From Hormiphora californensis (lineage: Eukaryota > Animalia > Ctenophora): DNA of 64,000 bases. The stretch is taken from the NCBI GenBank assembly GCA_020137815.1, contig CM035361.1, forward strand, positions 2,666,001-2,730,000, read 5' to 3'. A program made the translations under genes and the position numbers. Positions 1 through 64,000 of this stretch are shown here, one piece after another. The first letter of the stretch is position 1. Every line of letters begins with the position of its first letter. The notes under the pieces are model-generated. The model was not told the DNA's origin. It searched no databases and worked only from the letters and a program-made list of their open reading frames with translations.

Positions 1-682
1 TTTTTCGTTGTAAATTTGTTACAAACTACCGCACTTGTTTCACTCTTAGCCACGGAAAAATGGTGCTCAAAGTTGTTGTTTGGATTGTTTGAAATGAAGT
101 TGAAAGTGAAAGTAAATCTTCTGATATCTGATAGTGAAACTGAAACTTGTCATAGTGAAAGTGAAACTTATGTGTGTTTTCAGTTTTAGGAAGACATCAT
201 AACCCTGGAGATATAACAGTTCAAAAAAGACCAGAAAAAGATAGAGAGAGCGAGTTTAGGAAAAGTAAACTAATTAGGTTTATATCTAGGTTTTTTAGGT
301 GGGTCAAATAAATGTGTGTGTGTAACATTGATCTAAGTGTAACATCCTGTTAATTAGAACTGTTATTTCCCGTCACTGTGTGTGTGTGTCACCCCATATT
401 AAATTCCCACTCTTCCTGTCACACTCACCTGTAAAACATATTCTGACAATCATATGTATGCAGACATGTCACTTTTAGCCCCCCCCCTTTTTGTTGAATG
501 GACGTGACCTTTATTTTATATAGTACTAGCGAGTTTGAACCATTGTCGTTAATTAATGTCTCGCTATGACGTCACCCAAATTTAACCATTTCCTCGGTAC
601 TTATATTTCTAGTTTTCTGTTTTCAAGAAACTCTTTTTACTAACGCACGTACTGTTTTTCTCTTTCAGGATTACGTGCTAGC

Positions 683-3325
683 ATGGAGGGCGGTCCTTCC
701 TCTCCCTTGCAGCTAATTAACTTGATACACAGCAACCAACTTGTCCCAGGTATGATTTGAAATTCAGGATAGAAATTTTCCTTTAGAGTTACACTGTTAA
801 ATATATTAAACACTATAATATAACTCTCTTCTACTCACAGGCAATCCGGTTTTAAATCACGTGTTTTTAACGTGGGTTGATACCACTCTTCGACAGTGTT
901 ACTCTACCCAACGGAACCTTGAAGAGTGCAGGCGACTCATCTTACTGGTGAGTTAAAATGGGAAACATTTGCTAGACCCTCAAATGGGTTTGAACAAAAC
1001 AATGAAACAGCTTGCACTCTTGACTCGCCCCGATCTCTTTGGGTACCGCGGTGTCCCCTCTTTCCAGTACATTTTGAATCAGGAACCGACCGAAACAAGT
1101 AAACAACCAATCAGAACTCGTTATTTAGGTCACGTGACTGGTTATCAGCCAATCAGGGACCACTATTTCCTGATTCGGTCGGTTCCTGCTTTGAATTTTG
1201 TACGGGGGTTTACCAGATACTTAACACATCACCCTGACATTAAAGTTTGGAACCCTCTAACTAACAATTTTACTTTTCCTAGGTTTTTAAGACTCCTGGT
1301 TTCACTCCTCTCGAGCTTGCCAAGTTCCGTCACTGGAGGGATCTATTTGATAGTCTCTTCCCATATCTCCCCGCCTCCGATCAGGGATCTGCCGCTGAAT
1401 CCGGATATAGTTCGGGCGGTTCTGACAGGTCCGCAAAGTTATTTTAGAGCTTCTTCACTGTCTGCAAAAGGATATACTGTAGAACTTACCTTTAATGCTA
1501 TTAGAGATTAACATTCATTTAATATTCGGTGTATTATATTTCACTGCTCGACTAACCCCCTAATAGCTCTGCCCCTCTCTCCAGATCGTCCTCGTGTTCT
1601 CCGTCTCCGACACAAGACGGTATGTTCGTCTACAACCCCTCCACCGCCTTCCTCGTCCCATCCTTTCCACCCATGCCGATAGTACCGCCTCCCCCACCGC
1701 CCCCTCCTGCCCCCTCCAACCACCATCACCATCACGCGAGGCTGGTGAAAACTAGCAGTGAACCGGTCAACTACATGGGGACACGGTGTAAAGTGGCACC
1801 ACGGGAGCGGGCTATTGATGTTACCAATCATATCACAGGTAGGAGGCAGGAGCATTATAATGGGATCGCAGTATGTATTGCTCTCTGACGCAGCCATGCA
1901 CTAACGTCATTTGACAACTTAGTTTCAAAAATTTTTATTTATTTCAAGCGTATTTTTTCCCTGCCCGGGTGAATGCCGAAGGCATTCACCCGGATGCCTT
2001 TTTACTTTGTAAAAAGGCATAGCAGGGTTAGAATTCGAAAACGACATTTTGGTATACTAACTAATCGGTAGAGGGACATTTTTTGGTCACACTTTCGTTG
2101 CGAGGGCAACGGTGTTGTATGTTTATTTGTAGCAACTAGAGCCGCGCGCACAGTGACGAGCTACTCCTTCATCAAACACCTCATTGACACAGTTTGATGG
2201 ACGTGTGTGCGCGCGCTACTCAACAAAACATGAAATGCTCTGCCGCGCGTTTCGCGTGTTACATACACATTTTCATCAATTGCGAGTCGAGTGTGAGATG
2301 TTAGATAAGTAGTTAAGTTGGAATGTCAAAAGCTGGTTAGCAAGTGTCATGTGATTGGGAGTTAGCTAACTCTAAGCTATGTGAGAAGTATACTGACATG
2401 GACAGCTAGATCGTATGCATCTCACATTACATTATGACCAAGCCTTGATCCTGTTGGCAGTGACAATGTCACTGACATGTGAAACGGTAGGGCAGGGAAA
2501 CACAGCATTATGAATACATAATGCAATAATTCTTGTTTACTTTACAGGATTGTTAAGTTGGTTGAAAACCCTCCGACTCCACAAGTACTACTCCAACCTA
2601 TCTTCTCTGACATTCGATCGGATGATGAACCTGAATGATGGAGGTATGTATTTTGTGTTTGTTTGTTTGTTTGTTTGTTTGTTTGTTTGTTTTTTTTGTT
2701 TGTTTGTTTGTTTGTTTGTTTGTTTGTTTGTTTGTTTGTTTGTTTGTTTGTTTGTTTGTTTGTTTGTTTGTTTGTTTGTTTGTTTGTTTGTTTGTTTGTT
2801 TGTTTGTTTGTTGTTTGTTTGTTTGTTTGTTTGTTTGTTTGTTTGTTTGTTTGTTTGTTTGTTTGTTTGTTTGTTTGTTTGTTTGTTTGTTTGTTTGTTT
2901 GTTTGTTTGCTTGTTTGTTTGTTTGTTTGTTTGTTTGTTTGTTAACCCAACCCTATCTTTTTAGATTTGTGTGAAATAACGGATGGAGCCAGGAAAAAGA
3001 TCCTGTTGAATCTTCTAAAGCTCAACGAGAGAATACCTGTCCTTCAAAACATGACATCGGTATGTCAATAGCAATTAAATAATCCTTCCAGTTAACCTAA
3101 TTGCGCGGGAAGCCCTGATTTTGTTTGAGCTCCCAACCCATATTTTGATCTGCGAACCCATATTTTGGGCTCCATTTTTACATCCAATTCCACCTGCATC
3201 TGGCGTCCGACTGTTTGTCTACACCCCTCCTCTTTTTAACCGTGTGCGGGTCTTGTTCGTTACGACTCATTAACAATGCGGTTGCATGTCCGGTATTAGG
3301 TCATGTGCCTTACCATCCGCCTCTC

Positions 3326-3394
<69 letters not shown>

Positions 3395-5095
3395 GTTTTT
3401 CACTGTCATATTCCCATGTCATCTCTCTTTCTTCATGCTTATAACCGCACCATCAATGCAGCGGGCCGCTTTCAGCCAGTTGCATACCAGTTATACCCAA
3501 TCTTTCTAACTCGACCTTATCAAACCCCCCCCCCCCCCCCCCCAATGGAGTGTCACAAACTGCAATCGACAAACTGGGAATCCAATCAAATAATTAATTG
3601 TGTTCATCCCATCGTTATGATTAAAATAGCAATGCATCTACCGCCCCCCAAGAAACCATCCCCTAGAAATTCCCTAATACTAATAATACATCATCCCTCT
3701 CCCCTAGGAACTCTCAAAGCCAGGCCGATTCAGTGGCTGTGTATCTGAGCTCCATAACCTGTTGATGAAGACGCCTTTCCCTCTACCACCCTCATCTCCT
3801 CTGGCCAGGAATCCTATCAAGGAATATGATGCACCAGTCGATAATATCATTGTTCAGTTTACTGGAGTTCTGGAATCAGGTGGGTTACAGATATATCTGA
3901 GTCAGGAACCGACCGAATCAGGAAATACTGGTCCCTGATTGGCTGATAACCAGTCACGTGAGCTAAATAACGAGTTCTGATTGGTTGTTTACATGTTTCG
4001 GTCGGTTCCTGATCTAAGTAGGGGTAGGACTTTTGGGTGGGTGGTAAATGGAATTCGGTAAAGAATACTGATTTACCATCCCGGTACCAAATCCTTTTCC
4101 ACTTTTCTCAGACTAGTTGATCGATAACAACCACTTTTCTCTATATAAATAACAACCACCTTTCTCTTCCTATCCATAACAACCACTTTTCTCTATATAA
4201 ATAACAACCACCTTTCTCTTCCTATCCATAACAACCACTTTTCTTATCCATAACAACTACTCTCCCTATTCATAACAACCACTCTCCCTATCCATAACCA
4301 CTTTTCTCTTCCTAGCGTACAACATAATCCTGGCAAACAGTATTGAGGAGGAGGCCCAGCGACAATTCTTCAGGCTTCTTGAAGATGCTGCCCAACATGC
4401 GGTTAGTGATGTATTATTAGAACCAGGAACCGACCGAATCAGGAAATACTGGTCCCTGATTGGCTGATAATCAGTCACGTGACCTAAATAACGAGTTCTG
4501 ATTGGTTGTTTACTTGTTTCGGTCGGTTCCTGATTAGGACCAGGGATATGATCTTTAATCGGAGTGTGGGTGGGAAAGAAAATAGATAGAGAAAGAATGA
4601 TAGTGAGAGGGAGATCTAGAGGGAGGGAAAGGAGATAGAGAGAGACTTAAGATAAAGATAGCCGTGGGAGGGAAGATGAGCTTTCCCACCGTTATCCTAT
4701 CTCCTCAGCTCGGGTAGGTAGATCTACACTTATTGATAGTAAGGTGGGAGAGAGAGCTTAGAGAGAGAGAGAGAGATGTAATATATAGCTATTTCTCGAT
4801 CTGGGTGTAGACTCTCCCTTTCCCCGAATCACAATGACTATTCACACTCTCTCTCCCTCTCTCCTCTCCCTCTCCAAGCCCACTGGATCTTATTGTATTG
4901 AGTGTATTAAACCCTATATACACTGTTATACTGCCGGTATAGCTCTCTATCTCCCTAATCCCCAGGGCCCAGTCTTCAATTTCAATGTTGAACAGCTTTC
5001 GGTGGTTCAAGGAAAATATTATTATTCAAGCACCACTTTGGGGAGGGACACTATAATGTACTTCAATGTACACACACTCTCCAGTCTCTCTCTCA

Positions 5096-5126
<31 letters not shown>

Positions 5127-5159
5127 TCTCTCTCTCTCATCGCTCCTCTCTCGTCTCCT

Positions 5160-5224
<65 letters not shown>

Positions 5225-5889
5225 CCTCTCTCTCCCTCTCTCTCTCTCCCTCTCGAGTCGTGGCTAATAGAATTATCTTCTCCAGGCGTTCCCAACCAAA
5301 CAGCGACGAACGGTGTGTGAGATTCTCCAGCAGTGTATAGAAAATTACAACTATCGCCACGGACAGGTTCTTACAAAATTTCAAATTTACCAGTTCTAGA
5401 ATTGGGTAGTTGTTCCACAATACACTGGAATTTTCCTGAAGCTCCAGCTCAGGCGGCTAAAACTCAACCTTCCCCCTTCAAGGTTATGCAGTTGAAAAGG
5501 TTCGATCTGTCGAACTATCCTGACTCAGTGAAGATCAAGTACCCGTTTAAACCTCAAACGGGTGTTAATCACCAGAGCAGCAGTTTCAACGGTTACAACA
5601 AGTTTCACCGATCCAACAACGGACTTGGGGGAGGAGGAGGAGGAAATGGGAAGACTTGGCAGGTAAGAAATGGATGGTTTGGGATGGGTTTGGTTCGATT
5701 TTCTGCAACACTCTGTACAATAGTGATTGTATTTCAGTTCTCGTGTGGCCTATTATATTATCATCATGATATGCGATTGTATAATTCAATAGGTGTCATA
5801 TTTGGAGGAGGGGGTTCGTGTGCGTGTTTCGTGATGTTTCTCTTGGATGTGCATATTTTACACTGTAATAGATATATCCCCTTCAATCT

Positions 5890-5935
<46 letters not shown>

Positions 5936-7554
5936 CTCTCTCTTTCTTTCTTTTTCTCTCGCTCTCTCTCGCTCTCTCTCTCACACCCACCCTTCCTCTC
6001 AGACTAACGGAGGAAACGGCTGTAGACCCACCGTCCACTCGACCCTTCACGTGACTAGATCGGCACCCCCTGCTGTCGCTCCACCCCTCTTCAGCCCCTA
6101 TAACAGTATCTGGAGCCCACAAAGTAAGTGGAACACGGGGAAAAAAGTAAAGTTTGTGAGAGAGGGGCTCGAGCAAAAGTGATATACAGGGTGGGCCAAA
6201 ATTTCCATTCACTCACTTGAATTTCTTTCAGCGCCCGGCACATCACAAAGCAGTCACCGACAACATGTTGTATCTCACACTAACATCAATCCAAACCTCA
6301 CACCGCCAAAAGCAGCATTTCAACATCCTGAACATCAAAATGTTGATGAAGATGCTGCAGTTCGGTTTACAGTCGATTTTACAACTGCAACTTTACTTGA
6401 TCTCACTCACTCACTCACCGACGAACAAGGTATACACACACTCACACATTAGTGGAGAACAATTGGCCGAGTACCTATTGATTCACTCAGAGCCAAGAAA
6501 CATGATATTGATTGGACGTGATCCACGCCTCAAAATTTGTCATCACATGGAGAGAGAGAATGGACTTGGCAGCGCGCGCGAGACTTCTTTGGGAGGGTTT
6601 TAGGCGCGCAAGAAAGCGTGCTTTGAGCGCGCAATTGCCGCTCCTTGGCAACCCTGGACTGAGGCTTGGTAATGAAATTCCCCCTCTGCGCTAGCTCACG
6701 GAGGGGTAATAATATCGCTTGTACGGCGGGAAAAAAATTCCTGTGTCCAAACTACAAAACAGAAAGTTCTAATTTTTTGAACATACCGAGGAAATTGTCT
6801 GAGCTACCATTACATACCGGAATTTTTCGATATTTTGGCCATTAACACTGTTTTTGTTTTTGGAAAACTATGAAGATGCTGGAATTTGGCTACAAAAACC
6901 TTCAGAAATGTGCAAAATGCCATTCCAAAGGTATTAGAGGTGGATTCATTGATAACTAAGCTATAGTCGAGTCAGAAAAAATTCCACAAGATTGGAATTT
7001 TATGCCCATATAAGGAGTTATGCGACACACCTCTGTTGTTAAACATGTGGTGTAATCGCTACCGGTCGTTACTTTCTGTAGAATTCAGGTCCTGGTTACT
7101 ATAGAAACTAGTACCATACGTTTTAGATAGGTTTTAGACAAGTTTTCGATAACTTTTTATGAGAAGGTCCCGTAAATTTTCATTTTTAGGTAGGCGGTAT
7201 TGTCATCCCTATATGCAATAATAGGGGTGACTTCGTAACCAAGACTGAGGCCAAGGATCGTGTGAGAGACCTGCAGCTGCAGCAGCAGTCCACTGGGCTA
7301 AAGATCCGGATGTGAATTTAGGGTTGTTTATTCTAGGACCTAGAGGGGTGTTAAACACCGGTACTTTTGGCATCCCTCCAGTTTCTACATCTTACTCCCC
7401 TGTAGGTGCTTCGTCCACGAGTTCTCCCTTCGGTTGCAACAGCTTGCCCTCGGACAGCCTTTGTTCTGGAGGACCTTCTGATCTGAACGAATACAACTGC
7501 TTGGAATCACTCTGCTCGCAGATCGCTGAATGTGCCCTTGCCGGTATGAAATAA
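683..7554 (+). CDS. smg: Smaug/SAMD4-family RNA-binding translational repressor (SAM + PHAT domains), multi-exon, possibly 5'-incomplete
   Basis: Phase-consistent GT-AG exons: 669/683-749, 841-947, 1283-1428, 1585-1838, 2548-2643, 2965-3059, 3708-3879, 4316-4401, 5286-5662 (frameshift at ~5333), 6003-6123, 7337-7554. SAM motif LLSWLKTLRLHKY...ITDGARKKILLNLLKLNER; PHAT-like ELHNLLMKTP...IIVQFTGVLE...HAAFPTKQRR; C-terminal LESLCSQIAECAL resembles the SAMD4 LESLCLSMTEHAL motif. Exon 190-264 is also in frame, so the CDS may start upstream of the window. Confidence 0.92.
1080..1188. mobile_element. 109-bp hAT-type MITE (copy 1, Smaug intron)
   Basis: 15-bp TIR CAGGAACCGACCGAA/TTCGGTCGGTTCCTG; 8-bp TSD ttttgaat/ctttgaat. 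Confidence 0.9.
1953..2537 (+). mobile_element. Helentron-type non-autonomous element (HINE/DINE-1-like)
   Basis: 5' subterminal TTTCCCTGCCC overlapping hairpin CCGGGTGAATGCC-GAA-GGCATTCACCCGG; 3' inverted copy GGGCAGGGAAA (2490-2500) followed by hairpin GCATTATG/CATAATGC; no TSD; related copy at 46558-46958. Confidence 0.7.
2657..2943. repeat. (TTTG)n microsatellite filling an intron within the SAM domain
   Basis: Direct reading; source of the VCLF ORFs. Confidence 0.98.
3903..4011. mobile_element. 109-bp hAT-type MITE (copy 2)
   Basis: Same TIRs; TSD atctgagt/atctaagt. Confidence 0.9.
4424..4532. mobile_element. 109-bp hAT-type MITE (copy 3)
   Basis: Same TIRs; TSD attagaac/attaggac. Confidence 0.9.
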
Positions 7555-7722
7555 GGGGATAGGCTGCAACAAGGGGGGGGGTATTATAAATGACCAATAT
7601 GTATATGAGAAATGCTGTAATTGGGATAAAACTAAACTCGACATTAACACAATTTCACCCCAGAGAAATAAATGAAATGAAGGACGATGGAAGGACGATA
7701 GAACCTGGACAAGATAGGACCA

Positions 7723-9063
7723 CACGGCGTGCCTGGTGAAATTTTAACACGACCTAGCATGCAACGGGAAACCACCACTTGTACGTGGTAGCTGAGGGTC
7801 TACAGAATGGCGCTACGGTGCGGGAAAAAAAAGTCCATGCCCTAAATTCGTTTTTTTTACTTTTATTTGATTTGGGTCAAAATTGGCTATATTAAACGTG
7901 GTCCCGAAAAATCCATAATGACTTAGCACACGAAATATGTCACCCCTACCTATTTTTGCATGTAGAATCGATTGCCGTTGAAGTCGAATCTCTAAAATGA
8001 CTGTAAAATGGTCAAAAGTTGATTTTTTACCATTTTTTGGAGGTTTTTGGCCCCTAAACCATTGAAAACGTTGAGATAGGAATTTGAAACTAGTGCCAAT
8101 CGTTAAAATGGTCATTTTTCTACCAAGAACCAAGTTTTCGTGTATATCCGATTTATGGTTAGATTTGGGCAAATTGTTGAAATCTGCCAACTAGGAGAAC
8201 CGTAACTTGATTTTCTTGTTTTTTGGATTTTGGCATTTTTGACAAACTTCTGATTGAAATGGTCAATCGGGACCATGCTTAAGTTGTTTATGGGACAATT
8301 TTCGACTAAAATCCAAGATTTCATACCAATCCAATAACAGATCGTTGATTTATAGAAAATTTAAGTAGGCAAAACGGTCAAAATAAGCAAGAAAAGTTGT
8401 CATTTTGACCGTTTTGCCTACTTAATTTTTCTATAAATCAACGATCTGTTATTGGATTGGTATGAAATCTTGGATTTTAGTCGAAAATTGTCCCATAAAC
8501 AACTTAAGCATGGTCCCGATTGACCATTTCAATCAGAAGTTTGTCAAAAATGCCAAAATCCAAAAAACAAGAAAATCAAGTTACGGTTCTCCTAGTTGGC
8601 AGATTTCAACAATTTGCCCAAATCTAACCATAAATCGGATATACACGAAAACTTGGTTCTTGGTAGAAAAATGACCATTTTAACGATTGGCACTAGTTTC
8701 AAATTCCTATCTCAACGTTTTCAATGGTTTAGGGGCCAAAGACCTCCAAAAAATGGTAAAAAATCAACTTTTGACCATTTTACAGTCATTTTAGAGATTC
8801 GACTTCAACGGCAATCGATTCTACGTGCAAAAATAGGTAGGGGTGACATATTTCGTGTGCTAAGTCATTATGGATTTTTCGGGACCACGTTTAATATAGC
8901 CAATTTTGACCCAAATCAAATAAAAGTAAAAAAAACGAATTTAGGGCATGGACTTTTTTTTCCCGCACCGTAGCGCCATTCTGTAGACCCTCAGCTACCA
9001 CGTACAAGTGGTGGTTTCCCGTTGCATGCTAGGTCGTGTTAAAATTTCACCAGGCACGCCGTG
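7723..9063. mobile_element. 1341-bp foldback non-autonomous DNA transposon, Chapaev (CMC)-like
   Basis: Two ~660-bp near-identical inverted arms centred at 8393 with a ~18-nt spacer; termini CACGGCGTG...CACGCCGTG; 4-bp TSD ACCA (7719-7722, 9064-9067). CAC...GTG termini with a 4-bp TSD match Chapaev. Confidence 0.85.
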
Positions 9064-11023
9064 ACCATCCCCATGCACCACCGGAACGAAAACAAAGATA
9101 GAGAAATGAGAGATATTGTGAGAGAGAGAGGGTCATCGTGTGGCTGGATTCATACGCCTCAAGTTTTATATTAATTTCTACCAATAATTTTAAATAACGT
9201 GCCTTGTCGCGTTCCCGAGCTCCCCCGTTCCTGCCATGTTTAAACCTTTCTTCCCCAATATATATCTCCCTCCCTCTAATGATTAGGAATAGGAAGCTAT
9301 AGACAATGAATTGAACCCCGTGTGAGAGGGAGAGAATGGGAAAGGAAGGTTTCTATCAGGGCAAATCACTGTAAATATATCTATCTCGCCAATCTTGTTC
9401 TTGTGTACAAGGACACTTTAAAGCAGGAGTAAATAGAGCTAATTAACTAATTAATTAATTAATTAATTAGTAATATTCCCCTATTTACTCCTTCATTAAC
9501 ATTGTATTTGTTTCTTTTTATCCACCGACAGTTTGTGCCGAGACTGAATTGTAAATAGCTTATATCACTTTGCATATGTGTATCTGTGTGTGTGCGTGTG
9601 TTATTTGTACTGTGATGATAATATCATTGATATATCATTGATATATTCGTGTGAGACCAGGTTAAATGGAAAACGCAATCAAAGAGGTCATATATACATT
9701 TGGGAGTCAGGACATTTTGAAAGTTTTATTTTTCTACCCAGATCTATTATTAATATTCCAATCACCACGTGTTCATATAATTCAAATGATAAAATAAACT
9801 CTAAAATGGTAGTTTGTGTGTGAGTGTGGTAGTAGCTTAGCAAGGTTTTCTAACACCCTATATATTATTAGTAGCAGCTAGGTGTGTGTGTGAAAAAACG
9901 GAAGAATCTGGATTATCCGAGGTTTTTTGGTATAATATGCGATAAATAAAATATATATACGATAATTGTTAGCATTTGCAATGCGCTCTCATTTGAGGAT
10001 TTTACCACTATAATTCTACCACTTTTACCGATTTGTTTATGGGTCCGATAATATGTCACCTTCTACTATCGTCTATCATGATAGTTGTTAAATGTTCTAA
10101 CCCTTCCTTTACATTTGCGAAAAGAGGGCTAGGCAACTGTTATAGAGTATAGATCGGACCGGTGGTACAGTTTAAGACTCTGCAAATTGGTATATTGCTG
10201 GTAATTATTGTTGCTAACCGAGGACAGGCCTCCCCTAACAAGTTTTTAATTTACAACCAACTTGTCAAGATAGTGAGAGTGAGAGATTGTGGAGATTCGC
10301 ATCTCTACTTTTTCTCATTTTCACTATCTTGTTGAGATAGTGATATATATACGAGTTCTGAAAATTTGGAATTGCTCTCTCGATATGTGTTGAGATTAAG
10401 ATTTTACGGTTTTTTTTGTAGCATTGTAGCAGATAATATCAAAAATCTGAGATTTGTTACAAATTTACCAATATGTTGCCAGGTCAGCGGCCTGTAGATT
10501 CCACCCCCCCCCCCGTGTGTGTGTGATTGAATTGTTCAGATCACATATCCTGAAGAGTTCGCGAAGAAGAAGAATGTATTTTCTCGCCCCTCCCGTGTGT
10601 GTTTTATTTTTATTTGCAAGGCGATTTTAGGTAATTCATGGGAAGCTCGTAGTGCGATGCTCCCAGCAATTCGTATTTGTATTAGTAAAGTCGATAACTA
10701 CATCGGCCCGTTCCAATTGTCCCAGTTTTTGTTACATTTGCTTTGGAGAATTCCTCAAACAGGGTGTTACTTTTCCACAAACTGTGAACAATTGCGGAGG
10801 GTTCAATGTAGTTATCGACTCTACTATATATATGATCGTTCCGACTTTATTTTTTCTTAAAATCTAACCCAATATATATTATGATCATTCTTACACAATA
10901 TGTGGTTCCCATAATAATACTATAGTATAGTTTAGTTGTTTACTAAACTTATTATAGCTGTTTTGCGTACTAGTATTGTTGGATTCGTATCAGAAGTTGT
11001 ATATTTTTATATCCGACACATAT

Positions 11024-11132
11024 TATGAACCGACCGAATCAGGCAATACCGGTCCCTGATTGGCTGATAACCAGTCACGTGATCTAAATAACGAGTTCTG
11101 ATTGGTTGTTTACTTGTTTCGGTCGGTTCCTG
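11024..11132. mobile_element. 109-bp hAT-type MITE (copy 4, left end mutated)
   Basis: Same body; TSD acacatat. Confidence 0.85.
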
Positions 11133-11513
11133 ACACATATTGTAATTGTCCTACTGCAACATATGATCCGAGCCAATATATATCCACATTCAAAGCACCT
11201 TTATAATTCCAAAAAACATGAAGGGTATTCGTTAATTAGGGCAGAGAGAGTGAATTGATTTGATAATAATAGGTTGAATTATAATATTATATGAGCTAAT
11301 ATAAATCTAGTTGGGATACAGATTTAATCTCAATAATAACACAATATCATTTCCCTGCAAAAAAACAGCTTGTTTTATTTGTTCTGTACTGCAGATTTGG
11401 TCGATCCGATCTGGGAATTATAACGGGGTATGGCGACGATAGTCCTGTTTTGGTAAAGCTGTTTTAGTTGAGCCAGTCCAAGTGGGCTGGGGGCACCGTC
11501 CGTGGTGGATGAA

Positions 11514-11609
11514 GGTGGGTTGCAGCTGGTAGCTGCTGTGTTCCTCACGTTTTCCGGAGTTGTATCAGACAAACGTGAGGAACACAGCAGCTACCAGCTG
11601 TAACCCACC
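11514..11609. repeat. 39-bp-stem inverted repeat (hairpin)
   Basis: 11514-11552 pairs with 11571-11609, one G:U, 18-nt loop. Confidence 0.9.
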
Positions 11610-12183
11610 CAAAGCTGTCTTACCACGCGAAGGAAAGATATCATCTGGGAATCAGAACTTTTTTCCATCCTGCATGTTGTATCATCATGAGGCTTCAATT
11701 CCGACCCTGCTTTTTACTGTCTCAGGCAGTGTCTGGCGGACCTGATCGGAGCAAAGTGCACACTGCACACCGTCTGTCAGGCCAATGCTCTGACCACAGT
11801 TCTCGTGCGCTCCGAAACGAGAATGGGTCAGGCCAATGCTCTGACAGCACACCGTCGAATATAAAAACGAGGTCTGCGATATGCTATTCATGTTGGTGGC
11901 ATGATAGACATCTGGCGCGACCGAGATATACACGGCCGCTTGTAGTGGGAATACGGTAATGGAAAACGGAGAAACTGTATGAAGACGCGCAACCGTGGCC
12001 AATCGGCGCGTTAGTACGTGCTGACAAAAAGTACTTTTAACAGATTGTTGACAAAAGCCCTTGCGCGTTACGCAAATTCCGCGCAGATTACTGTATTTTG
12101 CGTTACCGTATTTTGACTGCAAGCAGCACTGTGAGCTGTGTGCGGAGGTCAAGCCATGTGTCTATGCCACCAACTATCCATGC

Positions 12184-12446
<263 letters not shown>

Positions 12447-12985
12447 ACAGATAACAGGATAGCAGTTAGCAGTGTGTGTGTCTGAGATCGGAAAAGTTTC
12501 CTAATTGAGCATGACCCCATTTACAACTTTTCATCTGGAAATGATAGATGTTTACGTGAGGGCACTTTTCCGACTAATTTTTTGATACGCTGAATCGCGT
12601 AAGCAACCTTTACAATCCCTCAGAGGTCGGGAAAGGCACTTTATCGACCTCTGAGGGGTTGGAAAAGTTGCTTACTACGCTGTGAACGATTAAAAGTATA
12701 AAGACATTAAAAGAGAACATCTGTAATTTGTCATTTTGAACTATATAGCTTATTTCACATAGCTCGATCTCAATGTCTCTGTCTTCTACCGCCTTTTGTT
12801 AAATAGTCCTCACAATATATTTCTCAAATCTTTCAAATCTTTCTTTGCTTCAATTTAAAGCTGGCACCTGTATTGTATTGCACCCATTTCAACATTTTAT
12901 TTCGATTGTTTCTTCAAAATTAATTACAGATTTCTCTCCCTCTCGTTCTTGAAGAGTCTTCAATGAAGACATTTGCAAATTACTA

Positions 12986-13181
12986 CAGTCGGAACCCTAT
13001 TTACCGGACCCCTGGAACCCTACTTACCGGAACTCCGACCCCTTATTTACCGGAACCCCGACCCCTTATTTACCGAACCCCCGGACCCCTACTTACCGAA
13101 CCCTGTATCCCTATTTACCGGAACCCCTGGAGTCTGGACCCCTATTTACCGGACCCCCGGAACCCTATTGGCGTTTGACTG
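12986..13181. mobile_element. pogo/Tc1-like MITE derivative with internal TTTACCGGAACCCC repeats
   Basis: TA-CAGTCGGAACCC start, degenerate ...GACTG end, tandem subterminal motif. Confidence 0.65.
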
Positions 13182-13539
13182 CATGCAGTAGCAAGCTATA
13201 TAACTTCATTTACAGATTTGTGCACTTTTAGCACTTTTAAGTTGAATGGACGCCCTTAAAACATTCGTTTAATATTTCTCATCACATATAACAAGATAGT
13301 ATAAGAGTGTTTTGATATGCAGAGATATATCAAGATACATCACATATTTTATTGTTGAAACCCAATCACCCAACAAGATACACAAACTCATCGATATATC
13401 GCGTTGATATATTGCTTAAATGATATATATTTGCTGTCCACACCCAGTTTTGATTGTCAATATATAATGCGCTCAGATATATCAGATCGACGTCACCAGA
13501 CTGAGATATAGCTTGCTCATATGTACAATAATTTAAAGT

Positions 13540-13763
13540 TCACACATACTCAGTTTCGTACACGTGTTCTCGCACTTGCTGCTCTCGGTGGCACCCTCTG
13601 CAACCCTGATCCTTGTGTCCTACTAGAAGCCCGTGTCGAGGGCCGGGAGTTGGTTGTTGCTGCTGTTCGGGTGGGGGCCGGCGAGGTGCGGGATCGACCC
13701 GTTGTAGCTGGACGTGATCCACCATTGGGTCGCTGTGATGTTGTAGTGGTCCGAGCGATCGAG
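13540..13763 (-). CDS. Orphan putative terminal exon of an unknown gene
   Basis: GC-rich block after acceptor tatcatttcag; phase-1 reading RSLGPLQHHSDPMVDHVQ...HVYETEYV*; a second frame is also open; upstream exons not resolved. Confidence 0.45.
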
Positions 13764-14147
13764 CTGAAATGATATAATGGAGACGAATTGAGACACATGG
13801 CGCTTTATAATTTAAAAGGTAATGCAGAATAGTGTCTGACTATCATGGTGTGGAAGCCCCCTATTGAACGCGTTGGATTCGTCTTGAAAAATTAATTCAG
13901 AAAAGTTCCATCCAGTTATAAGTCTAATAGGGGATTTCCAGACAACAGTCAGACACTATTGCAGAAATATATGATTAATGAGGATAGTCGAGAAATTTCC
14001 AATTTATTTTTCTAGTTTACGAGTTACCAAAATGGGGGGGGGGTGTATGACCTTACATCTATTATAGTCAGAGACTCAGAGAGAGAGAGAGGTAGGGAAA
14101 TGGCATAATTGAGGCGATCGTAGTAGTTGAGCTTCTCCTCCCACAAA

Positions 14148-14183
<36 letters not shown>

Positions 14184-14187
14184 AGAG

Positions 14188-14218
<31 letters not shown>

Positions 14219-14275
14219 CGAGAGAGAGAGAGAGAGAGAGCACGGAGAGAGAGAGTAGAGAGAGAGAGAGCGAGC

Positions 14276-14321
<46 letters not shown>

Positions 14322-15199
14322 GAGAGAGAGAGAAAGAGAGATTGTATATAATACTACCTGAAGGGTCGGTTTTTTTTTGATCCTTTTTTGGGTTTGTTTT
14401 GTGGGGGGGAGGAGCTCCCCTTTTTGGGCCTCCAATTTTTGCCCCGGTTACCCTCCCCCCCTCTCACAAAGGAGGAAAAGAAGTTAGTTTTTCTGTTTTT
14501 TTAAGCTTAACCCCAATAAGAATTTTATCCAGGATCAAATAATGTAATTTTTCATTTTTAATTAATTTGTTTTTTTTTTCTTTCTTTTTGATTTTTGGAG
14601 TCTAATGTTTCCCATCCCACTATAATAAAATCCCTATAGTCAACGTTTTTAATATGTTCTAACCTCTTTTTTTTTTTGGGTTTTTAGAAAAAACGAGTGG
14701 AAAGGGGGTGTTAAGTGATGTAGTATACCCTACCATTTTAAATTCTCCGTCGAGATCGTGTTTCAGAACAAAATTTTTTTATAATAGGGCGGATGAAAAA
14801 AAAAAATAAACAAAACCAAAGGGTTTAGCAAAATAATTAAGGGGAGAAGAGAGGGGGAAAAAGGGGGGTGGTAATACTTTTAATTCCCCCGCAGAAAATT
14901 ACGCACAATTATGACGAAAAGGGGGGGGGGGGGGGGTTGATGGGGGGAGGGGGGGCGGGGGTTAATCATGATGCCAGATGGACAATACACATGTACACAT
15001 TTTCTGCTATTTAACCGTCGCCCCATTATATGTATGCATATACTGCTTTGCTTCAACAAGTTGCCACATTTTCCATTAATCATGGGGCCCATCCCTTCCT
15101 CTGTAACAGCTGTTATAATGCAGCTTTACTTTGAACTTCGTACACATGCCAATAATTGATATTTGGTCGAAGGCCGGTAATTTTTCACAATCGCAATTA

Positions 15200-15294
15200 C
15201 AGTCGGACCCCGATTTACCGGGATCCTCGGGGGAAATGGCTAGCCATTTACTGGGCACAGCCATGGCTGAGCCCGGTAAATCGGGACCCGACTG
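15200..15294. mobile_element. pogo/Tc1-mariner-type MITE (CAGTCGGACCCCGATTTACCGGG TIR family)
   Basis: TIRs and TA TSD; further short or degenerate copies at ~25565-25679, 47998-48133, 48550-48622, 49829-49874 and from 61331. Confidence 0.85.
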
Positions 15295-15360
15295 TAAATA
15301 TGTAGTTACTTTACTTTTTAATGTCTCTTGAATCTTCTAAATCTCATAGAATGAGCTAGT

Positions 15361-16616
15361 TATATAGTACATAACTCCCTCCCGCGCGGGCATCTATTCA
15401 ATAGACGCACTGCAGAGCAGTGCGTCTATTGAGCTGTAATGCACGGGTCCCGAAGGGACCCGTGCGTTACAGCCCTGTAAATCCCGAGCGTCAGCGAGGG
15501 GTTTACAGGTATATCTGCACGTAAGGGAGGGAGTTGTGTTCTATAGACCCCGCTGGCGGGCACCTAGAAGCAAAACAAGCACAAATTAGGTGGTTGACAC
15601 ACAGAGAGCTCACACAAAACGGGTCAAACAGTTAGAAATGAAGCTACAGAGTGCCTCTCTACATTCCTACACACTCGTAACAATCGTTGTAACAGTTTCA
15701 AAGCGTGGAATGCAGAGAGAGATTACAGTTAATTGTGGGTCATGAGCAACAGTTGCAACAGACTGGCGGGCGCCAAATCTAGGCAGAGAGTGTTGTAGGT
15801 TGTACACACACTCCCTCTTGAGTTACCAAGTCATTTTATCGTGTTTCCAGTGATTCTTTGTGATCTTTACACAAATCTGTCAGAGGGCGTGCGTCTATCG
15901 AGACACAAACTCACGGCAGTGCACGGCCCAATAGACCAGTGCAAATTGTTTGAGCGCGCCGTGCGTCTATTTGAGCCGGCGGGGTCTATATAGTACATAA
16001 CTCCCTCCCGCGCGGGCATCTAATCAATAGACGCACTGCAGAGCAGTGCGTCTATTGAGCTGTAATGCACGGGTCCCGAAGGGACCGTGCATTACAGCCC
16101 TGTAAATCCCGAGCGTCAGCGAGGGGTTTACAGGTATATCTGCACGCAAGGGAGGGAGTTATGTTCTATAGACCCCGCTGGCGGGCACCTAGAAGCAAAA
16201 CAAGCACAAATTAGGTGGTTGACACACAGAGAGCTCACACAAAACGGGTCAAACAGTTGGAAATGAAGCTACAGAGTGCCTCTCTACATTCCTACACACT
16301 CGTAACAATCGTCATAACAGTTTCAAAGGGTGGAATGCAGAGAGAGATTACAGTTAATTGTGGGTCATGAGCAACAGTTGCAACAGACTGGCGGGCGCCA
16401 AATCTAGACAGAGAGCGTTGTAGGTTGTACACACACTCCCTCTTGTGTTACCAAGTCATTTTATCGTGTTTCCAGTGATTCTTTGTGATCTTTACACAAA
16501 TCTGTCAGAGGGCGTGCGTCTATCAAGACACAAACTCACGGCAGTGCACGGCCCAATAGACCAGTGCAAATTGTTTGAGCGCGCCGTGCGTCTATTTGAG
16601 CCAGCGGGGTCTATAT
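15361..16616 (+). mobile_element. Head-to-tail dimer of a ~626-bp non-coding element with A-A'-B-B' inverted-repeat layout (family 1)
   Basis: Two near-identical units joined at TATATA (15987-15992); internal hairpins such as GCACGGGTCC-CGAAG-GGACCCGTGC; flanked only by TATA. Confidence 0.85.
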
Positions 16617-16790
16617 ATATATAATAGGTATGGTATGTTGTATATAATATAATTTACTCCTAGTTTTGTAGCTCTGTGCTACGAGTGAAAAGTCACAAAG
16701 AGATTGGGGGTAAAGTGAAACACTTTGTGCGAAACACTTTGTGCGAGGTAAAATCGGAGCGGAATCTACAATTTCGCTCTTGATTATATT

Positions 16791-17045
16791 CTTTTGGTAC
16801 GTCAGGGTTCCCACGGGAAGGTCTAACTTGATATTCATACCCCCACCCTAACCAAAAACTTGAACCACACCTTTCAAGCTTTGAATTCTCGAGATGATTC
16901 TAGAAGCATTTCTATATAATATAGAAATGCTTCTAGAATCATCTCGAGAATTCAAAGCTTGAAAGGTGTGGTTCAAGGTTTTGGTTAGGGTGGGGTTATG
17001 AATATCAAGTTAGACCTTCCCGTGGGAACCCTGACGTACCAAAAG
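16791..17045. repeat. ~255-bp near-perfect palindrome (foldback MITE)
   Basis: CTTTTGGTACGTCAGGGTTCCC...GGGAACCCTGACGTACCAAAAG, centre ~16918. Confidence 0.9.
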
Positions 17046-17360
17046 ACAGGTTGTGGACAGGTTGAGGACAGGTTGAGGACACATTGAGGACACATTGAGG
17101 ACACATTGAGGACACATTGAGGAACGGTTGCACATCAATCGTGGACACATTGAGGACACATTGAGGACAGGTTGAGGACACATTGTGGACACATTGAGGA
17201 CAGCCTGAGGACACATTGACCTGTCCTCAACCTGTCCACAACCTGTCCACAATGTGTCCTCAACCTGTCCTCAACCTGTCCACAACCTGTCCTCAATGTG
17301 TCCACAATGTGCCCGTAATGTGTCCTCAAACGTTCCGTAGGCAGTATGTCATACTACCCC
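17045..17360. repeat. 11-bp minisatellite (GAGGACACATT/GAGGACAGGTT) that switches orientation at ~17217
   Basis: Direct reading; ends in GTATGTCATACTACCC, similar to the insertion at 51817-51937. Confidence 0.8.
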
Positions 17361-17788
17361 GATTTTACTCCGATATAGTATATTGTTTGAATTTTTAAAT
17401 TTACATATTAAGCGCATCAGTTCAAACTACAGGTGACATTTAAAGAAATACACGGTAATTCAGTACTGAATTCAAAACATATCTGAAACGAAAACGGCTA
17501 AAATCTATGTTGATAAAGGAGCAAAGTTAATTTGGAAGAGCAAAGTTTTTTCAAAGATAACGAGCTGATGATATCAATTAATTTTATTTGAAACGATTGT
17601 TTTGAAAAACATGCTTTTCTCTTTGTGAACTGAAGTTCATGTATCAACTGCTTTAAGTAGTTTTCATTCCTGATTGGCTCCGGGAGTGCGGGAGTGATCG
17701 CAATGTAAAGTATAGTCCGTAATCTGCTATCTTGGTAAAGCCCATCATTAGCAAATATTAAAATGAACACGATATCCTTATTATAATA

Positions 17789-19017
17789 CAGTCGGACCCC
17801 GATTTACCGGGCACCGATTTGCCGGAACCCCGATTTACCGGGAGGATTTCTTTCCCCCGATTTTTTTTGGAAAATTTTCCAAGTTTGGCCGGTTGCTAAA
17901 CTTGCATTTGCAATTCGCTAGGTCTAATGGGGATCACGTATCGGTTCGTTTCGAACTGTCTAATTAGTGGCAGGACACGTGATAAGAGGGGGGAGACACA
18001 CTGAGGTTGGTCGCGCGCGTTCAACTCTCAACCTCGCGATACACACTGAAGTTCGAAGTTCGAAGTTTCGCGGAAAAGTTCAAAGTTTCGCGAAAACCCA
18101 TTTTCGGCTGAGAAATTATTTGTAAGATGCTAGTTTATTTACTGGTACATCTCTCGAGGTGTCCTTTATCAATACCGGGTCAATTTAACCGTTTTTAAAA
18201 AAATTGGTGAATTGGGACAACTGTGACCGGATTAGCCAAAAATTTAAAAAACGGTGAAATTGACTCAGTATGGATAAAGGACACCTCGAGAGATGTACCA
18301 GTAATTAATAAGTTAGCCTCTTACAAATGATTTCTCAGCCGAAAATGGGGTTTCGCGAAACTTCGAACTTCGAACTTCAGTGTGTGTCGCGAGGTTGAGA
18401 TTTGAACGAGCGCGCCCAACTTCAGTGTGTCTCCCGCCAGATGCACCGATTCGAAACACGATTCGAACGTGGCTGGTATACCTTAGAAAAATTTCATTTT
18501 TTTTGCAAAATTTTACAGAATCATTGTCAATGCTTTGATCGATGCTCCCCGTAAATTTTCAGAGAAAAAGTTATTTTGAAATTTTGATACTTCCTCACCC
18601 CGCTTAGGGTGCCCAGATTCGACATGGTATCACGTATCGGTCCGTTTCGAACCGTCTAATTAGCGGCAGGGCACGTGATAAGATGCACCGATTCGAAACA
18701 CGATTCGAACGTGGCTGGTCATGGTATACCTTAAGTTAACTAAAAAATTGTAAAAATTTTTACAAAAGTTAACTAAAAAATTGTAAAAATTTTTACAATT
18801 TTTTTTGAATTTTTTAAATTTTCTATTTCTAATGACAGAAGCAATGATCATATTGTCATCAATAAATGTATACTACAGTTAGAGGTGTCTTGGTATAGAA
18901 TTTTGGACAAAAGTAGGATTTATGGGTCAAATATGCTCTACCCCGATATACCGGGCACCCCGATTTACCGGGCAAAATGGCTTCCCCCGAGGATCCCGGT
19001 AAATCGGGGTCCGACTG
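17789..19017. mobile_element. 1.2-kb non-autonomous pogo/Tc1-mariner-type element with a nested internal palindrome (~17990-18435)
   Basis: TA-CAGTCGGACCCCGATTTACCGGG...CCCGGTAAATCGGGGTCCGACTG-TA; interior similar to 52053-52886. Confidence 0.88.
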
Positions 19018-20457
19018 TATCTGATGAATTCAGAACATTCAGAACAATTCAGTCATTCAGAATTTTCAGAATAACATCTGTTGCATATTTGCAGTTTGGT
19101 CGTTGCAACTTGCATCATCGTTATTTCACAATCTTATTTTACATCTTTCGGATGACAATCACATATTGTAATGATTATCATTATGTTTTGTGGCTTAGAC
19201 AATGGCTAGGGTGTAGTATTCGACTTTTCGAAACAATAGAAATGATCTACATACAGCTGTGTATAGTAATATAAATATGCAAAAGATATTCCATGATATA
19301 TAAAGTACTCCCCAAACTACTATGTCCCTCACTCGGGTTTTGTGAAATTTCCCACGGTCATAATTCCACTCCCTGATGAGATAAAGACTTGAAATTTGTT
19401 TTGTAGGAAGAACTCGACATGATCTCCTCACAAAACAAATTTCAAGTCTCTATCTCATCAGGGGGTGGAGCTATGGCCGTCTAAAATCTGTCAATCTCGC
19501 TACTTCATAAGCTATAAGAACCCAACGTTCTCAATATAGTAACAACGGCTGATACAAAGCACAAGTAAGTAGTCAACCAATTTCAAATTTCCTGGGATCT
19601 TGCTTCATCATCACTAGGTACCTATACTACCATGATGGATTCCGCTAAAAATGTACATGTTTTTTTTGATGCCCAAATCAAACGCCTAGACATTACCGAG
19701 AGGGTCTACACAGAGAGGGTTTGCCATGGTGACAGATCTCATCTAGCAACCTCGATGACAACCCCAAGTACCTGATGTTCAGAGGGAGGGAGGGGTTGCC
19801 ATAGTAATAAATATCATGTCACCATGGCAACCATCTGCAAGTACCTGATGTTCAGAGGGAGGGAGGGGTCCAACTATTTTATAAAGTGCTGGCCGGTACA
19901 GTGGGATCACCGCCACCAGTATACTCATCACTGCAAAGAAGGAGTATAATTAGTAAACCATGCTTTTGTCATATTTGTATAACTACTTAATTTGGCAGCA
20001 ATTAGGGTTATTAATTAAAGAACAATCAATAATTTTAGTTGGAAAGCTAAAAGGCCAGCCACGTGGGGGATTTAATCGTGTATATAATCACCTTTGGTAA
20101 AGTTCTTTCTCCCTTTCAGTAGGAGCACAGCGCTAGTTTCACATCTCCAGGCGGAATGAAGCCCTCAGCGAACATGAGTTCAACCTGAAACAGCATTAGT
20201 AGTTTGTAATGCCATTATATAAATAATTAGTAGTTTGTAGTGCCATTAGTAATTAGTAATGCTATTATATAAATACTGTAATGCCATTAGTAATGGAGAA
20301 TAAAGATCGGTTGATTGTTTATTAGCCGCATATCAGTGAGGAAGTTTAGTGATATGCTGTGTATCGAAATTAATAGCGTTCTTCTACAATAAAACCCCGT
20401 CTACTCATTTTGTCCAGCCGGAAGGAGAAAACTAAACTTCCTCGCCAACCCCATTAC

Positions 20458-20698
20458 ACGGGGGATTACGGGGGCTCGAATAGATTGCCCGTATAGATCG
20501 CCCGTACCAGTCGCCCGTACATTTGCTTTGCGCATTACGTTTCATCGCACTTTCTCCACAAATAAGGTACATGCGCGTTACGCGCATGTGTTTTGTTGTG
20601 ATGAAAGTGTGGTGAAACGTAATGCGCAAAGCAAATGTACGGGCGACTGGTACGGGCGACTGGTACGGGCGTCTCATCCGGGCCCCCGTAATCCGCTG
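20458..20698. mobile_element. Palindromic MITE-like element
   Basis: GGATTACGGGG...CCCCGTAATCC termini; arms CGCCCGTACATTTGCTTTGCGCATTACGTTTCA and its reverse complement. Confidence 0.7.
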
Positions 20699-21115
20699 CC
20701 TTAGTAATGTAATGCAAATAGTAATGTAAATGTTACATAATTGGTAACGTAATGCCATTATAGGGGTGATTCAAAAAGGACGTCCAGGGGTAGGCTGCCG
20801 TTTCCGAGTAGAATGTAGTAAGTCCAAAAATATCATTTCGAGATAATGGCGTTTAAAGTTTCTTGATATATGATGGTGTAAAATGTAGTAAGTCCCTGAA
20901 TGACACACAGACGCGTAAAATGTAGCAAGTCCAACCTTGATTTGGGACTTACTACATTCTACTCCGAAATAAAATTTGAACGGACTTACTACATTTTGTG
21001 TGTCTGTGTGTTTAAAAGAATGTTACACACGCACAGACAACACGTTTATGGTATCCCGAGTGTCCGACCTTGTAGGAAATTATATTTTTCAGATGAACTG
21101 ATGAAACTCAAAGTT

Positions 21116-21224
<109 letters not shown>

Positions 21225-21235
21225 TATTTACTAAG

Positions 21236-21334
<99 letters not shown>

Positions 21335-21424
21335 TATTTACTAAGTGGAGTGATATCCGTCATCACAATTCCCGGTTCACCGACTCGTAATTTTGGCTCC
21401 TAGTGTAATTAATAATTATACGCG

Positions 21425-23070
21425 GTATCGGTAAAAAGGACGTTTACCCGTATCGTGGCACTATAACACGAATCAGCGTTGCTAATCATCTCGAATCATC
21501 ACCCCGAATCGAGGTCCTCTCTCGATTAGCAGTCTCGTATTCTCGCTACCTAATTGTATCACATAGCGAGAATAATGATACGAAAGAACGTCCTTTTTAC
21601 CACTTGGGAACTGTTGAATGTTTTATCATGTGTGATGGGAATTAGTGAATCGAGATATTAACGACGTAACCGAAGTGAATCATACTGATAAAGGTATGGG
21701 GATAGCGACTCGATTAGTCGTTGGCTCCAATGCAACCTATTCTCGCTCCGCGAAGAATAGGCTCCCGGCCCGTGGACAGCAAGAACTCACGTGCGCGCGA
21801 TGTAAAGCACGTTTTTCAGCAAATCCCGCGCGACAGACTGTTTTGGGAGACCTTTTTAGCTGACCTAGCACTACTCAAACGTCAATTACCGCCTCATTTC
21901 GCATCGTGATGAATCGGCGGGTATTTTCCCATGCTCACAGGGCCATGACGATTCTCCCAGTACCCGCAGATTGTCCCAGGACCGAGTAGGAGCTTGCAGC
22001 CAGGTCTTTAAAGAATTGCCCATGTTTAGAGTCAATTTTGACCCACTACTTCTCAAATGCTGATACTCGCGGGTATTTTCCGTAAAACTAGAGACAATTA
22101 CCTGCCAGGAGCAACAAACGAGATGTAAATCGGTTCAGTAGTTCCTTGCAGCCAGGTCTTTGAAAAAGTTTGCTCTAAAATCAATAACGGGCCGGAGGCC
22201 TAGATGTGAGATCGATCTCGGTCGCTGCGCGACCTCGATCTCACTCAGGCATCAATGTGGCCAAGATTAGTCGTGTATCATCGCCGCTAAGCAACAGCCC
22301 CGATTCGCAATCTTGTCTCCTTACGCATTGAAGAAGAAATAGCTGTATCGGTAAAAAGGACGTTTACCCGTATTGTGGCACTACACGAATCAGTGTTGTT
22401 AATCATCTCGAATCATAACCCCGAACCAAGGTCCTCTCTCGATTAGCAGTCTCGCTAGCTTGCATTATATACCTTACGCATCGAAAGAGAAATAGCTGTA
22501 TCGGTAAAAAGGACGTTTACCCGTATTGTGGCACTACACGAATCAGCGTTGCTAATCATCTCGAATCATCACCCCGAACCAAGGTCCTCTCTCGATTAGC
22601 AGTCTCGCTAGCTTGCATTAGATACCTTACGCATCGAAGGAGAAATAGCTGTATCGGTAAAAAGGACGTTTACTCGTATCGTGGCACTACACGAATCAGT
22701 GTTGCTAATCATCTCGAATCATCACCCCGAACCGAGGTCCTCTCTCGATTAGCAGTCTCGTATTCTCGCTATCTTGTATCACATAGCGAGAAAAATGATA
22801 CGAAAGGATGTCCTTTTTACCTATCAACCCATAAAAGTGCAAATGTTGTCAGTTTTAACACATGATAACACATTCAACAGTCCCCTAGTGGTAAAAAGGA
22901 CGTTCTTTCGTATCATTTTTCTCGGTATTCAATATTACAAGGTAGCGAGAATACGTGACTGCTAATCGAGAGAGGATCCCGGTTCGGGGTGATGATTCGA
23001 GAATCGAGATGATTAGCAACGCTGATTCGTGTAGTGCCACGATACGAGTAAACGTCCTTTTTCCCGTACG
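21425..23070. mobile_element. Composite foldback element with ~200-bp inverted arms and internal 153-bp tandem repeats
   Basis: Left arm ~21425-21632 is inverted at ~22858-23070; the arm module recurs at 22350, 22503 and 22656; module bounded by GGTAAAAAGGACGTT/AACGTCCTTTTTACC. Confidence 0.75.
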
Positions 23071-23076
23071 CTAATT

Positions 23077-23176
23077 NNNNNNNNNNNNNNNNNNNNNNNN
23101 NNNNNNNNNNNNNNNNNNNNNNNNNNNNNNNNNNNNNNNNNNNNNNNNNNNNNNNNNNNNNNNNNNNNNNNNNNNN
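23077..23176. other. Assembly gap (100 N)
   Basis: Run of N. Confidence 1.
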
Positions 23177-26100
23177 CCAAAAAAAGCTGCTTTCCGGGGA
23201 TAACCAGAAAAAATGAAGATGCTTGGGAAATGAACAAGCTTAATATTCGGAGAAATCCTTTTTCTCCAAAAATTACCAACAAAATTCCCCTCCAAGTATG
23301 ACTTTAAAACTGCAATAAAATCACAGACTCTAAAGTATTTTCAACTTTAAAACCGTGCCTGGAAACCAAAGAATCTTCAAACGGTGCAAAAAACGATTGG
23401 GCCAAGAACGGTTTTTTGCAAAGTAAAGGGAGATTTTGGACACGTAAAATCTGCGGGTCTCAAGCCCCTTTTCTATTTTTCTATTCTTCCCAAGATGGTG
23501 GGAGGGCTATTGGGTTACCCATGGCCCCTTTTAAAAACTCTATTTTTCCGCGGGCTATTTAAAAAGGGCAGAAACGTTTTAAAGAATTTTTGAACAGTGA
23601 GGTGTAAAACGTGAAAATTTTTGAAAAGGCTGCCCTGCAGGATAAAAAGGCCCCGATACAAATTTTTATTTCTTTCTCTCTCTCCCCCTCTCTCCTCTTT
23701 TTTTCCCCCCAAAACCCCCTTTTATCCCCCCCCCCCATTTTTTTTGTGCCTCCCTTTTTCATCCCCCCCCCTCTATCGGTTTAAAAACTTTTCCCCATTG
23801 ATGCTGTTTAACAAATTTTCCCTTGAGCACTAAAAAAAAGCCCCGTTTTTTTTTAAAAAAATAAAGATGGGGTTTTTGCCCTTTTTCGAAACTAAACCGA
23901 TTTATCCATTGAGCAATTTTTAATGATGGGATCCTCAGGCATGTTCAAACAATATATAACCATTAAAGGCTCCAAAACAAGGGTTTTAAATGGGAGGGTT
24001 TTTTTTTATAGGGAAAATTTTGGTACCGGGAAAGGGGTTTTTGGTTTTCCATGGGGAAGGCTTGGTACCAGGAGGGGGGTTTTTGGTTCCATGGGAGGGC
24101 TTTGGACCATAACTTTTACCCAGGAAAGGGTTTTGGTTCAGGGGAAGGGTTTTTTTTTTCCTTGGGAGGGGGGTTTTTGGTATCCATGGAGAGGCTTTTT
24201 GGTTCCAGGGGAGAGGGTTTGACCCAGGGGGGGGGTTTTGGTACCCCCTGGAGAGGGCTTTGGTATCCATGGAGAGGGCTTTGGTATCCATGGAGAGGGC
24301 TTTGGTATCCATGGAGAGGGCTTTGGTATCCATGGAGAGGGCTTTGGTATCCATGGAGAGGGCTTTGGTATCCATGGAGAGGGCTTTGGTATCCATGGAG
24401 AGGGTTTTGGACCATGGAAGGGCTTTTTTTTTTTGGGGGGGGTTTTTTTTTTCCCCAAACTTTTGGAAATCCAGAAGGGTTTTTTGGTATCCCATGGAGG
24501 GCTTTGGATCCAGAGAGGGTTGGGATCCATTAAAGGGGGTTTTTTTGGGAAAGGAAGGGTTTGGTATCCTTAGAGGGGTTTTGGTACCATGGAGGGGGCC
24601 CCTTTTTTGGGACCCATGGGAGGGCTTTGGTATCCACGGAGAGGGAGTTGTTGGTATCTCAATTTAGAGCTAGAAAGGGGGTGGGGCACGTTGTATACAC
24701 CATAAGTTGAGTCAGTCATCACGCCTTGTAGGGGGCCCCTGACCCAGAGAATTCTCCACACAATACAACCCCACACACACCCCTTTCTTTCTTTTTTTTA
24801 TCCCCTCCACTTTACTGAAAAGCTTTCTTCGTTCCCCTCCCCTTTCGTCTTTATCCCCCTTTCTCTCTCTCCTTCTCTCTCTCTCTCTTCCCTCCGCCCT
24901 TTCTCTCACTTTCCTCTACCGAAAAACCCCTTCTACTATTTTTTTCGATCCCCTCTTTCCCCTTCTTCCTTTCTTTACATCTCATATTCTCCAACTAATT
25001 TTAAAACCACCGTCTAAAAATTTTTTAGTCAGCTTTTATATATTGAATATATGCGATGATGCCTCATGCTGATCCCTAATAAAATTTCCCTTTCGGCAAA
25101 TTTGGGAAATTTGGACCCTATAATTTTAGTGAAAAATTCAAAAAAAATGACAAAATTACCCACCACGCAAAATAATTGGTAGGCCACGGGAAAAAATTTG
25201 TCAGAGCATTGGTCTTTCCCTATATTCTCATTTCTTTCAAAATAAGGTCTGACTTTGCGAGAACGGTGGCAGAGTTTTGGCCTGACGGGGAAAACGGAGT
25301 GCCATGAGTGAAAGACTAGCCAGTTTAGCCTGTCTGAATGGTCTGTTTTTTTTCTTCTTGATTTCTGCCAAGGTTTCTCAGTATATTATTTTGAATGTTT
25401 CCTGCTGTTATTAGCCTGTAAACGGACAAAGTTCATCAGTCGTTCAGCCGGTTGCAACCGTCATATTTTACCAAAATACCCCCCTTCCGTTTAATTTGAT
25501 TGTCTGATTATTTGGTGTTATTGGTGTACACTCCTTTGTGACAACCTATATTATTTACCTAATACAGTCGGACCCTAGGATTTAACGGCAGGATAATCTT
25601 AAAAAATATAATATAAACATTTGATCCCTTTTTTAAGTTAAATTTTTAACAAAAAAAAAATTCCTTGGGGGCCCGACTGTTACCTATACTGGAAAAATAT
25701 TGCACAAAAAAGTACCTTTTTTTCTTAAATTTCCTTTTGGGGTTTTTTTTTTAAAATTATTCCCCCCTAATCCGAAGGGGGGGTTTTTAACAAACCCCCG
25801 GGCCCCCTTTTGTGCGGCGGTTTGAGGGAAAAATTTCAATTCTTGATTTGTTTCTCGTCCAAAATCCATAAATCGGGGTCTGACTGCATACCTTTTATTT
25901 ATTATTTAATTGTTTTGTCTGGGGCCGGGAAAAAGGGTCGAGCAAGAGTCAAGACAAACCTTTTTTTAGTATGAAATTTTGATTATTTTTTTGACTATCC
26001 CACTCCCTTATGCAGAGTTCCCCTTTTTAAAAAATTATAAGATCTCTTTTCCAACTATGCGCGCATTTTTGGTCAGCCTTTTTTAAACACTACCGAATTT

Positions 26101-26191
26101 TCCATTTGTCGTTTTTTTTTTTTTTTTTTTTTTGCCCCGTACCCCCCCCCCCCCCCCTCTTTTTAAAAGGGGGGGGGGGGGGGGGGGGGAA

Positions 26192-26223
<32 letters not shown>

Positions 26224-27250
26224 GGGGGGGTTTTTTTAAAAAAAAACCCCCCCGGGAAAAATTTTTTTTTTTTTCCCTTTTTTATTTGAAGGGAAAAGAG
26301 ATTTTTAAAAAGCTGTACGGTGATTTTGCGGGAGGGGAATTGAAAAATTTTTGAAACAAATTTTTTGTGGATTAAAATAATGTCCAAAATTTTAAGGGGG
26401 TTTTTACTTAAAAAAAACCCTCTTTCCCTTTTTTCTCACTTTTTTTTTATTTCTTTTTCATTTTTCGTCCGGTTTTTTCCATCCATTTTCTTTTCCAAAA
26501 CCCTTTCCCCAGTTCCCCCTCTCCTTCTAAAACTATAGGGGCTACCCCCACAAAAAACCCTCCGGCTTCTAATAAGCTAAGAAAAGGGCTTCTTAGAAAT
26601 TCGTTCTGAGGGGATATGTCTACTATTAGATCTATAACTGTCCAATTTAGGCGCACAAACACTTGGTCCCCTTCAAAATTCTAAAAAACGTACCGGTTTT
26701 ATTTTATGGGGGTCGTAAATTTTTGTAGTAAATTATTACACTCGTTTTGAAGAGGCTCATGCTCACAAAATGATCAAAAATCCCTCCCTTTGGCTCGATA
26801 AAAAGGGGTCCCCTTTAATGTAAATGTGGTAATAGGGGGGTAAAATGTCCATATATATATCTGTCCCCGGGTCATTTTTCCCATATAAAAATGGGAGTAA
26901 TTCGGAGCTAGCTCTAAGCTTGAAGACAATTTTGTCGGCCCAAAAAACGACAAATTTGTCTTCATAAATTATTATTGCGAGGACGTCTTGATCTCATTTA
27001 CTTTAGGAGGATCTGACAGGTTATTTTTTTTTTTTTTTTTTTTTTTTTTGGCCCCCCTTTTTTTTCCCCCTTTTTCCCCCCTTTCCTTTTTTTTTTCCTT
27101 TTTCTCTCTTTTTTTTTTCCCCCCTTTCTTTTTTTTTTCCCCCCTCTCTCTCCCCTCTCCCCTCTTTTCTCTCTCTCTCTTCTCCCCCCCCCCTCTCTCT
27201 CTTCTCCCCATCTTATGTGCCCCGGGTTTTTCAAATATTTTGTATGTGCG
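23177..27250. other. Low-quality, homopolymer-inflated sequence next to the gap
   Basis: Long adjacent A/C/G/T runs and corrupted copies of otherwise clean repeats; similar tracts at ~14340-14960 and ~59770-60010. Confidence 0.8.
24239..24420. repeat. 21-bp minisatellite GGTATCCATGGAGAGGGCTTT (degenerate copies ~24020-24660)
   Basis: About 7 clean tandem copies. Confidence 0.93.
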
Positions 27251-28701
27251 GCTAGAAGTATATTAGTTTTAGATTGACAGTCCTAGAGCTCTACATATAG
27301 AGCTTCGTGCATTATTGTCCTATATAGAGCTTTGTGCATTGCATCAAAATAATTATCTCGCCGAGAGATCTACCTACTATTGTAACCTATGCCTATATTT
27401 TGAATCGTATAAATTCATGACTGGGCTTGTTGGGGCTCACACTTCCTCAACTTAAGACTGGATAGAAGATCTACTTAAGAATGGTATATAGGGGAGGTTT
27501 TTTTATAAGTTTTTAAATAAAAAAGGAATCAGTCAACTAGGCATATGCCCCGTCATTGGAAGGGATTAAAACCTCATTTTCATCTTTGTTTTGGACTTTG
27601 GATAAAGACTTGATTCTGGAAGCAATGGAAGCAACCGGAATTCCGGAATCAAGTCTTTATCTGATCAGAAACTGGAGATATGATCTAACTACCACTGAGA
27701 CCTGAGATCTCGGGTGATGGCTATTTCAGGGAAGTCTCTAAGAAAAAGCCAACAATAACCCTAAGACCTCAGGTATCAGGGTTAAATAGCCGTGACCTGA
27801 ACCTGAGGTTCAGTCACAACTGTTTTCCCCATATGCTGCTGGGCGTAGATTTTGTTTTGCTAAAACTTGGGCGCGGTTAGGGAGGGTTGAGTAAGACAAA
27901 GCTTTTCTTCTCACTATATCGATATGACGTCTCTTTTTTGTATTTGATTTTGTTACAACTTTATCTCTGTATAGTATTTGATTTTGTTGCAGCTATATTG
28001 CAAGCTCTGCAATATGGTACTTGACTTTTTGTTGAGCCACACAGCTACGCAGAGAACTAATAGGGCCATTAGTCATAGTGCTGCAGCAGTTTCAGCTCTA
28101 TATAATAAACCCACGAACACATATTGTTCACAAGTGGTCGTAAGAGGGTGTTGCGTAATTCATCGAGTTCTCACCTTTTTTGGGTCAAATATTTGAAGCT
28201 TGATGGGCCAGACAATATTATCCGCCTCAATGATCCAAGTTTAGTGGTAATGGGCGGCCTGTTGTGCACAATCATGACCTCATTTGGTAATCACACGTTA
28301 TGCGATGGCCAATATATAACACTGGAAAGTACTCTGAGCGGTGTTGTAGTGTCAGTGTTGTAGGGTGTTGAGATTGATAATCATTCACAGCTGAGACAAC
28401 ATTACGTGATTGATCTTAAGTTTTATGGCCTCTGCAGAGCTCTGAAATCATCGACAGACAAGCTATATAACGTCGTTACCGTTCTGAGTTTGCTACGCTA
28501 GATTTAGATTACAATACATATCTCATACAAACACAATTAATGATATTTTTAGCTTTCGATTTTTCATCATTGAACCATGCAGTACGCTATACAGTTGGCC
28601 ACATTAAGATACCTGAGTGAGATCGACGTCGCGCACGACTGAGATCGATCTCACATATAGCGAGAATAGGTTGCAATGGAGCCAAGCTATATGTAATAGC
28701 C

Positions 28702-29374
28702 TATATAGTACATAACGTTCTGCACGCAGTGCAAGCGCGCCATATACGCTCTGCACTGCAGAGCGTATATGGAGGTGAAATGCACGACAGCGCAGCTGGA
28801 GTGCATTTCACACCTATATTGCACGAGTGAAACGAGTGCGATATAGGAGCGATTGCACATACCGTGCAGGACGTTATTGAGTATATATTCCGCGAGAAAA
28901 CACATGACAAGCAAAACAATCATAATTTTGGGTGATTACACACAGAGAGATGTGACAAAACAAGGCACAAACTAAGCAAAAACACACAAAAAGATACTAT
29001 GAGACACTACTACACCGGTTACACACAAGGGAGACAAGGTCTGATAGTTTGAAACAGTCAAAAGAAGAGAGAGATAAAGAGAGAGATGCGAGAGAGGGAG
29101 ATTGGAATTCTTGGAAATAGCAAACAACAAAACGTGACAAGGGGATAATTAGTGAGAGAAAGAGGGAGAGTGAGTGTAATTTGACAGACTTTGTGTCGTG
29201 TAGTACCTTGTCAGTCATATTCTGTGTGTTTGTGTGTGAATAAGGTGTAAAAACACTTTTCTCACTTATATCCCGCTACCTCTATATCTGCACGCTCCCG
29301 CGGAAGCACAGTGCATATTTCAGCGTGCAAATGGTCGCGCACAGCGGGAGTGATATGTGCACTCGCGGTATATA
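28702..29374 (+). mobile_element. ~675-bp non-coding element with A-A'-B-B' layout (family 2, copy 1)
   Basis: Starts TATATAGTACATAACGTTCTGCACG, ends CTCGCGGTATATA; homologous copy at 62988-63666. Confidence 0.85.
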
Positions 29375-29626
29375 TATATCCTAAGACACACAGCTCACAG
29401 CTCACGATTGCATAATGGCAATATCATGGGATATTATTATACAACTCTCACATGGATAGGAGCTGATAGAATGCCGTATATTGCGGTTCATCTTTAAAAT
29501 GATATTGTACCTTGCTTGGGTATACGTTGTCTTGCTTTCATGATGATGGGTGCGTGTCGAACCCAAACACATATATGATCATCACATCAACCCACCTGAT
29601 CTTTATAACCTCCCACATATATCAAC

Positions 29627-29731
29627 CCACTGAATCAAGGTATTATACTGGTCCCTGATTGGCTGATAACCAGTCACGTGACCTAAATAACGAATTCCAA
29701 TTGGTTGTTTACTTGATTCGGTCGGTTCCTG
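29627..29731. mobile_element. hAT-type MITE, degenerate left end (copy 5)
   Basis: Body and right TIR match the family; atatcaac on both flanks. Confidence 0.75.
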
Positions 29732-29948
29732 ATATCAACCCAACCCCTTTATAACACATTTGTATGGACCACACTGGATAATGTGGATTCAGTGTATTTT
29801 AATGGGGCTAGCACCTTGTATTGTTGGTGATTGAAACATATACAGAGGATGGTCATTGCTGATATATTTATCATTGTACAAGAGCTAAGAATTATGGATT
29901 ATGTCAGCATCAACTACTCATGTAGTAAATAACATGTTGGAATACTCC

Positions 29949-30021
29949 AGCGGGTTAGCTCAATAGGTAGAGCAATGGACGCGAAACCCAGAGGTTGTCG
30001 GTTCGAGCCCGGCCCTCGCCA
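29949..30021 (+). tRNA. Degenerate tRNA (pseudo-tRNA or SINE head), nominal anticodon CGA
   Basis: A box TAGCTCAATAGG, D stem GCTC/GAGC, B box GGTTCGAGCCC, T stem GTCGG/CCGGC, downstream T run; mismatches in acceptor and anticodon stems and G at position 33. Confidence 0.7.
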
Positions 30022-30288
30022 GATATTTTTCTAATTTTCCTCCCTATTTAATCCTGAACAAGATCTCATCATTGGAATAATCCAGCATTCCAATTAGTTA
30101 TTCATTTCTTTATAGCTGTGTGTTCATGTTATATCTGATCTGAGTTAAACGATAGTTGGGACTATCATGGGCGAAATATAGTAGTGCCATAACTTAGCTT
30201 ATTGTTTATTCCCCAAAATCTCAGTGATCGGAGCTGATACCAGTCTCGTAGGTCCGTCTTTAATCCATCTGTAGCAGTTTGATTATCT

Positions 30289-32212
30289 GAGATTAAATCC
30301 CCTTATCTCTTAGAAAATCCTAGCTTAAATCCCTTTATCTCTTAGAAAGTCCTAGCTTAAATCCCAGCTTATCCCTTAGAAAGTCCTAGCTTAAATCCCA
30401 GCTTATCCCTTAGAAAGTCCTAGCTTAAATCCCTTTATCTCTTAGAAAGTCCTAGCTTAAATCCCAGCTTATCCCTTAGAAAGTCCTAGCTTAAATCCCC
30501 TTATCTCTTAGAAAGTCCTAGCTTAAATCCCCTTATCTCTTAGAAAGTCCTAGATTAAATCCCCTTATCTCTTAGAAAATCCTAGCTTAAATCCCTTTAT
30601 CTCTTAGAAAGTCCTAGCTTAAATCCCCTTATCCCTTAGAAAGTCCTAGCTTAAATCCCCTTATCTCTTAGAAAGTCCTTGCTTAAATCCCCTTTATCTC
30701 TTAGAAAGTCCTAGATTAAATCCCCTTATCTCTTAGAAAGTCCTATATTAAATCCCCTTATCTCTTAGAAAGTCCTAGATTAAATCCCCTTATCTCTTAG
30801 AAAGCCCTATATTAAATCCCCTTATCTCTTAGAAAGTCCTAACTTAAGTCCCATTATCTCTTAGAAAGTCCTAGCTTAAATCCCTTATCTCTTAGAAAGC
30901 CCTAGCTTAAATCCCCTTATCTCTTAGAAAGTCCTAGTTTAAATCCCTTATCTCTTAGAAAGTCCTAGCTTAAATCCCCTTATCTCTTCGAAAGTCCTTG
31001 CTTAAATCCCCATATCTCTTAGAAAGTCGTAGCTTAAATCCTTTATCTCTTAGAAAGTCCTAGCTTAAATCCCCTTATCTCTTAGAAAGTCCTAGCTTAA
31101 ATCCCCTTATCTCATAGAAAGTCGTAGCTTAAATCCCCTTATCTCTTAGAAAGTCCTAGCTTAAATCCCCTTATCTATTAGAAAGTCCTAGCTTAAATCC
31201 CCTTATCTCTTAGAAAGTCCTAGCTCAAATCCCCTTATCCCTTAGAAAGTCCTAGCTCAAATCCCCTTATCTCTTAGAAAGTCCTAGCTTAAATCCCCTT
31301 ATCTATTAGAAAGTCATAGCTAAAATCCCTTATCTCTTAGAAAGTCCTAGCTCAAATCCCCTTATCTCTTAGAAAGTCCTAGCTTAAATTCCCTTATCTC
31401 TTAGAAAGTCCTAGCATAAATTCCTTATCTCTTAGAAACTCCACGCCTAAATCCCCTTATCTCTTACAAAGTCCTAGCTTAAATCCCTTATCTCCTAGAA
31501 AGTCCTAGCTTAAATCCCTTTATCTCTTAGAAAGTCCTAGTTTAAATCCCTTTTCTCTTAGAAAGTCCTAGCTTAAATCCCCTTATCTCTTAGAAAGTCC
31601 TAGCTTAAATCCCCTTATCTCTAGAAAGTCCTAGCTTAAATCCCCTTATCTCTTAGAAAGTCCTAGCTTAAATCCCCTTATCTCTTAGAAAGTCCTAGCT
31701 TAAATCCCTTATCTCTTAGAAAGTCCTAGCTTAAATCCCCTTATCTCTTAGAAAGTCCTAGCTTAAATCCCCTTATCCCTTAGAAAGTCCTAGCTCAAAT
31801 CCCCTTATCTCTTAGAAAGTCCTAGCTTAAATCCCCTTATCTCTTAGAAAGTCCTAGCTTAAATTCCCCTTATCTCTTAGAAAGTCCTAGCTTAAATCCC
31901 TTATCTCTTAGAAAGTCCTAGCTTAAATCCCTTATCTCTTAGAAAGTCCTAGCTTAAATCCCCTTATCTCTTAGAAAGTCCTAGCTTAAATCCCCTTATC
32001 TCTTAGAAAGTCCTAGCTTAAATCTCCTTATCTCTTAGAAAGTCCTAGCTTAAATCCCCTTATCTCTTAGAAAGTCCTAGCTTAAATCCCCTTATCTCTT
32101 AGAAAGTCCTAGCTTAAATCCCTTATCTCTTAGAAAGTCCTAGCTTAAATCCCCTTATCTCTTAGAAAGTCCTAGCTTAAATCCCCTTATCTCTTAGAAA
32201 GTTCCTAGCTTA
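30289..32212. repeat. Tandem satellite, 32-bp unit CTTAAATCCCCTTATCTCTTAGAAAGTCCTAG, about 60 copies
   Basis: Direct reading; contiguous units, no unique spacers. Confidence 0.97.
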
Positions 32213-33362
32213 ATATCTAACAATTCCCTAGCAATGTCATATATAATACAGCAGCTCTAATTTAATTTGATACAATATGTCTTCGTGAGGCTTGGACTCC
32301 TGTGAAATGTAGGGATGACGATAGTTGGTCAGTTTGAGATTGACAATGATAGGCTGGAAAATCTGAGACGCAAATTATTGGAATATCGTCTAGAGTACCA
32401 ACGAAAACTCCGGGTAAGGATACACATTTTTCTTTTTCTTCTTTTTCGTTATTAAGGAGGAAAACAGTTGTGCCTGAACCTGAAAGGATGTTCTATTCAG
32501 TATAATGCAAACCTCAGGTCAAGATCATGCAGGTATTATTTTGACTATTAGAGACCTGAGGTTTCAGGGTTCAGTGCATGCCGACACCTGAAACTGCGGT
32601 TTAAAAACAAATATTTTCCCATAATTTGAACTGTATAATTCCCCTTGTAAATTAGTAAAAACGACACTCGTTTAAAGTTCATATAAAAAATAATTAATTA
32701 ACACTACCCCCAGGAATTAATTTCTTCCACTACCCCCAGGAATTAATTTCTTCCACTATACCCCCAGGAAAAGGAAGCAGGTAGGATGGGTATTGAATTA
32801 TCAACTACATCAGCTGTGTTGACCTGTAGTACTGGACACAGTGTTGACTCAACCGCATCAGGCAGTCAAACAGGTAAATTGGTGGGGGGGGGGGAAATAG
32901 TCAAGCGCCCGAGACTTCAGGTTCAGGTCATGGCTATAATTTACCAGCTGAGACTATAATACTATTAAGTATAATACTATGTACTAAGTATATAATATAA
33001 TTCTTGGCTATTCTTGGCTATTTCCTGAAATCTCAAGGAAAAGCCGCGCCGTCACGTTACCATGCGATCTCATGTCTCATTTCTTGGGTCCATTACTTGT
33101 TCGTCTGCACAATTTGAAAGATTCATTTTCTTTTCAGGGGAGGAATCCGGTCCCTTCATCAAGTATGGAGATGATTCATTTAATGAACGGATTTTACCAA
33201 AATTACCAACTACTAAGGTATTTTTATTTTGTTAAAAGTAGTATTGTTGTAGTTTAATAATTTATTGTTTCTAGAGAAAATATTTTGATTATTTGTTAGC
33301 TACTAATTATATCCAGGGAGTGTGGTTGAGTATTCTATGGAAAGAGAGAGCGAGAGAGAGAT

Positions 33363-33399
<37 letters not shown>

Positions 33400-33439
33400 A
33401 GAGGAGAGAGGAGAGAGAGAGAGAGAGAGAGAGATAGCG

Positions 33440-33474
<35 letters not shown>

Positions 33475-33592
33475 TGCAGAATGTTCAACATCAAGAAATG
33501 ATCACCACAGAGTACTACCGCGTGTTGTGGTGGTGCTGTCTTTTGTTTGAAATATTAATACGAAACTCAATGATATTGGGAGAGAGGTGAGC

Positions 33593-33626
<34 letters not shown>

Positions 33627-34675
33627 TAGAGGGGAAGATAGCGATAGAAACAGAGATTCTATGGAACCTCTCCTATTGAGAGGGATGGGCGGCATAACAC
33701 GTGTTCTGACTGTTCTCGAATACCTTCTTCAACTACATCTGGAGCATTATACTAGCACACACCCACTTTCGCATGTGAATTATTCATGACTTTAATTTCT
33801 TAATTGCTCCCTCATTTCACATGTGATCATGTATACGTGCTGGGTGTGACTTGTTCTGTGCAGTACGTGTCTGATGATTTAAATCATGGTCTGATACTGG
33901 TCAGTTCATCATCTACATTTTCTGAAACTGGTTAAATTGTTTTTATCACACCATTGGAGGGATTCAATTTTAATAAATGCACCTTGTCTTGTTCGAGCCT
34001 CCCTGATCCCGCCCCCACCTTGGGTAGCTTTATCTTCCATCTACCTTGTGTACATAATATGATGCTGCAACAGCTCGCTAAAAGGAGTCCTATATGTAGG
34101 TTGATGACGTAGGCACTTAATTATGAAAACTGGGTGCAATATATTTACTGCATGTGTGTCCGACTCCTATCTAATATCGCTCACTAACTTGATCAGTCTG
34201 ATTGGCATTTATATAGCGTTCCGTAACGGGGCGTTTCCAGGTATTCCAATTTCTCGATGCATATAACATCTTACGATAAATGATGTTTCTATCTTTTTTA
34301 TCTCCATATTCTGTTGAATTCTCTCTATCTCCCGACTCTCCCCCTCTCGGCTCTCCTTTTCTTTCCCTCTCTATCTCTCTCCTTATCTCAATTACTCATC
34401 CCTCTCTCTCTGCATCTCTCGAGAGATCGCTGTCTGTACAAGCTTATCCTTCAAGATTTATATCTATCCCTCCAAGCTGCTGAGATCGGATAATATTGTA
34501 TCTTGAATTGTTCGTGGTCAATATATCGATGCTCTCTATCTCTTTCTCTCTATCTCTCCATCTCTCTCTATCTCTCTCTCTTTCTCTCTCTTCCTCTCTC
34601 TATGACGACTGACGTGTTCGAGGATTGGTCTCACCATTAACCAACTGCCAGCATAGACATTGAGGTGGAGTGAGA

Positions 34676-34753
<78 letters not shown>

Positions 34754-36982
34754 TAGAGAGAGAGAGAAAGAGATAGAGAGAGAGAGTGAGAGTGAGAATT
34801 CCTACGATCTGCCATTAACACTTTAAGCAAACTCAAATGCTGTTGCAGTTCTAGAACTAGAGAGCCTAAAATTTCCAGCATTTAAGCATTTAAAATGCTG
34901 CATTTTATAATTTGCAGTAAAGAGTTTATAATGTCGCTACTATAAATAGGATATTTATGATCGAGACGTCATCAATTGATCGCCCACGAATTTGAATCTA
35001 TCAGTTGTTTAAATCTTTTTGATTTATTTTGATGTATAACAGTCGGAACCCGATTTACTATGATTTTGCCCTTTTATAGTTAATAGGCGTTGGTCTTCCA
35101 AGCGCCCTTTTCTTTGTAGATACATTAAAAATTTCAAATAAAATCATCAAAGGGACAAACAAAATAATTAAAATTCAGACAGCAGAGGGAGAAAGCTTTT
35201 TGGAGAGTAAGAGAGTGAGAATACAAGAAAGAGATAATGTTGGATTGTGATCTACATAGAGAGAGGGAGAGAGATAAAAAATACAGAGAGAGAGGAAGTT
35301 ATTTAATTGCTGTACAACAACAATGAGCGCGACTAATGAGAGAGAAAGAGAAAACAATTTTGAAAGCTCTGGCAACATCTGTTAATGACTGTTATTTTGC
35401 TTTGCTAAAATTCCGTAGTGCCATATTATGCCGTTTTGATTTTGTATGTTACTTTTCTAGCTCTAGTTTCTTGTCGTTTTGATTAGCTATAAAAACAATA
35501 GATTAGTAATTTCAGGAACCACAATTCGATTCTCCTTTTATAAAAAAATATATAAGTGTAGTTGCAAATTTCAGATTTAGTTTACTTTCTAAATTTAATA
35601 TTTTTTTTCTCGATTCCGCGCCGCCAGTATTCCTGTATAATACGTCAGAACAGGAAGCTACATACTATATGCGTCACAATAGCATATTTATTGTAATATG
35701 TAAATGCATTTTGCAAGTGGTTATAATGCCAAATTTTTCTTCTTCTTTCCCTCTATTTTTCTATGCTATGTGGCCTTATATTGTGATGTCAGAGGTAAAG
35801 AGCTCAACTAGTTTATATAGTCATTAGTTTTAATATTTCACACTCATCCAACACGTCTCCAGCTGGCCAGTTGTTCAATAGTGCAAAAGTGTCCCTTATT
35901 TTCGTATTGTTTGTCCCCTTAACAATGTCTGTCTTTAGTCGCAATGATGTAATGCGAGGTTGTATAGATTTCATATATCATATTTGGACACCATGGTGTG
36001 TACCATTCATTTCTCTTTTGCTCTGCTACTGAGAGGCTATAGGGGGTTCTCATTCCTCAAGGGGGTTCCCAAGGGGTGCTGAAACATCTCAAAATCGTAA
36101 ATTTAGTTTCCGATTCACACTAAACTCACTATCTATAATGATGTTAATGATTCAGAATAAAGAGATCTGAGCAAGAATTAAATAGGGAAGAAAATCGAAA
36201 AAATACTGGGTTTGAACCACTAAGCTACCAAACCCCTGGTACTGATCATATTTCTTCACTCTATATTTAAGCACATGCCCTTAGCTATGATGTTAATGAT
36301 GTTAATTGCTATCTATAATGATGTTAATGATGTTAATTGCTCTGTGTTGATGATCATGACTGTTCAGGGCAATTTCGATAGTAGACCTGCCATGCAGACT
36401 GTCAGTCTCTCTCTCTAACTAGACTTCCAGAGAAAGTGGGAGAAATTAGAGTGAATAAGTAAGAGAAGGAGAAAGATAGAAAGATAGCGATAGAAAGATA
36501 GGGAGATAGATGAACAAGATCAGATCATGATTTTGCGACAGACAATATACACACACACAGTTAATAGTGCATGTTTTACAGTCGGCTATTATAATGTACG
36601 TGTATGATTTGCACTGCTAACTATCTTATAACCCCTCTTGTTACCTACACTTTAAAAATTGTTTTCGTTGGCTTCCTTGTTATTGTTATTAGCTGTACTT
36701 GTGTAGTGAGAGAAACAGCATTCAAAAAACTGTTTCTCCGCTGCAATTGGGCCACTATTATTAAGTTATAGAACATCTGAATATTGATCTTATTGACTAG
36801 CTGAATCCAAGTATCCATCCTCCATTTCATATTTCAACTGTCATATTATGGAGTTGATGGTGTTTGAAACGCCTAAGAAATACGCATCACTCTCGCCTAT
36901 TTTGTATGTGTAATTGATTCTACGCGGTGTCTGCGCATCGATTATAGCCCGCGAGAGAGAGAGATATTAAGAGTTAGAAAGA

Positions 36983-37063
<81 letters not shown>

Positions 37064-37064
37064 G

Positions 37065-37108
<44 letters not shown>

Positions 37109-37444
37109 AGAGATAGAGAGAGAGAGAGAGAGATCTCGCTGTTCCACGCTCTCCTACGCATACGATGATCATGGTCATGTGTGCTTACGTATGTTGGATA
37201 TTAGTTCATTTTTACTACACTGCCTATTAGATTCCCATTTTCTCTCTCTCCGCCGAGCGAGAGAGCGAGAGCGAGCGCGCGAGAGCTCTACGCATACAGC
37301 GCCGGGAGAAGAGCTTCGCGAGAGAGAGAAGAGATCTGCTGACTCTTCCTAGATGAGAGCTCTCGCTATTCTCTCTCTTCTCTTCTCATCGCTAGATCTC
37401 CTCTTCTATCTCTCTCTCTCTCCTCTCTCTCTCTATCTCTCTCT

Positions 37445-37492
<48 letters not shown>

Positions 37493-38163
37493 CCTGCTCA
37501 TTTCCTATGATCCGTCCATTTGTCGTCCGTTAATACTTAACGTTCATCTCCGTTCATTTTCAACTGTATAATTGGATCAGCTAGGTCTCAGCTCCTCCTT
37601 CATTTAACGCGATAGTTTCATCTGTGTGAAGAATTTTGTACATTTAGCAAATGTGAAATTATGGTAAATGTCATTTACCATAATTTCACAATTTGAATCT
37701 TGCTCAGATCTCATATTCAGAATAATTTCGCAATTGTTGCACAATTATTTCGAAATAATTGCAGCATTAACTAAGCTACTCCCCGCGGCAATATATATTC
37801 TTCTAGACTAGCATGTACATTTTGTAATTATTGTACTTGGACCGGACAGTCTACAATTTGTCGAGCTATTAAAGAGGCTATAACGGGTCCCACTAATATA
37901 ATGTCTCTATAAGCTACCATTATATGTACTTAGTCCGCATCTTTTTCACTTTTGACATCGCCCCTTCTGTCAATTCATTGATTCAGTACCACTTTATATC
38001 GTTGTTTATCTTGTCAATGGCCCTTTTTTTGCTCATTGATCATGATGAACATTTAGTTTCACCAATCTTATCAAAACAAACCAAATAAATCTTTATAACT
38101 ACAGCTATCCTTATTTTACAAGTTAAAACAAGCTAATCTAATAACTTCTACAATGCAGCCAGT

Positions 38164-41100
38164 ATGATGGAACAAGCCCCAATGAGCCCCGGAGCAGAGG
38201 AATTCTTTCGAGCCAACGACGCCCGATTTAACGCTCTCATCACTGAGCACCGGAAATTCCAAGAAAAACGGAAACTCCTCCTCCGCTCTCCGGGATTTTC
38301 ATCTGAGAACGTCCCTCCCGCCGTTAGGAGGTGTCTACCCCGGACCCCACCACCATTCTTTGGTAACCATGGTAACCGAACCCGGGCGCCACATCTCTCC
38401 GACGGTCCCCAGCTGGGATCTCTCCCCGAGTCGGGTGAAATATACCTTGACCACAATGTGGCGATTGTCAACAGATCACAGTCACTGTTGGAGAAACCGA
38501 GGTTATTGGATCTGGCGAATGGGTCCGCTCATCACCAACGACCTAGTTCCTTACCCCTAGTTACCTCTCCGCTGCTTGGCAACCCAGATAGAATTCAACG
38601 AAGTGTTTCTGTTGAGGTCCTAAATGAAGAAGAACGAGTATCCCGGAAACCGTCATCTCCGTTGAGGCACGCTATAAGTCTCCGGGAAAGTCGGAGTCAG
38701 TTTTGGGTCAACTTGGGTAGCTACAAACGGAAGGCAGAATACGACAGTCAAATGGCTCAACAACAGTGCTATCAGGCGACCCTCGCTCAGATGATTGCCC
38801 CTGCCTATCGGTCCGAGGGGACAACGGTTGCTATGGTGAAAACTGTTGCTATGCCAACTAGTGATACAATTCTCACTGCGGAGAACAGGCCGACATTAGC
38901 TGTGGAGCCGGTTCAAACTAGCGAGGGTCTTCATCAAAAAGAGGGTCTTTATCTGTGGCCTGGATATGATGGTGAACCGACACAGGAGGGAGAAAGTCAC
39001 AGTCCATTTGACCCAACAATGTATGAAATGCTAAACAAACTGGTGGAACCTATTCAAGATCAACAATCTAGGACATTACTCGAACAATCGTCGGTAAAGA
39101 ATTCCAGTCATCGCGATGAATCTGAAGATCCCTTCATGAGACTTACTTTCCAATGGGGATATGCCGACACAACCAGAAACGGAAGCTCCGCGGTTGTCAT
39201 GGGACCAAAAAAACTCGAATGATTCACCGACCACTCCAAAGATAGCACCAATTAACTCAACCGTTCCCGAAAGTATATCCCCGCTACAACTTCTAATGGA
39301 ATCTGCCTTGCACCTTGAAAAACCGGAGATAACCGATGAAATCACAAATGAAGGGCCCCGTTTCCAAGGTCAGGATGAAGTTTCAGCCGCCAAAGAAATT
39401 CCAAAAATTCTGGAAATGTGCAGATCTCCGTCGTTGGATCTAAGTTTAGGCCGCCAACAAAGTTTCTCTGACTCCACTACCCAGCAGATTGACAGTACCC
39501 GCGGGGAGCAGGACACCAAATCACCCCCTCCATTCCAGCTACCGTCTACAATAATTGGTCCAATGTCACCTACAAACGGTCCAATGTCACCACCAACCGG
39601 GGGTCCAATATCACCTACAACCGGTCCAATGTCATCTACAATTAGGGGCCCAATGTCATCTACAGCCGGTCCAACACTAATAACACCAATGTCACCTACA
39701 TCAATATCATCTAGCCGTCTCTCTGCCCCCGTTACCCTTCCCCCAGGCTCACCCCGGCCCCGTCTGATGCGCCAGAAAACTGTGAATGTAGACGACGCTC
39801 CGGATGATCCACCGAATTCTGAGTTCAATGTGTGCACGGAGACCTTTGAGTTACCAGCCTTCGTTGTCGAGGTAGAGGAGGAGGAGGAGGAGGTTTGGGA
39901 GGGGAAGTTGGTACATTTTAATAGGGAGATTCAGTTTTTGTCTGACTCCGGGGGGAGCAGTGAGGAAGATGTTGGTGGCGAGTTTGAGGGATCTGGAACT
40001 TGCTGTGAGGTGTGTGAACAATAAATGTGCTAATGGACATTGAACCAAAAACCGTTATATATGTGTTCTTTTGCCTCATATGTTACCTTCTGCTCAAACA
40101 CGCTAGATATATCAACTCTGCCAGGTATCCCGCTAGGCTGACCCTTTCTATCGTTTGCAGAGCAGGGAGAGTGGTCAGGCATATCGCACCATGCACTTAT
40201 GTATGCCGCAGCTAGCTAGAATGACAAAACTATAAGTAATGTGGGTGTGTGCTATGATTGTCTGGATGTGATCTGGAAACACATTCAGACACTATATAAA
40301 GTGTGCTATCAGCAACTATGATCACACTATCGCTCGAGAAGCTATAAAGCCAGAAAGCAACAACCAAAACCGGGGCATGAGTTTGAAACTTAAATTATTA
40401 TATGTGTCTACTTGAATTGCTAAACTTCATTCAAAAACTCGGAAAATAATTGCTGCGTTGTATACAACATACACTCATCACTGATCGCTATACTCACGTT
40501 AAATTGGTTAGCTCACGGCCTCCTTTTATTTGTACCGCCGGAGATCTCCTGGAGACGTCTCCAGGAGATCTCCGGAGGTGCAAGGGAGGCCGTAATCGAT
40601 ATACTTATACATCATTTTTTACATCATTTTCTACAATTTCAGTTGGACGACGGGACGTGTAAAAGCAGGCGACAAAGACTACGAGACAAGTCATGGAGGA
40701 AAATGGTGTTTGATTCCCAGGATCAGACTAATATGGCGGCTTCTGGAGGAGGAGCTAATCAGGAGATCAAGATTCCACAAAAGATTCCACCCGTCTGCAG
40801 ACTTAATCTTGAAGGTTTGTGGGAAATTGGGAGTTCGGTTAAAGTCTTGAAGGTTTGCGGGAAATTGGGAGGTAAAGGTTTTAGAAATGTTGGATTCGTA
40901 AGCACTATAAATTCACTTTAGTTTCCGATCCCTAAACCACTTTGAGATCCCTAAACCACTTTGAGATCCCTAAACCATGCTTTGAGATCCCTAAACCACT
41001 TTGAGATTCCCAGTGAACTATATTAACTCCCTAAACAACCCTTCTCTCTCTCCCAGAGTGCGAGAGAACAACGTCATCCTCTACCACAGCCACCACTCCC

Positions 41101-44100
41101 TCTTCTGCCATCAGTACCTCAGCAAGGGAGGAGGATTGTGCTGAGGATGATTTCTTTTTCTCTGCCGCAACATCAAGCTTTGAAAATGGTAAATTTTACT
41201 TTTTTAGATTTATAACTTTTGAAAACTTCAATGTTGTGGTTAAAATGTGTGTAAAATTCAAATCAAAGATATTAAAATGATTTTTCAAATCATAACAATT
41301 AAAAGTAGTAATTCTTCCTTATTTAGAGGAAAATCCGTTGCCATCGCCAACAACAAAGGACCAACTGGCAGGACTAGCTCGTCCACCATTACAGCGAACA
41401 TCCTCCGAGGAAAGCGCACCACTTGCACTTAGGTTTGTTATGTTTCAACCAGGAACCGACCGAATCAGGAAATACTGGTCCCTGATTGGCTGATAACCAG
41501 TCACGTGACCTAAATAACGAGTTCTGATTGGTTGTTTACTTGTGTTGGTCGGTTCCTGGTTTCAACCCTCCTTTACCTGGGGCGCGGTGAGAGAGTTTAG
41601 ATAACCACTTACACTTAGGTTATGGGGGAAAACAGGGTGTGCTATTTTTTCAAATGCCTAATTTAATTCAAAATTTCACTTGGTATCGGGTTAAATGAGC
41701 TCCTACGATCATTCTAAAACATTTTATCACAAAGTTTTGGCTCTACCATGGCCCAATTACGTTGGCACGAGCTATGCCCATATATGGGCATATTCATTTC
41801 AAAAAGTCTGTTTTAGGGCGTGATTTCGAACAAAACACATATATAAATCGTCTCGTGACAACTTATACAACTGTTACTTTCAGTTTGAGTCTTAAGATAT
41901 CCACTTTATGAACAAAAATAAAAATTTTTCTCCCTTTTTTTTTTGCTAATTTTACCAACTTGCAGAATCGTGGGGACGAATTTTAATTTTTTTTAGTTTT
42001 TTCTTGGTGGAAAGCAAATTTCGGTTGTAATCGACTAATTTTGGCCTGCGGAACACGATCCCGTTCATGAAAAAGCTCTCAAAATTTAAGAACATGTCCA
42101 AAATGAACATTTTTTGTCAAAAATGAACATTTTTTGTCAAAAATGAACATTTTTAGCTCAAAAATGAACTTTAGCATCATTTAATGATGCATATCAATTC
42201 TTGTCAGTTTCGAGGTGCTGAACACGATCCTAAACATAAAAAGTTGATATCAAGAACATGTCAAAAACTGGTGAAAACCACACATATTTCCCTGTTTTTA
42301 CCATTTTTCGGTTAAAAACTACACTTTTTAAATCGCGATGCCAACGTAACTGACAAACACTATCTCGATTCTGTTTTGCTGATGTGATAGAGAATTGTCC
42401 ATAGTTTCACATTAGCTAGATACTGAATGGCCTAGTCGAAAAAAATTTGAAATAGCACACCCTACTGAGATCTCAGGGTTCAGAGATAGCTATTCCCTGA
42501 AATCTCAGGGACATTTTCAGGGAATAGCCAAGGATTTCAGGGGTAAATAATTACTAAATAGCCGTGACCAGAGGTTCAGTCACGAGTCGTGACTCACGAC
42601 TGTTCCCCCCCCATAGTGCGAAACGCCCCACGTGTCTAAGCCTATATGTTTAGGCTCTTTGGTCAAGTTTACAATTTGTGTACGCTAGAAATATTTCAAT
42701 TCCAGGAAATTGGAAATCGGGCCACTTAAAAAACGAGGAGAAGAGGAGAAGAAATGTTCAAAAAAGAACCGTCGTCAGGCTTTTAATCTTCCCCGGATTA
42801 GTACAGACTCCGTCGACGATTATCAGCGGCCAAAACGAACTTTAGGTATTACAGTAAACTAGTATTTCAGTTTAGGTTAGATTGAGTTGATTATACTTTA
42901 TTTTTTATAAAGCGAGGGCATATTGTCAGGCGACTCAAAGGTAAAAAAGCACGGCTGAAATGTGAGTTTTAATTCTGGTTTTTCAGAAAGGTTAAATAAT
43001 TCCCGGCAATCCAATGGTCACCAGGGGCAACAACAATCGGTGAAAAAGAAGAAAATAAAGAAAAGGAAAAACACATCGATTTATTTAGGTAAAGCAACCA
43101 TTAAGTTGTTAGGTACAGCTGTGAAACACTCACGCCCTACGGGAAAAAACCTTTTTCGAATATCTGCCTCGCAGAATATCAATTGGGTATTACTAAGAAC
43201 TAAGAAATAAAATAAATAAATAATAATAAAATATAAATAATTAAATATTTCCCCTGTTAGGATCCCACAAAGTAACGATTGAATCTCCGACCTCCTCTGA
43301 CGACACCTCGACAGAAAGTGAGGACGCCAACCCCAACCTCACAAGTTCGGCAGTGTCTGGATCTGAGGATGGTTTAGTATCTGCTAAATCGAGTCTTAGC
43401 GAGGCTGATGAACATCAGAAACATAGGATTAACATTCCTTCCCCTAATGAATGGTAGGATCAACTTTTCAGCAAACGTTTGTTCGGCCCCCGTGCATAAT
43501 TGTTGAATTTTGGGGAAATTGAACAACGAACATCTCCCGTACAAAAAACTTTTGATAAGAAATAGAAAGAGATGCTGTCCCCAAATTAACTGGAAGAATT
43601 ATGGTTATCTTAATTGCCCCCTCATACTAATTCGTTCCCGGTTCCAGGTTGACAGACAATGAGGGATACTATGAAGATCTAATACCAGCCACACCCCGGA
43701 TTGGTATCTGTACACCCGCATCAGATGACAGTGTTCTTATTAATACCAGGTATAATAACCATTAACCCGGGGTGGTTGGGGTAGATGGGGTACTGGGGTG
43801 GATGGAGTGGGGTGCGGTGGGAGGAGTGGGGCGGGGTGGGTAGGGTGGAGGTAGTTGGGGTGGGTGGGAGAGCGAGATGATAGTGTTCTTATCAACACTA
43901 GGTATAATAACTCGGAGTGGGGTGGGTGGGGTAGATGGGGTGGGGATGGGCCGATGGCCCGATGGGGGTGGGGTGGGTGATTGGGGGAGGGAGATGATAG
44001 TGTTCTAATCAACAGTCTGGGGTAGTTTGGGGTTGTGCTCACAATTGTATTTTTCATTGCAGCTCTGTTTCAGGTCTCACGATGAAGCAATGTCCCCGGA

Positions 44101-47100
44101 CTCAAATCTGATCGATTCAAGGAAATTTCGCTCGGATGGCGACATCTATGTAAGCAAAACGAAAAACTTATCCAGGGTTGGGGAGGCGGTTGGGGGCGGG
44201 TGGGGGCGGGTGGGGGACTCATAAAGACCACGTGAATTTAATTGATGTCCTTGGTATTAGGCTGTCCAGTATTGATTGTCGTTGGGCTTTTATGAGACAA
44301 TGGTTTGAGATAAAGCAAAATGGACTTCACCACCGTTTTTCTCACGCGATTTTAGATCGGAATATCATGCTTGGTATCGGTATGTGGCCGTTCTCGGTTC
44401 CCAGCAGGCTATTTTCTCTACCCCACTCCTGTTGCCGCTGCATTTGGAAAATCGCGATTTTCGAGTTTTAGTACTAAAGCTGCTGTACTTCTTAAAAATG
44501 TTACCGGAGTGATGTTTTTTTGCATCAAGCTTGTTCATTGGACAATTACCTACTGTTCAAGATGTAATAAAACATCCTATCTTTATTTTGTCACTGAGCA
44601 ATGGGCCTCCAAAAAGTTTTGGTAAAAATTAGAAATTTTCACTTCCGGGTCTCATCAGGATTGGCTTATAATAAAAAACTTTGCAGTAAAAAGTAGTTCT
44701 AAGTAAGTTCTAAGACGTAGTGAAGCCAATTATGTGATTGGTTGACTTTTGAAGTGACCAATTGACGTTTTTGAACATGTCCCCAAAACGGGCCAAACTT
44801 TTTCGCTTTTTCGTGTTACATTTACTGTTTCAGATGTTATTAGTGAACGCGTAAAGACCCAAATCGCATACATACCTCATCCTTAGACGATTTTCAATCG
44901 ATTGAGCACTATAACGGGAGCTAAAGAAACTGTACCAGTTTTCTTCCAGCAGCGTTTAAAAAACATTGGTAACCCCATGCAGCGGCAACAAGAGTGGCGT
45001 AGAGAAAATAGCCTGCTGGGAACCGAGAACGGCCACATACCGATACCAAGCATGATATTCCGATCTAAAATCGCGTGAGAAAAACGGTGGTGAAGTCCAT
45101 TTTGCTCTATCTCAAACCATTGTCTCATAAAAGCCCAACGACAATCAATACTGGACAGCCTAATATAACAGGAAACGAGGGGTTCAACACTGTGCCTCCT
45201 TGAAAAAAATCTCGAATTCTTCTCTATGATGGCGTAACATTCTTATTTAATTTTCAGCAAAGTCAGTTGATAGAGACGAATAGGCAGAATGTTAAAATGA
45301 CTATTATAGAGTTGTTCGAAACGGAACGGAATTACATCTCAAATCTTCTAACGATCATCGATGTAAGTGATAATCTCCCTTTCGGACTTTCGGTAATCCG
45401 TATAAGTTTTCTGATTTCCTTTAGTTTTACCAGAATTTCTACTGTTTTATTTGATTTGTTTGAGCTAATACTCATCACTGCCTACAGGTATTTGCCCGAC
45501 CTATAAATGATCTCGGGTTGTTATCTCGGAAAGTCCACGGAGCTCTATTTCCCTCGTATATCCTCCACTTGATACACCGTCACTCGATATTTCTGGGGAA
45601 GTTAGAGGAGAGGATCTATAACTGGCATTTTGTACAAAAAATAGGGGATCTGTTTGCTGGTAGGTTCATGATATTGTGTTTCCTTGTTTTTTTTGTTCTA
45701 GTTTTGGCCAAAACTAAATTTGGTGGGTAAAAACCTAGTTATCAACGGCATGTCACTCCGTTACAAAATTAATTCCACTATTTCAGTCTTCAAAGAAGAG
45801 AACAGAGATGGCCTATTCCGTGTTTACTTATCCTACATAACCCACTTTCCCCACATGTTCGACCGGCTTACAAAGGTATTTATTGTAATGCTTTGTTCAG
45901 TCCTGTCTCACCACGCCCACATAAATTATATTGTAGCATTTCTTTCACAAAATATATGGGGCACATGGTGAAAGAGGATCTCTCGAGGTGTTAACGTCAT
46001 GCTTTGTTTTGCGCACTTTGCATTTTATTTGCATTTTATTCGCATAGCGTACGTCATGCTTTGACTCTTATTTTTCGTGCGTGACCCAGCAATAATATAA
46101 TATAGATAACCCCACTGTGTGTCGGGATGAAATTTGATATACCAGCCTATTAGGCTGGTATATCGTTCAGTTATTCCACTGCTCGCGGAGCGAGCAGGGA
46201 ATAACTGCTGATATTCCCGCAGCCGAGATTGGAGATTGGAGATTTAGAGAAATGCTTTGTTTTGCTCATATATTGCATTTTATTTGCATTTTATTTGCAT
46301 AGCGTACGTCATGCTTTGATTCTTCTTTTTCGTGCGTGACCCAGCAATAATAATGTTCTAACCCACCTTTATATTTGTAAAAGAGGGCGGGGGCTAGGGA
46401 GTGAGGGTCGTGCGTGACCCAAACTCCAGAGCTATAAAAATAGAAAAGTGACCCCCCAACGTCACCAAGTGTAAATGCTGTTGCATTTTAATGTGATAGA
46501 TGCAAATAACGGTCGAGGGGCATAGAAAATTTACTTGACTCCCGTTGCTATAACGAGAACAAGAATAAATGCATTATGTTTCATAATGCTATGTTTCCCC
46601 GCCAATCTTTCATTTCTAACACGAAGGCGGGACAGACATTTCGGATCATTTATAAATCAAGCAAACAGTATAGAACAAATCCTTGTGTTTTAGTAGCACT
46701 AAATTGCGCGCCACATTGCGGAATTGTGTGGCACACAATTCCTGAAAACGTGTCAATGAAGTGGTTTATGAAGGAGCAGGTTGTTGTTGTGTGCGCGGCT
46801 CTAGTTGCTACATGTTCCCCCTCGCAACCTGAAACGGGACAAGAGAGCTGACTTGCTACACATAGTCACTATATCCGTTTAGATTTCTAAACCCCTATGC
46901 CTTTTTGCAAAAGGCATCCGGGTGAAGGCCTTCGGCCTTCACCCGGGCGGGGAAAAAATAAAAGCGATATGAGACTACCTACCCGAGTCTCAATATTCCC
47001 CCTTTTTATTTTACTAATTTCTTTCAGGCCATGGCTTCCAATGAGCGGTTTCGTCAGTACGTGCAGAAATGTCGGAAGGAAGAGAGAGCGTGTCAGCGGC

Positions 47101-47988
47101 TGTCCCTTCTCTCCTTCCTATACAACCCTATCCAGGTACTTGGTCTGTCTGTCTGTTTTTATGTTTACTTTTCTGATTTTTTTCTAGTTGTTTTTCTGAT
47201 TGTTTCTTTCAAAGAGAAAATCAAGTTTTCTTCTTTCTGTTTGTCTGTTTTTTTTTCCTGAATTTCCCCTGTTTATCTGTATAGTGTATGTCCCCGGGGA
47301 CTGCAGCCAGTATGTTAATTCACACAGGGGACTGGCCAGTATGTCAATTCACGTGTATTTCAGAGAGTTCCCAGGTATGTGTTGCTACTAAAAACCTACA
47401 TGAAGCACCTGGACCACAAGAATCCCGATAGAGTGTCTGTACAAAGTGCTGTGACCTCCCTAAATAGACTGTTATTCGAGGCTAACAAGTAAGTAGGACA
47501 AGATATATCGTGTTTTAAAAGCTCAGAATTTTAATATGTTTTGGGTCTTCTAGTTTTGACATCCTGATATCTTTTTTACCATGTCTTATCTGACTAGTAA
47601 TTAGTATCTCTTATTTTCTTTCTTATCTCTTATCTCTCTCTCTCTTATCTCCAGGTTGTGCAACTTCACAAAAGACGGTACGGGTGCAATAAAACTTCCC
47701 TTTACATCCCAAACCTCTTCCCCCTCAATACAAAACTCAACCTCCCTGGACTCCCCGTTTGAGGACGCCCGGAGCGGCAGCGGTGGGGGCATCTCCGCCT
47801 TCTCGGATGTCGATAGTATCTTTTCAAATGGATCATATAATGGTGGTGGAGGGGGCGGTAAAAAACAGATACAATCTAAGATTAGCACAGTTTTAAATGT
47901 GTTTACTTTTAGTAGGGTGTTGAAGAAAAAGAAACGGAAGCAGCAAATCCAACAGCAACAATCCACGGGGGTTTTAAATAATGGGTGA
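38164..47988 (+). CDS. Rho guanine-nucleotide exchange factor (Dbl homology domain) with a long low-complexity N-terminus and no PH domain seen
   Basis: In-phase exons: 38164-40009 (frameshift ~39140), 40643-40814, 41057-41188, 41327-41432, 42706-42845, 42987-43088, 43261-43453, 43648-43749, 44074-44149, 45258-45362, 45488-45659, 45787-45875, 47028-47135, 47364-47488, 47655-47988. DH CR1 IIELFETERNYISNLLTIIDVF; IGDLF; CR3 LSLLSFLYNPIQRVPRYVLLLKTYMKH. Linking the 38164-40009 exon is inferred from a phase-0 GAG|gtgtgt donor and a tttcag|TTG acceptor. Confidence 0.88.
41450..41558. mobile_element. 109-bp hAT-type MITE (copy 6)
   Basis: TIRs; perfect 8-bp TSD gtttcaac. Confidence 0.92.
41634..42463. 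mobile_element. Non-autonomous TIR element apparently nested in a Harbinger-like MITE (~41624-42612)
   Basis: AGGGTGTGCTATTT...AAATAGCACACCCT termini; outer GGGGGAAAACAG...CTGTTCCCCCC. Confidence 0.6.
44257..45163. mobile_element. 907-bp non-autonomous mariner-type element with ~185-bp inverted arms
   Basis: TA-TTAGGCTGTCCAGTATTG...CAATACTGGACAGCCTAA-TA; gives mirror-image ORFs. Confidence 0.88.
46558..46958 (-). mobile_element. Helentron-type non-autonomous element, reverse copy
   Basis: Hairpin CCGGGTGAAGGCC-TTC-GGCCTTCACCCGG, subterminal IR GGCGGGGAAA/TTTCCCCGCC, hairpin GCATTATG/CATAATGC; similar to 1953-2537. Confidence 0.7.
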
Positions 47989-48233
47989 TAATAATTACAG
48001 TCAAACCTCGATTTACCGGAACCTCGATTTACCGGAACCTCGATTTACCGGAACCTCGATTTACCGGAACCTCGATTTACCCGGAAAACTTCATTCTCCC
48101 AAGTGGGGTCAATGGTAAATCAAGGTTTGACTGTTGATTATACTGTTGATGCGGTGTTGTTGTGCAGTTTAGATTTGTTTTGTTCCATAATATGGTTGTA
48201 TGATATTTTCGAGTACATTTTTAGCAGTTTGAA

Positions 48234-48366
48234 GGAGGGAAAACAGTCGTGCCTGAATCTCAGGTTAAGGTCACGGCTATATTTATCCTTGAGATCTGAG
48301 ACCTTAGTTTTCAGGGACAAATAGCCGTGACCTGAACCTGAGATTCAGGCACGACTGTTTTGCTCC
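48234..48366. mobile_element. Palindromic PIF/Harbinger-like MITE (AAAACAGTCGTGCCTGAA..TCAGG family)
   Basis: Inverted arms; related copies at ~27700-27830, 32457-32620, 42470-42612 and from 50827; superfamily inferred from G-run termini only. Confidence 0.6.
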
Positions 48367-49311
48367 AATAATGATACTGCTAGAACTACTGACTAAAGCT
48401 GAGTGAGCGGCATTCATGATTTTGTTCAACAATTCCAGTTAACATAAATTACACCTGCAGTTATATCTAATTATATATTTTTTGCTTATTTTGTTTTGGT
48501 TATCGAGTTTTGAGTGTAAACTGTATAACTTATTGGTTTCGAGATATTCACAGTCGGACCCAGATATACCGGGCCAAAATATAACTCCCCGGAGCATCCC
48601 AGTAAATCATGGGCCCGACTGTATGTGTGTGTGTGTTCTGTTCTACATTTTGCAACCCTTTCTCAACTTCTTGCTGTACAAAAGAATCGGATTGCGTCGT
48701 AATGAAGTGTTTCAGGGAAATATCGATCTGAATAATTCACAAGTCACCGCCATCACGATCCAGCAGCACCAACCGATCTAACCAACAAACCAACCATCAC
48801 GAAACAGTGTCAAGCGACTCAAGCTTCATCAGGAAATCAAATGAATTTGTTTGAAGTCGTGTTGAAATTGTCACAGCTGTCTAACCTACGACAAGTGTTA
48901 TACCGTCGAATTTGCTTTACTTGCCCTTGGTTTTCATTTCTATTTCTGTTTCAAAGTGTAAAACGCTGAGTTAATTTTGTATTGTATTGGTTTTATCAGC
49001 AATTGCTGTTCCTATAGCTGCTTAAGATACAAAATGTCACATTGTCACACGTAAAAACAAGAATATATATCTTCAGAAAAATAGCATTCAAATATCCTGA
49101 GCAGTGGGAATTTCTCACTTCCCTACACTTCTAATTGATTCAGTTCAACCCTATACACTTTTAAAAACACGAGTAAGAACAATACAACTCATTCATACTC
49201 ATTCTGACATTCTGAGTTCAGTTTCACTCTGAAATTGAACTTAAAGCTTTGAACTCTAAAACTCTGAACTCTGGACTCTGAACTCTGAAACTCTAAAACT
49301 TTTGATTGTTT

Positions 49312-52300
49312 TCACACAGTTTCAACATCGTTAATTAGCGATCCCTTCACTTTAATCGGAAGTTCTTCGTTGGCCGGACCACTTGAAACGCGTCTCATCA
49401 AAGACTTCATCAACCTAAATCGAAAATATAGTTTAAACTTTTGAATTTCAGCAAAGCTTTCAACTGCAGTAGATTACTCCAGACATCCTGCTTTTGGTCA
49501 GACCACTGGTTTCCCAGCTGTTTCCCAAAAGCAGTTGCTTTCGACTGTAGATTATATAAATATGAATTACAATGAAGTAATATAACTGTATTTTAGAATT
49601 ATACAAAGAGCAAATTCTTAAAAAAGGCCCTGATGACAGCTGTAGAGAAATTGAATGTGGGAATTTTATTATCCTAGACTTTGGAGGCCTTTTAGGCTAG
49701 GTCCAGTAGTTAGTATAACACCTAGCTGGCGTATAAAGATATAACTGAGATTCTCTTACGGCCATATTATTAAGAGAATCTTGGTTCCTCTTAAAATATT
49801 GTTTTACTGTTTCCATATTTTGTCACTACAGTCAGATTAAGGGATTATTTGCCCGGTAACTCGGGGTCTGACTGTTATTATACCTGTGCAGTTTGTAAAG
49901 GGCCACGAGGGTAGCGTAAAGTAGAATATAGACCACCACTTCCCAGCACACAACACCTGAAATAGTTATATATTTTGTGTGCTGCTCCAGCAGTAAACAC
50001 ATAAACTCCACCTCCTTCAATCTCTCTCTCTCTCTCTCTCTATCCATTTCTCTCCTCCTCTCTCTATCTATCTCTATCCATCTCTCTCTCTATTTCTCTC
50101 TCCCATCTCTTTAAAGTTAAAGTTCAACTGAGCTTTGTTTGCCTTCTTTGTTTTTTTGTGTACTGAGCTGCACCTAGGCGTGTTTCTTACATAATGTCAA
50201 TTGTGATGCCACTGAAGAATAAAAGAGAGTAAGAGAAGGAGGGGAGGAAAGAAAAATAGAGATATGGAGATATGGAGAGAGGGAAAGACAGAAGATCATC
50301 CAATGTTTCCGCTCGTTATATTAAAGTACTTCTAAAGATTTGTATTGTGTTGTAAACGTTCTGCCAGCTATGAATATGACCATTGATCATCAATGTTATT
50401 ATCCATGTAATTATCAATGTTATTATACATGTTATTTAATCAGTTTTGGTCTTTTTCAGAGTCTGTACTCTGTATGAACACTGTTCATACAGAGTACAGA
50501 CTCTGTGTTCATTGAACAATGAACATTGAGAGCCCCAATGTATACGACTTTGTACGACGACAGCTATCACGTCACGCAAAATATCACTATCACGTCACTC
50601 AAAGAACCCTAGAAAACAGTTTCAGGCGACTCAACTCTTCCCGCCGCACGAGAACAGTGCAGCTCTGCATAGGAAAGCGAGAACAGATGATGATGTGGGT
50701 GAGAAACAGAGTGAAGCTATCAATTGTGCTGTAGAATATTGTGGTACATATCTTCCATTTCTGTCTACGTAGTTTCTACTTTCCATGTGGGTACTGTTGC
50801 CTAAGTTAGCCTTTTCCCCTTTTATAAGGGGAAAACAGTCGTGCCTGGACCTCAGGCTATTCCCGCCCTAAGTCTAACTATTATAACTCTCAGTTAAATT
50901 ATTTTTACAAACAAGTTTACCAGGAACCGACCGAATCAGGAAATACTGGTCCCTGATTGGCTGATAACCAGTCACGTGACCTAAATAACGATTTCTGATT
51001 GGTTGTTTACTTGTTTCGGTCGGTTCCAATCATTACCTGCTTTAACCCAGCCATGACAGTGCTGTAAGTAGGGAAACGTCGAACCTGGAATCCTCCTGCC
51101 GGGGAATAATGAGTTAATAGACCAAACAAATAATTCGTTTCTGTAATTAGATATTTCGATTGTAACAACTTGTATGGTAGATACTTCCACCAAAATTTTG
51201 GCAAATGAAGCTACGCTATTAAGCTACAATTCCGAAAGTAGCTATTGATGATTTCTACTATCCATAGGTTTAATGTTCTACATACCCGAAGCAACTGAAT
51301 TCTTCGCTAATGGTGTAGTTGGTACCATTGCAGTGGAAATTATCTCCAGCTTCCATCGTCCAAAGTGCTGAAATAATCAGATTTAAATTACAGAGTCAAA
51401 CTCCGATTTACCGTCCCCCGATTTTAAATTAGTGCTAAAATAGCTTGTGCTTACATCTTTTTAGCTAAATAAGTAAATTTTAACTTACGTAGTTTGTGAA
51501 GATTTGAAAAGGCTAGATAGTTGGGTTGTGTTCGAGGTCCTATAGGTGTTGTATCGTGACCATGCTCTCTAAACCACTGAAATTTATTAATTAATGTATT
51601 AATTAATGTATTAAATGTACTAAATTTATTTAATAGTATATTCCATGAACTTGATCATGTTACGTATGATAGAAATGGTTCCCTGCAGCCAATGCGAAAA
51701 ACAATTTATACACCTTAAGATATCAGCGTAGGGGCTCAGCTCCCATAGTAACCGCTCTTATCGAATAAAATCAAACCAATTCCCATGGCAACCGCAGATA
51801 CCACCATCAATTTAATTGTGTCCCGAACCTGTCCCTTATAATGTGTCCCGAACAGGTCCCCAATGTGTCGCGAATGTGTCGCGAATGTGTCCTTATTATG
51901 TCCCGAAACGTTCCGGCGGTGGTATGTCGTACTACCCAATGATTACCCTAATTAATTATTAATTAATTAATTATTAATTAATTAATTATTAATTATTATT
52001 AATTATTAATATTATTAATTAATTAATATTATTAATTATTAATTATTAATTACAGTCGGACCCCGATTTAACGGCCCCCGATTTAGCGGCACCCCGATTT
52101 AACGGCAGGATAAATTTCCCCCAAAAATTTTTTGAAATTTTTTTTTGAAAATTTTTTGAAAATTTTTCAAAGGTGTATTAACCACGTCCGAATCGTGTTT
52201 CGAATCGGTGAATCTTATTGCATGTCTTGCCGGTAATTAGACGGTTCGAAACGAACAGATATGTGATCCCCATGAGGCCCATCGAATCGCAATTTTGACG

Positions 52301-55082
52301 CTTGGTAAACTTAACTGGTCCCATGGGGATCACGTATCAGTTCGTTTCGAACTGTCTAATTAGCGACAGGACGTGCGATAAGATGCACTGATTAGAAACA
52401 CGATTCGGACGTGGTTGATATACCTTTGAAAAATTTTCATAACTTTTTTTGCAAAATTTTACAGAATGTTTGTCATTGCTTTGATCGGTGCTCCCCATGA
52501 ATTTTCAGAGAAAAAGATATTTTGAAATTCGAATTCTTCCTCATCCCGCTTAAAGTGCCCCGATTCGGCATGGTATCACGTATCGGTTCGTTTCGAACCG
52601 TCTAATTAGCAGCAAGACATGCGATAAGATGCACTGGTTCAACGAACGATTCGGACATGGTTGTACCTTGATTTTTTTTAAAAATTATTTTCTTTTTCTA
52701 ATCAGAAATGATCATGTAATCAATACATGGACATTACATTTAACACTTAGAGGTGTTTTAGTATAGCATTTTGGACAAAAATAGGGTTTTATGGACCAAA
52801 TATGCTCTACCCCGATTTAACGGACACCCCGATTTAACGGACAAAACCCTTTCCCCCGAGGGTGCCGTTAAATCGGGGTCCGACTGTATTATTAATTATT
52901 ATTAATTATTAATTATTAATTATTATTAATTATTTATTAATTAATTAATTAATTAATTAATTATTAATTACCCTAAGATAAAGAAGGTGTCCAGCGGATG
53001 GTTTAATGATGGCGTTGTCTGATATACACCACCACATGTGCGACTGGGCCGCTGTTACGTTCTGCTGATTCTCCCAGTCATCTGGTGGGGAGAGACAGGT
53101 GATTGTTATCATACAGTAGGGGAGAGACAGGTGATTGTTATCATCTAGTGAGAGAAAGGTGATTGTTATCATCTAGTGAGTGAGAGACAGGTGATTTGAA
53201 AACCGCAAGTTTTTAATACTTATTTGAGGCATTGCTGGTTTCTACGTAGCAACTACGAAGCAACATGTGTAATTAATTAACAGTTGTTATCAACAATCAA
53301 CATACCTTTTAGATGAAGATTAGCAATAACAGCTACTCGGATTTGTGTTCTACTGTTTCTGAACTCCCCCAGGACGCACTTGAACCACTGGGTCTCTTCA
53401 CTGTACGTCACAGTTACTGTGAAATTATATTAAATAATATTAATTAATATAACGAGGTTTTTGACGATCATTTTGTGTCTTTGAGAATCACCCGAAGGGC
53501 CAACTATAGGTTGAATACTAACTAAATTGGGAGAGAGAAGAAAATTGTCCACCTAGCATGCTAGGCAACTGCTTCTTCATAAATATTATGGAACGCTGAC
53601 ATCACCTGCACCATCCGTTCCTAGCCTATCTCTCACTTTCTTCCTACCCATGTTGTTGTACGCTCTGGGCTTCCTGACAATGTCAAGGTGCGAATTTATG
53701 AGATCAACGTCAGGGAGGTGCAGTGCTGTTCCAGAAACTCATCACGTGAAAACTTGGCCGCTATGTAGCCGATTCGGAGATTTCTATATTCGACTGGAGT
53801 ACACCCTTGGGCGACGTTGAGTAAAACTATCAGTAGTCGTTGATTGGCTCGCTTGAACACGTTGGCGTAATCTGTCATATTCTCTAGCTTGCTCCCTGGC
53901 AGCAGCAGTTCTCCTGGACCTAGATAAACGTTGCCGAATAGCGCTTGGGGTGGAAGAGCTAGACATCAGGGCAGAAGTAAAAGAATGCACGTGCAGAATT
54001 GAATTTCCCCTTGGTGCCCAACTGCAACTGGGAGAGAGGTCTCTAGGTCCCTCTAATAATTGCACGTGCAAGTGTAGTTGCTAGGTGATGTAGCACTGAC
54101 AATTTGAATAGTAAGTAGTATGATTAGAAGACGGATTATTTGGTATTGTTGGGTTTGGTTTGGTTTGGTTGGGTTGGGTTGGGTTTGGTTTGGTTTGGTT
54201 TGGTTTGGTTTGGTTTGGTTTTAACATGTTAGATGATGGTACCTAAGATGATAACCTTGGTCAAGATATTGTTTATCTATTCTACATGGCTAAAATTCAC
54301 AACTGATCCTGAGAACACCGGATCCTAATTAATCGCTCCTACGTATGTTTTAAAAGACCTGCTCTAGTTTGAAAACATTGATTAGATGGTATTCGAGAGC
54401 TGGAGAGCTACTTTCTGTAGAATTAGAGAGATTGGGGATGAGACTTGATCTAAGTTAGCTCATTCCCTGATTATGTTGGGGGCGTGGTGCGAGAGTAATA
54501 TAGGTGAAATATTCTGTATTTATGTGTGTAGAGAGATATAGTTTACTACTATACGCTAGATCTCTGTCTAGATCTAGTGATCATATGGATGAAATTATGT
54601 GAGCTATTGAAATCAATAATAATCATATCCATGCTGATCACTTTCTGAAACGACCATCCCCTTTTCTTTGATTATGAATGCAGATTCAACGATTTTTAGT
54701 TGACGGGGAAATTGTTTTTAAATTTTTTCATATTAAAACTTGGTATAGGCCTAGAAGGAGAAGCGGGTCTATTTAGCGATTACTTTTAGTTACTATTCAA
54801 TTTCGTAGCGCTATAATTACAAACCAAAATATACTTGTTATAAAAGCAATGATTTATATTATTGTCGTGCGTCTTTGACAAGCATTAATTAATCATATTA
54901 TTATGGCCTAGAGGATCAAATATAATTAATAGCGGCCAGAGCAGCTCTCTCTCTCTCTTACACACCTTCCTTCGCTATTTTAATAGCTTTCTCTCGCCAT
55001 GGCCGGCCGCTCTTTCTTTCCATGCACCGATTAAGTCGTTAGTGGCTTATCCATAATCTACATCTGCCCAGCAACCCTCTCT

Positions 55083-55148
<66 letters not shown>

Positions 55149-56326
55149 CCTTAGCTCTCTCATTCTATATCGCTTACATCTTATCCATTTTCAGTCCTCA
55201 AACTTAGAGAACGGTTATATTTGCCGACCTTTGTATAATTGTGAGTTTGTAGCAGGAACCGACCGAAACAAGTAAACAACCAATCAGAACTCGTTATTTA
55301 GGTCACGTGACTGGTTATGAGCCAATCAGGGACCAGTATTTCCTGATTCGGTCGGTTCCTGGTTTGTAGTGAATTCTCTGGAAGTCTTTCAGCTACCAAT
55401 GATCAGACCACGGTTCTTTTGCGCTTAGGCCAATGCTCTGACAGCAGGAAGTAGAACCATATGATGAACTACTTATTATAGCAGTAGTCGGTTTTGGTAG
55501 ATATTATAGTGGTGTGCGTTTCGCCATATCAAGAGATAATGTACGTCTAACGGTCCATACCGGCTGCCCCTAATGTTATATGATCTCTGCTCTCGGTTTC
55601 AGCATTCTGCCGGTTTCAACTGAATTGGTAAATTTGGGCTTTTGTGCCACTCATGGGGCCATAATTGATATGGCGGGCTCGAGACTATTATACTCCTATT
55701 TCGTTGCCTTGCGAATAGAGCACATAAAAACACCTGTGATTGAGTGTGAATATACTGTAGATGTTTTCTTGAAAGGAAAAACGAACATTCTAGGTCTCAT
55801 CTTTCAGCTCCATTATACAGTTGTATTATAATTCGGCCAGTATGGCATATGACGCTATAGATCGTTGGTACATTGCCGTTGACTGGTGTGGAGAAGACTA
55901 GAGAGAGCCGCATCGTTAGGTAATCAAAATCTCTCTATAGTTAATGTAACAATCTTTCTTATGCTCTCTGTTAGTGAACGTCTCACTTTCTACTTTTTAG
56001 TCGTGGATTTAATAGTAACAGTGGCTTTATAATAACCCCAACGATGTCATTGTTGATACTTTGATGTGTTCTTTTATACTTGGTTGGACGTTGGTTATAA
56101 ATTGAACCCATTCTATCAGTTGCCAAACTATTATGTTAGAAGAATAAAAGAATAAAATTAATCATAAACATTTTGTATATCTATGCTTATGTATATGCTA
56201 AAGTAAACTCTGGAATTTGTTAGCTGTACTTGGGTTATACCATGAACTAGTTGAGAGTTGCTGCAGATGCACTGATGTACTGTTTTAGTATTTCATGTTC
56301 TAGACAACATCGTATAGCTCTATCAG

Positions 56327-56378
<52 letters not shown>

Positions 56379-57615
56379 TATCTATTTTCTCTCGATTCTT
56401 ACTACTTGGAAAACACAGCTGTCAGCTAGGTGTACCATACAGCTGCTAAGTTCTTTGTTTGGCACTCTGAACTTTATGGAGAGATCCGCTTCATGCCCTC
56501 TTTCTAACCGAGTTTTGAACATTTGTAGCTGTGTTTTTGTAACTTTTTATACAATTAAAATCTTGTTGTTACACGTATAATCTATTAAACTAATCCTTTA
56601 CTTACGTGTACATGAAAATATGGGTTCCCCAACCAGATCTGAGCTGTACACTATTGCCTCCTCACTGGTGCAGGTCTCACCCGAAACCCGCTCATTTGTT
56701 AGTAGAGTGTGCGTTTGGGTGCTCGTACACTCCAGTGTTATCGACTGAAAGTGAGATTGTTACTTTTACTAAAGAGAGTAAGAGAAAGATTGTTACTTTT
56801 ACTAAAGAGAGCAGAAGAAAGATTGTTACTTTTACTAAAGAGAGCAAGAGAAAGATCGTTACTTTTTCTAAGAGAACTAAAGAAAGTAGTGATGGAGCTT
56901 GTGCACATTTTTTAAAGCATGATTTTGTCATACGCTGCAGGCCCAGCTCTTGCAACAGCCGTGGTTCACAATTGTTTCTTGTGACCTAAACTTTTTCTCT
57001 GTTTTCATTCTAACTGAGCTTGTTTTCGATATTCCGTTTGAGATTCTAATCGTACTTCAATTTCCCAAGTCCCATCACGTTCATCACGGAAATGAACAGG
57101 ATATAACGTTACGATCATCATATTAATACTAAATTCTGTGTTCTCGGCATGCGAAATATTGTGATATCGATGCCATTATTATTATGCGCTTCACCCGCTT
57201 TAAAATTAACGAATGTGATTATAATTGTGACACATACTATTGTGTAGCACTCGAGTCGAGACCCTAATTGATAATTTTGAATTTCAAGTTCCTTATTAGT
57301 TATTCGGTAAGCCTTCCAATTTGTGTGATACCTACTCTACATCTGATGCTACATGTATAATAGTTCCCAGTGCAGCAACTGTGACGATATGCTCGAACTG
57401 TCATGGTTACTATCGAATAGTTACTATGGTTACTATGGTTACTATGGTTACTATGGTTACTATGGTTACTGACTCACCTCTCCAGGCATTATTTGAACAA
57501 TGACATGATCTGAAGATTTGTGTGGTACGTTCCCTGGTCGTGGAATCACGTAACCCGTTCCTTCGATGGTATACCAATACAAAACCAGGAGAAGAGTGGT
57601 CTGAAGTTGGTCCAT
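49312..57615 (-). CDS. Multi-exon signal-peptide/transmembrane protein of unknown family with C-terminal PDZ-binding motif (ETV*); middle exons disrupted
   Basis: Clean exons: 57615-57478 (MDQLQTTLLLVLYWYTIEGTG...), 53416-53306 and 53081-52972 (in phase), and 51576-51489, 51367-51286, 51084-51047, 49956-49884, 49414-49312 (...SLLTALSWLGVVCWEVVVYILLYATLVALYKLHRLMK...INDVETV*). Stops or frameshifts at ~51714-51950 and 53550-54096; linking the first exon is inferred. Confidence 0.6.
50921..51027. mobile_element. hAT-type MITE (copy 7, right end clipped)
   Basis: Matches the family sequence. Confidence 0.85.
52053..52886. mobile_element. 834-bp non-autonomous pogo/Tc1-mariner-type element inside an (ATTA)n-like tract
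   Basis: TA-CAGTCGGACCCCGATTTAACGG...CCGTTAAATCGGGGTCCGACTG-TA. Confidence 0.88.
55253..55361. mobile_element. 109-bp hAT-type MITE (copy 8)
   Basis: TIRs; perfect TSD gtttgtag. Confidence 0.92.
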
Positions 57616-60537
57616 GATGGTTTGTGTGTTGCTACATGTTGATAGATTCGGATAGATTCGGCTAAAATGAGGTTGCTATGTTTGAACTTCATTGGTCAGT
57701 CATCTGAGTAGTGGATATAGTTTTCAAAGCTCCAGTCTAGATAGGTAATTATAAGAAAGCAAAGAAGGCGTAGGGATTAGGGCCAAAATTAAGGTTTCGA
57801 CGGGCTAGATTAGAGAAGATAGGCCACATTGAAAATTTGGGTGGCTGCATTGCCACATTTGTTGAAGGAAAACACTGTACTGTGTTTCTGAACTAATAAT
57901 AGGGCTTGTTACACTGTTACAGAGACAAAGAAGCTGCAACACCTCAATCATGCCCCAATTCTGTTTGGAATTAGCATAATGAGATATTAGCTGTGTATAA
58001 ATGCAAAGAGTGCAAGTGGCATTTGCATTGTGACCCATGGAAAGGGCTATCCGAATACGACTGGAGGAGAGAGAAAGCGAGAGAGATAAGATAGAGGGAT
58101 AGGGAAAGATAGACTGGGCGAAACGGGGAGATGATATTATGTTAAGCGATGATTCAAGGTGATAGGGCGAGAGAAAGATTATGAGAAGAATGGGGTGCCA
58201 CTGAGAGAGAGAGTGAGAGAGCGATATGGAGACAGGAAATACGTATAATACAGTCTATACCGTCGTTCCATAAAGACATGAAGAGAGAGAGAGAGAGAGA
58301 GCAGAATACAGTGGATTGTACTTGATAGTATAATAGTGAAGATCGGAAGGAGAGATCGTTACTTTTACAAAGGAGAGATTGTTACTTTTACCAAAGAGAG
58401 CAAAACAGAGAGCTCCAGTGTTACCAAGCTAGGTGAACTGCTGAACTGTATCGGCATGATATTGGTATACGAGTTAACTGGAGCGTGGTGAGACTTAATG
58501 GAAGATTGCTATAAGGATATACCAAACTGCATGGCTTCTCGGAAAGATATCATAATAGAAATACGTGGGATACAGCTGGGTCCTGTATCCCAAATGTATT
58601 TCATCTCTGTTGCAATCTTTTCCGGGTCAGACTATTTCAAATGGACATCTTTAGAAACAATGATATATATCTGGATCTCTTCACAATAGCTGTTCAGTAC
58701 AACACAATGGTGGGAGCGGTGGGATTTCCCACCATCTTGCAGGGGACTCTGATCTCTAGTTCTCCTGTTATTGTTCTAAAATGGATATATTGGACTTGGT
58801 AGAAATTGGGAGTGCAGAATTCAGTTTGTATAAATTGTACATTTTTATACAACATCTATTATAGCTGCCTATATTTGAATATAGGAAATATGATACAGAT
58901 ATACATGCACAGACGTTAGACAGTGACCATCTAAGTACCAATCTTTGACAAAATTCTAAAACTGCTAAATCTAAAACTACATAATATGACGCATAGTACA
59001 GAGACTATTAGGCTGAGAAAAGTAGATTGGTAGAAAGGTCTCTAGCAAGAAAAAAAATCGTTACTACATACGGTCATGAGCAATAAATACAGTTTATTAA
59101 ATACCGTGGGTAGTTATTTAGTGGGCTTAGGATCATGTGGAACAAAGGAAAAAAGAAACTTTCGTGCTCATGACCTGACGGAGCAAATTGACCTGACAGA
59201 CCCTACGATTCTCAATTCTTTCAAGAGAACCGTGGTTAGAGCATCAATTGGCCTGATAGCTCAGAGCTGCATTGGCCTGACAGCTCATGACTGGTGCTTG
59301 AAATATAAAATCATTATATGTACTGAAATGGACGATACTGGGCATGAAATATTAATGGGTTCAATATGGCTGATATTCGTGGAATGAACCAGCTAGATAA
59401 TCCGAGGGTCGGTTCACGTAATGGCGTAAGGAATAGTCCACTGTGCCTTGTCGACCATAAAACAGCTTGAAACTACAGAAAGCAAATCTAAGTTACTGCT
59501 GCTCTCTCTCTCTCTCTCCGTCTCTCACCGATCCATTATCCTTTCTCTCTCTCTCTCACTCCTCTCTCGTCCCCTTCTCCCACACCACCCTCTCTCTGAT
59601 CTCTCTCTCACCACTCTCTCTCTCTCTCTCAATCTCTCTCTCCTCTCGCTCCGTCTTCCCTCTCTCTCTCATCCCTTTTTTCGCGCTCTGTCTCTCCCCT
59701 CTCTCTCTCTCCTCTCCTCTCTCTCTCTCTCTATCTCTCTCAATCGACTCAGAGCAGTAGACAGAATGAACAGAAAACCCAACGCAAAACCCTTTCAAGG
59801 AAAAGGGGGGAGGACATTGGCCTGAAAAAACGAGCCACACCAAATGACGGGGGCCCCCTTTTTAAATTTTAAAAAGGGGGGGTTTAAGGTAAAAAACCCG
59901 AACAAGGGGGCCCCGGGAAATTAGGGTTTTAAAAAATATTTAAAAAGGGAAAACCCGGGGGAAAAAAAAGGGGGGGAAATCTTGGGGGGAAAACCCCCCG
60001 CGAACTACTAATGGGTAGTATTCCATCTTATAGTCGACATAACACGGGATAAAGACAATTGGGCCTGCCGATCGATATGCCTGACAGCCTGAGATCTCCT
60101 CTCAGATCCGTGCGTCTGCATAATCCCTGTCTCCTCTGGCCTGAACCAGCACTCTATCTCTTAATTAATCGTCTCTGTCTGACAATACACTACTGGTCGC
60201 ATGATATCTACTGCCATTCTCTGACCATAGCAGCCTGATCATGCCCAAAGAATCCGATCTGGGCGTCAGTAGCGGCTAAGGCTAGTCCCTGTGAGATGTA
60301 GACAGGAAAAACGATGAAACAAACGCAAAGGAGAGTTACTCTCTCTCACTAATTTCCTCAACGCTAGGAGTCTAGAGAGTCGACTGCTCTCTCTCGAACA
60401 CAGAGATCTCTTCGATCGGGTGAGATCGAGCTCGCTCTCTCTCTCGTCGATTCTCGTCTATTCGCTCGACGTCTCCCTCGTCTCTATCTCTCTCTCATAA
60501 TCTCCGATCTCTAGTTCTGTCTTGTCAGTAGTCTCCG

Positions 60538-60577
<40 letters not shown>

Positions 60578-60736
60578 CGATCCGTCTCCCTATCTCTCTG
60601 ATCTCTCCTACTGTACTTGCAGTAGCTTGGAACAATGCAATATAAAAGGTAAAAGAGCCAATGGGCTGAACCACCAACACATTGTCTATCTTGTTCAGAG
60701 TGAGGGAGAGAGAGAGATAGAGACAGGGGAGAGAGA

Positions 60737-60774
<38 letters not shown>

Positions 60775-62987
60775 AGAGAGAGGGGAGAGAGAAAGTGAAA
60801 TTGTACAGTACAAGATCAGATACAGGATATTGGATCAGGCTCTGAGGTACCATGTATGCGAACCCAATAATAGTGACACAAAAGTCAACCAGCAGATATT
60901 TCCTGCTTTATGGAACTTATAACATATGACGTAGTATAATTATTGTGATGCAGTCGATTGTCCACAGGGTATTATTATTATTATTTCATTCTTAATTCAT
61001 AGTAATAAAGTGAGAGACCAAATTAGAAAGTTCGAGAGGTGTGAAATCCACTTGGAGAATATATGTAGGAAGTGCGTGACGCATTAGCTTGAATTGTTCT
61101 CTGCGACTCAAGCATTATGAAGACCTTCTAGAATCCAATAGAAAACCTCTAAGAATTCGGTGATGTTGCCTGGTTTGTAATTGGAAATTAGCACGATCTG
61201 TCACATGGCCACCTGGAGATGGAGAAAGAGGATAGAGTTGGTGTTCTGATTCATTTCATATTTGTTTGTGTGATGATCGAGCGATTTGTTTCTTTTCTCA
61301 GCTATCCGTTCGCTATACGAACTTGATATACAGTCGGACCCCGATTTACCGGGATGCTCGGGGGAAAGTAAATTGCGGGGTTCCGGCAAATCCGGCCGTA
61401 AATCGATCTGATCCGCTACAAATATGGTACTCATTTACCAGTTGTTGCTGCAGCATGCTGTATCTTAATTTGATATTGGGGATGTGTTTGTTGAAATAGT
61501 ATCGGGGATGTATTGCAGAAATCGGATTCTTTTACGAAATGGTCCACCACAACTATATGTTTTTGCCAAATATCTATTTTAATTTGATAGCTGGGATGTG
61601 TTTGTTGAATTAAATTGTATTAAGTATCGTGAAATTTACTCAACAAATTGTATCGGGCTATGTTGCAGAAATCGGATTGAATCGGGGAGATCTACTGTCT
61701 GATCCCGATAGATCTCTCGTTACAGTATAGAGAAAGAGAGATTGATATCGTTACTAGAGAGAGCGAGAGTTGCGAACATGAGGGGCGCGACGTGCCCAAG
61801 AGCGAGAGAGAAAGAGATCACGTGACATGAAGCTCGAGAACACTTCAGGGGACGGTGAATCTATTTACGGGTATAGGATTACCAGTTACCACAAATGGTT
61901 TTCGAATTGCTACTTGAGTTTTTTATGGATTGTCCTCTAATAAATTTATTATATAATCCAGAACCTTGAATACTTCATGATAGTTATACCATGGTTTTTA
62001 TGATCCAGCTACATTTTGAATATAGTTTTCTCACTATAATAGACATAGCAAAAAGACTGTATTCAAAATCAGTATACATAATACACGGTCCTGTACTCCT
62101 GTGAGCGCATTCTGTATTCAAGAATCATTGATTCTTAGAATCATTGATTCTTAGAATCATTGATTCTTAGAACGGTCTTGAAGAATCAAGATTCGCTCCT
62201 TCTGGCTCTCATTTCTTTTCAGTCGTGTATTTCAATAACTGCAAAGAGTGAACACTGAACACCTGTGACAAGTCATGAGTACATGACGAAAAGAAAGAGA
62301 GAGATCAGAAAGAGAGAGAGAGATAGATGGAAGGACACAGAGAAAAGGAAGGTGAGCGAATTCTGATTACTTGTGGATCAATGATCTTTGAAGAAATAGA
62401 CTGGCTAAAAGTTGGGTGTAGCTATAATTATACACTTGAATATTGTTGATACAACTCAACAACTTGAAATACATGCTTGAAATACATGTCTCGTGTTACA
62501 ACATTTACTAACAATCGGAGTAACCAATCGTGTTACTATTATAATTATAGCAATGAATTTGTTTCCAGAACCATTTTGAAGATCCACATTAAATGTTGTT
62601 TAATTCGTCCATGCTTTGATCGCTGTCAATTGTGATGAGACGTGTGAATCGTTCTTGAAGCAACTTTGAATCAAGGCTCAATTTTTAATTGACAATTCCG
62701 GTACAGAAAAAGAAATGCCGAGAGAGATAGATATGAGATAGAGCGAGAGAGTGATTAGAAAGACAAAAGAGATACCATTCTTATCTTGTCAGTAATTCAT
62801 GTTTAGCAAAAATTGTCAACACTTTGTTTTCTTATCAATTCTATTTTTACTAAAGTGTGTCTGTCGCTTTGCTGCCAAACTTGTTATGTTCTAGTCTAAC
62901 CCTTGGAACGGGTTGCCTGGCTAGACTGGGTTAGAACACAACAAGAAACGGGTTCTAGCTAGGCAATGCCAAACATATTCCTGTCTA

Positions 62988-63666
62988 TATATAGTACATA
63001 ACGTTCTGCACGCAGTGCAAGCGCGCCATATACGCTCTGCACTGCAGAGCGTATATGGAGGTGAAATGCACGACAGCGCAGCTGGAGTGCATTTCACACC
63101 TATATTGCACGAGTGTAACGAGTGCGATATAGGAACGCTTGCACATGCCGTGCAGGACGTTATTGAGTATATATTCCGCGAGAAAGCACATGACAAGCAA
63201 AACAATCATAATTTTGGGTGATTACACACAGAGAGATGTGACAAAACAAGGTACAAACTAAGCAAAACTACACAAAAATACACTTCTACACCTGTTACAC
63301 ACAAGGGAACTCGTTCTGTTAGTTTTAATTAGTGAATAGAAGAGAGGGATAAAGAGAGAGATACGAGAGAGGGAGATTGGAATTCTTGGAAATAGTGAAC
63401 AACAAAACATGATAAGGGGATAATTAGTGAGAGAAAGAGGGAGAGTGAGTGTAATTTGACAGACTTTGTGTCGCTTGGCACTAACTGTGTCAGTCATATT
63501 CTGTGTGTTTGTGTGTGAATAAGGTGTAAAAACACTGAGGGGACACTGTTCTTACTTATATCCCGCTACCCCTATATCTGCACGCTCCCGCGGAAGCAGA
63601 GTGCATATTTCAGCGTGCAAATGGTCGCGCACAGCGGGAGTGATATGTGCACTCGCGGTATATATA
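62988..63666 (+). mobile_element. A-A'-B-B' element family 2, copy 2
   Basis: Homologous to 28702-29374 from TATATAGTACATAAC to CTCGCGGTATATA, with unrelated flanks. Confidence 0.85.
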
Positions 63667-64000
63667 TGATGATCTTTAGTGAAGTACCATAATGAACCCA
63701 GTTATAACTGTGAGATAAGCATGGTCACTTGTTATAAATGCACTCTTCATGTGTTTACAATCTATATCATTGCTACTTTACATCACCCCCCCCCTCCAAG
63801 CTTGGAGTAATCCCACTAACAAGCAAACCGGTTTCCATGGGAATTCACGATAATGTATAAAGCACTTATTTCTCCATTCAATCATTGCATAAAATTAGAA
63901 TTCCCTCTGCAGCAGCCATCAGCTTCCTTAATTTTTACTCTCTAATTGCATTTCAATCTTCGGAATTTATAAAGGTAGATTTCCTCCTTTTCCTTTTTAA

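Follow-up and report, generated by a model that had tools for sequence, protein, structure and literature searches.

A dispersed family of short, gene-less elements with an internal site complementary to both ends and a predicted DNA fold kept across four subfamilies

Two adjoining elements and their parts

The window, i.e. the whole stretch of 64,000 nucleotides analysed in the current study, is rich in microsatellites and contains two adjoining units of a short element, copy a at 15363..15990 (628 bp) and copy b at 15989..16615 (627 bp), both on the + strand. Each begins and ends with TATA, and the two units, referred to as subfamily F1, mismatch in 14 of 628 alignment columns. Both have the same order: left arm A (15363-15383 in copy a and 15989-16009 in copy b, + strand), three hairpins, the internal site A'-TATA-B, an interior and right arm B' (15975-15990 and 16600-16615). 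A sequence-only reading of the window had proposed this A...A'-TATA-B...B' layout; it was present as proposed in both units. When 627-base stretches were drawn at random 3000 times from the window (skipping low-complexity draws), none had the full layout.

The internal site lies at 15525..15557 in copy a (TATA at 15542-15545) and 16150..16182 in copy b (TATA at 16167-16170), on the + strand. It is composed of arms A' (15525-15545 and 16150-16170) and B (15542-15557 and 16167-16182), and is inverse-complementary to both ends of the element, with mismatches. The pairing of A with A' is real, as had been claimed, but it is not the exact complement that was described, since a T.T mismatch lies two bases from TATA in both units.

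The loop between A and A' contains three hairpins, which had not been part of the earlier reading. In copy a these are found on the + strand at 15398..15432 (hairpin 1, loop AGA, with the family motif GTGCGTCTAT on both strands), 15433..15473 (hairpin 2, with a c(GAA)g triloop) and 15474..15509 (hairpin 3, with tandem G.A pairs and a c(GTCA)g loop). The interior of copy a (15558..15880) is without ORF, and its counterpart in subfamily F3 is unrelated sequence. The right module (15881..15990, + strand, left edge approximate) carries the family motif at 15889 and 15961, followed by arm B'.

The two units meet head-to-tail in TATATA (15987..15992), where their terminal TATAs overlap by TA. A junction had been described at this position with the same length as the internal TATA; it exists, but it is one TA longer. 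At the right end of copy b (16612..16623) the TATA merges into a target TA tract, with six TA units in total.

The units were said to lack ORFs and terminal inverted repeats, and both points held. The longest ATG ORF was 35 or 49 aa in the F1 units, and no ORF exceeded 94 aa in eight family elements. In the six complete elements the left-versus-right inverted match covered only 12-19 bases, and the best scores (19-23) were within the shuffle range (maxima 21-33). A search with the pattern TATA-N4-ATAAC-N{130,160}-GTTRT-N4-TATA returned seven matches at four loci, and none in 100 shuffles.

Dispersal and copy abundance

Of 24 listed sequencing runs, 20 contained the examined stretch, whole or in part. 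Six runs (one organism, three samples, one of which is possibly the source) held 0.85-0.98 of its words and eight marine metagenome DNA runs 0.40-0.66, while the small shares in the other six runs were disregarded. RNA runs held at most 0.18. In run X3, word depth over 15290-15992 was 191 in the flank vs 46,554-376,948 in the bins of the element, which is a sign of many copies and not a measure of copy number. The ends at 15364 and 15990 are fixed, because contigs of run X7 start and stop there. Together with the differing flanks of other copies, the contig ends and the repeat depth support the earlier proposal of a non-autonomous, dispersed, many-copy element with fixed TATA ends. The presence of four copies in these 64 kb suggests that the family makes up a large share of the host's unclassified repeats. 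One 276-base contig of X3 tracks the left flank to 15366 and then departs from the reference, a hint in the reads of an empty allele.

In principle, the two F1 units could have arisen from a duplication in the assembly, or from a tandem repeat at this locus whose self-complementarity is due to chance. The window contains a 100-base N gap (23077-23176) and long G, A, T and C runs resembling sequencing errors (26040-26300), and no listed contig piece spans the dimer junction, which lies at the edge of the stretch examined. However, of the 14 columns in which the units differ, 10 are recorded as variants in runs X2 and X3. As these differences segregate in other samples, the units are two distinct family members. 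Relatives of the element have other flanks, and the layout was absent from the random draws, and either origin is hardly credible.

Inversion of the A-A' or B-B' segment in some copies had been named as a point to check. None was seen, a weak result in that 18 of 315 loose ends were inspected. A single opposite-strand joint was detected in run X1 at a depth of 4, and it was located away from the internal site.

Subfamilies

Beyond F1, three subfamilies were recognised. They comprise two further window copies and, on three contigs from metagenomes, four elements that are full or partial. The window copies, which also went beyond the earlier reading, form subfamily F2 and are located on the + strand at 28704..29376 (673 bp, with the F1 layout) and 62990..63666 (677 bp). 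They are 91% identical to each other and have different flanks. The left module of F2 is 64% identical to that of F1.

Subfamily F3 came from a pattern scan of metagenomes, in which three of ten matches were real (contigs L002, L007 and L009). The other seven were chance matches that had neither the fold nor an alignment to the family. F2 and F3 share 95% identity over the left 170 bases and 87% over the right 108 bases, and their interiors are 42% identical, which is background (39-43% in shuffles). Kept termini with a swapped interior are the usual build of non-autonomous derivatives. The conserved modules comprise 195 bp on the left and 110 bp on the right, on either side of this replaceable interior.

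F4 (L007:1-580, - strand) lies head-to-head with an F3 copy over one TATATA, and the contig cuts off its right end. Its left module is 49-53% identical to those of the other subfamilies, where background is 46-51%, but it retains the end stem, the three hairpins and the internal site. With a covariance model trained without F4, this element was the top non-training stretch, scoring 58.6 bits on the expected strand vs 31.1 on the opposite strand; a plain long palindrome in the same search reached 50 bits, near the F4 score. Other hairpin-rich stretches ranked by the model (11, plus four regions) did not have the layout of ends and internal site.

All four subfamilies have GTTRT-N4-TATA-N4-CCRC as the internal site and TATA-N4-ATAAC at the left end. 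The right end is GCGG-N4-TATA in F1 to F3, that of F4 being beyond the contig.

Conservation of the fold

Folding of F1 copy b gave a z score near -12 for both strands. Both sides had changed in 20 of the 72 consensus pairs (7 copies, about two lineages). In the anchored helices, both-side changes were found in 18 of 61 pairs between F1 and F2, 9 of 33 between F1 and F4 and 11 of 33 between F2 and F4, the covariation overall representing about three independent lineages. At the level of sequence pattern, the predicted fold is thus preserved through compensatory change while sequence identity drops to background. A long fold-back formed by the interior was rejected as a general feature (z of -0.2 in F1 and +1.4 in F2).

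The loop of hairpin 2 is GAA in F1, GCA in F2, GTA in F3 and GAA in F4, closed by c...g in F1 to F3, and the loop of hairpin 3 is GTCA in F1 and a GAA or GTA triloop in F2 to F4. A hairpin combining tandem G.A pairs with a GNA or GNNA loop was present in all eight left modules, invariably on one strand. Elsewhere in the window this combination matched once, where 0.33 matches are expected per 64 kb. The stems contained five G.T and no A.C oppositions among 159 distinct pair states, which is a small count. Loops of the GNA/GNNA type are not known to be favoured in RNA. In DNA, according to the available part of PMC3201870, triloops of the GNA type have very high stability, and cGNNAg is among the tetraloops obtained by selection. 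The occurrence of DNA-type loops on the + strand alone leads to the prediction that the family fold is kept as DNA. The single-stranded intermediate put forward in the sequence-only reading is supported, and the loop types and strand bias would narrow it to DNA and to the + strand.

A cDNA, an HUH substrate and an extruded cruciform would each account equally well for the DNA-type loops. An HUH (Y1/Y2) transposon, the enzyme of which would bind the hairpins, cut the + strand at the splinted TATA ends and move a single-stranded circle, agrees with the presence of such loops on one strand and with the first 8 bases of F2 and F3, which are predicted to be unpaired, as a nick site requires. From what is accessible of PMC10288648, hairpins at the ends generally characterise elements mobilised by Rep, and the short terminal direct repeats described for Replitrons also occur in the present family. 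Replitrons are further defined by a CRESS-like Y1 Rep transposase, and no partner of this kind was found in the window or in the collections scanned. In the portions consulted, PMC2374699 and PMC10288648 describe DINE-1 elements and Replitrons that resemble the family in being gene-less and present in many copies, with conserved end blocks, replaceable interiors and compensated hairpins. Helitron and Helentron DINE-1 elements are, however, marked by 5' TC and 3' CTRR ends or by 13-bp subterminal inverted repeats, and by insertion without duplication between TT, or A and T, of the host (PMC2374699, available text). Neither type of end was observed here, and the first 30 element bases had no inverted partner in the right end. 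The flanks show no TT target as in DINE-1, being TA tracts, in which insertion at an A-T step is conceivable. Neither group, as characterised in those portions, has an internal site complementary to both ends or a three-hairpin lobe, and the Replitron hosts described there are plants, algae and protists. The head-to-head join also speaks against an HUH element, since it indicates no fixed orientation, a point weakened by the palindromic target. An HUH origin is therefore considered improbable.

Internal site and element ends

In every subfamily, fixed mismatches between the ends and the internal site lie beside TATA: one in F1, three on the A side and one on the B side in F2 and F3, and one in F4. 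The three A-side mismatches were found in all five F2/F3 copies. The left end is also more conserved among subfamilies than the internal site, the first 13 bases of arm A being identical across F1, F2 and F3 while their internal counterparts differ. The ends do not appear to be copied from the internal site, because templating would erase the fixed mismatches. Judged from these sequence comparisons, the internal site is more likely a splint than a template.

These data bear on the possibility of a non-autonomous DIRS1-like retroelement, in which - strand RNA would give a + strand cDNA that folds, the internal site would rebuild and join the ends, and a DIRS recombinase would insert the circle. 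The repeats are arranged as in the DIRS1 internal complementary region (ICR), with two complementary regions that overlap at the circular junction near one end (PMC3266345, in part), and DIRS-1 makes single-stranded cDNA and requires its ICR (PMC7192593, likewise in part). The polarity of the strand folded as DNA is that expected for such a cDNA. The likeness to DIRS1 as set out in those texts thus extends to an internal region near one end that is inverse-complementary to both, to two halves that overlap in a short junction motif, also present on either side of the element, and, for the family as reconstructed here, to a probable single-stranded DNA intermediate.

The definition of DIRS1-like elements comprises inverted terminal repeats (ITRs) of 66-316 bp, a trinucleotide junction (mostly NTT), gag, RT/RH, MT and YR. 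The present elements have no ITRs and no coding domains, and their junction motif is TATA (4 bp, not 3), with an extra TA at real junctions. The ICR described for DIRS is an exact complement of the ends; the present elements, by contrast, carry fixed mismatches and show higher conservation at the left end than at the internal site. A three-hairpin lobe with DNA-type loops takes the place of the right ITR, the interior is replaceable, and no Pol III B box was found in seven elements on either strand. The fixed mismatches in every subfamily and the missing ITRs run counter to the earlier proposal of an ICR that serves as a template in the DIRS sense, and a DIRS-type route is regarded as unlikely. 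The splint reading accommodates the mismatches.

Target sites and element junctions

TATA was present at both termini of all six complete elements. The flanks are TA tracts rather than T runs, left flanks ending in YA (5/5) and right flanks beginning with T (4/4). Six of the nine copies seen abut another copy. Three element-element junctions were available (F1 head-to-tail, F3 head-to-tail and F3/F4 head-to-head), two of them on short contigs from metagenomes, in which joins can result from collapsed repeats. In all three the terminal TATAs overlap by TA, and the junction has one TA more than the internal site. A 6-bp core, a 2-bp duplication and a shifted 4-bp core are all compatible with this extra TA.

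The dimer had been ascribed to a circular or rolling-circle intermediate. This is unlikely, as the units are distinct variants and a head-to-head join between subfamilies shares the TATATA spacing. Insertion at the ends of resident copies is the better reading of the end-to-end pairs, because the inter-subfamily join is impossible from rolling-circle copying of one template.

Tc1/mariner MITEs are recognised by terminal inverted repeats and a TA target-site duplication. The family could thus be a MITE-like element of a TA-duplicating DDE transposase, with a TA at both element ends and the hairpins acting as paired double-stranded binding sites. The flanking YA and T, the TATATA at all three junctions (as one shared duplicated TA predicts, with an equal fit to a 6-bp core) and a 9-10 bp motif, specific to the family, that recurs in both the hairpin stems and the right module are in line with this. 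Terminal inverted repeats are nevertheless absent, and double-stranded sites leave the one-strand GNA loops, the tandem G.A pairs, the G.T bias and the covarying end pairing unexplained, which makes a DDE element decidedly improbable.

Search for an enzyme or coding partner

No transposon domain was detected by Pfam in 113 open frames of the window (111 frames of at least 75 aa that passed a low-complexity filter, plus two added), which gave five weak hits overall. Pattern scans of viral, prokaryote and metagenome collections, which hold little animal DNA, yielded no autonomous or coding partner, and no circular form of the element came to light. Three scans of viral contigs gave 0, 0 and 0 matches. 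Scans of prokaryote genomes gave 0 and 3, the three being rejected with covariance-model scores of at most 20 bits, and five matches of 36 bases in phage records were due to chance.

Rfam returned 25 matches at E up to 5 over 14500-17500, none of which reached its gathering score; one match touches the element, at 16 bits vs a gathering score of 440. A hammerhead ribozyme core is the mark of Retrozymes and Penelope pLTRs. No CTGANGA was found in seven elements on either strand, and no ribozyme family matched 14500-17500, so that an identity with Retrozymes or Penelope pLTRs was rejected.

The literature consulted, as far as its text was available, held no description of the layout of the element, and the accessible parts of PMC5753468 and bioRxiv 2021.04.23.441226 contain nothing on it. 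The family may have a Repbase or Dfam entry, e.g. under CryptonV or as 'unclassified'.

Proposed mechanism and relation to known systems

In the proposed mechanism, a folded + strand of single-stranded DNA, with the internal site as a splint, would be joined to a target by a tyrosine recombinase supplied in trans, and no templating would be involved. The starting point (step 1) is the observed set of dispersed copies, with their fixed ends, conserved end modules and replaceable interior. In step 2 the fold, observed as a sequence pattern, is kept by compensatory change, with DNA-type loops on one strand. The + strand would then be freed as single-stranded DNA through replication, strand displacement or reverse transcription (step 3). 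In step 4 the internal site would splint the ends into a duplex, GYGG-N4-TATA-N4-ATAAC, that has mismatches beside the core and would sit between the three-hairpin lobe and the interior loop. The recombinase may take this folded duplex as its site and exchange strands with a TA-rich target (step 5), in analogy to integron integrase on folded attC and XerCD on phage CTX. The ends of resident copies would provide ready-made half-sites (step 6), giving frequent end-to-end pairs. The three hairpins have a putative role in loading the enzyme or priming the second strand. Taken jointly, steps 1 to 4, i.e. the dispersed copies, the kept fold, the freed + strand and the splint, are quite probable. The chain as a whole, including the recombinase, is a tentative proposal that falls a little short of an even chance.

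A tyrosine recombinase is favoured on indirect grounds, namely the Crypton-like direct repeats without terminal inverted repeats, the microsatellite targets of CryptonV, the DIRS-like order of repeats and a bacterial precedent. According to the available text of PMC3212892 and PMC13465315, Cryptons lack terminal inverted repeats and carry short direct repeats of 4-6 bp at either end; microsatellites are the targets of some CryptonV families (PMC8869645, in part). The family resembles Cryptons, as depicted in these three sources, in having neither terminal inverted nor long direct repeats and in its TATA end repeat of the 4-6 bp class (all six complete elements). Its TA-tract flanks recall the microsatellite targets of some Crypton families, and the circular intermediate proposed for that group would be a further likeness. 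Cryptons are also defined by direct repeats that stem from homology to the target and not from its duplication, and by a tyrosine recombinase that is encoded or provided in trans. An internal junction copy and a folded single strand do not figure in those descriptions, and the link to the recombinase is putative.

In bacteria, folded single-strand sites are substrates of tyrosine recombinases (PMC4792948, available portion). Like attC and the attP of CTX as portrayed there, the splinted site would exist only as a folded single strand, with structure over sequence and imperfect pairing near the crossover. These systems are, however, bacterial, and attC comprises one hairpin per cassette, whereas here one internal site pairs two distant ends; the comparison is an analogy only. 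The available portions of the literature examined contained no description of a eukaryotic tyrosine recombinase acting on folded single strands.

It is conceivable, although on balance doubtful, that the family represents an undescribed class of animal transposon, which moves as folded single-stranded DNA and in which a splint builds the recombination site from the element's own ends. Such a class, with the same doubt attached, would be a eukaryotic counterpart of attC and CTX integration, served by a recombinase or nuclease family linked to no element yet, and might stand to the DIRS ICR as a relative or a precursor that involves DNA only. If an enzyme does act on the folded single strand, this would be a transposition chemistry new to eukaryotes, with potential use in placing single-stranded DNA into TA tracts. 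Experimental knowledge of animal tyrosine-recombinase elements is poor, and what the DIRS ICR does once cDNA has been made is only partly known. The short elements found here isolate the cis signal, as four subfamilies share one fold at background identity, with the strand and the site consensus given, and host assemblies can be probed directly with the element termini for the enzyme still missing.

Other features of the window

Another repeat family occurs at 1951-2210 (+) and 46731-46960 (-), the copies being 71% alike over 263 columns. It consists of a T run followed by two adjacent hairpins, one of which is capped by c(GAA)g, and we take it to be a Helentron-like lead. Close to its second copy, weak RhoGEF domain matches below the curated cut-off were found in domain order at 45464-45727 and 46962-47258 (+), and are likely exons of a host gene. 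Within this RhoGEF-like region, two 101-base direct repeats (92% alike) at 45999-46352 surround a pair of hairpins, of which one ends in a c(GGA)g triloop.

A short repeat at 957-1511 (+) and 4266-4646 (-) has a translation that recurs in many spurious-looking gene models. It gave 254 matches, and among the 120 listed most carry EukProt 'sb/' names, presumably gene models of the ctenophore Pleurobrachia. The window is eukaryotic, and these matches make a comb jelly its probable host.

Several palindromic sequences were also observed. A perfect inverted repeat at 7723-9063, with 662-base arms and a 17-base spacer, is either very recent or an assembly product. Downstream of the F1 units, 16790-17046 forms a 98% palindrome with 128-base arms, followed directly at 17045-17336 by a foldback array, the 11-base units of which occur in either orientation. 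Long palindromic MITE-like repeats that do not have the internal-site layout are located at 20463-20694, 11501-11618, 48217-48375 and 52125-52471.

What the first reader, a model, noticed from the sequence alone, without database searches (positions are those of the whole stretch)
28702..29374. Second, internally dissimilar family with the same A-A'-TATA-B-B' layout, same 5' terminus and same ~180-bp spacing
Seen: two dispersed copies (28702-29374, 62988-63666) begin TATATAGTACATAAC exactly as family 1 does. The 5' end pairs with CGTGCAGGACGTTATTGAGTATATA (ending ~28887), which overlaps TATATATTCCGCGAG, and this pairs with the 3' end CTCGCGGTATATA. The internal TATA lies ~180 bp from the left end in both families (15361 to 15542; 28702 to 28882) although the interiors look unalike. 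Inference: conserved geometry implies a shared mechanism and a superfamily of such elements.
Basis: partly seen in the sequence, partly recalled or inferred. Interest (0 to 1): 0.8.

Follow-up and report, generated by a model that had tools for sequence, protein, structure and literature searches.

The report
Self-folding single-strand jumping DNA elements
These repeats are gene-less mobile elements, in three related subfamilies of what is likely a marine animal, in which one DNA strand is predicted to fold so that both ends meet an internal mirror copy of their own joint, which likely lets a recombinase from a partner element (not yet found) move them as single-stranded circles, much as the cholera phage CTX integrates.

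Summary
The layout is real. Seven copies (four in the window, three in marine metagenome contigs) keep A-A'-TATA-B...B' with 178-179 bp spacing. The elements are mobile and non-coding: one sample has an empty site, and head-to-tail joints recur. The internal site is an inverted copy of the joint the two ends make, with fixed mismatches on one side. The left 180 nt fold into a four-way junction (20 of 72 pairs changed on both sides), capped by DNA-type mini-hairpins on the + strand only, with a YGCAC motif repeated in both ends. Best reading (0.55): non-autonomous, Crypton-like elements that move as folded single-stranded circles through one tyrosine-recombinase strand exchange at ATAT, like CTXphi attP or integron attC. 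The enzyme is inferred; no partner was found here. Unchecked AI notes from other genomes link the same layout to a recombinase. My ten paper searches found no description of this layout in recombinase-only eukaryotic elements.

The parts
28702..29378 (+). F2a, whole element with its flanking TATATA runs (core 28708-29372; unit 671 bp)
   Evidence: empty site skips 671 and head-to-tail joint goes back 671
28708..28739 (+). A: 5' strand of the closing stem; right half of the predicted circle joint
28740..28772 (+). arm 1 of the four-way junction, 15 bp perfect stem, 3-nt loop
28774..28812 (+). arm 2, tandem G.A mismatch, capped by a GCGNAGC DNA mini-hairpin
   Evidence: motif defined in PMC13037366
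28813..28847 (+). arm 3, T.G wobble, tandem G.A mismatch, GNA loop
28848..28896 (+). internal mirror of the end joint: A' (28848-28881), TATA (28882-28885), B (28886-28896)
28909..28972 (+). A-rich interior block shared by F1 and F2, absent from the third subfamily; role not shown
29282..29361 (+). right subterminal domain with a cluster of YGCAC motifs; no conserved fold found
29362..29378 (+). B' (29362-29372) and terminal TATATA; left half of the predicted circle joint
62988..63668 (+). F2b, second F2 copy (89-91% identical to F2a), inner TATA at 63168
15361..15992 (+). F1a, related family, first copy of a head-to-tail pair, inner TATA at 15542
15987..16617 (+). F1b, second copy of the pair; shares TATATA (15987-15992) with F1a; inner TATA at 16167

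Best explanation
These are non-coding mobile elements whose + strand likely folds as single-stranded DNA, so that the joined ends pair with an internal mirror copy and form a double-stranded attachment site that a tyrosine recombinase from a Crypton-like partner is predicted to use. Shown: mobility (empty site, dispersed copies, tandem joints), the geometry, the conserved fold, the strand bias, an ATAT-containing target, no coding capacity. Inferred steps: (1) When the + strand is single-stranded (replication fork, or displacement from a tandem pair), the inner A'-TATA-B splints both ends together. (2) One strand exchange releases a single-stranded circle with the joint B'-TATATA-A, leaving the donor on the other strand (copy-out). 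(3) The folded joint recombines one strand with chromosomal ATAT; the fully paired B side would be the reactive side, while the bulged, mismatched A side would block the second exchange. (4) Replication resolves the branch. The new right end offers ATAT again, so tandems form. The cloverleaf likely serves as a protein-loading site (YGCAC at about the same distance from the branch point in the arms) or as an origin for second-strand synthesis. Odds: folded single-stranded DNA intermediate about 0.8; tyrosine-recombinase-only partner given that, about 0.7.
For: Mobility: a contig in run X6, at single-copy-like depth, joins 28704 to 29376, skipping 671 bp. Head-to-tail joints with the same 671-bp unit occur in 3 of 4 runs, in L002 and, for F1, in the window. 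Each has TATATA between the homologous ends, while the inner mirror has TATA. Target: 6 of 6 independent left flanks end in ATATA and 4 of 4 right flanks start TATAT, some with C or G directly beyond. Mirror: rc(inner site) matches the joint, B-B' has 4 pairs changed on both sides between F1 and F2, and the A-side mismatches are the same in all F2-type copies compared (4 of 4) and in both F1 copies. Fold: 20 of 72 pairs changed on both sides, 96% of cells paired, slid controls 19-52%. Strand and molecule: + strand more stable in 7 of 7 left domains. Within the arms checked (5 copies, 14 of 15 arms), internal mismatches are tandem G.A, T.G and one T.T, never A.C. GCG(N1-2)AGC lies in the left domain on + in 7 of 7 copies and on - in 0 of 7; background is 15 in 61 kb x 2 strands. 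This motif is a DNA mini-hairpin, far less stable as RNA and found at single-strand phage origins (PMC13037366 passages). YGCAC occurs 10-15 times per element, almost only in the two ends, against 1.9 per kb elsewhere. The same ends enclose a different, longer interior in L002-L004, so the ends carry the function. No strand-flip joint at the TATA sites is listed. CTXphi has the same anatomy: two inverted sites folding into a stem with hairpins between them, one strand exchange, unpaired overlap, tandem copies (PMC3442271 passages).
Against: No recombinase was found. Pfam gave no YR, HUH, RT or DDE hit in 211 window ORFs or 117 short ORFs of the elements and loci, and no genome was available. 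The YR link rests on analogy and unchecked AI notes. The arms flanking the joint are not inverted repeats of each other, unlike classic YR core sites. Nineteen of the 20 double changes come from one comparison (F1 against F2 types), and local hairpins can be homogenised by template switching without selection. Contigs cannot tell a tandem from a free circle. In organism B two bases of F1's B stem differ (16171, 16173); partner changes in B' are not among the 40 rows shown (4 hidden, low cover at the end), so that stem may be weaker there. The empty allele differs elsewhere (11 other letters, 22 gaps), so TA slippage could blur the count. The sequence cannot separate a 4-bp ATAT crossover from a 2-bp TA duplication.
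Confidence: 0.55

Rival explanations
1. Same folded single-stranded circle, but cut and joined by an HUH (Y1/Rep) transposase, as in IS200/IS605 peel-and-paste, Helitron2/Helentron or Replitrons.
For: HUH enzymes act on single-stranded DNA and read hairpins (PMC10288648 passages). A 4-nt target on one side repeated at the element's end fits the flanks as well. Tandems fit rolling-circle copying.
Against: None of the HUH groups in the passages read has an internal mirror of the end joint. Helentron/Helitron2 features were not met: no 5' end repeated in inverse near the 3' end, no local 3' hairpin, target not TT. Replitrons were reported from plants, algae and protists (abstract).
Confidence: 0.17
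2. Non-autonomous DIRS-type retroelement: RNA from the - strand is reverse transcribed into + strand cDNA, the inner site acts as the ICR, and a DIRS tyrosine recombinase integrates the circle.
For: ICR geometry is the same, and on the - strand the site lies near the 3' end as in DIRS-1. DIRS-1 makes single-stranded antisense cDNA and needs its ICR (PMC7192593 passages), which would also explain DNA-type hairpins on one strand.
Against: A DIRS ICR templates the ends and is exactly complementary; here the mismatches and the extra TA are fixed across copies and subfamilies. No inverted terminal repeats (3-6 of 25 terminal bases match). The joint is TATATA, not a 3-bp NTT.
Confidence: 0.13
3. Ordinary double-stranded mobility: a classic Crypton circle, or two abutting MITEs (A-A' and B-B') with TA duplications; the hairpins would be by-products of palindrome correction.
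For: The unit length equals core plus TA-TA ends plus a TA duplication. Subterminal motif clusters are common in cut-and-paste elements (recalled). Cryptons have 4-6 bp direct repeats.
Against: It does not explain + strand-only mini-hairpins, conserved tandem G.A pairs or fixed mismatches. All 7 left domains continue into B, including 3 of 3 found with a pattern that did not ask for B. No loose ends at the inner TATA among the rows shown (24 of 518; 20 of 246). No flip joints at the two inverted sites, which double-strand recombination would make.
Confidence: 0.1

Closest known systems
CTXphi / RS1 attP(+) integration by XerC/D in Vibrio cholerae (PMC3442271, passages read)
   Same: Two inverted copies of the attachment site close together, hairpins between them, folding of one strand into a double-stranded site, unpaired bases on one side of the overlap, tandem copies.
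   Different: Eukaryotic host, no genes, three hairpins instead of two, dispersed ATAT targets instead of dif; the enzyme here is inferred.
Integron attC cassettes (PMC2727003, abstract read)
   Same: Strand-selected folded DNA site with conserved unpaired bases; mobile unit without its own enzyme.
   Different: attC is one local stem-loop; here the site is built from both element ends plus an internal mirror, and insertions are dispersed.
Crypton DNA transposons and their non-autonomous derivatives (PMC3212892, passages and supplement 1 read; PMC13465315, passages read)
   Same: Short direct repeats at the ends, no terminal inverted repeats, proposed circle, abundant 350-700 bp non-autonomous families in animals.
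   Different: No internal mirror, cloverleaf or single-strand step appears in the passages read; animal Cryptons were reported without terminal repeats; no recombinase gene is linked here.
DIRS-1-like retrotransposons with ICR (PMC7192593, PMC3266345, passages read)
   Same: Internal region complementary to both ends, overlapping at a short junction near one end; single-stranded DNA intermediate.
   Different: No inverted terminal repeats, no ORFs, a 4/6-base junction, and fixed mismatches instead of exact complementarity.
Helitron2 / Helentron / DINE-1 non-autonomous elements (PMC4067079, PMC3627910, passages read)
   Same: Non-coding, 5' hairpin, microsatellite-rich interior, single-strand logic, tandems.
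   Different: No asymmetric terminal inverted repeat pair, no local 3' stem-loop, ATAT rather than TT target, and an internal joint mirror.

Membership tests
Crypton | Tyrosine recombinase as only enzyme, in the element or its autonomous partner | not testable with these tools
   Copies are non-coding; no host genome held; no partner reached
Crypton | 4-6 bp terminal direct repeats matching the target | tested here: met
   ATAT on both sides and once in the empty site; a 2-bp TA duplication gives the same letters
Crypton | No terminal inverted repeats | tested here: met
   3-6 of 25 terminal bases match in inverse; 35-78 of 300 shuffles score as high
Crypton | Extrachromosomal circle | tested here: inconclusive
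   End-to-start joints exist, but contigs cannot separate tandem from circle
DIRS-1-like | Internal region complementary to both ends | tested here: met
   geometry met, but with fixed mismatches
DIRS-1-like | Inverted terminal repeats | tested here: not met
   only a 14-bp subterminal match in F1
DIRS-1-like | 3-bp NTT circular junction | tested here: not met
   TATA inside, TATATA at joints; definition
DIRS-1-like | RNA intermediate and RT/RH/YR/MT genes | tested here: inconclusive
   No ORFs; RNA contigs cannot show strand or level
Helitron2/Helentron (HINE) | 5' hairpin | tested here: met
   A-A' stem, though 180 nt and four-way
Helitron2/Helentron (HINE) | Asymmetric/subterminal inverted repeat pair and local 3' stem-loop | tested here: not met
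Helitron2/Helentron (HINE) | Insertion at TT | tested here: not met
   flanks are ATAT-centred
MITE (DDE, TA duplication) | Terminal inverted repeats on the mobile unit | tested here: not met
   halves were not seen alone
CTXphi-type folded att site (works like) | Two inverted copies of the site, one strand folds, mismatch on one side of the overlap | tested here: met
   (sequence and predicted fold only)
CTXphi-type folded att site (works like) | Single strand exchange by a tyrosine recombinase, resolved by replication | not testable with these tools
   needs the enzyme and an assay

The most novel reading that the evidence does not exclude
Animals harbour a class of tyrosine-recombinase DNA transposons that move as folded single-stranded circles, the eukaryotic counterpart of CTXphi and integron cassettes. 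These gene-less copies reduce that machinery to a splinted attachment site plus a four-armed DNA cloverleaf, which mimics a Holliday junction to load the recombinase or primes the second strand. This would supply a mechanism for at least part of the Crypton group, for which only a tentative model is in print.
Probability: 0.5. Interest if true: 0.85.

Novelty: new variant of a known kind. Interest (0 to 1): 0.7.

Why it matters
How Cryptons move has only a tentative double-stranded-circle model. These 630-900 bp elements define, base by base, a testable single-strand substrate: joint, mirror, fixed mismatches, target and binding motif. If right, folded-DNA recombination, so far a bacterial and phage strategy in the papers read, also operates in animal genomes. 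The layout also gives a structural signature for classifying abundant 'unknown' repeats, and the system is a copy-in integrase route that needs no double-strand break.

Tried and rejected
No host genome was held, and L002-L004 lie in no searchable record. Viral contigs: 4 scans gave one hit, L001, an AT-rich chance match with no fold, and otherwise none. Prokaryote genomes: one hit, L005, also chance. Phage records: no match to the left domain. Rfam: only a miRNA model at E 0.36, far below cut-off; a structured RNA or retrozyme reading was dropped because the loops are DNA-type and no ribozyme matched. The covariance model found no further family in the window or loci. RNA: a possible RNA run of organism A held next to none of the F2 words, and one marine RNA run gave two F1 contigs at depth 4-6; neither counts as evidence. 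A 2-micron-type Flp/FRT amplification model and parvovirus-type flip/flop hairpins were considered; no flip joint at the TATA sites was listed, and one strand-change joint (15991 to 16101, depth 4, below flank depth) was set aside as rare or artefactual. Protelomerase sites were rejected because the joint is not a palindrome. Gapped global identities of the interiors were not used, because unrelated interiors score as high. Summed contig depth over the elements is hundreds to over a thousand times the flank depth, but the tool states this is no copy number, so only 'high copy' is claimed. Look-ups by sequence and place in earlier findings returned nothing.

Full report
Observation. The two flagged copies (F2a 28702-29378, F2b 62988-63668) and the family-1 pair (F1a 15361-15992, F1b 15987-16617) all begin TATATAGTACATAAC. 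A sequence-blind scan for 'end pairs with a site 100-400 nt on, before a TATA' found only these four copies and nothing in 6 shuffled windows. The distance between the first and the inner TATA is 178 bp in 6 of 7 copies and 179 bp in one. The claim of unlike interiors is not: F1 and F2 align throughout, and their interiors share a 65-nt block that no shuffle of 300 matched.

Host and spread. The window has microsatellites, many repeats and two RhoGEF exon fragments below Pfam's cut-off, which suggests an animal. Runs holding F2 are labelled organism A, organism B or marine/aquatic metagenomes (20 of 24 rows). No genome was held and I did not identify the taxon. Both families are high-copy in A and B. 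One metagenome scan gave three further copies, L002-L004. Their left ends are 95% and right ends 88% identical to F2, but the interior is about 590 nt, GA-rich and without the F1/F2 block. So the ends are the conserved unit and the interior can be exchanged.

Mobility and target. A contig of run X6 joins the two flanks of F2a and skips 671 bp. The same 671-bp unit appears as an end-to-start joint in 3 of the 4 runs laid and in L002; F1 forms such a pair in the window. When homologous ends are aligned, every joint has TATATA between them. All 6 independent left flanks end in ATATA and all 4 right flanks begin TATAT, in some cases with C or G directly beyond. The target core is thus ATAT. The letters fit a 4-bp crossover with a TATATA circle joint or a 2-bp TA duplication equally well. 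No Pfam transposase, recombinase or RT domain was found in the elements, the loci or the window.

The internal mirror. The reverse complement of A'-TATA-B matches the joint B'-TATATA-A. The B side is paired up to the TATA (15 of 15 bp in F1 counting one G.T in F1a, one T.T in F2), with 4 pairs changed on both sides between the families across 450 nt. The A side is not: F1 has a 2-base bulge and a T.T mismatch, F2 types a larger internal loop, the same in all four F2-type copies compared. An ICR that templates the ends each cycle, as in DIRS-1, would erase such differences (PMC7192593 and PMC3266345, passages). Fixed one-sided mismatches are what CTXphi attP(+) and integron attC use to allow one strand exchange and block the second (PMC3442271 passages; PMC2727003 abstract).

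The cloverleaf. Between A and A' lie three abutting hairpins of 15-18 bp, making a four-way junction. Of 72 consensus pairs, 20 changed on both sides, and slid controls drop from 96% to 19-52% paired. Nineteen of the 20 come from the single F1-versus-F2 contrast, so this is one deep comparison, not many events. The fold is strand-specific. The + strand is more stable in 7 of 7 copies, and internal mismatches in the 14 arms checked are tandem G.A, T.G or T.T (arm 2 of F1b was left out because of a 1-base deletion). The loops are of DNA type: the mini-hairpin GCG(N1-2)AGC caps arm 3 in F1 and arm 2 in F2 types, on + in 7 of 7 and on - in 0 of 7 left domains, against 15 occurrences in the rest of the window. 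Other loops are GAA or GTA, and in organism B arm 1 of F1 reads GGA (16040 A>G). Such hairpins are far less stable as RNA and occur at single-strand phage origins (PMC13037366 passages). In the right domain this motif occurs on both strands in F2 types, so it gives no strand signal there. YGCAC occurs 10-15 times per element, almost all in the two ends (background 1.9 per kb), and in most arms sits about 8-12 bp from the branch point. The rest of the B-B' loop shows no conserved fold.

Mechanism. The simplest account is a folded + strand. The mirror splints the two ends, one strand exchange frees or integrates a single-stranded circle at ATAT, and replication completes the event; each insertion leaves a fresh ATAT at its right end, so tandems arise. 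This is the CTXphi layout with three hairpins instead of two. Double-strand recombination between the two inverted sites would flip the left domain; no such joint at the TATA sites was listed, though contigs show presence better than absence. The enzyme is not shown. I favour a Crypton-type tyrosine recombinase because short direct repeats, lack of terminal inverted repeats and abundant non-autonomous derivatives are Crypton traits. Four unchecked AI notes from other eukaryote genomes also describe the same hairpin-plus-mirror layout in elements with a Cre-like recombinase gene or its remains; they are leads I could not test. HUH and DIRS partners remain possible.

Results against this reading. 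No partner was found. The arms beside the joint are not inverted repeats. In organism B two bases of F1's B stem differ, and no partner change is visible in the 40 rows shown. The empty allele carries other differences, so TA slippage is possible. Tandem joints do not prove free circles.

Novelty. Ten full-text searches found no paper describing an internal joint mirror or a folded single-strand step in recombinase-only or non-autonomous eukaryotic DNA elements; most hits were seen as listings and abstract starts only. Repbase entries, subscription journals and bioRxiv supplements were not searchable and may hold such elements. Verdict: a real, mobile, structurally constrained family; a new variant of tyrosine-recombinase-type elements with a likely single-strand mechanism; interest 0.7.

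Noticed in passing
window 1068-1193, 3903-4013, 4421-4535, 11003-11144, 29599-29742, 41447-41561, 50919-51027, 55242-55366: Eight copies of a 110-120 bp repeat, 86-98% identical, in both orientations, with CCAAT boxes around a CACGTG core; MITE-like.
   Followed up: no
window 7723-9063 and 16790-17046: Near-perfect long palindromes (1342 bp at 98.8%; 257 bp at 98%, TA-rich centre, 170 bp right of F1b).
   Followed up: no
window 28595-28685 (inverted pieces at 22200-22264, 21721-21747): A separate high-copy short repeat directly left of F2a; very deep in 4 of 4 runs.
   Followed up: no
window 28904-28988 and 29076 onward, run X11 record 13: A 966-nt contig of organism B matches F2 in two pieces with unknown letters between; possibly a longer family member. 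Its sequence could not be fetched.
   Followed up: partly
window 16392-16607: In run X6 the right part of F1 has 2-3 times the summed depth of the left part, hinting at subfamilies that share only the right part.
   Followed up: no
window 30293-32213: Satellite of 60 copies of a 32-bp unit.
   Followed up: no
window 45464-47258 and 38137-40024: RhoGEF exon fragments (Pfam E about 0.001, below cut-off) and two long low-complexity ORFs upstream, perhaps one host gene.
   Followed up: partly
window 15361, 28702, 62988: All three insertion loci lie in the same orientation; too few to test a replication-strand bias.
   Followed up: no
window 22319-23076: 153-bp tandem repeat with an inverted copy running up to the 100-N gap.
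   Followed up: no
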